64,000 nt of DNA from an uncultured Candidatus Binatia bacterium. Its GTDB lineage: Bacteria; Desulfobacterota; Binatia; UBA9968; JAJDTQ01. The DNA is taken from positions 2,304,001 through 2,368,000 of the forward strand of contig OZ251459.1 in the NCBI GenBank assembly GCA_965242525.1, in the 5' to 3' direction. Below are positions 1 to 64,000 of this stretch, one piece after another. Under the pieces are notes generated by a model. That model saw nothing but the letters and a program-made list of their open reading frames with translations, had not been told where the DNA came from and did no database searches. Within the stretch, counting starts at the first letter, position 1, and each line of letters opens with the position of its first letter. A program made the translations under genes and the position numbers.

Positions 1-998
1 CATTGCTCCACCCGGACGGCTTCGGCCTCCCGTATCATCGGCCCCACGCAGGTGCCGGCATCGAGCTGGCTGCCGGTGGTCAGGGCCTCCACCTTGGGGG
101 CAAGCGCGCCGAGGAAGTCTTCATAGACCTGGCCGGAGGCCAACACGCGCTGGGTGGAGATGCAGACCTGTCCCGCGTTGGCGTATCCGGTAGCGGCCAC
201 GGCCGCGGCCACCCTGTCCAGGTCCGCGTCGGGCATGACGATCACCGGGCAGTTGGAGCCCAGCTCCATGGTCACCTTCTTGATGCCCGCCATGCGGCAG
301 ATGTTCTCGCCCACTTCCCGGCTGCCGGTGAAACTGATCTTGCGCACCCGGCCGTCGGACACCAGGGCGTCGCCGATCTCCCCGCCCGAGCCGGTGAGGC
401 ACTGGACCCCGTCCGCGGGGAGTCCGGCCTCCAGCAAGATCTCGGTGAGTTTCAGTCCCGAAAGCGGCGTGTCCGACGCCGGCTTGACGATCACCGAGTT
501 CCCGCCCGCGATGGCGGGACCCACCTTGTGGCACAGCAGGTTGAGGGGGAAGTTGAACGGCCCGATGGCCGCCACCACGCCGCAGGGGACCCGGAGGGTG
601 AAGCCCAGCTTGTCCGCGCCCGCGGGGTCCGCGTCCAGCGGCACGGTCTCCCCGTGGAGCCGCTTGGCCTCTTCGGCCGAAGCGGTCAGGGTCTCCACCG
701 CCCGGCGCACCTCGCCCAGGCCTTCGGCCAGGACCTTGCCCTCTTCGCGGGAGATGAGCGTGCCGAGCTCGTCCACCCGCTCCGCCATGAGGGCGGCCGC
801 CCGGGTCAGCACCCGCCAGCGCTCGTGGGCGGTGGTCCGCGCCATGACCGCGGCTCCGCGTGCGGCGAACGCGAGGGCGCGCTCCACGTCCGCAGGCCCG
901 GCCTTGGGGACGCTGTCGATCACGGAGTCGTCGTACGGGTTGCCGACCTCCTGCACCCTCGGCCGGTCCACCCACTCTCCCGCCAGGAACATCTTCAT
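1..998 (-). CDS. NAD(P)-dependent aldehyde dehydrogenase (3' end outside window)
   Basis: Read manually on the minus strand from ATG at 998: MKMFLAGEWVDR...; ALDH motifs PFNFP, KPASDTP, FTGS, TMELGSNCP and ANAGQVCIS (catalytic Cys). Missing from the ORF track because no stop lies within the window. Confidence 0.92.
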   Translation of the reverse strand, partial: MKMFLAGEWVDRPRVQEVGNPYDDSVIDSVPKAGPADVERALAFAARGAAVMARTTAHERWRVLTRAAALMAERVDELGTLISREEGKVLAEGLGEVRRAVETLTASAEEAKRLHGETVPLDADPAGADKLGFTLRVPCGVVAAIGPFNFPLNLLCHKVGPAIAGGNSVIVKPASDTPLSGLKLTEILLEAGLPADGVQCLTGSGGEIGDALVSDGRVRKISFTGSREVGENICRMAGIKKVTMELGSNCPVIVMPDADLDRVAAAVAATGYANAGQVCISTQRVLASGQVYEDFLGALAPKVEALTTGSQLDAGTCVGPMIREAEAVRVEQ

Positions 999-1028
999 CG
1001 AAAGGTCACCTCCCCGGAAATTTCAAAA

Positions 1029-1173
1029 GGAACCCTCTGAACGATTATCCCCGTTCACCCCGAGCGCAGCGAACCGATTATCCTCCCGTTCGTCCTGAGC
1101 GTAGCGAAGCGAAGTCGAAGGACGCGCTTTCCCGCAGGGAGACGGAGTCCGAGCCGGAATCGTTCCGGGTTCC
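1029..1173. mobile_element. MITE-like unit (TIR GGAACCCTCTGAACGATT...AATCGTTCCGGGTTCC) containing a REP-like hairpin
   Basis: Imperfect terminal inverted repeats; internal CCGTTCGTCCTGAGCGTAGCGAAGCGAAGTCGAAGGACG; CAAAA on both flanks (one extra C on the right); homologous to 20229-20369. Confidence 0.65.
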
Positions 1174-1193
1174 CCAAAAGCCTTCGAGGACAT

Positions 1194-2267
1194 CTACACG
1201 AGCCCCCTTATGGGCTCCAACACCGTATCGGAGACGCCCCGCACGAGGGCGGAAAGGTTCGGTTGCTCCGGCTCCGGCGCCGCGGCCAACGCCGCGCGCC
1301 TGCGGGCGTGCATCTCCCTCACCGCGAAGGACAGGGACCCCACCCGGTCGAACAAACCGGCGACCTCGTCCACGTCGTCCGGCGACGTTTCCGCCCGCTC
1401 CTTGTCGAGGACCGTGCGCAGCCACCGGGCGTCGTCCGCGGGGGCGTGCTCCAGGGCATGGACCGCCAGGATGCTCCGCTTCCCCTCGGCGATGTCGCTG
1501 CCTCGCCGGCCGCGGCCCTTGTTCCCGTACAGGTCCAGCAGGTCGTCCTGGATCTGGAACAGGATGCCGAATTGGCGCGCGGCTTCGCCGAGCCCGCGGA
1601 CCACCCGGGCTCCCTGGCCCAGGACCTCGGCGCTGCCCGCCATGGCCAGGACGAACAGCCGGGAGGTCTTGGCCTCCACCATGGTGAAGTACTGGGCCAA
1701 GGTGGGGCGCGGGTTGGCCCGGAGGGCGAAGTCCTGCTCCTGCCCGTGGATGACCTGCAACGTCTCGACGAGGATCCTCCGGGCCAACGCTTCCCGCAAC
1801 TCGCCGGAGGCCGGGGCGCGCCGGGCCAGCAGCAACGTGAAGTAGAACATGGCGCTGCCCAGGTTGATGGCGCTGGCGACGCCGAAACGGCGCCACACCG
1901 TCTCCCGCCCCCTGCGGGACTCGTCCCCGTCCTGCACGTCGTCGTGGACCAGGGTGGCGTTGTGCAGCATCTCGCACGCCGCGCCCACTGCCACGGCCTT
2001 GCCCGGGTCCTCCCCGAGACAGTCCGCCACCAACAGCGGCAGCAACGCCCGCAGCCGTTTGCCGCCGGTCTCGAACTGGTAGCGGCACATGTCCGCCAGC
2101 GTCGAATCCCCGAGCCCGGCGTCGCGGACCACCTCCTCGAACATGCCCAGCACCTCGGGCAGGTGGCGTTGCCGCATGCGCTCCAGGCGCTCCGCGAACG
2201 CCGTCCGGGCCTCGGACGCCGACAGGTCCCGTGGGTCGGGACCGGCAGACCGGTCATCGCGCACCAT
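1194..2267 (-). CDS. Polyprenyl synthetase (trans-isoprenyl diphosphate synthase, GGPP or longer product)
   Basis: GGKRLR, FARM LVHDDVQDGDESRRG, KT, SARM FQIQDDLLD, SDIAEGK. Small residues (A,T) at -5/-4 before the FARM suggest a product of C20 or longer. Start placed at ATG 2267 behind GGAGG. Confidence 0.9.
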   Translation of the reverse strand: MVRDDRSAGPDPRDLSASEARTAFAERLERMRQRHLPEVLGMFEEVVRDAGLGDSTLADMCRYQFETGGKRLRALLPLLVADCLGEDPGKAVAVGAACEMLHNATLVHDDVQDGDESRRGRETVWRRFGVASAINLGSAMFYFTLLLARRAPASGELREALARRILVETLQVIHGQEQDFALRANPRPTLAQYFTMVEAKTSRLFVLAMAGSAEVLGQGARVVRGLGEAARQFGILFQIQDDLLDLYGNKGRGRRGSDIAEGKRSILAVHALEHAPADDARWLRTVLDKERAETSPDDVDEVAGLFDRVGSLSFAVREMHARRRAALAAAPEPEQPNLSALVRGVSDTVLEPIRGLV

Positions 2268-2285
2268 GCGCGCAGGTCCTCCCTC

Positions 2286-2310
2286 GTCGTTCCCGCGAAA
2301 GCGGGAATCT
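2286..2310. repeat. REP-like palindrome family 2 (GTCRTTCCCGCGAAAGCGGGAATC)
   Basis: Hairpin TTCCCGC-GAAA-GCGGGAA; further copies at 16362-16387 and 45682-45707, half copy at 16336-16352. Confidence 0.8.
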
Positions 2311-2555
2311 CGTCGCCTCGCGCACCATGCGCGAGGTCCTCCTGCGGGATGCTGTCGGCTTCCTCCGGGTACTGCGGAAGCGGAAGGCGGTACGGGAGGG
2401 GAAGCAGGCGTCAACGGAGCTTCGCGCCGAAGGCGACGAGGCCCGCTACGGCTCCCGTTTCATAATGCGGCTCGACACCGGAGTCAAGGAGGAGCCCGCG
2501 GCAGCGAACCCGCGCGTTGAGGCCCCGGGGACAACCTGCTAGCTAGTTGGGTTCC

Positions 2556-3275
2556 ATGGAACGCGGCCCACTGCGGGTGCTGGACTTGCAGCGTCTCGAC
2601 TACGACGCCGCGCTGGCCGTCCAGCAACGGATCCTCGACCGAAAGGTCCGCGAGGCGTCCGCCGACTGCCTCATACTCGTGGAGCACCCCCACGTCTTCA
2701 CCACCGGACGGAGGGACGCGAGCCGCCACATACTCGACGCCGGCAACGTGCCGGTGCGGGCCGCCACCCGGGGCGGCGACGTCACCTACCACGGACCGGG
2801 GCAGTTGGTGCTCTATCCCATCATCGACCTCAGGTCGAAACTGCGCCGGGAGGTCCACCGCTACCTCGGCAGGCTGGAGCAGGTCATCATCGACGTCCTC
2901 GCCGAGTTCGGCCTCGACGCCGCCCGGCGGCCGCCCTGGACCGGGGTGTGGGTCCGCGGCAGGAAGGTCTGCGCCATCGGCATCGCCGTCCGGCGCGGGG
3001 TCACCTACCACGGGGCCGCCCTGAACGTGGCCCCGGACCTGGACTATTTCCGCAGGATCGTCCCCTGCGGCCTGGAGTGGGCCCAGGTGACTTCCATGGA
3101 GCGGGAAGCCGGGGCGCCGGTGGAGATGGCGGCGGTAAAGTCGCTGGCGGCGGAGGGTTTCCGTCGGACCTTCGGATACGACGGGTTGGTGGAGGCGGAG
3201 GAGCCGTTGGTCCCGCTTCCGGGCCGCGGGCGCGGCCCCGGGATCCCGGCTACTTCTGGAACCAGTCGGCGTTGA
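2556..3275 (+). CDS. lipB: Lipoyl(octanoyl) transferase
   Basis: [46 protein letters not shown]. Confidence 0.93.
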
Positions 3276-3513
3276 TCTGGGTGTATTCCTTCCACTTGTC
3301 CGGCACCGCGGCCTCCTCGAATATGGCCTCCACCGGACAGACGGGCTCGCAAGCGCCGCAGTCGATGCACTCCTCGGGATCGATATAGAGCATGTTCTCC
3401 TTCTCGAATACCTCGGTCTCGTTCTTGGTCGGGTGGATGCAATCCACCGGGCAAACGTCCACACAGGCCGTGTCCTTGGTATCGATGCAGGGCTCTACGA
3501 TCACGTATGTCAT
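3250..3513 (-). CDS. 7Fe-type (3Fe-4S/4Fe-4S) ferredoxin
   Basis: [27 protein letters not shown]...[16 protein letters not shown]; RBS GAGAGGA upstream of ATG 3513. Confidence 0.92.
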
Positions 3514-3627
3514 TCCTCTCCTCCCGTGGGTCCGGCCCGCGCCTCCTGCGCCGAACTCCCGCGGCCTTGCCCTTTCTCCATGCAGAGGCGGAGCGTCCGT
3601 CTTGGGTAGCAAACGGCCCTTTTCCTG

Positions 3628-5064
3628 TCAAGCTCCGGCGCGCTTCCGGGGCGGCGCGTGGGTGGCGGCGCCGTAGAACATCTCGGCGCATTCCATGAGG
3701 GTCTCGGAAAGCGTCGGATGCGGATGGACCGACTCGGCAAGGTCCCTGGCGGTGGCGCCCATCTCCATGGCCAGCACCCCCTCGCCGATGAGCTCGCCAG
3801 CGCCGGCGCCGGTGACGCCCATGCCGAGGATGCGCTCCGTCCCGGGCTCCAGGATCAACTTCGTCAAGCCTTCGGGGCGGTCCATGGCCAGGGCCCTGCC
3901 CGAGGCGCCCCAGGGGAACTTCACCACCTCCACCGCCACCTTCCCGGCCCTGGCCTCCCGCTCCGTGAGCCCGCACCAAGCCACCTCCGGCTCCGTAAAG
4001 ACCACCGCGGGAACCACCACGTCCTCGATGGTGCTGGACTCTCCGGCGATGACCTCCACCGCGACGCGCCCCTCCCGGGTGGCCTGGTGGGCGAGCAACG
4101 CGCCGCCGTTGGCGTCCCCGACGGCGTAGATGGCCGGGTCCGCGGTCTGCTGTCGCTGGTTGCACTCGATGAAGCCGTTGGCCCCGATCTTCACCCCGGT
4201 GTTCTCCAGGCCCAGGTCTTCATAGCCTGGCGTCCGGCCCACGCTCACCAGCACCCGGTCGTAGGACTCCTCGCGCCCGGTCCCGTTGACCTCCATTGCC
4301 ACCTTGATCTTCGTCCCGCTGGTGGCCATGCGCAGGACCCTGGTCTTGAGACGCACCTCCCGGAACAGCGCCCCCGCGGCCTTGGCCACGGGCCTCACCA
4401 GGTCCGCGTCCACGCCCGGCAGCAGGTGGTCCAGCGCCTCCACCAGGACCACCTCGCTGCCGAGCCGGGCATACACCGTGCCCATCTCCATGCCGATGTA
4501 ACCGCCCCCCACCACCAGCAGGCGGCCGGGAACGTCCCTGAGCTCCAGCGCCTCGGTGGACGTCATGATGCGCCGGTTGCCCAGGTCGAAGGCCGCGGGC
4601 ATGGCCGGCCGGGACCCCACTGCGACGATGGCCTGCTCGTAGTTGACGAACCGCTGCCCGTCGGGGGTCTCCACCCGGAGGGTGCGGGAGTCCTCGAAGT
4701 GGCCGCGGCCCCGGAGCCGTTGGACCCCCCTTCGGGAGCACAGGGCGTCCAGCCCCCGGGCGAGCCGGTCGATGACCGACTCCTTCCACTCCCGCAGCTT
4801 GTCGAGCTTCACCCTGGGCTTGTCGAAGGCCACGCCCCTGGCCTCCGACAGCGCGGCTTCGTCGATGACGTGGGTGGCGTGGAGGAGCGCCTTGGAAGGG
4901 ATGCAGCCGCGGTGGAGGCAGACTCCGCCCAGGCGCTCGTCCCGCTCCACCAGCAGCACCCGCTTGCCCAGGTCCGCGGCATGGAACGCCGCGGCGTACC
5001 CTCCCGGGCCGGCGCCCACGACGACGATCTGCGTCTGGATGGTTTCCACTGCCATGGCCGTCAC
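3628..5064 (-). CDS. lpdA: Dihydrolipoyl dehydrogenase (E3)
   Basis: GAGPGGY, redox CLHRGC(IPSK), GGGYIG, HPHPTLSE. Confidence 0.95.
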   Translation of the reverse strand: MTAMAVETIQTQIVVVGAGPGGYAAAFHAADLGKRVLLVERDERLGGVCLHRGCIPSKALLHATHVIDEAALSEARGVAFDKPRVKLDKLREWKESVIDRLARGLDALCSRRGVQRLRGRGHFEDSRTLRVETPDGQRFVNYEQAIVAVGSRPAMPAAFDLGNRRIMTSTEALELRDVPGRLLVVGGGYIGMEMGTVYARLGSEVVLVEALDHLLPGVDADLVRPVAKAAGALFREVRLKTRVLRMATSGTKIKVAMEVNGTGREESYDRVLVSVGRTPGYEDLGLENTGVKIGANGFIECNQRQQTADPAIYAVGDANGGALLAHQATREGRVAVEVIAGESSTIEDVVVPAVVFTEPEVAWCGLTEREARAGKVAVEVVKFPWGASGRALAMDRPEGLTKLILEPGTERILGMGVTGAGAGELIGEGVLAMEMGATARDLAESVHPHPTLSETLMECAEMFYGAATHAPPRKRAGA

Positions 5065-6323
5065 GCGCCCTCGGGCTTCACGTCCGCTTCGGGGAAGTCT
5101 TCCAGGCAGCGCACGATCTCGCGCAGGAAGCGCGCTCCGTCGGCGCCGTCGATGACCCGGTGGTCATAGGACAGGGCGAGGGGCAACACCAGCCGCGGCG
5201 CCACCTTCCGGTCCCGCACCACCGGCCGGTGCACGCCGCGCCCCATGCCCAGGACCGCCACCTGCGGGCCGTTGACGATGGGGGTGAAATAGGAGCCGCC
5301 GATGCTTCCCAGGTTCGATATGGTGAACACCGCCCCCTGCATCTCGTCCGCGGACAGCTTCCGCCGCCGGGTCCGCTCCGCCAGGTCGTCCAGCTCCCCG
5401 GACAGGTCCAGGAGGCTCTTCCTGTCCACGTCCCGGATGACCGGCGCGATCAGGCCCGCTTCGGTGTCCACCGCCACGCCCACGTGCACGTAGTCCCGGG
5501 TGACGATCTCCAGGGCGCGGTAGTCGATGGCGGTCTTGAACGCGGGGTATTTGTCCAGCGCCGAGACCGCGGCCCTGATGGCGAAGGAGGTCAACGTCAG
5601 CCGGGCGCCCGACTTCTCGTACGCGGCGGCGTAACGCTTTCGCAACTCCATGAGGTCCGTGATGTCCGCGTCGTCGAACTGGGTCACGTGGGGGATGGTG
5701 GTCCAGGAATCGGTCATCCGCTGGGCGATGGTGCGCCGGAGCGGCGACATCTTCTCGCGCTTGCTGGGCCCCCACCTGCCCGGGTCCGGGGCCGGGGAGA
5801 CCGGAGCGGGAGCATGGGCCCCGGGCGCGGACGGCTCCCGGGCGAGCTCCTGGAGACCCTGGATGTAGCCGCGGACGTCGGCCATGACGATGCGCCCGCC
5901 GCGTTGGCTCCCCTTCACGCGGTGGAGGTCGATGCCCAGCTCCCGCGCGACCTTCCGCACCGTGGGAGAAGCCGGCGGCGGCGCGCCGCTGTCCGACCGA
6001 TAGAGGTGCGGCTCCGGCGGAGCGGGCGCGTCCGCGACAGCGGCAGACGCCGGTTCCGGGGGCGCCGCGGGCGCCTGCGGCTTGCCCGCGCCCGCGGTGT
6101 CGATGGTCACCAGCACCTGACCCACCGAGACCACCTGCCCCACCTCCACGTGTATGCGGGCCACCCTGCCCGCGCCGGTGGAAGGGATGGGGGCCACCGC
6201 CTTCTCGTTCTCGAGCTCCAGCAGGGTCTGGTCCAGCTCCACCTGGTCCCCCTCCGCCACCAGGATGTTGACGACGGCGCCGGAATCCGCCCCTTCGGCC
6301 AGTTTGGGAAGCGTGACGTCCAT
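5061..6323 (-). CDS. aceF: Dihydrolipoamide acetyltransferase (E2), single lipoyl domain
   Basis: Lipoyl motif ELENEKAVAPIPS, E3-binding ASPTVRKVARELGIDL, catalytic YDHRVIDGA; directly downstream of aceE. Confidence 0.9.
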   Translation of the reverse strand: MDVTLPKLAEGADSGAVVNILVAEGDQVELDQTLLELENEKAVAPIPSTGAGRVARIHVEVGQVVSVGQVLVTIDTAGAGKPQAPAAPPEPASAAVADAPAPPEPHLYRSDSGAPPPASPTVRKVARELGIDLHRVKGSQRGGRIVMADVRGYIQGLQELAREPSAPGAHAPAPVSPAPDPGRWGPSKREKMSPLRRTIAQRMTDSWTTIPHVTQFDDADITDLMELRKRYAAAYEKSGARLTLTSFAIRAAVSALDKYPAFKTAIDYRALEIVTRDYVHVGVAVDTEAGLIAPVIRDVDRKSLLDLSGELDDLAERTRRRKLSADEMQGAVFTISNLGSIGGSYFTPIVNGPQVAVLGMGRGVHRPVVRDRKVAPRLVLPLALSYDHRVIDGADGARFLREIVRCLEDFPEADVKPEGA

Positions 6324-6336
6324 GGCGGTCCGCGGC

Positions 6337-9078
6337 TCAGACGGCCATCGAGGGATGGGGCTTCTCCGGGTCGAAGCGCAACTCCCGGAGGGCCCGTTCG
6401 ACCACCGACTTCCTCACCCGGCCCCTTCGGGCGAGGGCGTGCAGGGTCGCCGCCACCACCGACTCCGCGTCCACCTCGAAGTAGCGGCGCAGCCGGTCCC
6501 GGGTGTCGCTGCGGCCGAACCCGTCCGTCCCCAGCGTCGCCAAGCCGCCGGGGGTCCACGGGGCGATCTGGTCCGGCACGATCTTCATGTAGTCGGACAC
6601 CGCGACGAAGACCCCCTCTTCCGGCTCCAGCACGGACTCCAGGTACGACTTGCGGGGCGTCTCGGTCGGGTGCAGGAGGTTCCAGCGCTGGACCTCCTGG
6701 GCCTCCCGCCGCAGCAGGTTGTAGCTGGTGGCGCTCCACACGTCCGCGGCCACCTGGTACCGCTCGGCGAGCATCTCCTGGGCCCGGAGGGCCTCGAACA
6801 GCAGCGGGCCGCTGCCGAGCAGGTGGGCCCGGTGCTTCTTCCTGCCCCCCGCGGCCCGGAACTTGTAGAGCCCCTTGAGGATGCCTTCCTCCACCCCCGG
6901 AGGCATGCCCGGCATGGAGTGGTTCTCGTTGTACAGGGTGAGGTAGTAGAACACGTCCTCACGGCGCTCGTACATCCGCCTGAGGCCTTCCTGCACGATG
7001 ACCGCGACCTCGTAGGCGAACGCCGGGTCGTAGGTGAGCAGGGCCGGGACCGTGCTCGCCAGCAACTGGCTCTGGCCGTCCGCGTGCTGCAGTCCTTCGC
7101 CGTTCAGGGTCGTGCGCCCGGCGGTGGCGCCCAGCAGGAAGCCCTTGGCCCGGCTGTCCGCCGCGGCCCACATGAGGTCGCCGATGCGCTGGAAGCCGAA
7201 CATGGAATAGAACGTGTAGAACGGGATCATGGGGGCGCCATAGGTGCTGTGGGCGGTCCCCGCGGCGATGAAGGAAGACATGGCTCCGGCCTCGCTGATG
7301 CCCTCCTCCAGCAGTTGCCCGTCCCGCGCCTCCTGGTAGAAGAGCAGGGTCTCCCGGTCCACCGGCTCGTACAGTTGGCCCTTGGGCGAATAGATGCCCA
7401 CCTGACGGAACAGCGTGTCCATGCCGAAGGTCCTGGCTTCGTCCGGTATGATGGGCACGATGTTCCGCCCGATGCCCGGATGGCGGAGCAGCTTGGTCAA
7501 GAGCCTCACGAACGCCATGGTGGTGGAGACCCGGGTCTCCGAAGAGCTCCGGAACTCCCGGTAGTGGGACTCGTCCGGCGCAGCCAGCGCCTTGGCCGTC
7601 CGCGGCCGCCGGGGCAGGAACCCTCCCAGGCTCTTGCGCCGCTCGAGCAGGTAGCGGGTCTCCTCGCTGTCGAGAGGCGGCCGGTAGAAAGGCGTCTCCA
7701 CCACCTCTTCGTCCGACAGCGGCACGCCGAACCGCAAGCGGAAGTCGCGCAGCTCCTTCTCGTTGAGCTGCTTCTGCTGGTGGGTGATGTTGCGCCCTTC
7801 GCCCGCCTCGCCAAGGCCGTACCCCTTCACGGTCTTGGCCAGGACCACGGTGGGCGCGCCCTCGTGCTCCAGCGCCGCCTTGTAGGCCGCATAGACCTTC
7901 TGGGGGTCGTGGCCGCCCCTGGCGAGCCTGCGGATCTGGTCGTCGGTGAGATGGTTCACCATCGCCAGCAACTCGGGGTGGGCGCCGAAGAAGTGCTTGC
8001 GTGTGTAGCTCCCCGGGGCCACCGAGTACTTCTGGTAGTCGCCGTCCACCGCCCGCTCCATCCGTTCCGCCAGCAGCCCCCCGGCGTCGGATTCCAGCAG
8101 CGGGTCCCAATCCGAGCCCCAGATCACCTTGACGACGTTCCAGCCCGCGCCCAGGAACAGCGCCTCCAGTTCCTGGATGATCTTGCCGTTGCCCCTCACC
8201 GGACCGTCGAGCCGCTGGAGGTTGCAGTTGACCACCCACACCAGGTTGTCCAGGTTCTCCCGCGCGGCCAGGGACAGGCCCGCGGTGGACTCCGGCTCGT
8301 CGGCCTCGCCATCGCCCAGGAAACACCACACCCGCGGCTCCCGGGACAGCAGCCCCCGGGCCGCCAGGTAGCGGGCGAACCGCGCTTGGTAGATGGACAT
8401 GATGGGCGCCAACCCCATGGACACCGAGGGGAACTGCCAGAAGTCGGGCATGAGGCAGGGATGCGGATAGGAGGGGAGTCCTCCCCCCTTGACCAACTCC
8501 TGCCGGAAGTGGTGGAGCTTGCGGGGGCCCAGCCGGTGCTCCAGGTACGCCCGGGCGTAGTTCCCTGGCGCCGCGTGGCCCTGGAAGTACACTAGGTCCC
8601 CCGGAGCGCCGTCGTCGCCGCCCCGGAAGAAGTGGTTGAAGCCCACCTCGTAGAGGTTGGCCGCGGAAGCATAGGTGGAGATATGGCCGCCGATGCCGGG
8701 GTTCAGCCGGTTGGCCTTCACCACCATGGCCATGGCGTTCCAGCGCGCGTAGCTCTTCACCCTGCGCTCGATGGCCCGGTCGCCGGGATACCGGGGCTCG
8801 TCTTCCCGGGGGATGGTGTTGAGGTAGGGCGTGTTCCGGGCGGGGACGGCGTCCCGCTGCCGGTCCCGGATGCGCGCCACCAGTTGCTCCAGCAGGAAGT
8901 CCACCTGCTCCGGTCCCCTCTTCCGCACCACGTCCCCGAGCAGGTGCTCCAGCGAGTTCAGCCACCTGTCGTCCTGGGACCCGCGGGACGCGGGCGCGCC
9001 TGCCGCCGGCCCGAACCCGGGGTCGAAGTCCGCGGGCGTCGGCGAATGGGACGCGGGTATCGAATCTTTGGCGCTCAT
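6337..9078 (-). CDS. aceE: Pyruvate dehydrogenase E1, homodimeric type
   Basis: GGHISTYAS, FQGHAAPG, GDGEADEPE, NCNLQRLDGPV, TTLNGEGLQHADG, GTDGFGRSD. Start uncertain (9078 or 9138). Confidence 0.95.
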   Translation of the reverse strand: MSAKDSIPASHSPTPADFDPGFGPAAGAPASRGSQDDRWLNSLEHLLGDVVRKRGPEQVDFLLEQLVARIRDRQRDAVPARNTPYLNTIPREDEPRYPGDRAIERRVKSYARWNAMAMVVKANRLNPGIGGHISTYASAANLYEVGFNHFFRGGDDGAPGDLVYFQGHAAPGNYARAYLEHRLGPRKLHHFRQELVKGGGLPSYPHPCLMPDFWQFPSVSMGLAPIMSIYQARFARYLAARGLLSREPRVWCFLGDGEADEPESTAGLSLAARENLDNLVWVVNCNLQRLDGPVRGNGKIIQELEALFLGAGWNVVKVIWGSDWDPLLESDAGGLLAERMERAVDGDYQKYSVAPGSYTRKHFFGAHPELLAMVNHLTDDQIRRLARGGHDPQKVYAAYKAALEHEGAPTVVLAKTVKGYGLGEAGEGRNITHQQKQLNEKELRDFRLRFGVPLSDEEVVETPFYRPPLDSEETRYLLERRKSLGGFLPRRPRTAKALAAPDESHYREFRSSSETRVSTTMAFVRLLTKLLRHPGIGRNIVPIIPDEARTFGMDTLFRQVGIYSPKGQLYEPVDRETLLFYQEARDGQLLEEGISEAGAMSSFIAAGTAHSTYGAPMIPFYTFYSMFGFQRIGDLMWAAADSRAKGFLLGATAGRTTLNGEGLQHADGQSQLLASTVPALLTYDPAFAYEVAVIVQEGLRRMYERREDVFYYLTLYNENHSMPGMPPGVEEGILKGLYKFRAAGGRKKHRAHLLGSGPLLFEALRAQEMLAERYQVAADVWSATSYNLLRREAQEVQRWNLLHPTETPRKSYLESVLEPEEGVFVAVSDYMKIVPDQIAPWTPGGLATLGTDGFGRSDTRDRLRRYFEVDAESVVAATLHALARRGRVRKSVVERALRELRFDPEKPHPSMAV

Positions 9079-9153
9079 CACCTTGGGGGAACAGGGGAAA
9101 CCCTCGTCAACCGAGCCGCGGATGGGAGGCTCCCTCACGCGGCCCTCCCGTCC

Positions 9154-9192
9154 CCGTTCGTCCCGAACGGGGCGAAGCGGAGCCGAAGGACG
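9154..9192. repeat. Degenerate solo copy of REP-like family 1
   Basis: CCGTTCGTCCCGAACGGGGCGAAGCGGAGCCGAAGGACG in the aceE/ligase divergent region. Confidence 0.65.
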
Positions 9193-9363
9193 CGCCCTCC
9201 CACCGGGCTCGACCGGAGTTTCCTATTACAAAACCGCTTGCGCAAGCAAACGGCGCCGGGCAAGATATTCATCACCGCCGACGCCCGCTTGTCAAACACT
9301 CCCGGAGCGACCCGCAGCCCCCGCCGCCGAAGGGCCGCCCGTCCGCTCCGCCCGCCGCTCGCA

Positions 9364-10083
9364 ATGCTCTACCTCGACTTGACGTTGCCCACGCCCGAAG
9401 CAAACCTGGCTTGCGACGAGGCGCTGCTCGACCACTGCGAGGAGGAGCGGGACCGGGGGATCCTCCGGTTCTGGGAGTCCCCCGAGCCCTTCGTGGTGCT
9501 CGGCCTCGGCAGCCGGCACAGCCGGGAAGTCGATGCGGCCGCCTGCGAGGCCCGGGGAATCCCCATCCTGCGGAGGTGCAGCGGCGGCGGCGCCGTGGTC
9601 CAGGGGCCGGGCTGCCTGAGCTACGCGCTGGTCCTGCGCATCGAGGAGAACGGCCCCCTGGAGCGCATCGACGCCGCCAACGCCTTCGTCATGGAGCGCC
9701 ACCGGCGCCTGCTGGCGGACGCCACCGGCCTGCCGGTGCGGCGCCAGGGCGCCACCGACCTCACCGTCCGGCAACGGAAGTTCTCCGGCAACGCGCAACG
9801 CCGGCGGCGGCGCTTCCTGCTGTTCCACGGCACGTTCCTGCTGGACTTCCCCATCGGGCTGGTGGAGGAGGTCCTCCCCCACCCGCCCAAGGCGCCGCGC
9901 TACCGCGGCCGCCGTCCCCACCGCGCCTTCCTCACGAACCTGGACCGCCCCGCGCCGCTGGTCAAGGACCTGCTGCGGCGTTGCTGGGACGCCGCGCCGG
10001 AGGGCGCCGAGGTCCCGGCGGACGCCGTCGAGTCGCTGGTGGAACGGAAGTACTCGCTGCGGAGCTGGACCGAGAGGTGTTAG
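9364..10083 (+). CDS. Lipoate-protein ligase A family protein (catalytic domain only)
   Basis: NLACDEALL, RRCSGGGAVVQGPG, KFSGNAQ, HGTFLL; corresponds to the C-terminal part of track ORF 8632..10083. Confidence 0.88.
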   Translation: MLYLDLTLPTPEANLACDEALLDHCEEERDRGILRFWESPEPFVVLGLGSRHSREVDAAACEARGIPILRRCSGGGAVVQGPGCLSYALVLRIEENGPLERIDAANAFVMERHRRLLADATGLPVRRQGATDLTVRQRKFSGNAQRRRRRFLLFHGTFLLDFPIGLVEEVLPHPPKAPRYRGRRPHRAFLTNLDRPAPLVKDLLRRCWDAAPEGAEVPADAVESLVERKYSLRSWTERC

Positions 10084-10109
10084 GGGCCTCCCGGTTCGCC
10101 CGGCGTCCG

Positions 10110-11027
10110 TCACACGAGGGTCAACCAGTGGCGGTACGTCTCGTCCCGGCCCCGGACCACGGCGAAGAAGGCTTGCTGCAGGTCGAGGGTCACGGGACCC
10201 GGCTTGCCCGCGCCGATGACCCGGTCGTCCACTTCCCGGATGGGCGTCACCTCGGCCGCGGTGCCGGTCAGGAACGCCTCGTCGGCCACGTAGAGCTCGT
10301 CCCGGGCGAACCGCTCCTCGGACACGCGGTACCCCTTCCGCCGGGCCAGCTCGACGACGCCGGCCCGGGTGATGCCGGGGAGTATGGCGGTCACGGGCGG
10401 GGTCTTCAACTCTCCGTCCCTGACGATGAAGAGGTTCTCGCCGCTCGCCTCCGAGACGCACCCCTCGTTGTCGAGCATGATGGCTTCGTCGTACCCGGCG
10501 CGCTTGGCCTCGCCCTTGGCCAGCACCGAGTTCACGTAGTTGCCGGATATCTTGCTGCTGGTCATCATCACGTTGACGTGGTGCCGCGTATAGGAGGACA
10601 CCTTGGCCCGGATGCCCGACTCCACGCCCTCGTCGCCCAGGTAGGCCCCCCAGGTCCACGCCGCCACGATCACCCGCACGGGGTTGTGGACCGCGTACAG
10701 CCCCCTGTCCCCGTCGCCCAGGAACGCCAGCGGGCGGATGTAGCACTCCTCCAGCCGGTTGGCCCGGACCACTTCCAGCACCGCCTCCGCCATCCGTTCG
10801 ACGCTGTACGGCAGGGGCGCCCCGAGGATATGCCCCGAATCCCGGAACCGTCTCAGGTGCTCGTCCAGCCGGAAGACCGCGGATTTCCCGTCTTCGAGCC
10901 GGTAGCAGCGGATGCCTTCGAAATACGCGGTGCCGTAATGGAGTCCATGACTCATGACGTGGACCCGGGCGTCGTCCCAATCCACCAGTTCCCCGTCAAC
11001 CCAGATCTTTTCACTGTTCAGAGACAT
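10110..11027 (-). CDS. ilvE: Branched-chain amino acid aminotransferase
   Basis: HGLHYGTAYFEGIR, FRLDEHLRR, KISGNY, EASGENLF, ILPGITR, TGTAAEVTP. Confidence 0.94.
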   Translation of the reverse strand: MSLNSEKIWVDGELVDWDDARVHVMSHGLHYGTAYFEGIRCYRLEDGKSAVFRLDEHLRRFRDSGHILGAPLPYSVERMAEAVLEVVRANRLEECYIRPLAFLGDGDRGLYAVHNPVRVIVAAWTWGAYLGDEGVESGIRAKVSSYTRHHVNVMMTSSKISGNYVNSVLAKGEAKRAGYDEAIMLDNEGCVSEASGENLFIVRDGELKTPPVTAILPGITRAGVVELARRKGYRVSEERFARDELYVADEAFLTGTAAEVTPIREVDDRVIGAGKPGPVTLDLQQAFFAVVRGRDETYRHWLTLV

Positions 11028-11085
11028 GGACACTCCCCGGGCCGCGCACCGCTTCGGCCACGCTCGCGCACCGGTCGGAACGACG

Positions 11086-11116
11086 AAAAGGCCACCACGC
11101 CGAGGCCATGGTGGCC
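11086..11116 (-). terminator. Intrinsic terminator or attenuator in the ilvE leader
   Basis: Minus strand reads GGCCACCATG-GCCTCGG-CGTGGTGGCC-TTTT, about 60 nt upstream of the ilvE ATG. Confidence 0.55.
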
Positions 11117-11203
11117 GCCAACAGACCTTGAAAACCTCGTGATGAACCGCTTGGCTGCCGCAATCCGAGAGACTCCGTTTCCTTTCAGATTCGATGTGGA
11201 ATG

Positions 11204-12355
11204 TCAATCATCCGAGGCGTCCGAGGCGCTTCCCCGACCCGCGTCGTCGCCTCGGAGGGGGTCGCCGCCCGCGGAGGGCGGCTTGCGGCAGGCGGCCCGG
11301 TCCGGAGGCTCGGCGCAGGGGAAGGCCACCACGTGGGCCGGACGGAAGGCGACCTTCACCCGGGCGCCCGCGGGCAGCGCGCAAGCGGACGGCTGGCTGC
11401 TGCGGAGCTGCGCGCCCGAGGGCAGCGTCAGGTGGTACAGGGTCTCGGCGCCCCGGAACCGCCGCCGGGCGACCACGCAGTCCCCGTCCTCGGAGGCTTC
11501 CACCTCCACCTCGTTGGGCCGCGCCAACAACTCGACCCGGGCGCCGTCCGGCAGCCCGGCGTCGTTGGGAAAGCTGCCCACCTCGGTCTCGATGACCCCT
11601 CGCACGACCCCCGGAACGAAGTCCGACTGGCCCACGAAGTCGGCGACGAAACGGGTCCGCGGCTCGCCGTACAGCGTCTCCGGCCGGGAGAGCTGCTCCA
11701 GACGGCCCTGGTCGAGGACGCCGATCCGATCCGCCAGGGCGAACGCCTCGTCCTGGTCGTGGGTCACCACGATGGCGCTGGTCTCCGAGCCTTGCAGTAT
11801 CCGCAACAACTCCTCGCGCATCTCCGCGCGCATGTCCGAGTCGAGGTTGCTGAAAGGCTCGTCCAGCAGCAGCACCAGCGGGTTGGGCGCCAGCGCCCGG
11901 GCCAGGGCCACCCGCTGCTGCTGGCCGCCGGAGATCTCGTGGGGGTACCGTCGGGCGAGGTCCGCCATCCCCACCACGCCCAGCACCGCCCGGGCAACGC
12001 CGCTCCGGGACTTCCGGGACTCGTTCCGAAGTCCGAACGCCACGTTGTCCAGCAGCGTCAGGTGCGGGAACAGGGCGTAGTCCTGGAAGACCATGCCCAT
12101 GCGGCGGTCTTCGGGCTCCACCCAGGCGCCGTCCCCGGACACCGGCCGGCCGTCCAGCAGTATCCTGCCGGCGTCTGGCCGGTCGAAACCGGCGATCAGG
12201 CGCAAGGTGGTGGTCTTGCCGGAGCCGCTGGGACCCAGCAGGGCAAGGATCTCGCCCCGCCGCAGCGTGAAACCCAGGCGGGAGACCGCCGCGGGGTCGT
12301 TCCGCGCGTAGGTCTTCGAGACGTCTTCGACGATGATGAGGTCGGCGCCGGACAT
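11204..12355 (-). CDS. ABC transporter ATP-binding protein, FbpC/PotA-like with TOBE domain
   Basis: GPSGSGKTT, FQDYALFPHL, ISGGQQQR, LLLDEPFSNLD, VTHDQDEA. Confidence 0.9.
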   Translation of the reverse strand: MSGADLIIVEDVSKTYARNDPAAVSRLGFTLRRGEILALLGPSGSGKTTTLRLIAGFDRPDAGRILLDGRPVSGDGAWVEPEDRRMGMVFQDYALFPHLTLLDNVAFGLRNESRKSRSGVARAVLGVVGMADLARRYPHEISGGQQQRVALARALAPNPLVLLLDEPFSNLDSDMRAEMREELLRILQGSETSAIVVTHDQDEAFALADRIGVLDQGRLEQLSRPETLYGEPRTRFVADFVGQSDFVPGVVRGVIETEVGSFPNDAGLPDGARVELLARPNEVEVEASEDGDCVVARRRFRGAETLYHLTLPSGAQLRSSQPSACALPAGARVKVAFRPAHVVAFPCAEPPDRAACRKPPSAGGDPLRGDDAGRGSASDASDD

Positions 12356-12479
12356 TGCCTGTCCCTTCGGGAACGATCAGAAAATCCTGGAGTAGCTGCC
12401 GCTACAAGGCCGTGTGACAGGGGGCAGCCTTGGCGAAGGGGCGATGGAGCGCTTCCCGGATGCCGCCTTGTGGTCCATG

Positions 12480-14711
12480 TCACCCACTGTCGAGGGTTAC
12501 GCGGGCGTCCACGATCTGCTGCAACAGGTCCCGGGCGCGGGCGCGCCGTTCTTCGATTTCTCGATACCTGGCGGCCATCCCCCTCTGGAGCTCCAGGCTC
12601 ATCACCCCGTCATCCGACACCGGGACAGGCGCCGCCACCTGTACGATGTTCTTCAGTTTCGCCCGGTAGGTGCGGTCGAATCCGTATCGTTCGCGCGTTG
12701 CGCGCAGGGTGTGCCACAGGTATTCAGGGTCGATGTTCGGGTCGCGAATACGCAGCACTCCACAGTGGTCCGTCAGATGGAACCTCGTCCCGGCCTCTAT
12801 GAAACGCCAATCGAAGTTGCCGTCCACGCCCCATACGATGGACGGCCGGCTCCAGTCGTTCCCGAGAAGTCGGGACTCCGTGACGTGGCCGAAAACGTCA
12901 TGCACGTTTGCGCTGATGCACGGGATGTCCCCTTCCAGGGAGTCCTTTTTGAGGACTCGTTCGCCAATCTGGACTTCGAACAGGCTTTCGTCGCCGAGGG
13001 ATACGTTGACGAACCGCACCTGTTCCATGCCCGATGGATCCAGCGGCTCGCATCCCGCCAACGACAGGAGGTCGTTGAATTCCCGGATGTCCAGTTCTTC
13101 CGCTTCTTCGACCTCCCCCAATTCCTGCAATTCGTCGGGGGACCAGTAACGATCCGCCATCCAGTGGCGGTATCCGTCGAAAGTCGTCCACGGAACCACC
13201 TTGCAGCGAAGGCTCGGCGAAGCGAAAGTGTCGGGCGAACCCTTGAACTGGTTGAAGAGGCCCGTCATCTCCGTCAGGTCGTTCTGCGCGACGGCCCACC
13301 TGCGCGCGTCCCTCGACTCGCCGATTTCCGAAACCAGGTACGTAAACACGGGACTGCGTTGCGGCAGGTCGTCCCTGCCCTTGCGCTGGATTGCGAGAAT
13401 GTAGGTCTTCTTCGGCGTGGAATAGAAAGTGCGAACGGGCAACGAGACCACGGCGCGAACGAAACACGCGCGCTTGACGTAGTCCAGCATGGCTTCCTGG
13501 TTGAGGAGGCCGTCGGGCACGATCACGAAGGCGGAACCCCCCGGCTTCAGGCTCCGTATGATCCATTGCAGGGCCAACGCCTCGGTTCCGCGACCGGATG
13601 CCGGGTATCTATCCGTCAACCCCGCATCCGTGAGCGCAGCTTTCAGGCTGCTGGAGCCGCGCGTCACGTAGGGCGGGTTCGTGAGGATGAGGTCATGCCG
13701 CCCGTCGTCGTCCATCTCGAAGGTGCCGAGATTGGTCCGCAACAGGACGAACATCGAGTTGACTACCTTGCGGGCAAACTCCGAAATGAACTCGGAGTCG
13801 TGATACTTCGCCATCAGGTCGGAGAAATAGATGATGGTGTTGGCTTTCGCCAGTATGATCGTCCTCTCGTCCTCCCTTTCATCGGTGCCCCTGTCGTAGC
13901 CGACGATCGACACCGCAGGTTCGATGGCTCCGTTGTGCGGCTCGAACTGCGCCAACAGGCGAGGGCTTTCGATAATGGCCTCGAGCAGGAAACCGCCTAC
14001 GCCGCAGAACGGGTCGCACAGAGAGGCGCCGTCGGGCAGCGCATCGGCGTCCGACATCCTCACCACGGCCTGGACCACGTTCCGGGGCGTGAAGTATTGA
14101 CCGAGAAGACGCAATCCGGCGCTCTCCCGCAGAAAGGACTCATAGAGGCGCGTCTTGAATTCACGCTGGATGTACCTGAAGGATCCCTGCTGTCTGTCGA
14201 AAGCCTGGAAGTCGTCCAGGACCTCGCAAAACAGGCGGGCCTGGGACAGGTTGGGTTCGCCCCTCTCGTTCACGAAGATCGTGCCGTTGATGATCGTCGT
14301 ATGGTCCGGGCCGTCAGGGAAAAGCCGGCGAATGGCCTGGCGGCTCAACCGGGCATAGCTCGTCAAGGCCGCTTCGCGCCCGGCCTCCTTGCCAAGCTCA
14401 TGGACCTGGGCGAAATTGTTGTGCGCCTCCAGTACCCCGAGGTCCGAAAGGAACTTGAAAACGAACAACTCGACGACGTTGTACAGGCACTTCTCGGGCT
14501 CTTTCCCGGTGTTGATCCAGATCTTCTGCCAGATCGTGCGCGCAAGTTGCGAGGGGTCCAGGAGCGCCGGGCTGCTTATGTGATCGTTGGCGGACGACAG
14601 GGAATGATCCGCTTCATCGATCGTCCGTTCGATCCGCCTCAGTTCTTCGACCGACGCGGCACGGGTCACGAGCGCCTTGGCGTCGAACGTTTGCAACAGC
14701 TCCTCGCTCAT
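12480..14711 (-). CDS. N6-adenine DNA methyltransferase (HsdM/type IIG-like) fused to a C-terminal TRD; no nuclease domain evident
   Basis: Motifs GQYFTP, DPFCGVGGF, LTNPPY, IVPDGLL; HsdS-like C-terminus (DPEYLWHTLR...PVPVS...LELQRGMA); visibly lower GC than its neighbours. Confidence 0.85.
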   Translation of the reverse strand: MSEELLQTFDAKALVTRAASVEELRRIERTIDEADHSLSSANDHISSPALLDPSQLARTIWQKIWINTGKEPEKCLYNVVELFVFKFLSDLGVLEAHNNFAQVHELGKEAGREAALTSYARLSRQAIRRLFPDGPDHTTIINGTIFVNERGEPNLSQARLFCEVLDDFQAFDRQQGSFRYIQREFKTRLYESFLRESAGLRLLGQYFTPRNVVQAVVRMSDADALPDGASLCDPFCGVGGFLLEAIIESPRLLAQFEPHNGAIEPAVSIVGYDRGTDEREDERTIILAKANTIIYFSDLMAKYHDSEFISEFARKVVNSMFVLLRTNLGTFEMDDDGRHDLILTNPPYVTRGSSSLKAALTDAGLTDRYPASGRGTEALALQWIIRSLKPGGSAFVIVPDGLLNQEAMLDYVKRACFVRAVVSLPVRTFYSTPKKTYILAIQRKGRDDLPQRSPVFTYLVSEIGESRDARRWAVAQNDLTEMTGLFNQFKGSPDTFASPSLRCKVVPWTTFDGYRHWMADRYWSPDELQELGEVEEAEELDIREFNDLLSLAGCEPLDPSGMEQVRFVNVSLGDESLFEVQIGERVLKKDSLEGDIPCISANVHDVFGHVTESRLLGNDWSRPSIVWGVDGNFDWRFIEAGTRFHLTDHCGVLRIRDPNIDPEYLWHTLRATRERYGFDRTYRAKLKNIVQVAAPVPVSDDGVMSLELQRGMAARYREIEERRARARDLLQQIVDARVTLDSG

Positions 14712-14766
14712 CCCTGCACCCTGATGGTTGTCGCCAAGGGCCGGTTGCCTGGGGACACCGGCCTTC

Positions 14767-16107
14767 TCACGCCTCGCGGACCGCGTCCGCGGACGCGCCT
14801 TCGCCGATGTCGAGCCACCAGCGATCCAGGTCCCGCAGGGACCGTTCGGCCATGAGTTCCTTCTTGCGCTTCCCCTTGGCCTTGAAGGGGAGCGCCGGGA
14901 ACAGGCCGAAGTTGACGTTCATGGGCTGGAAGGCTTGCCTGCCGGCATCGGTGATGTAACGCAGCAGCGCGCCCAGGGCGGTGGTGGCGGGCGGGGTCAC
15001 CAGCGCCGCGCCCGCGGCCAGGCGGGCGGCGTTGACGCCTGCCAGCAGCCCCGACGCGGCCGATTCCACGTACCCCTCGACCCCGGTGATCTGGCCGGCG
15101 AAGAAGAGCCGCGGCGCCCCGCGCCATTGCAGCGTGGGCAACAGGTGCCGGGGCGCGTTGAGGAAGGTGTTGCGGTGCAGGCTGCCGTAACGGACGAACT
15201 CCGCCCCGGCCAACCCCGGTATCAGCGAGAACACCCGCTTCTGCTCGGGGTACGTCATCTTGGTCTGGAAGCCCACGAGGTTGTACAACCCGCCCTCGCG
15301 GTCTTCCTGCCGCAACTGCACCACCGCGTAGGGCCTCCGGCCGGTGGCCGGGTCCACCAGGCCGGTGGGCCTCATGGGGCCGAAGGCGAGGGTCTCCCGG
15401 CCTCTCCGCGCCATCTCCTCGATGGGGAGGCATCCCTCGAAGAACCGCTCGAAGCTCCGCACCGGCACCTTGTCCGCGGCCGCCACCGCGTCCACCAGCC
15501 GGTAGTACTCGGCCTGGGTCAACGGCAGGTTCAGGTAGTCGCCGGGGTTCTCGTCGTAACGCGACGCCCGGAAGGCCACGGACGGGTCCACCGACTCCGC
15601 GGTGACCACCGGCGAGATGGCGTCGTAGTAATAGAGGTGCTCGGCCCCCAGCAGCTCCCGGAGGCGCTCGGAAAGGGGCTGCGCCGTAAGCGGTCCGGTG
15701 GCGACGATGGCGGTCCCCGGGGGGATGGCGTCCAGCTCCCGCCGGATCAGCCGCACGCCCGGCAGCGACGCCAGCCGTTCCGAGACGGCCCGGGCGAACC
15801 GCGCGCGGTCCACCGCCAGGGCCGACCCCGCGGGCACTTGGTGCGCCTCCCCCAGCTCGATGGTCAACGAGCCCATGCGCCGCATCTCTTCCTTCAGCAG
15901 CCCCGCGCCGGTGGTCAACGACCGGGAGCGGAACGAGTTGCTGCACACCAGCTCGGCCAAGTGGCCGGTGACGTGGGCCTCGGTGCGGGTGACCGGCCTC
16001 ATCTCGTACAGGTCCACCGGAATCCCCCGTCTGGCGAGCTGCCAAGCCGCCTCGCACCCGGCCAACCCGCCGCCCACGATGTTGATGCGCTCAAGGTCTT
16101 CGCTCAT
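14767..16107 (-). CDS. trmFO: Methylenetetrahydrofolate-tRNA-(uracil-5-)-methyltransferase
   Basis: [52 protein letters not shown]. Confidence 0.95.
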
Positions 16108-16215
16108 GTGGATGCGTCATCCTGCGCCGGTCCGCACCGGGGGCGCCGGCCGTTGGTCCGTCGGGGAACGTCGGTTCCATTCCGGCTCGAACTCCCCCTC
16201 CCTGTGGCAAAGCGC

Positions 16216-16387
16216 GTCCTTCGACTCCGCTTCGCTACGCTCAGGACGAACGGGGAACTCAGGACGAACGGAGACGATCGTTCCGAGTTTTCTGGCACTT
16301 CCGGAATTCGTGTGGGTTGCGACACTCCCCATCCCGTCATTCCCGCGAAAGCCCCACTCTCGTCATTCCCGCGAAAGCGGGAATCCA
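16216..16387. repeat. Repeat cluster: REP family 1 (reverse), ISL3-like end (16294-16327), REP family 2 (one full and one half copy)
   Basis: Direct sequence matches to copies elsewhere in the window. Confidence 0.7.
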
Positions 16388-16424
16388 TCCAGTTTCCTCG
16401 CTCTCGTTGTACAAACATCTCATA

Positions 16425-16564
16425 GGAACCTCTGAACAATCGAGACATCCGGGATGGATTCCCGATTCCCTCACCCTGACGCCCCTATCCCCGTTCGTCC
16501 TGAGCGTAGCGAAGCGGAGTCGAAGGACGGCTCATGCCCTCTGTCCCGATTGTTCAGAGGTTCC
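16425..16564. mobile_element. MITE-like unit with 23-bp TIRs
   Basis: GGAACCTCTGAACAATCGAGACA ... TGTCCCGATTGTTCAGAGGTTCC (22/23 inverted match); internal REP family 1; nearly co-linear with the reverse complement of 53325-53458. Confidence 0.75.
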
Positions 16565-16607
16565 TTATGTCCTCGTTCCGAATTTCATCGGGTCCGTTGC
16601 GCGTCCG

Positions 16608-17750
16608 TTACCTGCCGACTGCCGAGTTTACCGCATATCTGTTTCCTGGCAACTGCCGCAGCAGACCTTGCAACTCCAGGTCCAGCAGCACCTCGCATAC
16701 CTGCGGCGCCGAAAGGCCGAGCCGGTGGACCAGGTCGTCCACGTGCAGGGGGCCGTCCCGGAGGTCCCGGAGGACCGCGCGGGCCGGGCCTTCCGGCAGG
16801 GACTCGTCAAGCGAAGCTTCGCTGGCGCCGTCGGCCGGCGACGGCGGCGGCCCGGCCTCGGCCGCAAGCTGCGGCGCGATCTCCTCGATGATGTCCACCA
16901 CGTCCTCCACCAGCTTGGCCCCCTGGCGGATCAGCCGGTGGGGTCCCCGGCTGCGGCTGGCGCCGGCCTTTCCCGGCACCGCGAAGACCTCCCGGCCCTG
17001 CTCCAGCGCCCACCGGGCGGTGATCAGCGAACCGCTCCGTTCGGTGGCTTCCACCACCACCACGCCCAGGGAAAGCCCGCTTATGATGCGGTTGCGGGCC
17101 GGGAAATGGTGCGGCAGGGGGCGCGTGCCCATGGCGTATTCCGAGAGCACCGCGCCGCTCCCTTCGATCCGGCGGCAGAGGTCCCGGTGCTCCGGCGGAT
17201 AGGCCACGTCCACCCCCGATCCCAGCACCGCCAGCGTAAGGCCGCCTCGGGCCAGCGCGGTCTCGTGGGCCTCGCCGTCGATGCCCCGGGCCATGCCGCT
17301 GACCACGCCGACCCCCGCCGCGGCCAACCCCCGGCACAGCAGGCGGGTCATCTCCAGGCCGTACTCGCTCGGCGCCCGGGTGCCCACCACGCCCACCGAG
17401 GGACGCCCGGCCGCTTCGGGCGAACCCCTGAGGTACAGCACCGGGGGCGGGTCCGGCATGGCGCGCAAACGCTCGGGGTAGGTCTCGTCGGCGTACCGCA
17501 CGAGCCGGACCCCGGCCTCCCGCACCCGGCGCAACTCCTCCGCCAGAACGTCCCACTCGCGGAAGGCCGCGATCCCGGCCGCGGCCTCCCGGGTCAGGCC
17601 GGGGACTTGGCGCAGCGCCCCGGGGCCGCGGAAGAAGACCTCGGTGGGGTCGGCGAAGACCTCCGCGATGCGCCGGAAGCCCGCGCACCCGAGTCCCGGG
17701 ACACGGGCAAAGGCGAGCCAGCAGAGCTCCCTCCGGCTCTCATCCGGCAC
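16608..17750 (-). CDS. dprA: DNA-protecting protein DprA
   Basis: PDPPPVLYLRG, VVGTRAPSEYG, SGMARGIDG, FPARNRIISGLS, SGSLITA, LIRQGAKLV. Confidence 0.95.
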   Translation of the reverse strand: MPDESRRELCWLAFARVPGLGCAGFRRIAEVFADPTEVFFRGPGALRQVPGLTREAAAGIAAFREWDVLAEELRRVREAGVRLVRYADETYPERLRAMPDPPPVLYLRGSPEAAGRPSVGVVGTRAPSEYGLEMTRLLCRGLAAAGVGVVSGMARGIDGEAHETALARGGLTLAVLGSGVDVAYPPEHRDLCRRIEGSGAVLSEYAMGTRPLPHHFPARNRIISGLSLGVVVVEATERSGSLITARWALEQGREVFAVPGKAGASRSRGPHRLIRQGAKLVEDVVDIIEEIAPQLAAEAGPPPSPADGASEASLDESLPEGPARAVLRDLRDGPLHVDDLVHRLGLSAPQVCEVLLDLELQGLLRQLPGNRYAVNSAVGR

Positions 17751-17762
17751 ACGAGCATCCTG

Positions 17763-19244
17763 TCACCGGCCGTCTCCCTTGCCGGTCCGGGGCCGCAGCG
17801 CCAGGCGCACCGGAACGTGGTCGAACCCCAACTCCGCGCGCAGGCCCTTGACGAGGTAGCGCCGGTAGCCCGCCCCCACGCCTTCCGGATGGTTGACGAA
17901 CAGCGTGAACGTCGGCGGCTGCACCGCGGTCTGGGCCGCGTAGTAGAACTTCACCGCGCGGCCGCGGAACTGGGGCGCCGCGTGCCCCTCGGCGAGGCGG
18001 CGCAGCGTGCGGTTGAGCGCCGGTGTCCTGATCCAGGTGCGCTGGGCCCGGTCCACCCGGAGCGCGGTATCCATCAGCTTCGCCATGCCCGACCCCTCCA
18101 TAGCGGACAAGGAAACGATCGGCACATGTTCGGCAAACGGTAGCCGCCGGCGCAAAAATTTCCCGTACTCCGCCAGGCTCAGGCGCTCCGTGTCCAGCAG
18201 GTCCCACTTGTTGAGGCCCAGGACCATGGCCTTGCCCCGATGGAAGGCGTAGGACATGACCTGGGCGTCCTGGTCCGCCACCCCTTCGGAACCGTCCAGC
18301 AGGTAGAGGACCACGTCGCCCCGGTCCACCGAGCGCAGCGCCCGGCTCACGCTGTAACGCTCCACCGCGTCCACCACCCGGGACTTGCGCCGGATGCCGG
18401 CCGTGTCGGTCAGGCGGCAGGGGGTCCCGCGCCAGTCGAAGGCGGCCTGGAGCGCGTCCCGGGTGGTGCCGGGCTGCGAATCCACCAGCGACCGGTCGTA
18501 GCCGAGCAGTCGGTTCACCAGCGTGGACTTGCCCACGTTGGGGCGGCCGACCACGGCCAGGGCCAGGGGCTCCTCCGCGTCCGGGGTCTCCTCACGGTCC
18601 CGGGACGGTGGTCGGAGACGGCCCCGACCCCCGGCGCTTGGATCTGCGACGCCGTCCCGGGCCGCGCCGCGGCCCCGGGACGGGGGTGTTCCGGTCGCGT
18701 CGGGGGCGAGGGGCGGCCGGGCGCCCCCGCGCTCGGTGGGCAGGGCTTCGAGGATCTCCCGCATGAGGTCGGCGACGCCCAACCCGTGCTCCGCGGACAG
18801 GGGGAACAGCCGCTCGACCCCCAGGTGGTAGAACTCGTAGAGGTCGCTCTCACGGGCGCCGGTGTCCAGCTTGTTCACCGCGAAGAAGACCCGCTTGGGC
18901 GTCCGCCGCAGCAACTCCACCGCGTCCGCGTCCAGGGGAGTGGGGCCGGCGCGGCCGTCCAGCAGGAACAGGACCACGTCGGCCTCCGCCACCGCGGTCA
19001 GGGTCTGCTGCAGCACCCGTCCCTTGAGCCCCCGGCGCTCGTCCGGCTCCAGCCCCCCGGTATCCACCAGCATGAACCGGCGACCGCGCCACGCCGCCTC
19101 GTTGTAGTTCCGGTCCCGGGTCACCCCGGGCCGGTCGTCCACGATGGCGCGCCGGGCGCGGCTCAGCCGGTTGAAGAAGGTGGATTTGCCCACGTTGGGG
19201 CGGCCCACGATGGCCAACACCGGCAGGTGACGGGAGGCGTCCAT
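17763..19244 (-). CDS. der: Ribosome biogenesis GTPase Der (EngA)
   Basis: Two GRPNVGKS G-domains, DTGG/DTAG, NKLD/NKWD and a C-terminal KH-like domain; TGATG coupling to era. Confidence 0.95.
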   Translation of the reverse strand: MDASRHLPVLAIVGRPNVGKSTFFNRLSRARRAIVDDRPGVTRDRNYNEAAWRGRRFMLVDTGGLEPDERRGLKGRVLQQTLTAVAEADVVLFLLDGRAGPTPLDADAVELLRRTPKRVFFAVNKLDTGARESDLYEFYHLGVERLFPLSAEHGLGVADLMREILEALPTERGGARPPLAPDATGTPPSRGRGAARDGVADPSAGGRGRLRPPSRDREETPDAEEPLALAVVGRPNVGKSTLVNRLLGYDRSLVDSQPGTTRDALQAAFDWRGTPCRLTDTAGIRRKSRVVDAVERYSVSRALRSVDRGDVVLYLLDGSEGVADQDAQVMSYAFHRGKAMVLGLNKWDLLDTERLSLAEYGKFLRRRLPFAEHVPIVSLSAMEGSGMAKLMDTALRVDRAQRTWIRTPALNRTLRRLAEGHAAPQFRGRAVKFYYAAQTAVQPPTFTLFVNHPEGVGAGYRRYLVKGLRAELGFDHVPVRLALRPRTGKGDGR

Positions 19245-20179
19245 CACAGGCCGAACGCCGCCAGGCTCCGGGTGTCCCGGCTCCAGCCGGGGGCGGCCTT
19301 GACGGCGAGTTCCAGATAGACCCGGCAGCCCAGCAGGCGCTCCAACTCTTCCCGCGCCGCGCTGCCGATCTGCTTGAGCGTTGCGCCGCGCTTGCCGATG
19401 AGGATCGGCTTGTGGGACTCCCGCTCGGTATGGATGGTGGCGCCGATGACCACCAGGCTGCCGCCGCTCTTTTCCTCGAAGCTCTCGACCGTCACCGCGG
19501 CGCCGTAGGGGATCTCCTCGCGGGTGAGCAGGAACACCTTCTCCCGGACCACTTCCCCGGCCATGAACCGTTCCGTCTGGTCGGTCAACTCGTCCTCCGG
19601 GAAATAGCGCGGGCCGGGAGGGAGCCGCTCCAGGACTTCATCCGCCAGCAGGGAGGCGTTCTCGCCGGTGCGGGCGCTGACCGGGACGATCTCCCGGTCC
19701 GGCAGCAACTCGGCGCAGCGCGCCATGACCGGCAACAGCCGCGCCTTGGCCACCGCGTCGATCTTGTTCAGCGCCACCAGGGCGGGCCGGCGGCTTCCGG
19801 CGACCATGCCGGCGATGTCCTCGTCGTCCGCGCGCACGCCGCCGCGGGCGTCCACCACCCACACCACCGCGTCCACGTCGCTCACCGACCGCTTGGCCAC
19901 ATCCACCATGCGCCGGTTGAGCAGCGACCGGGCCCGATGGATCCCCGGGGTGTCCAGCAACATCATCTGCCCGCCCGCCAGGGTCTTGATGCCCATGATC
20001 CGGTTCCGGGTGGTCTGGGGCTTGGGCGAGACGATGGCGACCTTCTCCCCCAGGATCCGGTTCAGCAACGTGGACTTGCCCACGTTGGGCCGCCCCAGGA
20101 TGGCCACGAAACCGGAGCGGAACTCCCCCGCACCGGACGCCACCCCCGCACTGCGCATGGACCCGGAACCCTCTTGCAT
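19244..20179 (-). CDS. era: GTPase Era
   Basis: SGFVAILGRPNVGKSTL, KPQTTR, DTPG, NKID, EEIPY, IGKRG. Start may be 20158. Confidence 0.95.
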   Translation of the reverse strand: MQEGSGSMRSAGVASGAGEFRSGFVAILGRPNVGKSTLLNRILGEKVAIVSPKPQTTRNRIMGIKTLAGGQMMLLDTPGIHRARSLLNRRMVDVAKRSVSDVDAVVWVVDARGGVRADDEDIAGMVAGSRRPALVALNKIDAVAKARLLPVMARCAELLPDREIVPVSARTGENASLLADEVLERLPPGPRYFPEDELTDQTERFMAGEVVREKVFLLTREEIPYGAAVTVESFEEKSGGSLVVIGATIHTERESHKPILIGKRGATLKQIGSAAREELERLLGCRVYLELAVKAAPGWSRDTRSLAAFGL

Positions 20180-20228
20180 CGAACCATTATGGCACGGCCG
20201 GCACGCAGTTCAAGGTGGAGCAGTCAAA

Positions 20229-20369
20229 GGAAACCCTGGACAATTGCCCCGTTCATCCTGAGCGTAGCGCAGCGAAGTCCCCCGTTCATCCTGAGCGTAG
20301 CGTAGCGAAGTCGAAGGACGCGCTTTTTCATAGGAGAAGCACATCGAGCCGGAATTGATCGGAGGTTCC
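20229..20369. mobile_element. MITE-like unit with a CAAA target duplication
   Basis: Imperfect TIRs GGAAACCCTGGACAATT...AATTGATCGGAGGTTCC, flanked on both sides by CAAA; internal tandemly duplicated REP family 1. Confidence 0.65.
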
Positions 20370-20462
20370 CAAAGCCGCGGTCGCAGACATGCGCCATGGT
20401 CGATTGCGGGTAACTCAAAACCAGACTTTCAATTACCCGAACGAAAGGGTAGGATTCCCGGC

Positions 20463-21647
20463 ATGACCGTCGAACGCGACTTGGCTCCCCGAATCAGGAA
20501 GGCGGCGCAGAGTTCCCCGGCCGTCACCCTCACCGGACCGCGGCAGAGCGGCAAGTCCACCCTCTGCCGCACCCTGTTCCCGCGGCGCCGCTACCTTTCC
20601 CTCGAAGCCTTGGACGTGCGCCGGTTCGCCCAGGAGGACCCCCGCGCCTTCCTTGCCGAGCTTCCCGACGGCGCCGTCATCGACGAGGTGCACCGCGCGC
20701 CGGACCTGCCCTCCTACCTGCAAGGCGTCATCGACGACGACCCGGCGCCCGGGCGCTGGATCCTGACGGGTTCGCAGAACCTTGCCCTGCTCGCGTCCGT
20801 CAGCCAGTCCCTCGCGGGCCGCACCTCGATGCACCACCTGCTGCCCCTGACGCGGGGCGAGACGGTGCGCTTCCCGGAGCACCCCAAGACCCTGGAGGAG
20901 ACCCTGCTCACCGGAGGCTACCCGCGCATACTCGACCGCGGCCTCGACCCCGCGGACTGGCTCGGCGCATACACGACCACCTACGTGGAGCGCGACGTGC
21001 GCGCCGTTGCCAACGTCGGCGACCTGACCGCGTTCCAGCGCTTCGTGGAACTGTGCGCCGGCCGCACCGCACAGTTGCTGAACTACTCGTCCCTGGCGAA
21101 CGACTGCGCCATCTCGCAACCCACCGCCAGGAAGTGGCTCAGCATCCTGGAGACCAGCTACCTGGTGTTCCGGCTGCCGCCGTTCCACGCCAACCTCCCC
21201 CGACGACTGGTGCGGATGCCCAAGCTCCACTTCTACGACACCGGCCTCGTCTGCTGGCTCCTGGGCATCCGCACACCGGAACAGTTGCGCTCGCACCCGC
21301 TGCGCGGCGCCATCTTCGAGACCTGGGTCGTGTCCGAGGTCGTCAAGCACCGCCTGAACCGGGACGAACCCCGCGGCTGCTCGTTCTACCGCAACCACGA
21401 CGGCGCGGAGTCCGACCTCCTGATCGAGCAACCCACCGGCGTCACCCTGGTGGAAGCCAAGTCCGGCGCCACCGCGTCCGCCCACCTGTTCGACGGCGGC
21501 AAGCGGGTAAAGCGGCACCTGGCCGGAACCGTGGGCCGTTGCGAGTTGGTCGTGGCCTACGGCGGCGACCAGGCGCAGTCCCGCTCCGACGGAAAACTGC
21601 TCCCTTGGGCGCAACTGCACGAGAGCGACGCGTGGATGGGCGGGTAG
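20463..21647 (+). CDS. AAA_14 ATPase with C-terminal DUF4143
   Basis: GPRQSGKST, IDEVH, LTGSQ, SLAGR, GGYP, KLHFYDTGL, GAIFE, ESDLL...VEAK. Confidence 0.9.
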   Translation: MTVERDLAPRIRKAAQSSPAVTLTGPRQSGKSTLCRTLFPRRRYLSLEALDVRRFAQEDPRAFLAELPDGAVIDEVHRAPDLPSYLQGVIDDDPAPGRWILTGSQNLALLASVSQSLAGRTSMHHLLPLTRGETVRFPEHPKTLEETLLTGGYPRILDRGLDPADWLGAYTTTYVERDVRAVANVGDLTAFQRFVELCAGRTAQLLNYSSLANDCAISQPTARKWLSILETSYLVFRLPPFHANLPRRLVRMPKLHFYDTGLVCWLLGIRTPEQLRSHPLRGAIFETWVVSEVVKHRLNRDEPRGCSFYRNHDGAESDLLIEQPTGVTLVEAKSGATASAHLFDGGKRVKRHLAGTVGRCELVVAYGGDQAQSRSDGKLLPWAQLHESDAWMGG

Positions 21648-21722
21648 GGGGAACCGGAGCGGAAGAATCGGAAACGCCCTTGTTGGTCAGGTAGTCATGC
21701 GCGAGACATGCGAGAAAAGGAA

Positions 21723-21785
21723 GGCTCTTCCGGCTTTCGTATGGGTAAGGTAGAAAAGGAAGGGGTAGGATCATCCCGGGACAGG
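21723..21785 (+). mobile_element. Isolated ISL3-type left end
   Basis: GGCTCTTCCGGCTTTCGTATGGGTAAGG is a 24/28 inverted match to 25229-25256 and is similar over ~60 bp to the left end at 24572. Confidence 0.65.
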
Positions 21786-21817
21786 ACGCCATTGACACAG
21801 ACGCCGTTGACGCCTAT

Positions 21818-22162
21818 ATGTGGACCCATTGGCAAACAGTCGTCGAGACACCCGAATATCTTGCAGCAGCCAAGGGTGTACTGTCCGACGCCGAACGGAT
21901 CAAGGTCGTCGATACGGTAGCCGCAAACCCCAAGGCGGGCGTCTCGCTCGGCGGCGGCATACGCAAGATGCGGAGCGCCCGTCAGGGACGCGGCAAAAGC
22001 GGAGGGGCTCGTGTGGTATTCTTGTTCGCCGGCGAGAACCTCCCTGTGTTTTTGCTCACCGTCTTCGCCAAGAACGAGAAAGCGGATCTCAGCCCCAGGG
22101 AGCGAGCCGCATTGATCGCTGTCGCAAAGCGAATAGCCGAAGGTTACGGGAGGCCCACATGA
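21818..22162 (+). CDS. Type II TA toxin, RelE/HigB-2 family
   Basis: VVETPEY, GGIRKMR, GRGKSGGARVV, FLLTVFAKNEKADLS; ATGA overlap with the HTH gene. Confidence 0.88.
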   Translation: MWTHWQTVVETPEYLAAAKGVLSDAERIKVVDTVAANPKAGVSLGGGIRKMRSARQGRGKSGGARVVFLFAGENLPVFLLTVFAKNEKADLSPRERAALIAVAKRIAEGYGRPT

Positions 22163-22485
22163 GCAAGGCTTTCAGGAAGGTCATGGCCGGGCTGGATGAT
22201 GCACGCGCGTACCTGGACGGCCAACGGGACGGTTTTGTCGTGCATGAAGTTGCGGCGCCCGAGTTACCGGAACCCGATGTCGCCACCATACGCGGGAAGA
22301 CGGGCCTTTCGCAGCCCAACTTTGCCAAGAGTATCGGGGTATCCCTCGGCACGCTCAAGAATTGGGAACAGGGCCGCCGTCGTCCCGAAGGACCGGCGCG
22401 GGTCCTGCTGGCTCTGCTGGCCAAGCGGCCCTCCATCGTGCAAGAAGAACTCGTCCATTCAGGGTCTCCACGCGCTGACGTATGA
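22159..22485 (+). CDS. HTH-XRE antitoxin (HigA-2-like)
   Basis: MSKAFRKVMAGL...IRGKTGLSQPNFAKSIGVSLGTLKNWEQGRRRPEGPARVLL. Confidence 0.88.
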   Translation: MSKAFRKVMAGLDDARAYLDGQRDGFVVHEVAAPELPEPDVATIRGKTGLSQPNFAKSIGVSLGTLKNWEQGRRRPEGPARVLLALLAKRPSIVQEELVHSGSPRADV

Positions 22486-22510
22486 AGGTGTGCTGCTCTA
22501 CCGGGAAAGC

Positions 22511-22585
22511 TTCAATCGCGAAAAGGTCTATATTCGTCACGTACTTACATACGAAGCATACGACAGGGGAGGATGGACGACATGA
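22511..22585 (+). pseudogene. C-terminal remnant of a HigB toxin
   Basis: FNREKVYIRHVLTYEAYDRGGW* resembles the typical HigB C-terminus and overlaps the higA start (ATGA); the N-terminal part is absent. Confidence 0.7.
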
Positions 22586-22980
22586 GCGTCATCACCGAAG
22601 AACTTCGACAATCCTGGACGCAGGTCAGTCCTTTGCTCGAAATCCGCAGCGAGCGCGACTACGATGCGGCCATTGACCGCCTCAACATCCTCATCGACGA
22701 AGTGGGCGCCGATGAGGGCCATCCCCTCTACTCCCTGCTGGACACCCTGGGGACCGTCATCCACGCGTGGGAGGAACGGCACCACCCCATACCCGCGGTC
22801 AGTGGCGCGGACCTACTACGATTCTTGATGGAAGAACACGACCTGACCGTGTCGGATCTCCCGGAGATCGGTTCTCCCAGCGCGGTAACGGAGATTCTGA
22901 ACGAAGCCCGGGAACTGGACGCCGGGCAGATACGCGCTTTGGCCAAGCGTTTCGGCGTCTCGCCATCGGCGTTTCTGTAG
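22582..22980 (+). CDS. HigA-type antitoxin / HTH regulator
   Basis: IRSERDYDAAI...LLDTLGTVIHAWE...LLRFLMEEHDL...EIG...EILN...RELDAGQIRALAKRFGVSP. Confidence 0.85.
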   Translation: MSVITEELRQSWTQVSPLLEIRSERDYDAAIDRLNILIDEVGADEGHPLYSLLDTLGTVIHAWEERHHPIPAVSGADLLRFLMEEHDLTVSDLPEIGSPSAVTEILNEARELDAGQIRALAKRFGVSPSAFL

Positions 22981-23206
22981 GCCGGTGGCCGGGTTGCCGT
23001 CCGTTCCCGGTTGTCACGCTGGTGGAGTCTGTCCTTGGTCCGTTACCGCTGACAGCCTCCTGTATGGGCAATGTGGACTGTCGCTATAGTGTTTCCTGCC
23101 GATGACGGCGCATTCCCTTCACTTGGCTGCCGGGAACGCGCCTACGTATTCGGCCTTGTCCCCCGACGCATAAGACACACTCCCTCCAACAGTCCCCTGT
23201 CCCTAC

Positions 23207-23236
23207 GCGGTCCACCAGCCGAAGCTGGTGGACCGC
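23207..23236 (-). terminator. Perfect 13-bp stem-loop after the lipoprotein gene
   Basis: Minus strand GCGGTCCACCAGC-TTCG-GCTGGTGGACCGC, 15 nt past the stop codon; no U-tract. Confidence 0.55.
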
Positions 23237-23251
23237 CTATTGTATATTGGA

Positions 23252-24313
23252 CTACTGCCGTTCGGCAACATAGGCTCCAACGAAGTTGGCAGTGTCCGTA
23301 CCTTGGTAGAGTCCTGCCAGGGTGCCGCCGATCAGTTGCGCGTCTTCCGAGAACTTTCCAGCGAAGCCCCCGATACTCCGCCCGTTGAATCGCAGGTTAC
23401 CAGCCCCTGAGAGGAACCCGCCGGAATGGCTCGTTGGAGCGACTTCAACCCGAATAGGGTTAACAGGCGGTTGCCATTGACCGCCAACGTGAGCCGTTCC
23501 ACCCGAAGCGAAGGTTACCAGCGCCTTCACCCTGTCCACGGACCAGGAACCAGACACATTGCTACCCGTCGCTGTCAGGTCAACCATTCCCTGCCAAGCT
23601 CCGACCTGCCAAGAACCACGCAACCCCGGCGCAGTCAACAGACCTCCGTTCAGGTTGGCGCTGTAACCCCCTGCCGCCGGACCTCGATACCGACCAGCAA
23701 CGGAAGCTGATGGCGGGGAATCGAAGCGCGTACCTCCGTCAAAGAACGCCCCGATGTCGAGGCGACCGGAGGGTGCCAAGTGCGCGTAGTAGCCTCCGGT
23801 GAGAGTGGCGTCACCGGAATTTGCCCAAGCGCCGTAAACGTCCGCTATGTATCGCTCTTGCACACTGCCGACCGTGAACCCTTTCAGTCGATACCCTGTA
23901 GGCACAGAACCGTAATCCGCCGGTCCCGCCAAGGTATCGGTTGCAGTACTGATCCTCCACGTGTGCCCGTCCCTGCCGTCCATCCTGATCCGCAACTGCC
24001 CATTGCTATCGCTCTCAAGTGTGGGCGCATAGAATTGACCCTGCAGGGAATGGACAACACTTCCCTCTACGGGCTGCGTAGTTACTCGCCGAGAAGTCGA
24101 AGCCCGGAAATCCGTGCCCAAGGACTCCACGACTTGCACTGAAGTCGGTTGGGGAGTCGGGGGCTGCACGGGGGTCGGTGTATTCGGTTGTACTCCGACA
24201 GAACTACCCTTCGAGCCACCACCGCATCCCGCGACCAAGGCCACTACCAACGCGGCCGACAATGCCGCCGCCAGCACCCTACCACTCGCCTTCAAGGCAA
24301 CCAAACTTCTCAT
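23252..24313 (-). CDS. Putative surface lipoprotein with a TbpB-like beta-barrel C-terminus
   Basis: Lipobox LVAG-C, Gly/Pro/Thr linker, beta-rich body ending FAGKFS...IGGTL...FVGAYVAERQ; lower GC. Confidence 0.65.
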   Translation of the reverse strand: MRSLVALKASGRVLAAALSAALVVALVAGCGGGSKGSSVGVQPNTPTPVQPPTPQPTSVQVVESLGTDFRASTSRRVTTQPVEGSVVHSLQGQFYAPTLESDSNGQLRIRMDGRDGHTWRISTATDTLAGPADYGSVPTGYRLKGFTVGSVQERYIADVYGAWANSGDATLTGGYYAHLAPSGRLDIGAFFDGGTRFDSPPSASVAGRYRGPAAGGYSANLNGGLLTAPGLRGSWQVGAWQGMVDLTATGSNVSGSWSVDRVKALVTFASGGTAHVGGQWQPPVNPIRVEVAPTSHSGGFLSGAGNLRFNGRSIGGFAGKFSEDAQLIGGTLAGLYQGTDTANFVGAYVAERQ

Positions 24314-24571
24314 ACCCCTTCTCCCTTCATCATTCGGAGGTTGGCTGATCCGCCTACTCCTGGACAGTAATCGGCTCAACCCGGCAGGATTGCCGGGCCT
24401 TTGCGATCATCGCCACGAAGGTAGAGATGGTTCCGTGTATTCACCCAGGCTCAGGGAGCTACCCTTTGCCAGAAATCGGGCTCTTGTATTCGACGGAAGG
24501 CCCGACACGCGGACCTTCGCGGGATGATCGCAAGGGCAACTCTAGGAAATTTGCCGATGCCTTGTCAAGGG

Positions 24572-25256
24572 GACCCTTCCGGCTTTCGTGTGGGAAGGTA
24601 GGAGAGGGAGGGGTTAAGACACGGTAGAGGGACAGGCAAGGGAGGGATGCGAGACCGGGAGTTGTACGCCAGGATACTGGGGATCGAGGCGCCGGGGCGA
24701 ATGGAGGGCTGGGGTGGACTGGGTGATGCGTAGAGGGGCGGAGCGGGGCTTGGAGCGGTGGCAGGAACAGCGGAAGCTGCCGGGAGAGGGGGCGCAAGGG
24801 CTGAAGGGCAGCCGCTACCTGTGGCTGAAGAACCCCCGACACATGGACTGGCGGCGATGGAAAGAGTTCGCGGTGCTGCGGGACAGCGCGCTACAGACCG
24901 CCCGGGCCTGGGGCTACAAGGAGCACGCCATGACCCTGTGGGACTACCGCAGTCGCGCCTGGGCGTGGAAGGCCTGGGTTCGCTCGGCCATCCGTTGCCG
25001 CCTGGAACCGGTCAAGCGTGTGGCCCGCATGGTTCGGAAGCACCTGGAAGGCATCCTCACTGCGGTGGTCCAGCGAGTGACCAACGCCCGGGCTGAAGGG
25101 ATCAACTCCGGTATCCAGTGAGTGAAGTACCGCGCCCGCGGCTACCGCAACCGCCAACGCTTCCGGGACGCCATCTACTTCCACTTCGATGGCCTGGATG
25201 TCTACCCCGATGGCCTCGCTCGAAGACTCCTTACCCACACGAATTCCTGAAGAGCC
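24572..25256 (+). mobile_element. Internally deleted ISL3-family insertion sequence (transposase pseudogene)
   Basis: N-terminus MRDRELYARILGIEAP (24647) joined to C-terminal LKGSRYLWLKNP...TNARAEGINSGIQ*VKYRARGYRN...AIYFH with an in-frame TGA at 25119; terminal IRs at 24572 and 25229-25256. Confidence 0.88.
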
Positions 25257-25282
25257 AGTAATTCTTGACCCATCAGGCCACG

Positions 25283-25561
25283 TCAGTCCGCCACAAGGTG
25301 GATTTCCACCTTCATGCCGATTGCCGCAGCATAGCGTTCCAGAGTCCTCAGGGAGGGCTTATGTCCGCTTTCCAGGCGCGCAACCGTCGGCTGGCTTGCA
25401 CCCATCCGCACGGCCACCTCGCTCTGACTCATTCCTGCATTCGTTCGAGCCTTGATGAGCTCCCGTGCAAGCATGAATTCAGGGTCAAGGGCCTCGAGCT
25501 CCCTACGAAATTGAGGGTCTCTATTCCACTTCTTTCGAAGGTCATCATAAGAAAGCGTCAT
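25283..25561 (-). CDS. HTH-XRE antitoxin
   Basis: LARELIKARTNAGMSQSEVAVRMGASQPTVARLESG. Confidence 0.88.
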   Translation of the reverse strand: MTLSYDDLRKKWNRDPQFRRELEALDPEFMLARELIKARTNAGMSQSEVAVRMGASQPTVARLESGHKPSLRTLERYAAAIGMKVEIHLVAD

Positions 25562-25884
25562 GATTTCAACTCCTCCATTCTGGACAGCGCCGTTCGGATA
25601 GCCGCCTTCGGAGTCCTTCGGGTCTTCTTGCGGAAAACGTGCAAAATGACAACACGCCGGTACGTCTCTGTCACGTAGATGGCGCGAGCAATCCCGTCTC
25701 GTCCTTTCATCCGCATCTCCCAGAGTTTGTCCTGGATCGGTTTGACGTAAGGTTCGCGAACATGATGTGGGCCGAATTCCTCGATAAGCTGCACGATGTG
25801 GTCGAATTTGGCTCTCATGTCGGCCGGAAGGGAATCAAGTTCTTCCGCCACCGTCTGGCTTAAGATCTCGACTTGCCACTTCAT
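25558..25884 (-). CDS. Type II TA toxin, RelE/ParE (Gp49/DUF891-like)
   Basis: EPYVKPIQDKLWEMRMKGRDGIARAIY, VILHVFRKKTRRTP; ATGA overlap with the antitoxin. Confidence 0.88.
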   Translation of the reverse strand: MKWQVEILSQTVAEELDSLPADMRAKFDHIVQLIEEFGPHHVREPYVKPIQDKLWEMRMKGRDGIARAIYVTETYRRVVILHVFRKKTRRTPKAAIRTALSRMEELKS

Positions 25885-25909
25885 GATCGACAGCTTGAGG
25901 AACCGCCAT

Positions 25910-28900
25910 CTACCCGTCGACATCCGCCGCGAGCTTACGCTCAAGACGATGTGCTTCCGGGACTCCAATTGCGACCAACTCAGAAAGTATCTTATGGATT
26001 CTGGCTGTCGCCAACTGGTCCTCTGCGACAATAGTCGGCCTGCGTTCGCAAATAGCTTCAATCAGAGCGCAAACCCGGCGTCCGATGTTGTAATCGATCC
26101 AGAATAGAGCATTATCGCGTTGATTCGCTAGCCACGAATCTGTTGCTGCTAGAATGAAATGGAGATATGCTGCTTTCGGACAAAGCTCGATTAAATCGAG
26201 CATGAGCCTAGCAACAAACAGACAAGGTGCACCCAGTGTCAATTGCTCCAAGATTGGCCCCAATGGTTCAAGTCGATCTATATTGGCCGACGAAACGGAA
26301 CAGTGAGTTGATCCCGCAAGTGGATCGTAACGATGCAAGAAGAATGCCGCAATCGCTCCTGCCAAAGCATACCCTCCTATAGTCTCGGATCTCTCTTGGC
26401 GAAGGAGACGCCATCCCATACACTTTGTAAGACGATCTGCAAAAACTGTGCGAAGACGAACCGCCTGTGTAGCTTCCAGAGCACCGTTGTCGATGTATAT
26501 CGCATCGACGTTCCTAAGAACGCAGGTAACTACTTCGTAAAAAGGGTAGTCGAGCAACGAAATGATCGGTGTCAATACAAGTTTATCTATTTTGTCACGG
26601 TCCATGTCAGAGATACAACGAGCCAGAAGACCGAAGTAGGCCTCGTTCCATGCCATAAGGTGGCTCAAAGGACTACCAGGCACCCATCCGGAAGCGTTCG
26701 CCAAGGCCGTCCACTCAGAATAATGCCTTACTACTCCGCACAGCCATGGCCTGCTAGAAACGTCAAAAAGACCTGACACAGTCTTAAGCCACCGCGCTGC
26801 TGAATAATGATCCACGTATTCGATAGCTCGCGACAAAGCTTCGAGTGGCTCCAAAGGGATATTCGTGGGCGTTGAGTCAGGCGCGGGAAACCTTGGCCAC
26901 GGAGGCTCAATGTCCTCGCCACCAAGCCATGCTAACTCGGCATCTAATGTAGATCGCAATTGTCGCAAACGTTCTTCCTCTTGGGAAGCCCGCTTTTCTT
27001 CGGTTTGGACACCTCTCTGAGCTGGCCGAATACAGGTGGCGAAGGCAAGTCGCAATCCCGCGCGCAGTAGCCGTTCGTCAATGGCTGCTAGATGTGAGGA
27101 CGTGGCGTTGAAGGCTGATGCAACGCAATCATCAAACGAAACGATCAGATCGAGAAGGGCTTTGACCTCATCCAACACCATCGGGCGTCGGAGTAAGTAT
27201 GCAAATCCGGCAAACACCATAGCAACCGGAATGGATCCGATCCTAGGCCGTACCCCAAGGTAGAAATGGGCTTCGTCACGCAACGTCTTCTTGAAGACAC
27301 TGCGTGCCCACTCTCCGTACCGAAGAATTAAATTTGGATCTCCATCTCGGACAACAACCAGTGCCGCGGCGACTATCGTCTGTCGAGGCCACCACTTTCC
27401 ATCGTCTCGATCCTGGAAGTCCATTTCGGCACGTTGAGCCCACTCCGCGGCAGCCTTCGCCAATTCTATCGAAGAACGAGACGGATCATCGAGGGCCTCT
27501 AGTATCTTGACTTGCAGTGTAGCTTCGATCACTTTATCTTGGAATTTTTCCCGCAACGCCTTGAGATGCCGTGCTTCCTTCGGTGGGGACACATACCGGT
27601 AAACGTCACCCAGGTTTGGATCCGAATCCTTTTGCCAGTTCTCTGAATCCAGCCGGTTAAGTGCATGAGATACCATGAACGCAGGGTCGCTAAAATCTGA
27701 CTGTTCTTCATACGGACTCAGCTGCTCTGCCGCTTCACCTAGGAGACGCGTGATTTTGTCTCGTGATTCTTGCGGTCCGACGAGTGCATATTGCCTTAGA
27801 AGATCAACGAGCGATGCTCTCCTGGAAGGACGCTCCTTCAGACTATTCAAAATGCTTGTCGAGACGCCAAGGTCCTCTTCCAGAACTGAAATCAAGACAT
27901 AATCCGAACTCCTGCAATCGCGCTCAGGGCGCTGGTAATCAAGACACAAGAGTTCCGGACATCCCACGAACGGTTCAGCCGCCGCCCGCGACTCGGGCCA
28001 GTGGGAAATAAGGATATCCACCGCAAGCAATAAATATGCAGCCGGATTTTCAGTTGCTTCGAATAGCTCCGAAAGTATCTTCTCGACGGGTTCTCCAGAC
28101 TCTACTCTTTGATGAGACCATACTTCCAGCGCGATGAGAGCAGCGGTAACACACGGATGGCCAGGTCCCCAGTCACGCGACCATTCATAAGAGGTCAACC
28201 ATGGGAAAACTCGAGTGTTCCCGTCCAGGGAAACGACAATTTGATCTCTATCCTGTGGTCGGTTGGTAAAATGAAATAGAATACTATGATCGACGACGCG
28301 GCGGATAAGCTGCCGGCCAATCTCCGGGTTGCTTACAAGAATATTCAGAAACAAACTTGGAGCCGGATAGGGATCCATAAACTCGTCTCCGACCAATCCC
28401 CAGGGTCTCACCGTGTCACGTTGATCCAATGGTCGATCTGGCATAAGGACAGTCATAGTTAATTCAGCCAGTTCCTTAGGCGCCGCCTGAGCCAATGGTT
28501 TGCTAAACTTAAAAATACGGGAAACAGAACCGTGCCGATCTCGGTGATCCGGAACCGATCGCAGATATCTTGCGGCTAGATACGGAGCCCTGTGGCAGAA
28601 GCATAGGAAAAAATCACGAAGAGTGCTTTCCAGGCGGTTGACCTGTTCGTGTTCCAACTCTCCGTTGAATAGCTCAGGGAATCTGAATAGCTTGCGCATT
28701 CGTTGAAGATCTTTGATATTGTAGCTGGTGGCAGGTTGGTTACGAGCCGCTTCGATTTCACTCAACCATCCATACACGCGCTTCAATATGTCAGGAGTGA
28801 ACCGGTCGATTCCCAAACTCCCTCTCGACCACCCTACATAAAGGTCAACTACTCGGGGAATCGCTAAGATGGGAAGATCTTCATCGTAGCTCAACAACCA

Positions 28901-31036
28901 ATGAACCAGTCGATACCATGACAGGTTGGAAGGCAGGTTCCACTCTTCCGGGATCATTGTCGGGTCGCTGACAAGGGTTGCAAAAATTTCTGACGCCTGA
29001 CGAACATCGACAACCATTACTGTTCTTATCAGATCGCATAACAGACGTGCGTTGTCAGAAAGAAGCAGGTTCGAGATTCGAGTGAGCAGATCTGAACCAA
29101 TTTCGGAATGGACGGGACTCAGCAGTACTGCTTGTCGCCATGAACCGTGCACCTCATCATGACTGAACTCCTTGAGCAGCGACTCCCATCGTGAGTTGTC
29201 TTCCTCACGCTCAAGAGCCATACGAGCGGCAAGCTCGAAGCCGCGCAAAATAGATGCTGGCGCCGGAAGTCCTGAGGGAAGCTCTTTCAACAACCTTGGT
29301 TCTGTAAAAAGAACGTTTGCAATAGCCCAATCACGGTATACGTCGTGGCGAAACGCCACTTGATCGCAGCCAAGGTCACGAAGCGTCTGGCTTCTGATGA
29401 GAGTATCGACCGCCGTCGCTGGAAGATGACTGACATCCATGGGTTCGTAGCGAACTAATGCCTTCCTGGCCAATTTTCTTAGTAGTCTAGCGCGATCCCT
29501 ATAGGTGCTGTCATCTTTCCTGCCATCCGCGGTATCCCACCAATCGCGAGCCATCTCCGCTTCCGTGCGCAGGCTTTCGGCTACTCCCGGTCGTTCAATC
29601 AGTCGAGCCAAGCGGAAAAGGTTTCTTGCGACAGGACGCGCCGGATGGTTCTCTGTCAGGAGCGGGGCGATTTCGGGGAGAGCTTTCCCCAACTCCTCGA
29701 TCTCCCCACAACTCAATTCTTCTATCACTACCGAGTCAACAGACCCGAGATCTTCCAAGCTTTGCGCGGGAAGCCAGTTCGGTTCTTCTTTCCCGAATTC
29801 CCTTCGAGCCGTGGCTATGACTTTGAATCCCGGCACTTTGGCGGCATCTCGGACGAGATCGACCACCGTCCGACGCTCATCTTCGGTGAAGAAGTCCACA
29901 CCGTCAAGGAAAAGTACCCCACCACCGCTACCAGCCAAATCCACAAGAAGCTCGCGGGCAGTCCCATCGAATCCGAGAATGGCCCTCATCGCCGTCCATC
30001 CTCCGCTGATGATGCGACGTGGGCTCAACACAATGACGTCGGATTCGGCAGACAGTCGTTCTGCAAAATGCTTCAACAAACCCGACTTACCGACACCGGC
30101 ATCACCACGGATTTCAACGTAACCTCCTTTGTCCAAAGCTGACCGGAGAGCATTCATCTGCTCTTCTCGTTTCAACTTGACGCCACCTACATCAACCAAG
30201 ATGTCAGCGAGCGCATTGCGGGAAGCTTCGGCAAGCGCCTTGCGAGCAGCCGCATACTCCAGGTTGCCAGCCAAGCGAAAGGAACGCCGTGTGACGTCTT
30301 CGACTAGGCGTTCACGAGTACGATCCCCTCCACTTGAAGCGACCTCTATCGCCAGTTCGGTCAAGTTATCTCGAAGCGCCCCTGCGCGCTGCGGATCCTT
30401 GAGGGCGCGAGCGGTGCGTTCCCTCTCCCATGCCTCCCATGCAGAACCTTGGGCTGTATAATCGAAAGTCAGGATCTGAAGTCTCGTCAGCAACCGCCAG
30501 ACATACTCGTCATCATCCTTCGCTTCAGCTTTCTTCAGGTTTGCTCTGAACGTATCGATGAAATGGCGCATGTCATCGTTGGCGGAACCTGGTCTCCTGA
30601 CCTTGGCCATGAACAATTCTGCAGAACTCGAATCTCGCGCCCAAGTCAATATGTCCTGGTAAGCGCCGTCGACCTTGTAGGAGTGCCGGGAAGTCGCGAT
30701 AGCCAACTCGTAGCGCTCATCAAAGAAACCTGCGCGTCCAGACGCCTCGGCAATTTGGGCTACGACTTTGTAAAACTCCCGATCCGACGGTGTGAACCTG
30801 ATCCCACGCTTGACCTGAATTTCGAGGGTGGCGCGTTTGCCGTGGAAGTCGTGGGCGTGAACGACGATATCGTCGAGTGCCCGGCCGTCCGCCGCTCCTT
30901 GAAACTGGACACGCTCGATCGTGGTGTCAGGCAATCCGCGAGGTTGAGCGCCGACCAACAACGACAACAGATAATGGGCGCCGACTTGCGCCTCGAAAAG
31001 AGAGCCTGCCGGCCCGCTGGATGAAGGGCTGTTCAT
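25910..31036 (-). CDS. Large STAND/NACHT-type NTPase with N-terminal PD-(D/E)xK (Cap4-like) nuclease; AVAST-like defence protein
   Basis: 1708 aa; LDDIVV...LEIQVK nuclease-like motif, Walker A GDAGVGKS, Walker B LFLDGVD, sensor VIATAR, long helical C-terminus; markedly lower GC. Confidence 0.75.
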   Translation of the reverse strand: MNSPSSSGPAGSLFEAQVGAHYLLSLLVGAQPRGLPDTTIERVQFQGAADGRALDDIVVHAHDFHGKRATLEIQVKRGIRFTPSDREFYKVVAQIAEASGRAGFFDERYELAIATSRHSYKVDGAYQDILTWARDSSSAELFMAKVRRPGSANDDMRHFIDTFRANLKKAEAKDDDEYVWRLLTRLQILTFDYTAQGSAWEAWERERTARALKDPQRAGALRDNLTELAIEVASSGGDRTRERLVEDVTRRSFRLAGNLEYAAARKALAEASRNALADILVDVGGVKLKREEQMNALRSALDKGGYVEIRGDAGVGKSGLLKHFAERLSAESDVIVLSPRRIISGGWTAMRAILGFDGTARELLVDLAGSGGGVLFLDGVDFFTEDERRTVVDLVRDAAKVPGFKVIATARREFGKEEPNWLPAQSLEDLGSVDSVVIEELSCGEIEELGKALPEIAPLLTENHPARPVARNLFRLARLIERPGVAESLRTEAEMARDWWDTADGRKDDSTYRDRARLLRKLARKALVRYEPMDVSHLPATAVDTLIRSQTLRDLGCDQVAFRHDVYRDWAIANVLFTEPRLLKELPSGLPAPASILRGFELAARMALEREEDNSRWESLLKEFSHDEVHGSWRQAVLLSPVHSEIGSDLLTRISNLLLSDNARLLCDLIRTVMVVDVRQASEIFATLVSDPTMIPEEWNLPSNLSWYRLVHWLLSYDEDLPILAIPRVVDLYVGWSRGSLGIDRFTPDILKRVYGWLSEIEAARNQPATSYNIKDLQRMRKLFRFPELFNGELEHEQVNRLESTLRDFFLCFCHRAPYLAARYLRSVPDHRDRHGSVSRIFKFSKPLAQAAPKELAELTMTVLMPDRPLDQRDTVRPWGLVGDEFMDPYPAPSLFLNILVSNPEIGRQLIRRVVDHSILFHFTNRPQDRDQIVVSLDGNTRVFPWLTSYEWSRDWGPGHPCVTAALIALEVWSHQRVESGEPVEKILSELFEATENPAAYLLLAVDILISHWPESRAAAEPFVGCPELLCLDYQRPERDCRSSDYVLISVLEEDLGVSTSILNSLKERPSRRASLVDLLRQYALVGPQESRDKITRLLGEAAEQLSPYEEQSDFSDPAFMVSHALNRLDSENWQKDSDPNLGDVYRYVSPPKEARHLKALREKFQDKVIEATLQVKILEALDDPSRSSIELAKAAAEWAQRAEMDFQDRDDGKWWPRQTIVAAALVVVRDGDPNLILRYGEWARSVFKKTLRDEAHFYLGVRPRIGSIPVAMVFAGFAYLLRRPMVLDEVKALLDLIVSFDDCVASAFNATSSHLAAIDERLLRAGLRLAFATCIRPAQRGVQTEEKRASQEEERLRQLRSTLDAELAWLGGEDIEPPWPRFPAPDSTPTNIPLEPLEALSRAIEYVDHYSAARWLKTVSGLFDVSSRPWLCGVVRHYSEWTALANASGWVPGSPLSHLMAWNEAYFGLLARCISDMDRDKIDKLVLTPIISLLDYPFYEVVTCVLRNVDAIYIDNGALEATQAVRLRTVFADRLTKCMGWRLLRQERSETIGGYALAGAIAAFFLHRYDPLAGSTHCSVSSANIDRLEPLGPILEQLTLGAPCLFVARLMLDLIELCPKAAYLHFILAATDSWLANQRDNALFWIDYNIGRRVCALIEAICERRPTIVAEDQLATARIHKILSELVAIGVPEAHRLERKLAADVDG

Positions 31037-31230
31037 CGTCCTAAACCAACCAAGTATACTGCCAAACCGATCCTTGAGATCCTATCTTCGAATCGAGAGA
31101 ATCCCGAGCCGAGTCACAGGTGTGTTCCCAAGGCTTGGCACCCGTCGATGGAAGAACCATAACCCCTTGTCGAAGCAGCGTCAAAGCGTGGCGATCTCCA
31201 GGCACCCGGTTGCCGCCGCGAACCGCCGTC

Positions 31231-34200
31231 CTATGCTCCGACCGCCCGCCGGCCGCCGCGGCCCCGGCGCACGTTGACCAAGGCGCGCAACCCCAGGTCC
31301 GCGAGGAAGACGCCCAGAGCCGCGGCCGCCACGGCCCACCAGATCCCCGCGGCTGCGCCTGCGGCCGCGGGGTCGGGGGTGAACAGGCGCTCCACGCCCT
31401 CCGACAGGTCTTCGTCGCGCAGCACTTCTCCGCCGGTCTGCCGGGCGAGCCGTTCCAGCAACTCGGTGTCGGCGTCCATTTCCCGGTACTCCCGGGAGAA
31501 GGGGACGATGAAAGGCACGGTGAGGGCCACGGGGGGCGCGCCGGACGGGCTCGGGGGCTGCTTCACGGTGAGCAGGTTGATGCCCCGGCGGGGGGTGGCG
31601 AAGGTCGTGCGGTAGCGGCCGGGGGCGACCTGGCGGAAGCTCTCCCGTTGCAGGGTCTCGTCGGACCGGGTCAGCAGTCCCTCCAGGTTCAGGTGGTTCA
31701 CCGGCCGCCCCGCGGGCGTGAACAGGTCCACCACCGCGCTCATGACGTCGCCCTCCCTCACGAAGTCGGTGCGGAGGCGGTGGTCGGAGACGTTCCGCAC
31801 CGCGAGCCGGGCCATCTGGGCGGCCCACCGGGGGAACGCCTCCCAACGCACCCAATGGCGCCCCCACCTGCCGGACACGTCCGAGGTGAACGCATGGACC
31901 CGCCCCAGGCCGTAACGCCAGGAGACCAGCAGCGGGTCCTCCCCCGCCAGCAGGTGGAGCTCCGCGCCGGGCTTGGCGTGGGTCAGGACGTAGCCCAGGA
32001 CCTGCGGCAGGGGCTCCGCGGCAAGACCGCGCATGGGTCCCGCGGAACCCGTGGCCGCGGGGGTCACGGTCTCCTCCACCAGGAGGTCCCGGGAGATGAG
32101 CAGCGTCTCGGTGGTGAATATCTGCGGGATGGTCCTCGGGTCCACGGTGGCGTAGCTCCTGCCGCTGCCGCCCTTGGCGAGCCGGGCCATGAAGCGCCGG
32201 TCGGCGTCGCCGCCGATGGACACGGTGGACACGGTGACCCGTTCCCCGGCCATGCGCCGCACCTGCTCCTCCAGCGCCCCCTTCTCGGTGAGCCCGTCCG
32301 ACAGCACCAGCACGTGCTTGATGGCAGCCTCCTTGGCCGAGAGCGCCCGGCCGCCCTCCACCATGGCCTTGAGCAGGTCGGTGCCCCCGTCGGAACTCAG
32401 GCGCGCCACGTCCTCGGCGATGCTCGCGCCGTCTCCCGCGGCCCGGAAGGGGACCACCCACTGCCAGTTGGAATCGAAGGCCAGGATGCCCACTTCGTCG
32501 GTGGGGTTGAGGAGCTCGGCCGACGCCATGGTGGCCGCCTTGGCCAGGTCCAGCTTGGTGGTCCCGGAGGGGCCGCCCCCCATGCTGCCGGACTTGTCCA
32601 CCACGAAGAGCAGCGCCACGTGCGGCATCTCCATGCGCACCGGGGGGCGCATCTCCACCGGCAGCGTCCGTTCCAGCGGCGTCCGGTAGTAGCCGCCGGC
32701 GCCGTAGCTCCGGGTCCCGCCCAACACGATGAGTCCGCCCCCGAGGTCGCGCACGAACCGTTCGACCCGCTCCATCTTCACTTGCGAGAGCCGGTAGGCG
32801 GGCACGTTGTCCAGGACCAACAGGTCGAATCCCGTCAGCTCGGGCAGGGTCAGGTTGGCCCGATCCGGGGTCTTCTCCACCACCTCGTACCCCTGGACCT
32901 GCAACGCTTCGGCCATGAAACGCCGGGGCGCGTCCGCGGCATGGAGGTAGAGGACCCGGGACGGCCCCTCGACGCTCACGATGCCCTGCAGCAGGTTGTT
33001 CTCCGCCAGCACGTCCGCGGCCGCGTCCACCACCAGCTCGTAGGTGTGGGCGCCCCGCTGCTCCACGCTGTCGGCGAAACTCAGGCGGTTGGCGCCGGGG
33101 GCCAGTTCCGTCCGCAGGGAACGGATCACGCGCCCGTCCCGCAGCAGGGTGACGCCCGCGGACGACTCCCGGGCGCTGTTCAAGGCGGCCTCGATCTCGA
33201 AGGTCTCGCCGCTGTCCACCACCGAGGGCACGGAGAACTCGGACAGATAGACCTCGTTCCTCCCCGCGGCAAGGCTCACCGGGTACGACCACACCGCCAC
33301 GCCGTGGGACCGGAGCAGGGGCAGCACCCGCTCCACCGAACCCCGGTTCTCGTTGGCGTCGGACACCAGCAGTATCCGGTTCTCGCGCTCCTCGCTCAAC
33401 TCTCCCAGCGCTCCCTGGAGGGCCGCGCCCAGGTCGGTGGCGTCGCGCTCCGGCGGCGGCGAGAGCCCGCCCGCGGGAAGCTCCCGGGTGGGCGGGAACT
33501 CCCATTGGGGACGGCGCGCGAAGGAGAAGAGGCCCAGGCGCACGTTGGGACCCGTGAGGCCCCGGGCGCGCTCCAGCACGTCCGCCGCCCGGGCCCGGGC
33601 TTCCTCTCCCACGCTGTGGGACAGGTCCACCGCCATCACCACGTCCAGCTCGGGGTCCTCGGCGAGGATGCGCGGGTTGGCCAGGGCCACCAGCAGCAGG
33701 GCCAGGGCGGGCGCCCGCAGCCACAGGGGGTAGAGCGACCCCCGGGCGCGGCACACCATCACGGCCTCGGCGAGCAGGAGGACCAGGGCCAGACCCAGCA
33801 GCGCCGGCCACAGGGGGAGGCGGGCGTCCCCCACCTCCGCCGGGGCCGGCTCCGAGTCCGCGGCCGCGGCGGCCTCCGGGCGGTAGGAGGGGCGGATGCG
33901 CGACTCTTCCTCGCTGAACAGGTTGACCGCGAACTCGCCTTCCCGGCGCTCGCCCCGGAACTGGTAGAAACCCACCTCATGGGTCTCGGCATAGACTCCC
34001 GCGCGCTCCCGGGTGCGGACCGGGCGGCTCGCGCCGGACGGGTTGACGAAGACCAGTCGCTCCTCTTCCACTCCCACGTCGGCCACGAAAGGCAGGCCCG
34101 CGGCCACCTGGCGGGCAGGGAACTCCCGGGCCGTGGGCCGGAACCAGGAGAAGGCGTTGCGCACCAGCAGCGGGAACGACACCCGGAAGGGGAGGTCCGA

Positions 34201-35592
34201 CCGGGTGAGGTCGAAGGCGAACACCAGCGCCTTGAGATCCCCCGACTCCACCGCATGGACCAGCGGTCCCCGCTCGGACCGGGCCAGGGTCACGCCGCTA
34301 TCGGCCACCAGCTCCAGCGCGTCCCGGACGTGGAGTCCGTCCAGCCGCACTCCCGCGGCCAGGGGATGGTCCGCGCCCCCGGACACCCGCGCCGGGCCCG
34401 GGGTGCTCCCGGCCACCCGCAGGGGCAGCCCCGGGGCCACCGTGCGCACCAAAATGAAGTTGCCGCTGGCGAGGGGCGGGGACGGCACCCGGTCCAGTAT
34501 CACCACGTCGTAGGCCGCCACCTGCTCGCTCACCCGGTCCACCGGGATGCGGTCGATGCGGGCCAGGGTCACGTGCGGGAAATACCGCAACAGGCGCTCC
34601 AAGTAGGGGTTGCCCGGGCCTGCGTACAGCACCCGGGTGGGGCGCTCGTCCGGGAAAGCCAGGAACGCGCGGTTGTCGGTGCGCAGGTGGTCGTCGATGG
34701 CCAGGAGCGCGGTGGCGCGCCCGCGCAGGGGTCCGGGGACGCCGTAGATGCGCACCTGCCGGGCGAAGGGGTCCAGGGACAGCAGCGTCCGGCTCACCAC
34801 CCGGTCGGACACCGTGACGATGAGGGGCGCGTGCACCGGCCGCTCGGTGAAGTTCTGCACCACCACCATGGCCTCGTACTCGTCGGCCCCGCCGGGCGCC
34901 CGGCGGAACTGGAAGCCCAGGATGCCCACGTTGTCGGCGCCGCCCCCGACCTGCACCAGGTCGAGGTAGGACGCCCCCCACGGAAGTTCCTCCACGCCCT
35001 CGAAGGCGCCGTCGGTGATGACCGCCACCCGGTTGGCCCCCCGGCGCTTGAGGAACGTGTGGGCCAGCAGCACCGCTTCCTTGACCGGCGCCTCGGCGTC
35101 GGTGGCGGCCAAGCGCTCGGCCGCGGCCCTGAGCTGCCCCCGGTCCCGGGTGAATGGCTGGACCACCCGGGGCTCCGCGGCCGCCCCGACGATCATCATC
35201 CGGTCGTTGGCGTCCAGGGCGTCGATGCGTCGGAGCAGCGCGGCCCGGGCCGCGTCCCAACGGGAGCCCGACTCCCCCGCGGCCTTCATGCTGGCGCTCT
35301 GGTCCACCACCGCCACCACGTCCCGGCCGGCGCTGCCCACTCCCAGGAGCGCGGGGCCGGCCAGGGCGGCCGCCAGGGCGAGGGCGGCCAGGAGTTGCAG
35401 GAGCAGCGGCAGGTTGCGCGGCCAGAGCCGGCCGAGCCGCCGGCCCACGGGCCGTTCCCGCAGCGCCTTCTCCAGCAGGAACAGCGCGGTGACCGGGAAC
35501 CGGGGGCCCCTGGGCCGGAGGCTGTTGAGCAGCAGGATGAGCGGGACCGCTCCCAGCAGGAAGAGGAAGGCCGCGGGAAAGAGCCACAGCAC
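31231..35592 (-). CDS. Multi-VWA membrane protein (BatA-like N-terminus, VWA domains, class-I GATase-like domain)
   Basis: N-terminal LLGAVPLILLL...LLLQLLAALALAAALAGP; MIDAS-like motifs DQSASM, DLSHSV and DKSGSM; ITDG, LSDG; internal and C-terminal TM helices. Confidence 0.85.
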   Translation of the reverse strand: MLWLFPAAFLFLLGAVPLILLLNSLRPRGPRFPVTALFLLEKALRERPVGRRLGRLWPRNLPLLLQLLAALALAAALAGPALLGVGSAGRDVVAVVDQSASMKAAGESGSRWDAARAALLRRIDALDANDRMMIVGAAAEPRVVQPFTRDRGQLRAAAERLAATDAEAPVKEAVLLAHTFLKRRGANRVAVITDGAFEGVEELPWGASYLDLVQVGGGADNVGILGFQFRRAPGGADEYEAMVVVQNFTERPVHAPLIVTVSDRVVSRTLLSLDPFARQVRIYGVPGPLRGRATALLAIDDHLRTDNRAFLAFPDERPTRVLYAGPGNPYLERLLRYFPHVTLARIDRIPVDRVSEQVAAYDVVILDRVPSPPLASGNFILVRTVAPGLPLRVAGSTPGPARVSGGADHPLAAGVRLDGLHVRDALELVADSGVTLARSERGPLVHAVESGDLKALVFAFDLTRSDLPFRVSFPLLVRNAFSWFRPTAREFPARQVAAGLPFVADVGVEEERLVFVNPSGASRPVRTRERAGVYAETHEVGFYQFRGERREGEFAVNLFSEEESRIRPSYRPEAAAAADSEPAPAEVGDARLPLWPALLGLALVLLLAEAVMVCRARGSLYPLWLRAPALALLLVALANPRILAEDPELDVVMAVDLSHSVGEEARARAADVLERARGLTGPNVRLGLFSFARRPQWEFPPTRELPAGGLSPPPERDATDLGAALQGALGELSEERENRILLVSDANENRGSVERVLPLLRSHGVAVWSYPVSLAAGRNEVYLSEFSVPSVVDSGETFEIEAALNSARESSAGVTLLRDGRVIRSLRTELAPGANRLSFADSVEQRGAHTYELVVDAAADVLAENNLLQGIVSVEGPSRVLYLHAADAPRRFMAEALQVQGYEVVEKTPDRANLTLPELTGFDLLVLDNVPAYRLSQVKMERVERFVRDLGGGLIVLGGTRSYGAGGYYRTPLERTLPVEMRPPVRMEMPHVALLFVVDKSGSMGGGPSGTTKLDLAKAATMASAELLNPTDEVGILAFDSNWQWVVPFRAAGDGASIAEDVARLSSDGGTDLLKAMVEGGRALSAKEAAIKHVLVLSDGLTEKGALEEQVRRMAGERVTVSTVSIGGDADRRFMARLAKGGSGRSYATVDPRTIPQIFTTETLLISRDLLVEETVTPAATGSAGPMRGLAAEPLPQVLGYVLTHAKPGAELHLLAGEDPLLVSWRYGLGRVHAFTSDVSGRWGRHWVRWEAFPRWAAQMARLAVRNVSDHRLRTDFVREGDVMSAVVDLFTPAGRPVNHLNLEGLLTRSDETLQRESFRQVAPGRYRTTFATPRRGINLLTVKQPPSPSGAPPVALTVPFIVPFSREYREMDADTELLERLARQTGGEVLRDEDLSEGVERLFTPDPAAAGAAAGIWWAVAAAALGVFLADLGLRALVNVRRGRGGRRAVGA

Positions 35593-35596
35593 GGGG

Positions 35597-36484
35597 CTAT
35601 CCTGTGCGCCGGGTCAGGTAGCGCAGCACGAACTCGTCGAACGGGACGTTGCTGGAGGCGCGCCGATATTCCACCGCCCGGCTCTCGCAGGACCGTTCCG
35701 CCGCGGCGAAGAACGCCTCCGCCTCCCGGTGGAACCGGTCCGCCAGGTCCCGGTCGAGGAACACCCGGCGTTCCCGGGCCGTCTCCACGTCCACCAGGGA
35801 GACGTCGCCGCCGGGGTCCAGCCGCGTCTCGTCCTCCCGGAGCACGTGGACCAGCACCACCTCGTGCCGCTTCCGCGTCAGCTCGTCCAGGGCCGCCCGG
35901 CAACCGGCAGGGTCCAGCAGGTCGGTGAACAGCACCACCAGCCCCGGCCTCGGGTAGCGCCGGACGAAGGTCTTCATGGAGGCTTCCAGATGGGTGCGCC
36001 CGGCGCACTGCAAGGCGGCGAGGAAGCCGAACAGGTCCAGCAGGTGGCGCCGGGTGCGCGCCGGCGGCAGGTGCGCCGCGGCGTCCTCGGCGAACCCCAC
36101 CGCGCCTACCCGGTCATGGGTCTTGAGGCCGATGTAGCCCAGGGCCGCGGCCACCCGCTTGGCGAATTCCAGCTTGGCGGGGGCGCCCTCGGCCATGGAA
36201 AGGCTCGTGTCCAGCAGGAGATATACGGTGGTCTCCTCCTCCGCGGTGAACACCTTCAGCAGCAGCCGCTCCAGGCGCCCATACACGTTCCAGTCCACGT
36301 AGCGCAGGTCGTCGCCCCGGCTGTACTTGCGGTAGTCGGAGAACTCCAGGCTGTAGCCCTTGCGGACGGTGGGGTGCTCCCCCCGGGCCATGCCCCATCC
36401 CAGGCGCTTGGCCACCAGCCGGAGCTTGTCCAGCCGGGCCAGGAAGTCGGGCTCCAGGAACCGGTGCGCCGGGGCCTCGGCCAT
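35597..36484 (-). CDS. DUF58 domain protein
   Basis: GYSLEFSDYRKYSRGDDLRYVDWNVYGR, LLDTSLSM; immediately downstream of moxR. Confidence 0.9.
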   Translation of the reverse strand: MAEAPAHRFLEPDFLARLDKLRLVAKRLGWGMARGEHPTVRKGYSLEFSDYRKYSRGDDLRYVDWNVYGRLERLLLKVFTAEEETTVYLLLDTSLSMAEGAPAKLEFAKRVAAALGYIGLKTHDRVGAVGFAEDAAAHLPPARTRRHLLDLFGFLAALQCAGRTHLEASMKTFVRRYPRPGLVVLFTDLLDPAGCRAALDELTRKRHEVVLVHVLREDETRLDPGGDVSLVDVETARERRVFLDRDLADRFHREAEAFFAAAERSCESRAVEYRRASSNVPFDEFVLRYLTRRTG

Positions 36485-37500
36485 CAGGGCAGGACCTCCG
36501 GCACCTGCTCCACCACATCGGCCACCACCCGTTCCGGGGCCACGCCGGAGGCGTCCGCGGCCAAGTTGAGCAGCAGCCGGTGCCGCAGGCTCGGCATCAG
36601 GTCCCGGCGAACGTCGTCGAACGAGACGTTGGGCCTGCCGGAGAGCAGCGCCCGGGCCTTGGCCGCCAGGATCACCGCCTGCAGGCCCCGGGGGCTGGCG
36701 CCGTACTGCACGTACTTGCGCGCGGTCTCGATGCTGTGCTCGGTCTCGGGATGGGTGGCCCTCACCAGGCGCACCGCGTAGTCCCGCACCGCGCCGGCCA
36801 ACGGCACCGCCCGGACCGCCTCGCGCATCCGCAACACCGACTCCGCGGCCAGCACCTTGGCCAGCCCCCCGGAAGGCGCGGCCGTGGTCAGCTCCGCGAT
36901 CCGCCCCATCTCGTCGTAGGAGGGGTAACGGACCACCAGCTTGAAGAAGAACCGGTCCACCTGGGCTTCCGGCAGCGGGTAGGTGCCCTCCATCTCGATG
37001 GGGTTCTGCGTGGCCAGGACCATGAACGGGCTGCCGATGGAGTGCGCCGCGCCGCCCGCGGTGACGCTCTGGTCCTGCATGGCCTCCAGCAGCGCCGACT
37101 GGGTCTTGGGGGTCGCCCGGTTGATCTCGTCGGCGAGCACGATGTTGGCGAACACCGGCCCCGCCTCGAACTCGAACACCTTCCTTCCCGCGGCGTCCTC
37201 GTTGACCACGTTGGTGCCGGTGATGTCCGCGGGCATCAGGTCGGGAGTGAACTGGATGCGCGAGAAGCTCAGGTCCAGGAGCTCCCCCAGCGAGCGCACC
37301 ATCAGGGTCTTGCCCAGACCCGGCACCCCCTCCAGCAGGCAGTGGCCGCCGCACACCAGCGCGACGAATATGCCCTCGATGAGCTCCTCGTGGCCCACCA
37401 CGGCCTTGCGCATCTCGCCCTTGACTTCCTCGAACGCGCGCCGGGCGCTCGCCATGCGGCGCCGGACCTCTTCGGTGTCGGTGGTTTCTTCCGGGGTCAC
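36484..37500 (-). CDS. MoxR-family AAA+ ATPase
   Basis: LLEGVPGLGKT, RIQFTPDLMPADITG, LADEINRATPKTQSALLEAM, ATQNPIEMEGTYPLPEAQVDRF, GASPR. Confidence 0.93.
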   Translation of the reverse strand: MTPEETTDTEEVRRRMASARRAFEEVKGEMRKAVVGHEELIEGIFVALVCGGHCLLEGVPGLGKTLMVRSLGELLDLSFSRIQFTPDLMPADITGTNVVNEDAAGRKVFEFEAGPVFANIVLADEINRATPKTQSALLEAMQDQSVTAGGAAHSIGSPFMVLATQNPIEMEGTYPLPEAQVDRFFFKLVVRYPSYDEMGRIAELTTAAPSGGLAKVLAAESVLRMREAVRAVPLAGAVRDYAVRLVRATHPETEHSIETARKYVQYGASPRGLQAVILAAKARALLSGRPNVSFDDVRRDLMPSLRHRLLLNLAADASGVAPERVVADVVEQVPEVLP

Positions 37501-37512
37501 ACAGGCTCCCTG

Positions 37513-38907
37513 CTACGGCCGTTCCCGGGCCACGCCCAGGGAAAGGAAGTAGCTCTTGATGGTTTCCTTGAACTCCGCGGGGATCTCCGCGGTGGAGAGG
37601 TCCGCTTCCGCCTGCCGTCGGTAGCGCACCACCACCGCCTCCTCCGCGGCCTCGCTCTCGCCCGGACGCGCCTCGCCCCGGAAGCCGAAGCCCCGGCTCG
37701 GCCCCTGCCCGACGAGCCCTCGGAGGTGCGCGCGCACCCGGGCCTGGAAGGCCGGGTCGAAGGGCTCCCCTCCGCCCCGTCCGGGCTCGTTGCCGGGCCG
37801 CGGCCCCGGAGCCGTCCCGTCCTCCTCGGGTCCCGCGGGACCGCCCGGGGCGGCCGCCTCCGCGGTGGATTGGTCCGCCGGATCCCCGGGCACGAGATCG
37901 GTGAGGAACTCCCGGGTGGCCGCCAGCGACCTGCGGTCCTGCTCCTCCCTGGCCTCCCGACGGAGACGGTCGAGGAACTCCCGCACTTCCTGCTCGCTCA
38001 TGTCCGCGGAGTCACCGGGAAAGCGGTCCAGGGAGGAAAGGCCCATGGACTCCAGCAGTTCGCTCCTGCTCCGTCCCTCGAACGAGCCCTCCGGCCCGCC
38101 CTCCTCCGAGGGCCGGAGCCGCTCCCTCAGGCCGGCGAGGGCCGCGTCGGACAGGCCCGGCCACTCGACGCCCGAATCGGTGGAGCGCCACCGGGCCATC
38201 TCGTCCAGCACCTCCGCCATGGCGCCCACCGACGCCTGCAAGCTCGATTCGTCCGCGCCGGCCTCGTGCCGGTCGGCGAGCTCGCGCAACGCCCGGGCCG
38301 TGCGCAGGCTCTCGGCCAAGTCCCGGGAGCGCGCCCGCTCACCGAGGTCCCGGGCGTGCTCCCGGACCTCCTGCGCCATCCGCGCCGACGCCGACGACGC
38401 CTCGGGGGCGCCGCCCCGGGGCAGCCACGCCCCCCCGACCGCCAGCAGCGCCAGCAGCGGCGCCGCCCACGCATGCCACGTGAACCGCCGCGGGAGCAAC
38501 GGCCGGAGGTCGGCCCCGGCCAGCCTCTCCGCGGCTTCCTCCACCACCAGGTCCTCTTCCGGTCGGCCTCGTTCCCGCTCCGGGGAGCGGCGCAGGATCT
38601 CCCACGCGGTCAGCGTCCGCTCCCGGAGTTGCAGCGCGTCGTCCACCCGCTTGAGCGAACCCACGAACGCCTGCTCGCGCCAGGGGCGCAGCAGGAACAC
38701 CCCGGCCGCGGCGCCGGCGAACAGGGCCGGCGTCCACCACAACAGGCCGGCGTCCACCGGGAACCAGGGCCGCGCCAGCACCAGCGCCGCGGCCGCAAGC
38801 GCGGTGTAGCAAAGGCTTTCCAGCAGCAGGCGCTCGCGCCGCTTGCGCCGCTCCCACCGGCGCAGACGGTCGAGGTCCTCCCTCAGAACGGACCCGGGGT
38901 CGGTCAC
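37513..38907 (-). CDS. Hypothetical membrane protein with coiled-coil C-terminus (MoxR-operon associated)
   Basis: GTGA overlap with the upstream gene, three TM segments, VDDALQLRERTLTAWE, C-terminal IPAEFKETIKSYF. Confidence 0.75.
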   Translation of the reverse strand: MTDPGSVLREDLDRLRRWERRKRRERLLLESLCYTALAAAALVLARPWFPVDAGLLWWTPALFAGAAAGVFLLRPWREQAFVGSLKRVDDALQLRERTLTAWEILRRSPERERGRPEEDLVVEEAAERLAGADLRPLLPRRFTWHAWAAPLLALLAVGGAWLPRGGAPEASSASARMAQEVREHARDLGERARSRDLAESLRTARALRELADRHEAGADESSLQASVGAMAEVLDEMARWRSTDSGVEWPGLSDAALAGLRERLRPSEEGGPEGSFEGRSRSELLESMGLSSLDRFPGDSADMSEQEVREFLDRLRREAREEQDRRSLAATREFLTDLVPGDPADQSTAEAAAPGGPAGPEEDGTAPGPRPGNEPGRGGGEPFDPAFQARVRAHLRGLVGQGPSRGFGFRGEARPGESEAAEEAVVVRYRRQAEADLSTAEIPAEFKETIKSYFLSLGVARERP

Positions 38908-39668
38908 GAGTACCCTTTCCGGACGCGCCGCAAGCCCCTGGCCAGCAACGCCAGCCCCATGGCGAACACCAAGCCCTGGAAGGTCCAGTGGACGAAGGCC
39001 GGGGGCCAGCCCCACCCGGCGGTGGCCGTGGACAGGTCCAGGACGCCGAGATGATAGAGCAGAAACGCCACCGGGTTCAACGTCTGGGCCCACGCCCCGA
39101 AGGCCCCCGAGAGCAGGAAGAAGCAGACGAAGATCCACCGGATGAAGACCCTGCGGCTGTCCGGCTTGCGCTCCCACAGGGTCAGGGCCACGAGGCCCCA
39201 GACGCCGTAGCCCACGGCGTAGAGCAGGAGCAGCGGCAGGGTGGAGGCCATGTCGCGGAGGGGCGACCGGGCGATGGCCCCGGACCAGGCCAGCAGCGGC
39301 GCCGCCAGGGACCACAGGACCAGGGCGTGGACTGCCAGGACGGACAGCAACCCACACCCCACCGCCAGCACCCCCAGCCGCTCCTCCTCCAGCCAGCGCC
39401 GCAGCGGCGAGAAGCGCCAGGCGAGGAATTCGAGGCCGGCGAACCGCAGCGTCAGATAGACGATCAGCAGCAGCACCGCCACCGACGAGAACTTGAAGAG
39501 GAACGCGGGTCCGACCCAGAACTGGGCCTCCCCGGACGGCAGGACCAGGGCCAGGACCTGCAGCGCGCCCAGAACGACCACGTAGAACAGGTAGGAGACG
39601 TACGCATGCCCGTCCCGCCAATAGACCTCCGCGGCCTCCCGGAACACCGGGTTCGACCAGGGGGTCAC
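38904..39668 (-). CDS. ABC-2 permease-like membrane protein
   Basis: Starts WSNPVFRE; about six TM helices; GTGA overlaps on both sides. Confidence 0.7.
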   Translation of the reverse strand: MTPWSNPVFREAAEVYWRDGHAYVSYLFYVVVLGALQVLALVLPSGEAQFWVGPAFLFKFSSVAVLLLIVYLTLRFAGLEFLAWRFSPLRRWLEEERLGVLAVGCGLLSVLAVHALVLWSLAAPLLAWSGAIARSPLRDMASTLPLLLLYAVGYGVWGLVALTLWERKPDSRRVFIRWIFVCFFLLSGAFGAWAQTLNPVAFLLYHLGVLDLSTATAGWGWPPAFVHWTFQGLVFAMGLALLARGLRRVRKGYS

Positions 39669-41494
39669 AGGTCCTCCTCCGCGCCGCCCAGCGGAACGGC
39701 GACCCGGAACATGCGGAAGTGGTGCGCCGCGACCCGCGGGTCGTCCACCCGGAGCGCCGGCTCCCCGTCCCGGAACCAGCCCACCACGAAGGCGGTCCCC
39801 GGGTCCGGCGCGCCGCCGTCCGGGGACAAGGCGCGCTGCAGCAGCACGCCGCGCACCGGTTCGTCGAAGCGGACCTCCCGGACCTCGGGGCCTTCCCCTT
39901 CCCCGGACCGGGCCGCGTCCGGGAACGCGGGGACCTCCCGCCGCAGCACGCCTCCGGGCGGCACGTCGCCCAGTTCGTAGCCGCGTCCTTCGACCACCAG
40001 CCAGCATTCCGCGAGGCCCTCGGCGCTCCGGTTGGCGATGCCGATGCGGTAGCGGTCCTGCGTCTGCGCCCAATCCACGCGCACCGAAGAAGGCCGAACC
40101 GAGCGCAACCGGAACAGCGCCGCGCTCCATTCCGCCAGCGGGACCTGGACCCGGTCCCGCGGCCGCCCCTGCCGCAGCACCAGCGAGGCGTCGGACTCCC
40201 TGTCTGCGGCCGGCGCCAAGTCGAGCCGGGTCCAGCCCGGTTCGAGGCCGAAGGAGAAGTCCCGGCGCCGGGTGGCGAAGAGGCCCACGTCGGAGTGCTC
40301 CGACGCGATCTCCGACCACAGGCTCTCCTCCACCACCGTGGAGGAGACCAGAACGCCATCGGGCACGTAACCGCCCCGGTCGAAGTACCAATAGCCGCCG
40401 AGGGCGGAGGCGAGCACGAGCCCCGCCGGCGCAAGCCCCAGGCCGCGCCGGGACGGCCCGCCCGCCTTCCACAGACGGAACCACAGCAGCAGCGACCCCG
40501 CGTAGAGGGCCAGCAGCAACAGCAACGGCCCCACCGGAGAGCGCAGGCTCACGAAGCCGAAGTCCTGGAGCAGCCCGGTGAACTCTTCCTTGCTCCACGC
40601 GTTCCACCGGTCCGATGGCCGGGGCGGGGGCGCGCCCAGCATCTCCTCGAACAACGCCGGCAGGCCCTGCCAGTCCGCCACCGGCGGCCGGCCCACGTCC
40701 AGGGCCAGGTAGGCCACCCTGCCCTGGCCGTGGCTCCGCTCCACCACGATGGGGGTGTCCCCCTCCGCCAGCCGCACCGTGCCGCGGGTCGCCGCGGCCT
40801 GCTGGACCAGGACGTCTTCGAGGGCGCCGCCGAACCGCGCCGACAGGTCCGGGAGCGCCTCCAGCCGCTCCAGGCCCCGGACCTCCACCGGCAGCAGCCC
40901 CGCGGTGGCAGGGTCCCGGTAGAGGGCGAAGTGGACCCCGCCCAGGGCCGCCATGACCCCTCCCGAAGAGAGCCAGCGCTCCAGCGCGCCGCGCTGCCGC
41001 CTCGACAGGCCGCGCAGGGACTGCTCGTAGAGCATCACGCTCCAGACCCCGCCGTAGGCCCGGACGTCCTCCGGGAGCTCGCCCAGGGGCAGGGAGACCA
41101 CGGGCGTCGGCGCCTCCCGGGACAGGGGGATGGCCGGGGCCACGTTGCTCCGGGTCAACAGCAGCACCAGGGGCTGGCCGGTGAACCGCCCCCGCAGGCT
41201 CACGGAGGTCTCATGGGCGCGCCCGGCGCCGGTGAAGCGGAGCCGCAGCGGCTGCGCCACCGAATCGGGATCGACGGTGAGGAAGACGACCTTGCGGGCG
41301 TGGGCCGACAGGAACACGTCCCGACGCTGGAGGAAGGAATAGGGCGGTATGCCGCGGGTGGGTCCGCCCCGGGCCTCTTCCACCTCCAGCACGCCCCGCA
41401 CCGCGGCGCCGGAGTTGACCAGCTCCACCCGCAGCGGCAGCGGCTCGCCAAGGCGGAAGACGCCGCCGAACCCCGGCTGCGCCCGTATCGACAC
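39665..41494 (-). CDS. Hypothetical exported/membrane protein with a GATase-like domain; start uncertain
   Basis: GEPLPLRVELVNSG, QRGALERWLSSGG, LLPV, GQGRV, two TM helices; the frame stays open upstream through a signal-peptide-like stretch. Confidence 0.75.
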   Translation of the reverse strand: MSIRAQPGFGGVFRLGEPLPLRVELVNSGAAVRGVLEVEEARGGPTRGIPPYSFLQRRDVFLSAHARKVVFLTVDPDSVAQPLRLRFTGAGRAHETSVSLRGRFTGQPLVLLLTRSNVAPAIPLSREAPTPVVSLPLGELPEDVRAYGGVWSVMLYEQSLRGLSRRQRGALERWLSSGGVMAALGGVHFALYRDPATAGLLPVEVRGLERLEALPDLSARFGGALEDVLVQQAAATRGTVRLAEGDTPIVVERSHGQGRVAYLALDVGRPPVADWQGLPALFEEMLGAPPPRPSDRWNAWSKEEFTGLLQDFGFVSLRSPVGPLLLLLALYAGSLLLWFRLWKAGGPSRRGLGLAPAGLVLASALGGYWYFDRGGYVPDGVLVSSTVVEESLWSEIASEHSDVGLFATRRRDFSFGLEPGWTRLDLAPAADRESDASLVLRQGRPRDRVQVPLAEWSAALFRLRSVRPSSVRVDWAQTQDRYRIGIANRSAEGLAECWLVVEGRGYELGDVPPGGVLRREVPAFPDAARSGEGEGPEVREVRFDEPVRGVLLQRALSPDGGAPDPGTAFVVGWFRDGEPALRVDDPRVAAHHFRMFRVAVPLGGAEEDL

Positions 41495-41561
41495 CTCTGC
41501 CCACGAGCAGGCGGGCCACAGGAGCCCCGCGAGAACCGCGGTCCGGAGGATGGCCCTGGGA

Positions 41562-42050
41562 CTATTCCACGAAAGAGACGTCCAGAACCTCGAAGTTCCG
41601 CACGCCCGCAGGCGTGCGCACCTCCACCAGGTCGCCCACGCGCCGACCGATCAGGGACCGCGCCACCGGGGAGCCCAGGGAGATGCGGCCTTCCCGGGGC
41701 TCGGCCTCGTGCTCGCCCACGATCTTGTAAACCACGTTCTCGTCGTTGTCGTCGTCCACCAGCGAGACCGTGGCGCCGAACACCACCTTGTCGCCGGACA
41801 GCCGGGACACGTCGATGACCTGGGCCCGCGCGATCCTGTCCTCGATCTCGCGGATCTGGACGTCGAGCAGGGACTGGCGCTCCTTGGCCGCGTGGAACTC
41901 GGCGTTCTCCGACAGGTCGCCGTGGGCCCGGGCTTCCTCGATGTCGCGGACGTTCCTGGGACGCTCAACGGATTTGAGGCGCTGGAGGTCCTCCAGCAAC
42001 TGTTGGTGCCCCCGCGCCGTCATGGGCACGGGGCCGTCGTTGTCTGCCAT
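41562..42050 (-). CDS. greA: Transcription elongation factor GreA
   Basis: IEEARAHGDLSENAEFHAAKERQ, VVFGATV, ISLGSPVARSLIG. Confidence 0.95.
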   Translation of the reverse strand: MADNDGPVPMTARGHQQLLEDLQRLKSVERPRNVRDIEEARAHGDLSENAEFHAAKERQSLLDVQIREIEDRIARAQVIDVSRLSGDKVVFGATVSLVDDDNDENVVYKIVGEHEAEPREGRISLGSPVARSLIGRRVGDLVEVRTPAGVRNFEVLDVSFVE

Positions 42051-42222
42051 CTGGCTGCACCTCTGGATAGTGTCCGAACGAGCCGGCAGAATGCGGCCCG
42101 CTCGCGGGTTTTCGGCCCCGGGGGAGTGTAGCACCCGCCCGCGGGAATGCAAGGAACGGTTCGGCGCAAGGGGGAGGCCGCCGGGGAGAAGGAGGACGGA
42201 GGGGGCTGGGAGGAGGGGGGCT

Positions 42223-43206
42223 TCAACTCCAGGAGCGTTTGCCGGGGCCGAACACGTGGCAGGCGGCGGCGTGGCCGCTGGGGGAGAACTCCAGCTCCGG
42301 CTCCACCTCGGAGCAGACCGGCTCCCGGAACGGACAGCGGGGGTGGAAGTTGCACCCGGAAGGGGGGTTCACCGGGCTCGGCACGTCCCCTTCCAGCACC
42401 ATGCGGTCCTTCTTGGGGTTGGGGTCGGGCATGGGCACCGCGGACAGCAGGGCGCGGGTGTAGGGATGGCGGGAGTCGCTGTAGATGGCCTCGCTGGGGG
42501 CGATCTCCACCACCTTGCCCAGGTACATGATGGCCACCCGGTGGCTCACGTGCTCCACCACCCGCAGGTCGTGGGAGATGAAGAAGTAGGTGAGGCTCAT
42601 GCTCTCCTGCAGCTCCTGCAGGAGGTTGATGATCTGGGCCTGGATGGACACGTCCAGGGACGACACGGGCTCGTCCGCCACGATGAACTTGGGCGACACC
42701 GCCAGGGCCCGGGCGATGCCGATGCGCTGGCGCTGGCCGCCGCTGAACTCGTGGGGGTAGCGGTCGTAGTGGTCCTCCCTGAGACCCACCTGCCGGAGCA
42801 GTCCCATCACCTGCTCCCTGCGCTTGCCGCCGGACGCCATGCGATGGATCTTGAGGCCCTCGCCGATGATCTCGCCGACCCTCATGCGCGGGTTCAGCGA
42901 GGCGTAGGGATCCTGGAATATGATCTGCATGCGCCGGCGCAGGTCGCGCATCTCGGCGTTGGAGATCCGCATGATGTCCTTGTCCTCGAACAGGATCTCG
43001 CCGTCGGTGGGCTCGATCAGCCGGAGTATGGTCCGGCCCAGGGTCGATTTGCCGCACCCGGACTCGCCCACCACCCCCAGGGTCTCCCCTTCCTCCACGG
43101 TGAGGCTTACGCCGTCCACCGCCTTCACGTCGCCCTTGCGGCGGGACAACAGCCCTTCCTCCACCGGGAAGTACTTCTTGAGGTTCCTGATTTCGAGCAG
43201 GCTCAC
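42223..43206 (-). CDS. Oligo/dipeptide ABC ATPase (OppF/DppF-like)
   Basis: [43 protein letters not shown]. Confidence 0.92.
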   Translation of the reverse strand: MSLLEIRNLKKYFPVEEGLLSRRKGDVKAVDGVSLTVEEGETLGVVGESGCGKSTLGRTILRLIEPTDGEILFEDKDIMRISNAEMRDLRRRMQIIFQDPYASLNPRMRVGEIIGEGLKIHRMASGGKRREQVMGLLRQVGLREDHYDRYPHEFSGGQRQRIGIARALAVSPKFIVADEPVSSLDVSIQAQIINLLQELQESMSLTYFFISHDLRVVEHVSHRVAIMYLGKVVEIAPSEAIYSDSRHPYTRALLSAVPMPDPNPKKDRMVLEGDVPSPVNPPSGCNFHPRCPFREPVCSEVEPELEFSPSGHAAACHVFGPGKRSWS

Positions 43207-43210
43207 GGGT

Positions 43211-44173
43211 TCAGTTCGTCCTGTAGCAGGAGACCCATTGATGGCGCCCCTTCTGCTCCAGCGGGGGCTCGTGCCCGGCGCAGATCCCCGACGCCTTGAA
43301 GCAGCGGTCCCGGAAGCGGCACCCGCTGGGCAGTTCCAGGGGACTGGGGACCACCCCCGGTATGGCGTCGAGCCGGCGCCGGCTGGCGCCGCTGGGCAGC
43401 GAGTTCAGCAGGCCGATGGTGTAGGGGTGCAGGGGTTTGCCGAATATGGCCTCGGGCCGTGCGCGCTCCACCATCCGGCCGGCGTACATGATGGCCACCT
43501 CGTCGGCCTGCTCGGCCACCACCCCGAGGTCGTGGGTAATGAGCAGCAGGGCCATGCCGAGCTGGTCCTGGAGCTCGCCCATCAACTCCAGGATCTGGGC
43601 CTGTATGGTCACGTCCAGGGCGGTGGTGGGCTCGTCGGCGATGAGCAGGCTCGGGTTGCACGACAGCGCCATGGCGATCATGACGCGCTGGCGCATGCCG
43701 CCGCTCATCTGGTGCGGGTAGTCGTTGACCCGGAGCCCGGGATCGGCGATCTTCACCAGCCGGAGCATCTCCACCGCCTTGTCGCGGGCCTCCCGCCGGG
43801 TGACCTTCTGGTGGAGGCGGATGGCCTCCATGATCTGGTCCCCGACCGTGAACACCGGGTTCAGCGAGGTCATGGGCTCCTGGAAGACCATGGAGATCTC
43901 GTTGCCGCGGATCTGCCGCATCTCCTCGTCCCGCAGCTTGAGCAGGTCCCGCCCGCGATAGAGGATCTCCCCCGCGGACACCTTCCCCGGAGGGGACGGG
44001 ATCAGCCGCATGATGGAGAGCGCGGTCACGCTCTTGCCGCAGCCCGACTCGCCCACCAGCCCCAGGGTCTTGCCCGCTTCGATGGTGAGGTCCAGGCCGT
44101 CCACCGCCGGCAACTCGCCGTCGGTGGTCACGAAGGATGTGTGGAGGTCCTTGAGTTCGAGCAGTGTCGCCAT
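43211..44173 (-). CDS. Oligo/dipeptide ABC ATPase (OppD/DppD-like)
   Basis: [45 protein letters not shown]. Confidence 0.92.
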
Positions 44174-44384
44174 GTGGCCGCCGCTCCCTGCCGGCCGGGA
44201 GGAACCCGCAAGCGCGCACTCTACCAAAAATCACCGGGGCTGCAAACGTCCATCGGATGCGCGTCCGGGGCCGGGACCGTCCTCGGCCCGGGAGCAGGAC
44301 AATCCCACGCCCGGGGATAGCACCTGAAGATCTCCATAAATCAGGGGAACCGGAAGGTGGAAGGCGCCAGAAAAACGGGAATGC

Positions 44385-44576
44385 TCAGCCCGAATCCTGC
44401 GAAAGGCGACGATCCGAGAAGAGCCCCTTGATGACCGCAAGAACCAATCCGATAACGGCCACTGCCGTACTGCCGACAACAGCGATCAGAACTTTTCTTC
44501 CTCGGTGGACACGTCAAAGCCCAGGGAATCAGAAAAGACCCTCAAATATCTCTTCAGGTGGCTTCTTGGCCGACAC
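44385..44576 (-). pseudogene. Frameshifted/deleted small membrane protein downstream of the DUF4065 gene (probable toxin partner)
   Basis: Pieces lie in different frames: MSAKKPPEEIFE / SDSLGFDVSTEEE / KVLIAVVGSTAVAVIGLVLAVIKGLFSDRRLSQDSG*. Confidence 0.55.
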
Positions 44577-45078
44577 GGTCCCTTTCCATCCTGATCATTC
44601 CTCCAAAGTACTCTTGCATCGTCCCCCGCGGGATAACAAGCCCGATGGGCAGGACTTGACGGAGAAAATCCACCGAGGTGTCCTCTTCCCCTAACGCTTT
44701 GGTAACGGTGTCGTACCAAGGGGAACCTTTTTGATGAGCCATTGCTGACAACCGTATCGTACTCAAGGGACGGTACCCCTTCCAGATCATGTCTATGAAG
44801 TCGTGAGTCTCTCCATCGGAAACGACCGGACTTCCGGCCATGACTCGAGAAATATCCTCCCCTGCATGACCTGCCAACTTATAGTAGAGGGACGGGAAAA
44901 CAGGTCCCCATGTCCATGCTTCAAGAGCTTCCTCGACCAGAGGCTTCCCGTCTTCAAATCCCAAAAACCATCCATGCGCGAAATAGACGAGTTTGTGAAG
45001 TCTCACAATACCCACTTTCTCTTCGTCACGGCTTGCCAAACCAAGGAAACTATGCGCCACCGCAATCGCTGAAGGCAT
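44554..45078 (-). CDS. Panacea domain (DUF4065/GepA/SocA-like) antitoxin
   Basis: AIAVAHSFL, LHKLVYFAHGW, EALEAWTWGPVFPSLY, LSAMAHQKGSPW; low GC. Confidence 0.88.
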   Translation of the reverse strand: MPSAIAVAHSFLGLASRDEEKVGIVRLHKLVYFAHGWFLGFEDGKPLVEEALEAWTWGPVFPSLYYKLAGHAGEDISRVMAGSPVVSDGETHDFIDMIWKGYRPLSTIRLSAMAHQKGSPWYDTVTKALGEEDTSVDFLRQVLPIGLVIPRGTMQEYFGGMIRMERDRVGQEAT

Positions 45079-45164
45079 AAAGCGCTCCGTTGGTCGTGAA
45101 GGATCGTTGAACATGGAGAAAACCCATGGGGCCTTTACCTACCATGGACGGAAAAGTCAAACCG

Positions 45165-45379
45165 TTGCCCTCGTCCATGGCGGAACGGAACCGCGAGTCC
45201 CGTTCCAGGTCGATCCGCACCGAGTCCCCGGCGCACCGGTCCAGGACGGTTTCCACCAGCGTCGTCTTCCCCACCTGCCGCGCCCCGTCCAGCAGGAGCA
45301 CCGGCTTGTGGGGCGCGTCGTCGTCGATGAACCGCCTGAGCTCCCGCTCCTGGCGGCGCGGCACGTACAGGTTTGCCAT
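45165..45379 (-). pseudogene. Truncated AAA_14-type ATPase (N-terminus only)
   Basis: MANLYVPRR...VLLLDGARQVGKTTLV...IDLE, then breaks into AT-rich DNA before any Walker B. Confidence 0.7.
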
Positions 45380-45429
45380 ATTCCATACCTCGACGGGGTA
45401 TAGAAAGCCCAATTCCCTGCCGATCCCAA

Positions 45430-45798
45430 GGAAAGCCTGAACGGTCCCGGAGGAAGAGGCGTCCTTCGACTTCGCTTCGCTACGCTCAGGACGAACGGGT
45501 ACAGGAAGGTCACGGGGAGTAATCCCCCATCCGCGGCTCTATTGTTGGCGCTTCCGGAATTCGTGTGGGTTGCGACACTCTCCACGCACGCGATGATGTC
45601 GCTTCCTCCCATTCCGACCATGCCGTCCCCGGTTTGGCGTCGCAGACGCCCCACCCCGCATTCCCGCAGCTACCCACACCCGTCATTCCCGCGAAAGCGG
45701 GAATCCATCCCCGTTCGTCCTGAGCGTAGCGAAGCGAAGTCGAAGGACGCGCTCTTCCTTCGGAATTGTTCAGAGGTTCCCTGATGTTCAGGGTTTCC
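45430..45798. mobile_element. Composite MITE-like unit (two inverted REP-1 copies, an ISL3-like end, REP-2)
   Basis: Outer TIRs GGAAAGCCTGAAC / GTTCAGGGTTTCC with CAA on both flanks; an additional TIR copy ends at 45780. Confidence 0.6.
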
Positions 45799-45854
45799 CA
45801 AGGGCTTTCCGGTCTGGGCGGAAGCGGAAGGGCCGACCGCGGCGGACGGGGGCG

Positions 45855-46973
45855 CTACAGCAGTTCGACGTTGGCCCGGGGCACGGTCACGGTGCGGCCG
45901 TCCGGCAGGCGCGCGCGCAGGACGCGGGTGCGGGCACCGGTCTCGATGGGCTCGGGCTCGGGGGGCAGCGCCACCACTTCCGCGGCGACGCCGAAGTAGG
46001 GCGCCCGGACGATGCGGACGGGCGCACCGACTCGCAGGCCCGGGGCCGGAGACGGTCCCCGGGACGCGGGCGCCTCGCTCTCGTCCCGGGCGACGATGAT
46101 CTCGGGGCGGACCGCGCCCGCGCGCACCTGGGTGGCGCCGTTGATGGAGGCGGCGCGGCCGTCGAGGCTTCGGAGCAGGGAATGGGTGCGTTCCGCCAGG
46201 GGCAGCCAGCCGAAGCCCTCGGTGACGATGAGGGTCATGGGGACGTCCTCGTGGCCGGTGAGGGCCACGCCCAGGTCGTAACCGAGGTAGCCCCGGAGGG
46301 TGTGGTCGTCCACCGACCCCACCACCATCCCCACCGCGCCGGCCGCGGCCGCCTGCTGCAACGCCGTGAGGCTCGGACAGGTGCCGCCCACCAGCACCTT
46401 GCCGGCCGCGTCCGCGGGTATCGTCTTCGCCCCCACCACGGTCCTGGGGCCGCCGTCCAGTACCCGTATGACGCCGCAGCGTTCGCCGCCGATGCCGAAG
46501 ATCCCCTGGACGAACGCCCCGCGGCTCTCCACCGTGACGGACTTGTCCCGCTCGACCTCCGCCACCGTGCCGGGCAGGTACGCCCGCAGCTCGATGGCGT
46601 GGGCCGCCAGACGAAGCCCCACGTGCCCGGTGCGCGGGGTGACGAACTCCACCACGCCGCTCGCGGGCGCGTGGAACCGCGACCGGAACAGCCCGAACAG
46701 TCCCACGTGCTCGCACAGAAGGCCGCCTTCCGCCACCGGGTCGCCTTCCGCAGCCTTGAGGCCCTTGACCGCCTCGAAGGGTTCGATGCCGAGGCTCTCC
46801 GGGATGCGCAGGATGCGCAGCTCGCCCGGCAGCTCGGCACGGGCCACCACGGTGTCCGGCACCACCGTGTCGCCGACCTCGCAGAGTATCCGCCCGGGCG
46901 CCGGAAGCTCGCGGGTCTTCCGCACCACCGTGTGGTCCTGCACCCGGAGTCCGGGCGTGAACGCCGGCGTCAT
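45855..46973 (-). CDS. Hypothetical protein with barrel-sandwich-hybrid repeats and a C-terminal KOW-like motif (GlmL-associated)
   Basis: GRILCEVGDTVVPDTVVA; EGDPVAEG...APASGVV; VQGIFGIGGE; TEGFG; LRVGAPVRIVRAPYFG...VTVPRANVE; ATGA overlap with the glmL-like gene. Confidence 0.8.
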   Translation of the reverse strand: MTPAFTPGLRVQDHTVVRKTRELPAPGRILCEVGDTVVPDTVVARAELPGELRILRIPESLGIEPFEAVKGLKAAEGDPVAEGGLLCEHVGLFGLFRSRFHAPASGVVEFVTPRTGHVGLRLAAHAIELRAYLPGTVAEVERDKSVTVESRGAFVQGIFGIGGERCGVIRVLDGGPRTVVGAKTIPADAAGKVLVGGTCPSLTALQQAAAAGAVGMVVGSVDDHTLRGYLGYDLGVALTGHEDVPMTLIVTEGFGWLPLAERTHSLLRSLDGRAASINGATQVRAGAVRPEIIVARDESEAPASRGPSPAPGLRVGAPVRIVRAPYFGVAAEVVALPPEPEPIETGARTRVLRARLPDGRTVTVPRANVELL

Positions 46974-48808
46974 GGCTCCACCAGCCCGAGCCTGGCCATC
47001 ACCGACCGGCGCTCCCCGGCCTGCTCGCGGGCGGACGCCGCGGGCCGGAGCGGGCGGTTGCGGCCGTCGAGGATCACGCCGCAAAGGCCGGCGGTGACGT
47101 CCCGCTCCAGGGGGACGCCGGCGCCGGCCCCCACGTCCACGTCCCGGGCCGCAGGCCGGACGGCGACCCGGACCGGGGCGCCGGGATCCAGCGGGATGCG
47201 GCCGACGACGCCGACGGTGACGGTCCCGGCCCGGGCCCCGTCCACCGAGACCTCGGCCAGCGCCGTCCCCGCAGCCCGTTTCCGCGAGAACACCGGGGCC
47301 GCGGCATGGGCCACGTCCACCAGGCAGTCGTGCAGGAAGACCTCCCGGGCCGCGTCGGGATGGACGGAGGCGAAGACTCCCAGGTGGGGCATCATGAAGA
47401 CCGAGTCCACCGCGATCCGGGTGAAGCCTTGCAACTCGAAACCCTCCAGTATCATGAGCGCGGCGCTCATGCGGTCCGGGGCGTGGCTCAGGACGCCGCC
47501 GGAGCCGATGACCAGGTCCAGGCGCATCATGTCCACCAAGTCCGACCGGCCGGCGGTCTGGGAGAAGATGTCGGCGATGCCGCGCTGCTGCTGCACGCCG
47601 CTCAGGCCCACGGCCAGGGATCGGTGGTGGACCAGGGCCAGGCGCAGCGCCTCGCGGCACACCGCCTGCTCCAGCCACAGGTCCTCCAGGGTCTGGGGGA
47701 TCGAGGTGGGCCGGATCATCTTGTTGCGCAGCCGGTCCCGGACCTCTGCGGGCTCCATGTCGCAGGGCAGCCAGCCGCGGATGGACTCCACCCCGGCCTC
47801 GATGAGCACGTTGGCCACCGAGTAGCTCATGCCCAGGTTGGCGCTGACCGTGCGGTTGAACACCGGCTCGCCTTCCCGGTCGTCGAACACGCTGAAGACG
47901 TCGGTGGTGGCGCCGCCGATATCGACGCACAAGACCGACCGGCCGGTGTCCCCGGCGTAGCCGCGCACCATGTCGCCCACGGCCGCGGGGGTCGGCATGA
48001 CCGGGGCCGGGGTCCATCGCAGCAGCTTGTCGTACCCCGGCGAGTGGCTCATGACGTGGGTGAGGAAGAGGTCGTGGATGGCTTCCCGGGCCGGGGCCAA
48101 GTGCTCCGCCTCCAGTGTCGGGCGCACGTTGTCCACCACCGTCACCCGGGCGGTGTTGTCGAGCAGGCGCCGCACGTCGTCCGCGACGCGGCCGTTGCCG
48201 GCGTAGATCACCGGCAGCTTGAGGGAGTCGCCGAAGCGGGGACGCGGCGCCGCCGCGGCCAGGGTCTCCGCCATCTCCACCACGTGCTCCTGGGACCCTC
48301 CGTCCACGCCGCCGGTGAGCAGCACCATGTCCGGCCTCAGGTGGCGCAGCCGCTGGATGCGTTCGTGGTCCTCGCGCCCGTCGTCCGCGGAGATGGCGTC
48401 CATGACGATGGCGCCGGCGCTCAAGGCGGCCCGTTCCGCGGACTCCGCGCTCATCCGGCGCACCACCCCGGCCACGGTCATCTGGAGCCCGCCGCCGGCC
48501 GAACTGGTGGACAGGTAGAGGTCGATGCCGCGGGCCGGGTCGCCGCCGGACTCGATGAACGGAGGCTCGCCGCCCCTCGCTCCGTCCCGCTGGAGGATGG
48601 CGCGGCCGCTCACTTCCTCCAACTCGGTGAAGGCGTTCAGGGCGCCGACGGTCACGTCGGCCACGGGCTGCTCCACGGTGGTGGGGGCCTCGCCCCGGCG
48701 GGTCTGGCGCCACCCGGCATCGGTCTTCTCGAACAGCAGCGCCTTGGTGGTGGTGGAGCCGCAATCGGTGACCAGCACGGTCCGGAGCGCTGTGGGATCG
48801 GTCTTCAT
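46970..48808 (-). CDS. Glutamate mutase L (GlmL/MutL-reactivase family) ASKHA ATPase
   Basis: TDCGSTTTK, SSAGGGL, GGVDGG, IYAGN, MPTPAAV, VDIGGATTDVFS, RTVSANLGMSYS, IGSGGVLSHAP. Confidence 0.85.
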   Translation of the reverse strand: MKTDPTALRTVLVTDCGSTTTKALLFEKTDAGWRQTRRGEAPTTVEQPVADVTVGALNAFTELEEVSGRAILQRDGARGGEPPFIESGGDPARGIDLYLSTSSAGGGLQMTVAGVVRRMSAESAERAALSAGAIVMDAISADDGREDHERIQRLRHLRPDMVLLTGGVDGGSQEHVVEMAETLAAAAPRPRFGDSLKLPVIYAGNGRVADDVRRLLDNTARVTVVDNVRPTLEAEHLAPAREAIHDLFLTHVMSHSPGYDKLLRWTPAPVMPTPAAVGDMVRGYAGDTGRSVLCVDIGGATTDVFSVFDDREGEPVFNRTVSANLGMSYSVANVLIEAGVESIRGWLPCDMEPAEVRDRLRNKMIRPTSIPQTLEDLWLEQAVCREALRLALVHHRSLAVGLSGVQQQRGIADIFSQTAGRSDLVDMMRLDLVIGSGGVLSHAPDRMSAALMILEGFELQGFTRIAVDSVFMMPHLGVFASVHPDAAREVFLHDCLVDVAHAAAPVFSRKRAAGTALAEVSVDGARAGTVTVGVVGRIPLDPGAPVRVAVRPAARDVDVGAGAGVPLERDVTAGLCGVILDGRNRPLRPAASAREQAGERRSVMARLGLVEP

Positions 48809-48992
48809 GGAACGAGACCGGCCATAAGGCCTCTTGACATCATCGGACGATCCGGGTTAGCTTCCGGCAGACACGGGGTTCCGTACATCGAAACCCTGAT
48901 GGCGACGCGACAGAACGAGGACGATACAATGACTTGCCTTGGTCCGGGGTCAGGCCCCATCGTATAGCGCCATCGGATCGCCTCCGCTTCGG

Positions 48993-49514
48993 TCAAGGGC
49001 CCGGCACACGCCTGAAAACCCTTCCGGGAAACTGACGGTCTTTCAGGATACGCACCGTGCCGGTTGCGTTTTCGAGCGTGTCCTTCTGGGACTTCTCGAA
49101 TAGTTGCCAGAGGGCGAGTTTTCTGCCAGAGGGCCAGCCTCTCACGAACTCCAGGTCGAAACTCTCCGCAAACGCGTGAAGCTCCGCTTCATGATGGAAG
49201 TACGACAGGACGATCTCTTCTTCCCGTTCGTCCAGTAGCTCCATTACCTCGATCACTTGGTCGTAGGTGAGATCGTCAGCGGTCGAACGCACCACATGCG
49301 GCGTGTACGACTCGTCCTGCTCGATCTTTTCCCGAATCGAGTCGTTGCGGTCCTTCAACGTTTCCAGGTCGCGGACAGCCTTGCTCGCATGATGATAGAC
49401 CGCGTTGACCAGCTTCCGCCGTCGTCTGCCGCGTGATTCCAGGAAAATGTACGCGCTCAGGCACAGGGCTGCAAACGACACGAACAACGGGACGAATTCC
49501 AGGAACCGCGACAT
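48993..49514 (-). CDS. Hypothetical protein with a single N-terminal TM anchor
   Basis: 173-aa ORF, GGAG RBS, FVPLFVSFAALCLSAYIFL followed by RGRRRRK; lower GC than its neighbours. Confidence 0.7.
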   Translation of the reverse strand: MSRFLEFVPLFVSFAALCLSAYIFLESRGRRRRKLVNAVYHHASKAVRDLETLKDRNDSIREKIEQDESYTPHVVRSTADDLTYDQVIEVMELLDEREEEIVLSYFHHEAELHAFAESFDLEFVRGWPSGRKLALWQLFEKSQKDTLENATGTVRILKDRQFPGRVFRRVPGP

Positions 49515-49559
49515 GCCGTTATGACTCCTTGCGCCATCCTTCCACGAGAGGACCTGCCG

Positions 49560-50270
49560 CTACAACACCAGGCGCGCCAGCGCGCCGTACCAGTCGATGA
49601 GCAGGAACTGCACCCGTTCCACCAGCAGCGCGGTGCGCGCCATCACCGTGGAGCCGAAGAAGGCGCCGAAGCACACCATCAGGAGCCAGCGCCCGGAAAG
49701 GGACAGGCCGTTGGCGGCCCGGTTCTCGTGCCGGAAGGAGAAGAAGAAGTAGTACATGACCGCCAGCAGGGTGAAGACGAAGAACGTGTTCTCCAGGCTG
49801 CCGCCCAGGGCCAGGGCGCCGTCCTCGAACACCGCCAGCGGCTTGAAGCTGCTGGCCACCTGGGGCAGGATCTGGTTGAAGAACCCCTTGAAGGCGAGCC
49901 CTCCGCTCATGCCCAGTGAGAAGCCGATGACCAGCTTGGCCAGCCACGCGTGCCTCCGGGAGTACAGGAAGTAGTAGAACAGGCCGAAGGCCATGGGCAG
50001 GGCGTAGAGCAGCAGCCGGGGGTCGTACTCGTGGGACACGCTGCCGTCGGGCCAGGTCACGATGTCCAGGCCGAGCATGGGCGACAGCACCTTGGGCCAC
50101 AGGAAGTTCTTGATGCTGAGCACGAGGCCGAAGCCGGCCGCGATGCCGATGAACAGGTGCTCGAACAGCCGGAAGAACGGGTTCTCCCTGATGAGAAAGC
50201 TGAAGATGGCCAGGGTGCCGACGCCGCCCACGAGCACCGTGGCCGCGTGCCAGTAGTCCGCGCTCGTCAT
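49560..50270 (-). CDS. Hypothetical multi-pass membrane protein
   Basis: TLAIFSFLIRENPFFRLFEHLFIG...YYFFFS...GRWLLMVCFGAFFGSTVMAR; about six TM helices; ATGA overlap. Confidence 0.8.
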   Translation of the reverse strand: MTSADYWHAATVLVGGVGTLAIFSFLIRENPFFRLFEHLFIGIAAGFGLVLSIKNFLWPKVLSPMLGLDIVTWPDGSVSHEYDPRLLLYALPMAFGLFYYFLYSRRHAWLAKLVIGFSLGMSGGLAFKGFFNQILPQVASSFKPLAVFEDGALALGGSLENTFFVFTLLAVMYYFFFSFRHENRAANGLSLSGRWLLMVCFGAFFGSTVMARTALLVERVQFLLIDWYGALARLVL

Positions 50271-51142
50271 GGCCGGGACCTCGGCTTCCGCCGGCGCAGC
50301 AAGCCCGCGGCGTTGCCCAGGACGATGAAGGCGATCACCACGAGCTGGGCCACGCCCAGGCCCGTGTTCAACGTCAGCGATTCGTCCACCGGCCGCTCGG
50401 GGTAGCGCCGGCGCATGAGCTCGGAGTACCACGCCGCCCCGGCCAGGCCGCCGAGCAACCCCTGGATCTGGCCCGAGTCGAGGTAGATGAACGCCTCGGG
50501 GATGGTGATGGAGGTGCAGCCGTGGCCGAAGGCCGGCGTATAGTCCTTGCTGGAGAAGTACTGGACGTAGTTGTCGAAGACCCCCACCAGGCCGGTGAAC
50601 TCGGCCAGGAAGGAGATCTGGCGGAGGGTGCGCAGTCCGCGGAACGCGGGGAGCTCGGAGATGCGGTTGCCGCGGGCGTCCTTCTCGAACAGTTCGGCCA
50701 GGTTCTCCGACTTGGGGATCGCCTGGATGAGGACGCCGGCGCCCGGCCGGTAACCGAGGTTGATCCAGTCGCGGCCGTACTCCCAGGTCTCGCCGGGATG
50801 CTCGCGTTCGAGCTGCCGCGCCACCTCTTCGGGGATGGACTTGAGGAAGGGCTCGGCCAGGTAATAGAGGGAGAACAGGATCACCGGGACGCGCTTGCGC
50901 ATCAGGTGCTCCACCACCACCCGGGCCTGGGGCTGGTTCTCACCCTTGGTGCCGGGGCCGAAGTCCATGGCCACGAACGCGTACCGCCCCGGCTCGGCCC
51001 GGATGCCGTCCACCAGGTCGAAGAACCTGCCGGCGTCGTCCATGCGCGTGGGCTGCACCGTGTAGCCCGCGATGATGGGCGCGCTCAGCGCGAGGAAGAC
51101 CAGCAGGTAGATCCAGCGGCGGTCCAGCCGCGCGAGGTCCAT
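50267..51142 (-). CDS. Hypothetical protein with two terminal TM anchors and a large extracytoplasmic domain
   Basis: LDRRWIYLLVFLAL, DFGPGTKGE, EYGRDWINLGYRPG, YLDSGQIQGLLGGLAGAAWY, IAFIVLGN. Confidence 0.8.
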   Translation of the reverse strand: MDLARLDRRWIYLLVFLALSAPIIAGYTVQPTRMDDAGRFFDLVDGIRAEPGRYAFVAMDFGPGTKGENQPQARVVVEHLMRKRVPVILFSLYYLAEPFLKSIPEEVARQLEREHPGETWEYGRDWINLGYRPGAGVLIQAIPKSENLAELFEKDARGNRISELPAFRGLRTLRQISFLAEFTGLVGVFDNYVQYFSSKDYTPAFGHGCTSITIPEAFIYLDSGQIQGLLGGLAGAAWYSELMRRRYPERPVDESLTLNTGLGVAQLVVIAFIVLGNAAGLLRRRKPRSRP

Positions 51143-51143
51143 C

Positions 51144-52196
51144 CTACCGCTCCTCCCGGTCGAAGGACTCCGATTCGATGGAGAACCACATGCGGAACGC
51201 CATGACCAGCCCGGCCACGCCGGCCCCCAGGGTGATGGCCCGGAACGCCGCGGAGTTGGGCACCTCCAGGAGCCACAGCCTCACGTCCGGCAACCCGGAC
51301 CAGATCCACACGCCGAAGGGGATCTGCCCGAGCATGACCACCACCGCCGCGGCCATCATCAGCGAGGACTCCGCGGAGCGCACCCGGAAGGCGCGATAGG
51401 CCGCGGCCGCGATGTAGAACCCCAGGAGCGAGAACATGGCCGACCCCAGGGCCACGAACAGCCCGTCGAAGAGCAGGCCATAGACCCGCTTCGCGGTGGA
51501 GTGCTCGTACTCGTGGTTGCGCAGGTTGCGCCAGGAGTCGGCGAGACCCCGCAGCGCCCGCGCCGCGGCGGTGTTGGCGGCCGCGTCCACCGGCCCTCCG
51601 TCCGCGGTGGCCAGCTCCTCCACCGCGGCCCGCACCGCGGCCACCCCCTCGCCGGCTTCCGCCAGGTATCCCTGTGCGAGGCGTTGGTCGATGCTCCCGG
51701 CCCCGAAGCGGCCGAGGTCGAAACCGGCCATCTCGCCCTCGACCCGGGCCAGCAGCCGGGCCGCGGCCTGCCGGAGCGCGCGGTTGCGTTCCGCCGCGGG
51801 CAGGACCCCGTCCGCCTGCTCCTCGTGGTCCGCCCGGATGCGCTCCGCGAAGTCCCCCAGCCGGGAGACGGCCGCCACGTCCTCCGCCACCCGGCTGGTC
51901 CGGGACCAGTCGTGGAAGGTGACCGCCATCATCACCGCCAGGCCGGAGAGGAGCGCCGCGCTGTAGCCCCAGTCCCTGCGCCGGAAGACGATCTTCGAGC
52001 CGTGCAGCAAGAGCAGGTTGACGAGGCCGAGGCCCACGGCCATGGCGCCGACGGTGATGAAGCCGTTGGAGATGGGGTCGTGGTAGGCGTCGATCTTCAC
52101 CCCGAACAGGGCGTCCGGCAGCACGAACTCCAGGAAGAAGTAGATGCCGCCCAGGAAGGTGACCAGCTTGATGAGGCGCGTGCGGAAGTTCACCAT
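51144..52196 (-). CDS. Hypothetical multi-pass membrane protein with a helical insert
   Basis: Three N-terminal TM helices, an Ala-rich insert, then MFSLLGFYIAAAAYRAFRVRS...MLGQIP...PNSAAFRAITLG. Confidence 0.8.
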   Translation of the reverse strand: MVNFRTRLIKLVTFLGGIYFFLEFVLPDALFGVKIDAYHDPISNGFITVGAMAVGLGLVNLLLLHGSKIVFRRRDWGYSAALLSGLAVMMAVTFHDWSRTSRVAEDVAAVSRLGDFAERIRADHEEQADGVLPAAERNRALRQAAARLLARVEGEMAGFDLGRFGAGSIDQRLAQGYLAEAGEGVAAVRAAVEELATADGGPVDAAANTAAARALRGLADSWRNLRNHEYEHSTAKRVYGLLFDGLFVALGSAMFSLLGFYIAAAAYRAFRVRSAESSLMMAAAVVVMLGQIPFGVWIWSGLPDVRLWLLEVPNSAAFRAITLGAGVAGLVMAFRMWFSIESESFDREER

Positions 52197-52999
52197 CCGA
52201 ACCCCCAGCCGACCCCCATCAGGGCGTCGAGGTTGGGGAGGCCGAGCTCCGGCCACACCGAGTTCAGGGTCGCGACCCCGACCCCGGCCACGATCAGCAG
52301 CACCAGGAAGAGCTTGGCCCGGTCCTGTCCGTGGAGGCTGCCGAGCTGGACCGGCTCCCGGGTCAGGTAGGCCGAGGCGGCGAACAGCTCTTCGCCGATG
52401 AGCGTGTAGTCACAGGAGGCGATGAAGAACGCCACCTGCTCCGGGCTCACCGAGGCCCCCACCTGCATGGCGCCCGCCTGCTGTCCCGCCTCGGCCAGGA
52501 TCAGCGACTCCGCGGCGAAGTGGCCGAAGAGGAAGGCCCCGGCCACCCGTTCCCGCTGCACCAGGCCCGCGTACCCCGCGGCAAAGGCGAACTGCTCCTC
52601 CGAAAGGAAGATGACGTTCCGCGGGTCGAACCGGTCCGACCGGCCCTCGGCCCGGTAGGCGTCCCGGAGCACGTCCTCCGCGATGGCCATGACCTCGGGG
52701 TCGTTCTGGGGCAGCAGCAGCCGGGACTTGTAGCGCGCGGCCTTGCGGGCCACGTAGTAGAGCACCCCCAGGCACGCGTACAGCACCGGGCTCACCCGGG
52801 TGATGCCGGTGGTGAAGGAGAGGGGCCGTCCCATCTCCGCGGACCGCCCCGCGGCCTCGTCGATGGCGTCCACCCCGGCCAGGCGCCGCACGTGGAGGTC
52901 CCTCCGCCGCCGGGCCGTGCGGATGTAGTACAGCACCGGCCCGATCATCAGCGCGAGGACCACCACCACCGCGGGGGTCGCTTCGTCGAACCCGCCCAT
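52190..52999 (-). CDS. DUF6754-like membrane protein
   Basis: VRRLAGVDAIDEAAGRSAEMGRP, FLSEEQFAFAAG, FAAESLILAEAG, DYTLIGEELFAASAYL, GSLHGQD (family recognised from memory). Confidence 0.75.
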   Translation of the reverse strand: MGGFDEATPAVVVVLALMIGPVLYYIRTARRRRDLHVRRLAGVDAIDEAAGRSAEMGRPLSFTTGITRVSPVLYACLGVLYYVARKAARYKSRLLLPQNDPEVMAIAEDVLRDAYRAEGRSDRFDPRNVIFLSEEQFAFAAGYAGLVQRERVAGAFLFGHFAAESLILAEAGQQAGAMQVGASVSPEQVAFFIASCDYTLIGEELFAASAYLTREPVQLGSLHGQDRAKLFLVLLIVAGVGVATLNSVWPELGLPNLDALMGVGWGFGW

Positions 53000-53286
53000 C
53001 AGCCCTTCCCGCCCTCCCCGGCCAACTCTTCGATGCGCCGGATGAGCCGCTCCACGTTGTCCCGGGACTGGAGGAACGCGGGCAACTCCCGCGCCCTGGC
53101 CCCGAACAGCGGCAGCATCACGGGAAGGCTCATGACCGCGGCCGCATGGAACAGCGAGGTGAGCGGCTTGTGGGTTTCGAGGAACAGGATGGCCGGTACC
53201 GCCATCCTGCGGGCGTGCACCGCGGAAGCGAGCTGCTCGATGAGGGCGTCCGGGGCGGCGCCGGCGCCGTGCCCAGGCAGTTCCAT
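52999..53286 (-). CDS. Small hypothetical protein, first gene of the operon
   Basis: GGAGG RBS; LIEQLA...MAVPAILFLETHKPL...SRDNVERLIRRIEE; TGATG overlap with the next gene. Confidence 0.75.
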   Translation of the reverse strand: MELPGHGAGAAPDALIEQLASAVHARRMAVPAILFLETHKPLTSLFHAAAVMSLPVMLPLFGARARELPAFLQSRDNVERLIRRIEELAGEGGKG

Positions 53287-53324
53287 GGCTTCCCTCCTTC
53301 GTGGGCCTGGCGACAACCGATCGG

Positions 53325-53458
53325 GGAAACTCGGAACGATCGGGACAGGAGGCATGAGCGCGTCCTTCGACTTCGCTTCGCTACGCTCAGGACGAACGGG
53401 GACGGGATTGTCAGGGTGAGGGAATCCATCCGGGACGTCCCGATCGTTCAGGGGTTCC
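53325..53458. mobile_element. MITE-like unit (reverse copy of 16425-16564)
   Basis: TIRs GGAAACTCGGAACGATCGGGAC / GTCCCGATCGTTCAGGGGTTCC; internal REP family 1. Confidence 0.72.
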
Positions 53459-53559
53459 GCAGGAAAGTATGAAAGAGATTGGATGTTTCGGCAAGTTGCA
53501 GCAAAAAGGGGTTGCTACATGTATGATGAGCCCGAGCGTTGCAACTCGAGGAGGATTCC

Positions 53560-55398
53560 ATGCGCGCCAGATGGACGGGAATCGCGGCGTTGGCCGCGTT
53601 GACGGTCGCGGTCCCCGCGGCTTTCGGCGATGAGGTCCGCACGAGCCACGGCATCGCCATGCACGGGGACCTGAAGTACGGGCCGGACTTCGAGCACTTC
53701 GATTACGTGGACCCCGAAGCGCCCAAGGGGGGCGCGGTGCGGCTGGAGGCCATCGGCGCCTTCGACAGCTTCAACCCCTTCATCGTCAAGGGCAACCCCG
53801 CGGCGGGCATCGGACGCATCTACGAGACGTTGATGACCGGGTCCGCGGACGAGCCCTTCAGCGAGTACGGCCTGCTGGCCGAGAGCGTCACCTGGCCCCG
53901 GGACCGCTCCTGGGTGGAGTTCACGCTGCGGGCGGAGGCCCGGTGGCACGACGGCGAGCCGGTCACCGCAGAAGATGTCCTCTGGACCTTCGAGACCCTG
54001 CGCACCAAGGCCGTCCCCTTCTACCGGGGCTACTACCGGGACGTGAAGAAGGCCGAGCGGCGCGGCGAGAGGACGGTGCGGTTCACCTTCGGCAAGGGCG
54101 TCAACCGGGAGCTGCCGCTGATCCTCGGACAGTTGGTGGTGCTGCCCAAGCACTACTGGACGGAACGGGACTTCACCCGGACGACCCTGGAGCCGCCCCT
54201 GGGGAGCGGTCCCTACCGGGTGGGCGCCTTCGAGCCCGGGCGCTACGTGGAGTACCGCAGGGTGGAGGACTACTGGGGCAGGGACCTGCCCGTGAACGTG
54301 GGGCGCGACAACTTCGACCGGGTGCGCCACGACTACTACCGGGACGGCACCGTGTCGGTGGAGGCGTTCAAGGCCGGGGAGTACGACTTCCGGGCGGAGA
54401 ACAGCTCCAAGAACTGGGCCGCGGCCTATGACTTCCCCGCGCTCCGGCAGGGTCTCGTGAAGAAGGAAGAGGTCTCCCACGACCGCTCCACCGGCATGCA
54501 GGGGTTCGCCTTCAACACCCGCCGGCCCCTGTTCGCGGACCCGCGGGTGCGCCGCGCCCTCGCCTATGCGTTCGACTTCGAGTGGTCCAACCGGAGCCTC
54601 TTCTACGGCCAGTACACGCGCACGCGCAGCTACTTCGACAACTCGGAGCTCGCGGCCGCCGGGCTTCCGGGCGCGGACGAACTGGCGATCCTCGAACCCT
54701 ACCGGGACCGCCTGCCCGAGGAGGTCTTCACTACCGAGTACGAGCCGCCCGCCACCGACGGCTCCGGCCGCATCCGGGCCAACCTCCGCACCGGGTCGAA
54801 GCTGCTGCGGGACGCCGGGTGGCGCATCGACAAAGCCACCCGCAAGCTGACCCACCAGGAGACCGGCCGGGTCATGGAGTTCGAGGTCCTGCTGGTGAGC
54901 CCGCTGTTCGAGCGCGTGGTCCTGCCCTTCACCCGGAACCTGGCCCGGCTGGGGGTCACCGCCACCGTGCGGACGGTGGACAGCGCCCAGTACCGGCGGC
55001 GGCTGGACGACTTCGACTTCGACGTGGTCATCGCCAGTTGGGGCCAGTCCCTGTCCCCGGGGAACGAGCAGCGCGACTTCTGGGGGTCGGACTTCGCCCA
55101 CCGGCCGGGGAGCCGGAACCTCATGGGCATCGAGGACCCGGTGGTGGACGCCCTGATCCGGGGCGTGATCGCCGCCGCGGACCGGAAGAGCCTGGTGAGC
55201 CATGTGCGCGCCCTGGACCGGGTGCTCCAGTGGGGCCACTGGGTGATCCCCCAGTGGCACATCCCCTACGACCGGCTGGTCTATTGGGACAGGTTCGGCC
55301 GCCCGGAGACCACCCCCACCCAAGGAGTCCAGTTCGACGCCTGGTGGATCGACTCCGGCAAGGCCGCGGCCCTGGACGCCCGGCGCAGCGACGGATAG
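53560..55398 (+). CDS. yejA: ABC peptide transporter substrate-binding protein, YejA-like
   Basis: Signal peptide; HGIAMHGDLKY...FDYVDPEAPKGG, FDSFNPF, PLGSGPY, SPGNEQRDFWGS, LDRVL; upstream of yejB. Confidence 0.85.
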   Translation: MRARWTGIAALAALTVAVPAAFGDEVRTSHGIAMHGDLKYGPDFEHFDYVDPEAPKGGAVRLEAIGAFDSFNPFIVKGNPAAGIGRIYETLMTGSADEPFSEYGLLAESVTWPRDRSWVEFTLRAEARWHDGEPVTAEDVLWTFETLRTKAVPFYRGYYRDVKKAERRGERTVRFTFGKGVNRELPLILGQLVVLPKHYWTERDFTRTTLEPPLGSGPYRVGAFEPGRYVEYRRVEDYWGRDLPVNVGRDNFDRVRHDYYRDGTVSVEAFKAGEYDFRAENSSKNWAAAYDFPALRQGLVKKEEVSHDRSTGMQGFAFNTRRPLFADPRVRRALAYAFDFEWSNRSLFYGQYTRTRSYFDNSELAAAGLPGADELAILEPYRDRLPEEVFTTEYEPPATDGSGRIRANLRTGSKLLRDAGWRIDKATRKLTHQETGRVMEFEVLLVSPLFERVVLPFTRNLARLGVTATVRTVDSAQYRRRLDDFDFDVVIASWGQSLSPGNEQRDFWGSDFAHRPGSRNLMGIEDPVVDALIRGVIAAADRKSLVSHVRALDRVLQWGHWVIPQWHIPYDRLVYWDRFGRPETTPTQGVQFDAWWIDSGKAAALDARRSDG

Positions 55399-55444
55399 GC
55401 GCCGCCGCCGTTCCAACCGCGGCGCCCACTGACCGGGACCCGTC

Positions 55445-56557
55445 ATGCTCGCCTACATCCTGCGACGGCTGCTGCTGATCCTCCCGACCCTGTTCGGCAT
55501 CATGGTGCTGAACTTCGTCATCATCCACTCGGCCCCGGGCGGGCCGGTGGAGCAGCTCCTGGCCAAGCTCCAGCAGACCGACGTGGCGGCCACCGAACGT
55601 TTCGCCGGCGGCGGCGACTCGCGGGAGGCCGGGCCTTCGGCGCAGCCCTCCCGGGACCCAGGGGCCGGCGGCGGCAAGTACCGGGGCGCCCGGGGCATCG
55701 ACCCCGAGTTCATCCGGGAGATCGAACGGCAGTTCGGCTTCGACAAGCCGGCGCACCAGCGGTTCTTCCTGATGATGGGCAACTTCCTGCGGTTCGACTT
55801 CGGCGACAGCTTCTTCCGCGACCGCTCGGTGGTGCAACTGGTGGCGGACAAGCTGCCGGTGTCCGTCTCCCTGGGACTCTGGACCACGCTGCTGGTCTAT
55901 CTGGTGTCCATCCCCCTGGGGGTGGCCAAGGCGGTGCGGGACGGCTCGCGCTTCGACGTGTGGAGCTCGGGCGCGGTCATCGTGGGCAACGCGGTGCCGG
56001 GGTTCCTGTTCGCCATCCTGCTGATCGTGCTGTTCGCCGGGGGGCGCTACCTGGACTGGTTCCCGCTGCGCGGCCTGGTGTCGGACGACTGGAGCGAGCT
56101 CGGCGCGTGGCAGCGGGTCACCGACTACCTCTGGCACATCACCCTGCCGGTGCTGTCCATGGTCATCGGCGGCTTCGCCGGCCTCACCATGCTCACCAAG
56201 AACTCGTTCCTGGACCAGATCCGGCAGCAGTACGTCATGACCGCCCGGGCCAAGGGGCTCAGCGAGCGCCGGGTGCTGTACCGGCACGTGTTCCGCAACG
56301 CCATGCTCATCGTCATCGCGGGCTTTCCCGGCGCCTTCGTGGGCGTGCTGTTCACCGGCGCGCTGCTCACCGAGGTGATCTTCTCGCTGGACGGAGTCGG
56401 CCTGCTGGGGTTCGAGGCGGCCATCAACCGCGACTACCCGGTGATGTTCGGGACCCTGTACTTCTTCACGCTGCTGGGGCTGGTGATGAAGCTGGCGGAG
56501 GACCTGACCTACGTAGTGGTGGACCCGCGCATCGACTTCGAGAGCCGGGAGACCTGA
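55445..56557 (+). CDS. yejB: ABC peptide transporter permease YejB
   Basis: [56 protein letters not shown]. Confidence 0.9.
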
Positions 56558-56575
56558 CCCCGTCCCGGTGGATCC

Positions 56576-59290
<2,715 letters not shown>

Positions 59291-59321
59291 CCTGAAAATC
59301 GGGGCAAGGAGGGCATGCGCA

Positions 59322-59456
59322 CGTCCTTCGACTCCGCTTCGCTACGCTCAGGACGAACGGGGATAGGGACGAACCGGGGATGAGAGGGTCAGGGGCAAGC
59401 GCCTGAACTCGGCCATTCCGGGGGTAACGACGAACCGGGGATGGGAGGGTCAGGGA
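59322..59456. repeat. REP family 1 (reverse) plus a 27-bp direct repeat
   Basis: CGTCCTTCGACTCCGCTTCGCTACGCTCAGGACGAACGG, then GACGAACCGGGGATG(A/G)GAGGGTCAGGG twice, between convergent genes. Confidence 0.7.
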
Positions 59457-59491
59457 GTGGTTCGGAGTCCGACGAGGCGGCGTGAGGCGGT

Positions 59492-60274
59492 TCAACCCGC
59501 GGGCGACGGGAGCGGGACCCGGACCGCGCCTTGGGGAAGGTCCTGGACGAAGTGGGAGTCGGGCAGGGCCACGTTGACTTCCGGCTCGTCGTAACGGACC
59601 TCGTAGGAACGTCCGAGCGAGGGCGTCTCCAGCGTGACCGTCAACGGGAAGGGTCCGAACGGGGTGTCGGAGAAGTCCTCGAAGGCCGCGGCGTAGAGGA
59701 CCTCTCCGGACGGACCCACGCGCCACCATCGGATCGGGGCCGTCCTCTCGGTGTCGAAGGCGAGCACGTCGGCGCTCCCGTCGGGGCCCACGCGCCGCAA
59801 CCCGAGGGAGTCCGCGTCCCAGGCCGCGTCCGGGTCCACCGGCGGGACCCCCAGCAGCAGCGCGGCCATCTCGTGGGGCTCCAGCAGCATCCGGGTAGCG
59901 CGGTAGAGGTTCTCCCGGGACGCCCTGCCGCGGTAGAAACGCGCTTCGGAGGGCAGGAAACCGGTCACTTCGCCGTCGTCCACCGTGAGGATCAGCGCCG
60001 CGCCCACCACGGAGAACGCTTCGAGCCTCAGGCGACCGGGTCTCTGGACCAGGACCGCGGCGCTGAACCCGCCCTTCTCCTCGCCCACTCGGTAGCTGAT
60101 CCTGGCAAGGCTCCGGAGCGACCGGAACGCCTCGTCCCGCTGGGCCAGGACCGAAGCCAGGAGAGGGAGGGTGTCGCGCGGGGGCTCGGGGACGGGCGGG
60201 GGAGACCCCGGAACCGCACACCCCGCCAGCAGGGCGGCGACGCCGAGGCGCCCCGCGGCCGAGCCTATCCGCAT
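59492..60274 (-). CDS. Lipoprotein of LolA/LolB-like fold (DUF4292-like)
   Basis: Lipobox LLAG-C; RSLRSLARI, QRPGRLRLEAFS, C-terminal EVNVALPDSHF; follows a TPR gene. Confidence 0.65.
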   Translation of the reverse strand: MRIGSAAGRLGVAALLAGCAVPGSPPPVPEPPRDTLPLLASVLAQRDEAFRSLRSLARISYRVGEEKGGFSAAVLVQRPGRLRLEAFSVVGAALILTVDDGEVTGFLPSEARFYRGRASRENLYRATRMLLEPHEMAALLLGVPPVDPDAAWDADSLGLRRVGPDGSADVLAFDTERTAPIRWWRVGPSGEVLYAAAFEDFSDTPFGPFPLTVTLETPSLGRSYEVRYDEPEVNVALPDSHFVQDLPQGAVRVPLPSPAG

Positions 60275-60288
60275 ATGCCACGAGTGGG

Positions 60289-62025
60289 TCAAGTCCGGTG
60301 CTCGAGATCTCCGATCTTCGATCGGATCCGTTCCGTCTGCTCGTCCTCGACCGAGGACTCCAGCGCCCTGCGATAGCTCCGCAGCGCTTCGTCCGGCCTG
60401 CCGTCTTCCAGGTAGGCGTCACCCAGGTGCTCGATGATCACGGGGTCGTCGATCACCAGACGGACCGCCTTCTCCAACTGCTCGATGGCCCTCCGGTAGT
60501 CGCCCTTGCGGTAATAGACCCAGCCGAGGCTGTCGATATAGAAACCGTCGTTGGGCTCCAGCTCCAGCGCGCGGAGGATGAGCCGCTCCGCCCGGTCGAG
60601 CTCCACGTCCATGTCCGCGTAGGTGTAGCCCAGGTAGTTCAACGCCTCGTCGTACTCCGGGTCCAGCTCGATGGCCTTCCGCATGTGCTCGATGGTCTTG
60701 TCCTTGTCCTTGCTCTCGTCGTACAGGGCCCCCAACGCGAAGCGCAGCCGGGCGTTCCCGGGGTCCAGCTCCACCACCTCGAGCATGGTCTCGATGGCCT
60801 TGGCGTAATCCTTCCCCCTGCGGTAAACCTCCGCGAGGAAGCGCAACAGGTCCTTGCGCCGGTCCGGGTCCCCCCGGTCCGGGTCCTCTTCGAGGGCGGC
60901 CCGGAGGGCCGCCGCCGCTTCGGGGAACCGCTCCCGTCCTTCATGGACCGAGGCGAGCTGCACCCGGGAGTCCACGAAATAGTCGCTGTCCGGGGGGATG
61001 CCTTCGAACTGCGCCGCGGCCCTCTCGGCGTCGCCCGACCGTTCGTGCGCAAGACCCAGGAAGAACCTCACGCGATGGTCGTCGGGCCGTTCCACCAGGG
61101 CGAGGCCCAGTTCCGTTATAGCGGCGTCGAGGTTGCCCACCTCGTAATGGGCGATGCCCACCTTCATGCGGGTCACGCCCGGCGCAGCCTCCCGGGAGCC
61201 CATGCGGGCGAACTCGGCGCGCGCCTCCGGGAGGCGCCCCAGCCCCATGCGCAGGGCCCGGAGCCGCGGCCCGGCCCAGTCGTTGCGCGGGTCCACCTCC
61301 ATGAGTTTCCGATAGGTCTCGGACGCGGCGCTTTCCCGGCCGCGGAACTCGCGGACCAACCCCATCTCGGTGAGAACCGGCGCGGAGGTGGGGAGCAACT
61401 CGAGGGCGGCCGCGTAGCTCTCTTCGGCCCGGGCGAAATCCTGCGACTCGGCCAGGGTCCGCCCCAGGTAGTAGTGTCCCAGCGGCGACGCGGGGTTGTC
61501 CTGCGTATATCTCTCCAGGTGCTTCCGCGCCTCGCGGTATTGCCCCTCGGCCAAGTGGATCGCCCCCAGGTAGAGGCGCGCCCGGGCGTCGTCGGGGTCG
61601 AGCTCCAGCACCTTGCGGTACTCCCGAAGGCTCTCGGCCGCCCTGCCGGTGGCGCTGTACAGCCCCGCCAGCAAACGGCGGCTCTCCGGGTCGCCGGCGT
61701 CGAGCCCCACCGCGGCCTCCGCCTCGGCCACCGCGGCGTCGGTCTCTCCCAGGGCCAGATGGGACCTGGCCAGACGGGTGCGCAGGAAAGCGCTGGAGGG
61801 GTCGTGCTCCCGGGCCGACCGGAATTGCTCGTGGGCTGCCCGCGAGTCGCCGGCGAGGGCGTCCATGCGCGCCCGCAGGTAGCGGTACACCGCCCGGGCT
61901 TCCCGCGGGACCTCCGCCTTCTCGCGGTCCGCGAAAGGACCCGGCGGCCCCTGGGGAACTCCGTCGAGAGGAACGCAACCCGCCAGAAACAGGACCGCAA
62001 GGATTCCCCAACCAGGATGCCGCAT
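60289..62025 (-). CDS. TPR-repeat lipoprotein
   Basis: Lipobox FLAG-C, many TPR repeats, C-terminal ALNYLGYTYAD...DSLGWVYY...EHLGDAY. Confidence 0.88.
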   Translation of the reverse strand: MRHPGWGILAVLFLAGCVPLDGVPQGPPGPFADREKAEVPREARAVYRYLRARMDALAGDSRAAHEQFRSAREHDPSSAFLRTRLARSHLALGETDAAVAEAEAAVGLDAGDPESRRLLAGLYSATGRAAESLREYRKVLELDPDDARARLYLGAIHLAEGQYREARKHLERYTQDNPASPLGHYYLGRTLAESQDFARAEESYAAALELLPTSAPVLTEMGLVREFRGRESAASETYRKLMEVDPRNDWAGPRLRALRMGLGRLPEARAEFARMGSREAAPGVTRMKVGIAHYEVGNLDAAITELGLALVERPDDHRVRFFLGLAHERSGDAERAAAQFEGIPPDSDYFVDSRVQLASVHEGRERFPEAAAALRAALEEDPDRGDPDRRKDLLRFLAEVYRRGKDYAKAIETMLEVVELDPGNARLRFALGALYDESKDKDKTIEHMRKAIELDPEYDEALNYLGYTYADMDVELDRAERLILRALELEPNDGFYIDSLGWVYYRKGDYRRAIEQLEKAVRLVIDDPVIIEHLGDAYLEDGRPDEALRSYRRALESSVEDEQTERIRSKIGDLEHRT

Positions 62026-62077
62026 GGTATTTTCCAGAGGGACGGATGCAGGAGACTAGCTAACACAGGCGGGTTGA

Positions 62078-64000
<1,923 letters not shown>

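Follow-up and report, generated by a model that had tools for sequence, protein, structure and literature searches.

A widespread seven-gene operon pairing a long-form GlmL-family ATPase with DUF6754 as a candidate ATP-driven inner-membrane machine

Seven genes in the window, the 64,000-nucleotide stretch of DNA analyzed here, very probably encode an ATPase-coupled inner-membrane machine, in which a protein of the MutL/GlmL family (PF13941) is predicted to dock on a DUF6754 membrane protein. We consider solute uptake by a non-ABC importer the likeliest job for this machine, with slightly less than even confidence. An earlier note on this DNA had proposed a multisubunit membrane complex driven by an ASKHA ATPase, a proposal now supported in part, through the co-inheritance of the genes and the predicted interface between the ATPase and DUF6754. 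The operon also appears to be new, as the note had supposed, in that literature searches found no description of its function.

The operon spans positions 45855-53286 on the minus strand and contains eight open reading frames (Table 1), of which seven are conserved and one is an inserted orphan. Analysis of the open reading frames and their junctions agrees with the original description of co-oriented, mostly overlapping genes: g1 and g2 share a TGATG overlap, g2 and g3 also overlap, g3 and g4 are separated by 1 nt, and ATGA overlaps join g4 to g5 and g7 to g8. The orphan g6 is instead flanked by gaps of 45 and 184 nt, has a GC content of 57% and a GC3 of 0.73 (0.92 to 0.98 in the seven core genes), and is present in 4 of 80 loci; in most relatives g5 and g7 are adjacent with nothing between them. 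It is an insertion and lies outside the system.

Table 1. Genes of the operon and the repeat copies that bracket it
Feature	Position	Strand	Description
g1	52999..53286	-	95 aa; small protein, no family
g2	52190..52999	-	269 aa; DUF6754, E 3e-84
g3	51144..52196	-	350 aa; polytopic membrane protein, no family
g4	50267..51142	-	291 aa; two TM helices around a probably extracytoplasmic domain
g5	49560..50270	-	236 aa; polytopic membrane protein, no family
g6	48993..49514	-	173 aa; inserted orphan
g7	46970..48808	-	612 aa; long-form PF13941 ASKHA ATPase, E 8e-121
g8	45855..46973	-	372 aa; ATPase partner, three-domain
38-nt repeat copy	45711..45748	+	genome-wide repeat
38-nt repeat copy 2	53362..53399	-	upstream of g1

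The g7 protein matches PF13941 at 404.4 bits (gathering cut-off, 27) and carries a phosphate-1 motif (DCGSTTTK, residues 15-22), a phosphate-2 motif (DIGGATTD, 296-303), and an adenosine motif (GSGG, 435-438). These three motifs define the ASKHA (actin/Hsp70/sugar kinase) superfamily, of which g7 is a member as judged by its full motif set, and each motif position is 98 to 100% conserved across 111 aligned relatives; the motifs are as intact as first reported. Like GlmL/MutL and Or-4, g7 also has an inserted alpha/beta domain (~105-250) and a glycine-rich pocket, the latter kept in mutase-linked GlmL too. Those proteins differ in being ~460 aa long rather than 612, with g7 having in addition a clade-specific segment (~400-420) and an extra C-terminal domain (~500-612), and they accompany GlmS/GlmE or OraE, whereas g7 accompanies g8 and DUF6754.

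The PF13941 match and the source name "glutamate mutase L" carried by relatives of g7 would suit a conventional GlmL/Or-4 helper serving a B12-dependent mutase that is encoded at another site, with the membrane genes incidental, but this reading is largely refuted and we give it hardly any credence. g7 falls under the NCBIfam cut-offs for NF040745 (GlmL; 218 against 475), NF040744 (Or-4; 209.8 against 600), and TIGR01319 (181.1 against 204.05). A quick PF13941 tree, which carries long-branch warnings, places the ~600-aa g7 clade on a branch apart from the ~460-aa mutase-linked forms, with 11 mutase-type rows separating from the remaining 40 at an SH-aLRT of 100. Short forms adjoin GlmS, GlmE, or OraE, and in two genomes that hold both forms (G042 and G560) the short one lies by the mutase and the long one by g8. 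The host genome (98.96% complete) has no match to GlmE or to lysine/ornithine aminomutase (PF09043), the latter from a search whose control set held no positive and which in identical form gave a match in G042; of its three B12-binding matches, one is methionine synthase, another a radical-SAM protein, and the third a sub-threshold hit in IMP dehydrogenase. Among 50 DUF6754 genomes, GlmE was above its cut-off in one and PF09043 was found in one. The absence of a recognizable mutase noted for the window holds across this genome for GlmE and the aminomutases, the tree supports a clade of its own for g7, and co-occurrence does not tie that clade to glutamate mutase.

The genes of the operon travel together. 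Among the best 80 of 136 DUF6754 loci, g3 is present in 77, g4 in 75, g5 in 74, and g1 in 53, while g7 and g8 appear in 28 and 27, lying outside the retrieved stretch in about two-thirds of DUF6754 loci. At the genome level, 49 of the 50 DUF6754 genomes encode a PF13941 protein and 48 encode g8. In an evenly drawn set of 271 Planctomycetota genomes, DUF6754 is present in 77, of which 73 have the ATPase and 72 have g8; 191 have neither DUF6754 nor PF13941, and GlmE occurs in 3. The DUF6754 system is not rare. The complete seven-gene operon recurs in distant lineages, DUF6754 extends to Armatimonadota, WOR-3, Bdellovibrionota, and further groups that are largely uncultured, and the g4 profile recovers 4,230 clusters (50% identity) at E values up to 1e-10. 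Judging by these distributions, whose counts are inflated by kinship among genomes, g7, g8, and the cassette g2-g5 are inherited together, and the expectation that the genes co-occur with one another and without glutamate mutase holds in both genome sets.

The g2 protein consists of a TM helix, a cytoplasmic Rossmann-like domain (residues 38-214), and a second TM helix. A complex prediction of g7 with the DUF6754 domain scored 0.62, the best control scored 0.00, and the score fell to 0.00 once g7 was replaced; this mark is reached by solved complexes in 116 of 157 cases and by mismatched pairs in 2 of 215, although our prediction used trimmed chains and custom alignments, unlike its calibration set. 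At least 91% of contacts agree among runs, with a partner pLDDT of at least 84, and sequence searches found no solved PDB relative of g7 or g2, making a memorized complex less likely. The inserted domain of g7 bears most of the predicted contact, in which invariant E55 of DUF6754 is opposite R229 of g7. R229, H175, and R409 occur in 37, 35, and 33 of 38 long-clade rows, respectively, and in none of 11 short rows. The residues of g2 that are invariant at the predicted site are E55, G57, and D197, and conservation is higher at the g2 interface than over the whole domain (0.80 versus 0.69, p 0.012); for g7, the interface shows no such excess over the remainder of the protein (p 0.20). The modeling thus supports the cytoplasmic DUF6754 domain as the predicted docking site of the ATPase, so that the call for a confident intersubunit interface is answered for this pair. 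The predicted E55-R229 contact makes the docking claim testable using two soluble proteins.

The model of the DUF6754 domain best matches Sir2, a protein of DHS-like fold (Sir2Af2, Z 12.2, rmsd 3.5, 145 aligned), followed by the PGK family (Z 10.9) and with transhydrogenase domain III at Z 9.7; a wide structure search returned tied rows. Proximity to DHS-like NAD/FAD-binding folds, weak Hydantoinase_A and Hydant_A_N matches, and the many invariant polar residues of g2 and g8 would be in keeping with a membrane-bound ATP-dependent enzyme complex in which g7 activates a substrate like the A-type subunits of hydantoinase/oxoprolinase, and g8 and DUF6754 finish a reaction whose product is carried or exported by the membrane part. 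Sirtuins, however, conserve a catalytic His, and no His reaches 80% conservation across 146 DUF6754 rows; nor is there a conserved His in the g8 swivel domain or a conserved Lys in its lipoyl-like domain. A profile comparison of DUF6754 with ETF-alpha was not significant (E 0.33), no recurrent pathway enzyme was found near the operon, and the predicted interface would explain several of the invariant g2 residues, all of which makes an enzyme complex improbable.

The g8 protein, fused with a divergent ATPase in four loci, combines a barrel-sandwich hybrid (50-123), a swivelling beta/beta/alpha domain (152-300), and a KOW/SH3 barrel (307-372). Over ~65 residues the first domain resembles NqrA (Z 8.0) and RnfC (Z 7.9), with a weak RnfC_N match in 80 of 116 members, and the swivel fold matches RraA (Z 9.5) and enzyme I (Z 9.3). 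A role for g8 as a PEP-utilising or PTS enzyme I phosphohistidine carrier was rejected, as no His of the swivel domain reaches 80% among 116 rows, position 241 being Asp in 72%. A published account (PMC7674605) divides the alpha subunit of diol/glycerol dehydratase reactivase into ATPase, linker, swivelling, and insert domains, so that in DdrA/GdrA (PDB 1nbw) an Hsp70-like ATPase is joined with a swivelling domain, a plan that may have its counterpart here, split over g7 and g8. This split plan, the g7 pocket retained in mutase-linked GlmL, a weak Foldseek match of g8 to 1nbw_A (E 0.038), and its top Foldseek match, Thermotoga NusG (E 5e-6, low TM-score), could fit a transmembrane switch in which g4 detects an external signal and g7/g8 is released or remodels an RNA- or ribosome-bound client via the KOW domain. 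The 1nbw entry is nevertheless missing from the best 50 rows of both VIA searches, the NusG match has an rmsd of 14 and is based on separate small barrels, two polytopic subunits are not obviously needed, and no regulator recurs nearby; we regard such a switch as rather improbable. The operon differs further from DdrA/GdrA in having no recurrent dehydratase or beta subunit beside it and in that the predicted partner of g7 is a membrane protein.

The membrane cassette suggests how such a machine might be organized. g3 has six hydrophobic segments and a variable helical insert (~97-225) that probably faces outward, and g5 has about five to six segments and conserves the polar residues N30, E37, H38, T208, and R212; conserved charged residues lie within or beside the hydrophobic segments of both. 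No Pfam match recurs among 38 members of g3 and 41 of g5, the similarity between them is not significant (E 0.02-0.04), and profile searches found no transporter-family match for any subunit. The topology, drawn from basic-residue bias and from extensions (signal-like, FN3, and PKD outward; zinc ribbon and acidic inward), is probably opposite for g4 and g2, which share weak similarity (E 7e-4, probability 27%). In eight loci the cassette (g2-g5) is present twice, complete, as an old tandem duplication, and seven of these loci are in genomes with a single PF13941 match, suggesting that two paralogous cassettes can share one g7/g8 module; between paired cassettes the subunit that has diverged most is g4, a candidate specificity subunit.

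ECF and ABC importers likewise share an energizing module among membrane units, and the likeness extends to one ATPase module, paralogous membrane units, and a candidate outer specificity subunit; they differ in using a P-loop ABC ATPase rather than an ASKHA-type one, and none of the eight proteins matches an ABC or ECF family. Rnf and Nqr share with this system the barrel-sandwich hybrid of g8 and small polytopic subunits of possibly opposite topology. In those complexes, Cys ligands of Fe-S centers lie in the small membrane pair and a soluble subunit. They have flavin/Fe-S subunits where an ATPase is found here, and no Cys reaches 80% conservation in g3, g4, g5, or g8.

Under the importer reading, g7 would grip the cytoplasmic DUF6754 domain through its inserted domain, with E55 predicted to sit in the glycine-rich pocket by R229 and H175. 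Inward-facing g2 and its distant, outward-facing relative g4 would flank a membrane core of g3 and g5, g4 would recognize the ligand outside, and ATP-driven closure and reopening of the ASKHA lobes would act through DUF6754 on this core and so drive ligand movement. More tentatively, this may represent an undescribed class of primary active transporter in which an actin/Hsp70-fold ATPase replaces the ABC, P-type, or rotary ATPase, a four-subunit membrane unit has paired inward and outward domains, and interchangeable cassettes share one ATPase module, with GlmL and Or-4 an offshoot in which the docking pocket was retained for B12 enzymes. If true, this would be a new way for ATP to power work at the inner membrane of bacteria, and many "glutamate mutase L" entries would be mislabelled and may misdirect reconstructions toward glutamate fermentation.

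Across lineages, the outer appendages of g2 range from none to ~1,000 residues (FN3, PKD, helical). Large, variable appendages of this kind equally fit a role in the envelope.

PilM-PilN, MreB with MreCD or RodZ, and FtsA are cases of ASKHA proteins on membrane platforms, and the predicted docking of g7, in which an actin-fold protein binds the cytoplasmic portion of a protein in the inner membrane, is reminiscent of PilM-PilN and MreB-RodZ. An envelope scaffold or motor platform, whose outer domains touch the wall, S-layer, or outer membrane and place synthesis, export, or surface movement, would also accommodate the g2 appendages, the long helical g3 inserts of some lineages, and a g4 whose long acidic N-terminal arm has a weak zinc-ribbon match. 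We consider this unlikely: the present g2 and its close relatives are appendage-free, MreB and FtsA matches are weak and sub-threshold, and genes for wall synthesis, pilins, secretins, or motility do not recur in the flanks of 58 loci, a survey in which N-termini were judged by eye and a subset was scanned. Genes flanking the operon vary between loci. In comparison with the ASKHA proteins named above, g7 belongs to another family and is predicted to dock via its inserted domain.

Peptide ABC genes do flank the operon on both sides, as the earlier note pointed out, with yejABEF running divergently on the other strand and dppD/F ~1.6 kb downstream, past a toxin-antitoxin remnant. The arrangement is kept in close relatives (yejA in 21 and dppD in 20 of 22), but the functional link drawn from it is weak, a peptide-binding protein following the operon in 2 of 75 other (non-Binatia) loci. 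The operon is inverted relative to these flanks in the window and is bracketed by two 38-nt repeat copies as an inverted pair, the copy upstream of g1 being a candidate end of the inversion. A riboswitch search found none, and neither this, the varied flanking genes, nor the rare peptide-ABC adjacency points to a transport substrate. None of the eight proteins matched the PADLOC defense models (2023 library) at E 0.01. The small g1 protein has a conserved PAILFLE-x-HKPL core and adjoins DUF6754 in some lineages and the ATPase in others, and may be an adaptor.

The conserved unit comprises seven of the eight minus-strand ORFs of the operon (g1 to g5, g7, and g8; see table), all of them single-copy in the genome, and the nearest named records mostly carry the label Candidatus Binatia. 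The remaining ORF, g6, has a match in 4 of 80 loci (the best 80 of 136 DUF6754 loci), and of the 21 close relatives where both g5 and g7 were seen, 17 have them no more than 27 bases apart; together these observations indicate that g6 is an insertion, and its GC3 is 0.73 vs 0.92 to 0.98 for the core genes. ORF calls and locus comparison thus bear out the conserved unit with one inserted orphan described in an earlier note, and the gene overlaps and ATPase motifs reported there agree with the ORF junctions and aligned relatives.

The order g2-g3-g4-g5, which we refer to as the membrane cassette, is kept in 74 to 77 of the same best 80 loci; g7 and g8 lie within the same stretch in about one-third of loci and, in nearly all others, elsewhere in the genome. 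The window has the order g1-g2-g3-g4-g5-g7-g8, and full operons at L163, L168, L243, L245, L246, and L248 have g1-g7-g8-g2-g3-g4-g5, as do L241 and L247 with one extra inserted gene. Loci L259 and L260 (genomes G400 and G600) hold DUF6754 cassettes in which the g4 match is split into two and g1 follows g5; genome searches found no PF13941 or g8 match in either, and decay, a variant form, or incomplete assembly are alternative explanations. A small membrane protein 5' of g1, mostly in Armatimonadota, is possibly a lineage-specific eighth subunit, and none of the three members scanned had a Pfam match. No sigma-70-like promoter was found, and terminator-like sites did not exceed chance level. 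Rfam gave no match in the window or in 20 ATPase loci and nothing except one tRNA in 18 DUF6754 loci, on which basis a cobalamin or other riboswitch was rejected. PADLOC defence models had no match, nor did DUF6754 on plasmids.

Operon genes and other features, with positions in the window or in the locus named
Feature	Position	Strand	Details
Operon, g1 to g8	window 45855-53286	minus	
g1, small protein		minus	95 aa
g2, DUF6754 protein		minus	269 aa
g3, polytopic membrane protein		minus	350 aa
g4, two-TM protein		minus	291 aa
g5, polytopic membrane protein		minus	236 aa
g6, orphan		minus	173 aa
g7, PF13941 ASKHA ATPase		minus	612 aa
g8, partner of g7		minus	372 aa
38-nt repeat, copy 1	window 1086-1123		
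38-nt repeat, copy 2	window 16216-16253		
38-nt repeat, copy 3	window 16491-16528		
38-nt repeat, copy 4	window 20282-20319		
38-nt repeat, copy 5	window 45461-45498		
38-nt repeat, copy 6	window 45711-45748		
38-nt repeat, copy 7	window 53362-53399		
38-nt repeat, copy 8	window 59323-59360		
Two very long ORFs	window 25910-35592	minus	1708 and 1453 aa
dppD/dppF-like ABC ATPase pair	window 42223-44227		followed by greA
SocA/Panacea-type antitoxin and truncated AAA_14 ATPase fragment	window 44554-45412		between g8 and dppD; antitoxin 186 aa, 52% GC
Small membrane protein 5' of g1	L044:8851-9576		25 loci (L044 and 24 more)
Divergent PF13941/g8-like pair	L159:7304-10075		also L234-L240
DUF6754/g4 relative with appendage	L241:7397-11212		
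DUF6754/g4 relative with appendage	L242:6495-9302		
DUF6754/g4 relative with appendage	L244:6560-9148		PKD
DUF6754/g4 relative with appendage	L160:3523-6354		weak zinc ribbon
Fused GlmS-GlmE-like gene	L115:1453-3390		genome G049

The ATPase g7 matches PF13941 at 404 bits and falls below the cut-offs of GlmL, Or-4, and TIGR01319. No mutase is recognisable in the window, as the earlier note had observed, and the genome (98.96% complete) has no match to the glutamate mutase subunit GlmE or the aminomutase family PF09043; the B12-binding matches found in it comprise methionine synthase, a radical-SAM protein, and one weak false hit. Among 50 DUF6754 genomes, drawn from the 80 loci with most close relatives and near-duplicates excluded, PF13941 occurred in 49, g8 in 48, and GlmE (over cut-off) and PF09043 in 1 each. 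An even sample of 271 Planctomycetota genomes (the phylum to which the Planctomycetia record G045 belongs) contained DUF6754 in 77, PF13941 in 76, g8 in 74, all three in 72, and GlmE over cut-off in 3, with neither DUF6754 nor PF13941 in 191; the core genes travel together and not with GlmE, these counts overstating certainty because related genomes are not independent. Both kinds of ATPase coexist in G560 and G042, where the PF13941 gene adjoining the mutase is short and a second, long one adjoins g8. In the window's own phylum (301 genomes), PF13941 exceeded its cut-off in 25 others, and DUF6754 was in none; full-length matches were open frames of 451 to 521 aa, and a GlmS-like gene lay alongside PF13941 in 9 of the 10 loci fetched. 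A quick PF13941 tree of 51 rows, which carried long-branch warnings, set 11 mutase-type rows apart from the remaining 40 (SH-aLRT 100), the two "short" rows inside the long clade being cut by contig ends. Judged from these sequence comparisons, g7 is very probably not a mutase helper. A match of its inserted domain to the GlmS-like B12-binding domain was also rejected, the profiles showing no significant similarity when 9 GlmS sequences were compared (E 0.51). A passage of PMC4682846 terms MutL a reactivating chaperone, citing a diol dehydratase paper for this. One locus, L115, carries a fused glutamate mutase-like gene without an adjoining GlmL.

The earlier note had proposed a multi-subunit complex, and a confident contact was predicted between g7 and DUF6754. 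One complex prediction, which combined g7 (residues 8-608) and g8 (150-372) with residues 38-213 of g2 as the partner, scored 0.62 vs 0.00 for the best of three controls; 116 of 157 solved complexes attain the score mark, as do 2 of 215 mismatched pairs, counts that hold only roughly because the job differed from the calibration. The runs share at least 91% of contacts, with partner pLDDT of at least 84. Every confident contact of the g2 domain is with g7, involving the inserted domain (115-120, 141-142, 166-175, 229, and 232) and the segment 403-417 on the g7 side and 48-58, 86-91, and 193-199 on the g2 side, centered on the invariant E55. The g2 interface is more conserved than its domain (0.80 vs 0.69, p 0.012); that of g7 overall is not (p 0.20). 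R229, H175, and R409 are kept in 37, 35, and 33 of 38 long forms and in 0 of 11 short forms, and the pocket glycines of g7 are common to both. The model supports binding of the DUF6754 domain by g7. Direct binding of g8 to DUF6754 was set aside: the confident contacts listed include none between them (score 0.00 with g7 replaced), which does not count against binding, and the g8 chain was trimmed to residues 150-372. In g7, the segment 400-420 was absent from the twelve best windows and was rejected as an amphipathic membrane anchor.

The predicted fold of g8 (pLDDT 92) has three parts: a barrel-sandwich hybrid that matches NqrA (Z 8.0), a swivelling beta/beta/alpha domain with matches to RraA (Z 9.5, rmsd 3.7, 129 residues aligned) and enzyme I (Z 9.3), and a KOW barrel; a PDB sequence search returned only a NusG row (E 0.002). 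An ATPase with a swivel domain is also the reactivase plan as set out in part of PMC7674605, and a sensor or reactivase-like switch is an improbable reading of the operon. Aligned relatives of g8 have no conserved His or carrier Lys, and roles as a phosphohistidine or as a lipoyl/biotin carrier were rejected accordingly. A second, divergent PF13941/g8-like pair, fused at L159, L234, L235, and L240, is not beside a membrane cassette, lacks a match to the KOW part, and keeps R229 but lacks H175.

The predicted fold of g2 (pLDDT 94) places two membrane helices around a Rossmann-like domain that best matches Sir2 (Z 12.2, rmsd 3.5, 145 aligned) and then phosphoglycerate kinase (10.9). Such a fold match shows no function, and an enzyme complex is an improbable reading of the operon. 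PDB sequence searches with g2, g4, and g7 found no relative at E 0.001, the ESM Atlas returned same-family clusters only, and DUF6754 was rejected as an ETF-alpha relative by sequence (profile E 0.33, 25 sequences). Basic residues number 5.0 per sequence after the first g2 helix vs 0.9 before it and occur at both ends of g4; g2 relatives have N-termini that look signal-like by eye, combined with FN3 domains or with a PKD domain at the C-terminus, and the N-terminus of one g4 extends into a long acidic arm that weakly matches a zinc ribbon. These features make an inward-facing g2 domain and an outward-facing g4 domain the most likely arrangement. Of 21 profile pairs, g2 and g4 scored best (E 8e-4, followed by 0.012), which hints weakly at a common origin; g3-g5 paralogy was not accepted (E 0.02-0.04). 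Hydrophobic segments number six in g3 and about five or six in g5; charged residues within or close to these segments are conserved, and no Pfam family recurs among members of either protein. Appendages of 600 to 1,000 residues on DUF6754/g4 relatives have no Pfam match except those in the table.

Two complete four-gene cassettes occur in eight loci, in tandem or with two genes between them (L248). Across genomes, copies in the same position resemble each other more than the first copy resembles the second (g4, 51 and 57% vs 40%), so the duplication is old. A single PF13941 match is present in 7 of the 8 two-cassette genomes, and g4, the probable outward subunit, diverges most between paralogous cassettes. 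A single energiser shared by paralogous membrane units, among which the subunit facing outward has diverged most, is the pattern of importers such as ECF and ABC systems. Because of this likeness, together with the probable opposite orientations of g2 and g4 and the charged membrane residues, we tentatively prefer a non-ABC importer as the best reading; against it stand the lack of a substrate clue in the data examined and of a match to a transporter family. The large outer appendages also count against an importer and are compatible with an envelope scaffold, which we consider unlikely. Searches for DUF6754, PF13941, PF20539, TIGR01319, NF040745, and IPR006230 found no paper on the system, in keeping with the earlier note, in literature whose scope left aside most subscription journals and all supplements. 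This analysis adds the predicted ATPase-DUF6754 interface with its clade-specific residues, the fold assignments, and the duplicated cassettes. The same set of parts is not known from any other system, and the function proposed here is putative.

DUF6754 is patchy in the window's class (10 of 79 genomes, 2 of 18 families). Dadabacteria and Bdellovibrionota records are among the nearest neighbors of the closest relative in the g2, g5, g7, and g8 trees, the same three coming first in each; these tree neighbors fit a possible transfer of the whole unit. Tree-distance correlations between subunits (0.65-0.89, 34 genomes) are given little weight because they have no housekeeping control.

The suggested link to peptide ABC transport fared less well. 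In 22 close relatives, yejA flanks the operon in 21 and dppD in 20, with yejA 3' of g8 on the same strand, 81 to 879 bases away, in 20; beyond this lineage, just 2 of 75 loci have a peptide-binding protein after the cassette, and in L248 the two cassettes are separated by dppD/F. The link is weak, and we set it aside as mostly lineage synteny. The dppD/dppF-like pair in the window has no adjoining permease or binding-protein gene.

The operon is inverted in the window and in L005 vs most close relatives, and in the window it is bracketed by two inverted copies of a 38-nt repeat (8 copies in the window vs 0 in 100 shuffles; 577 on contig C1 when as many as 3 mismatches are allowed), making repeat-mediated inversion possible. 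The SocA/Panacea-type antitoxin has a match in 1 of 22 close relatives, and the two very long ORFs lie outside the operon.
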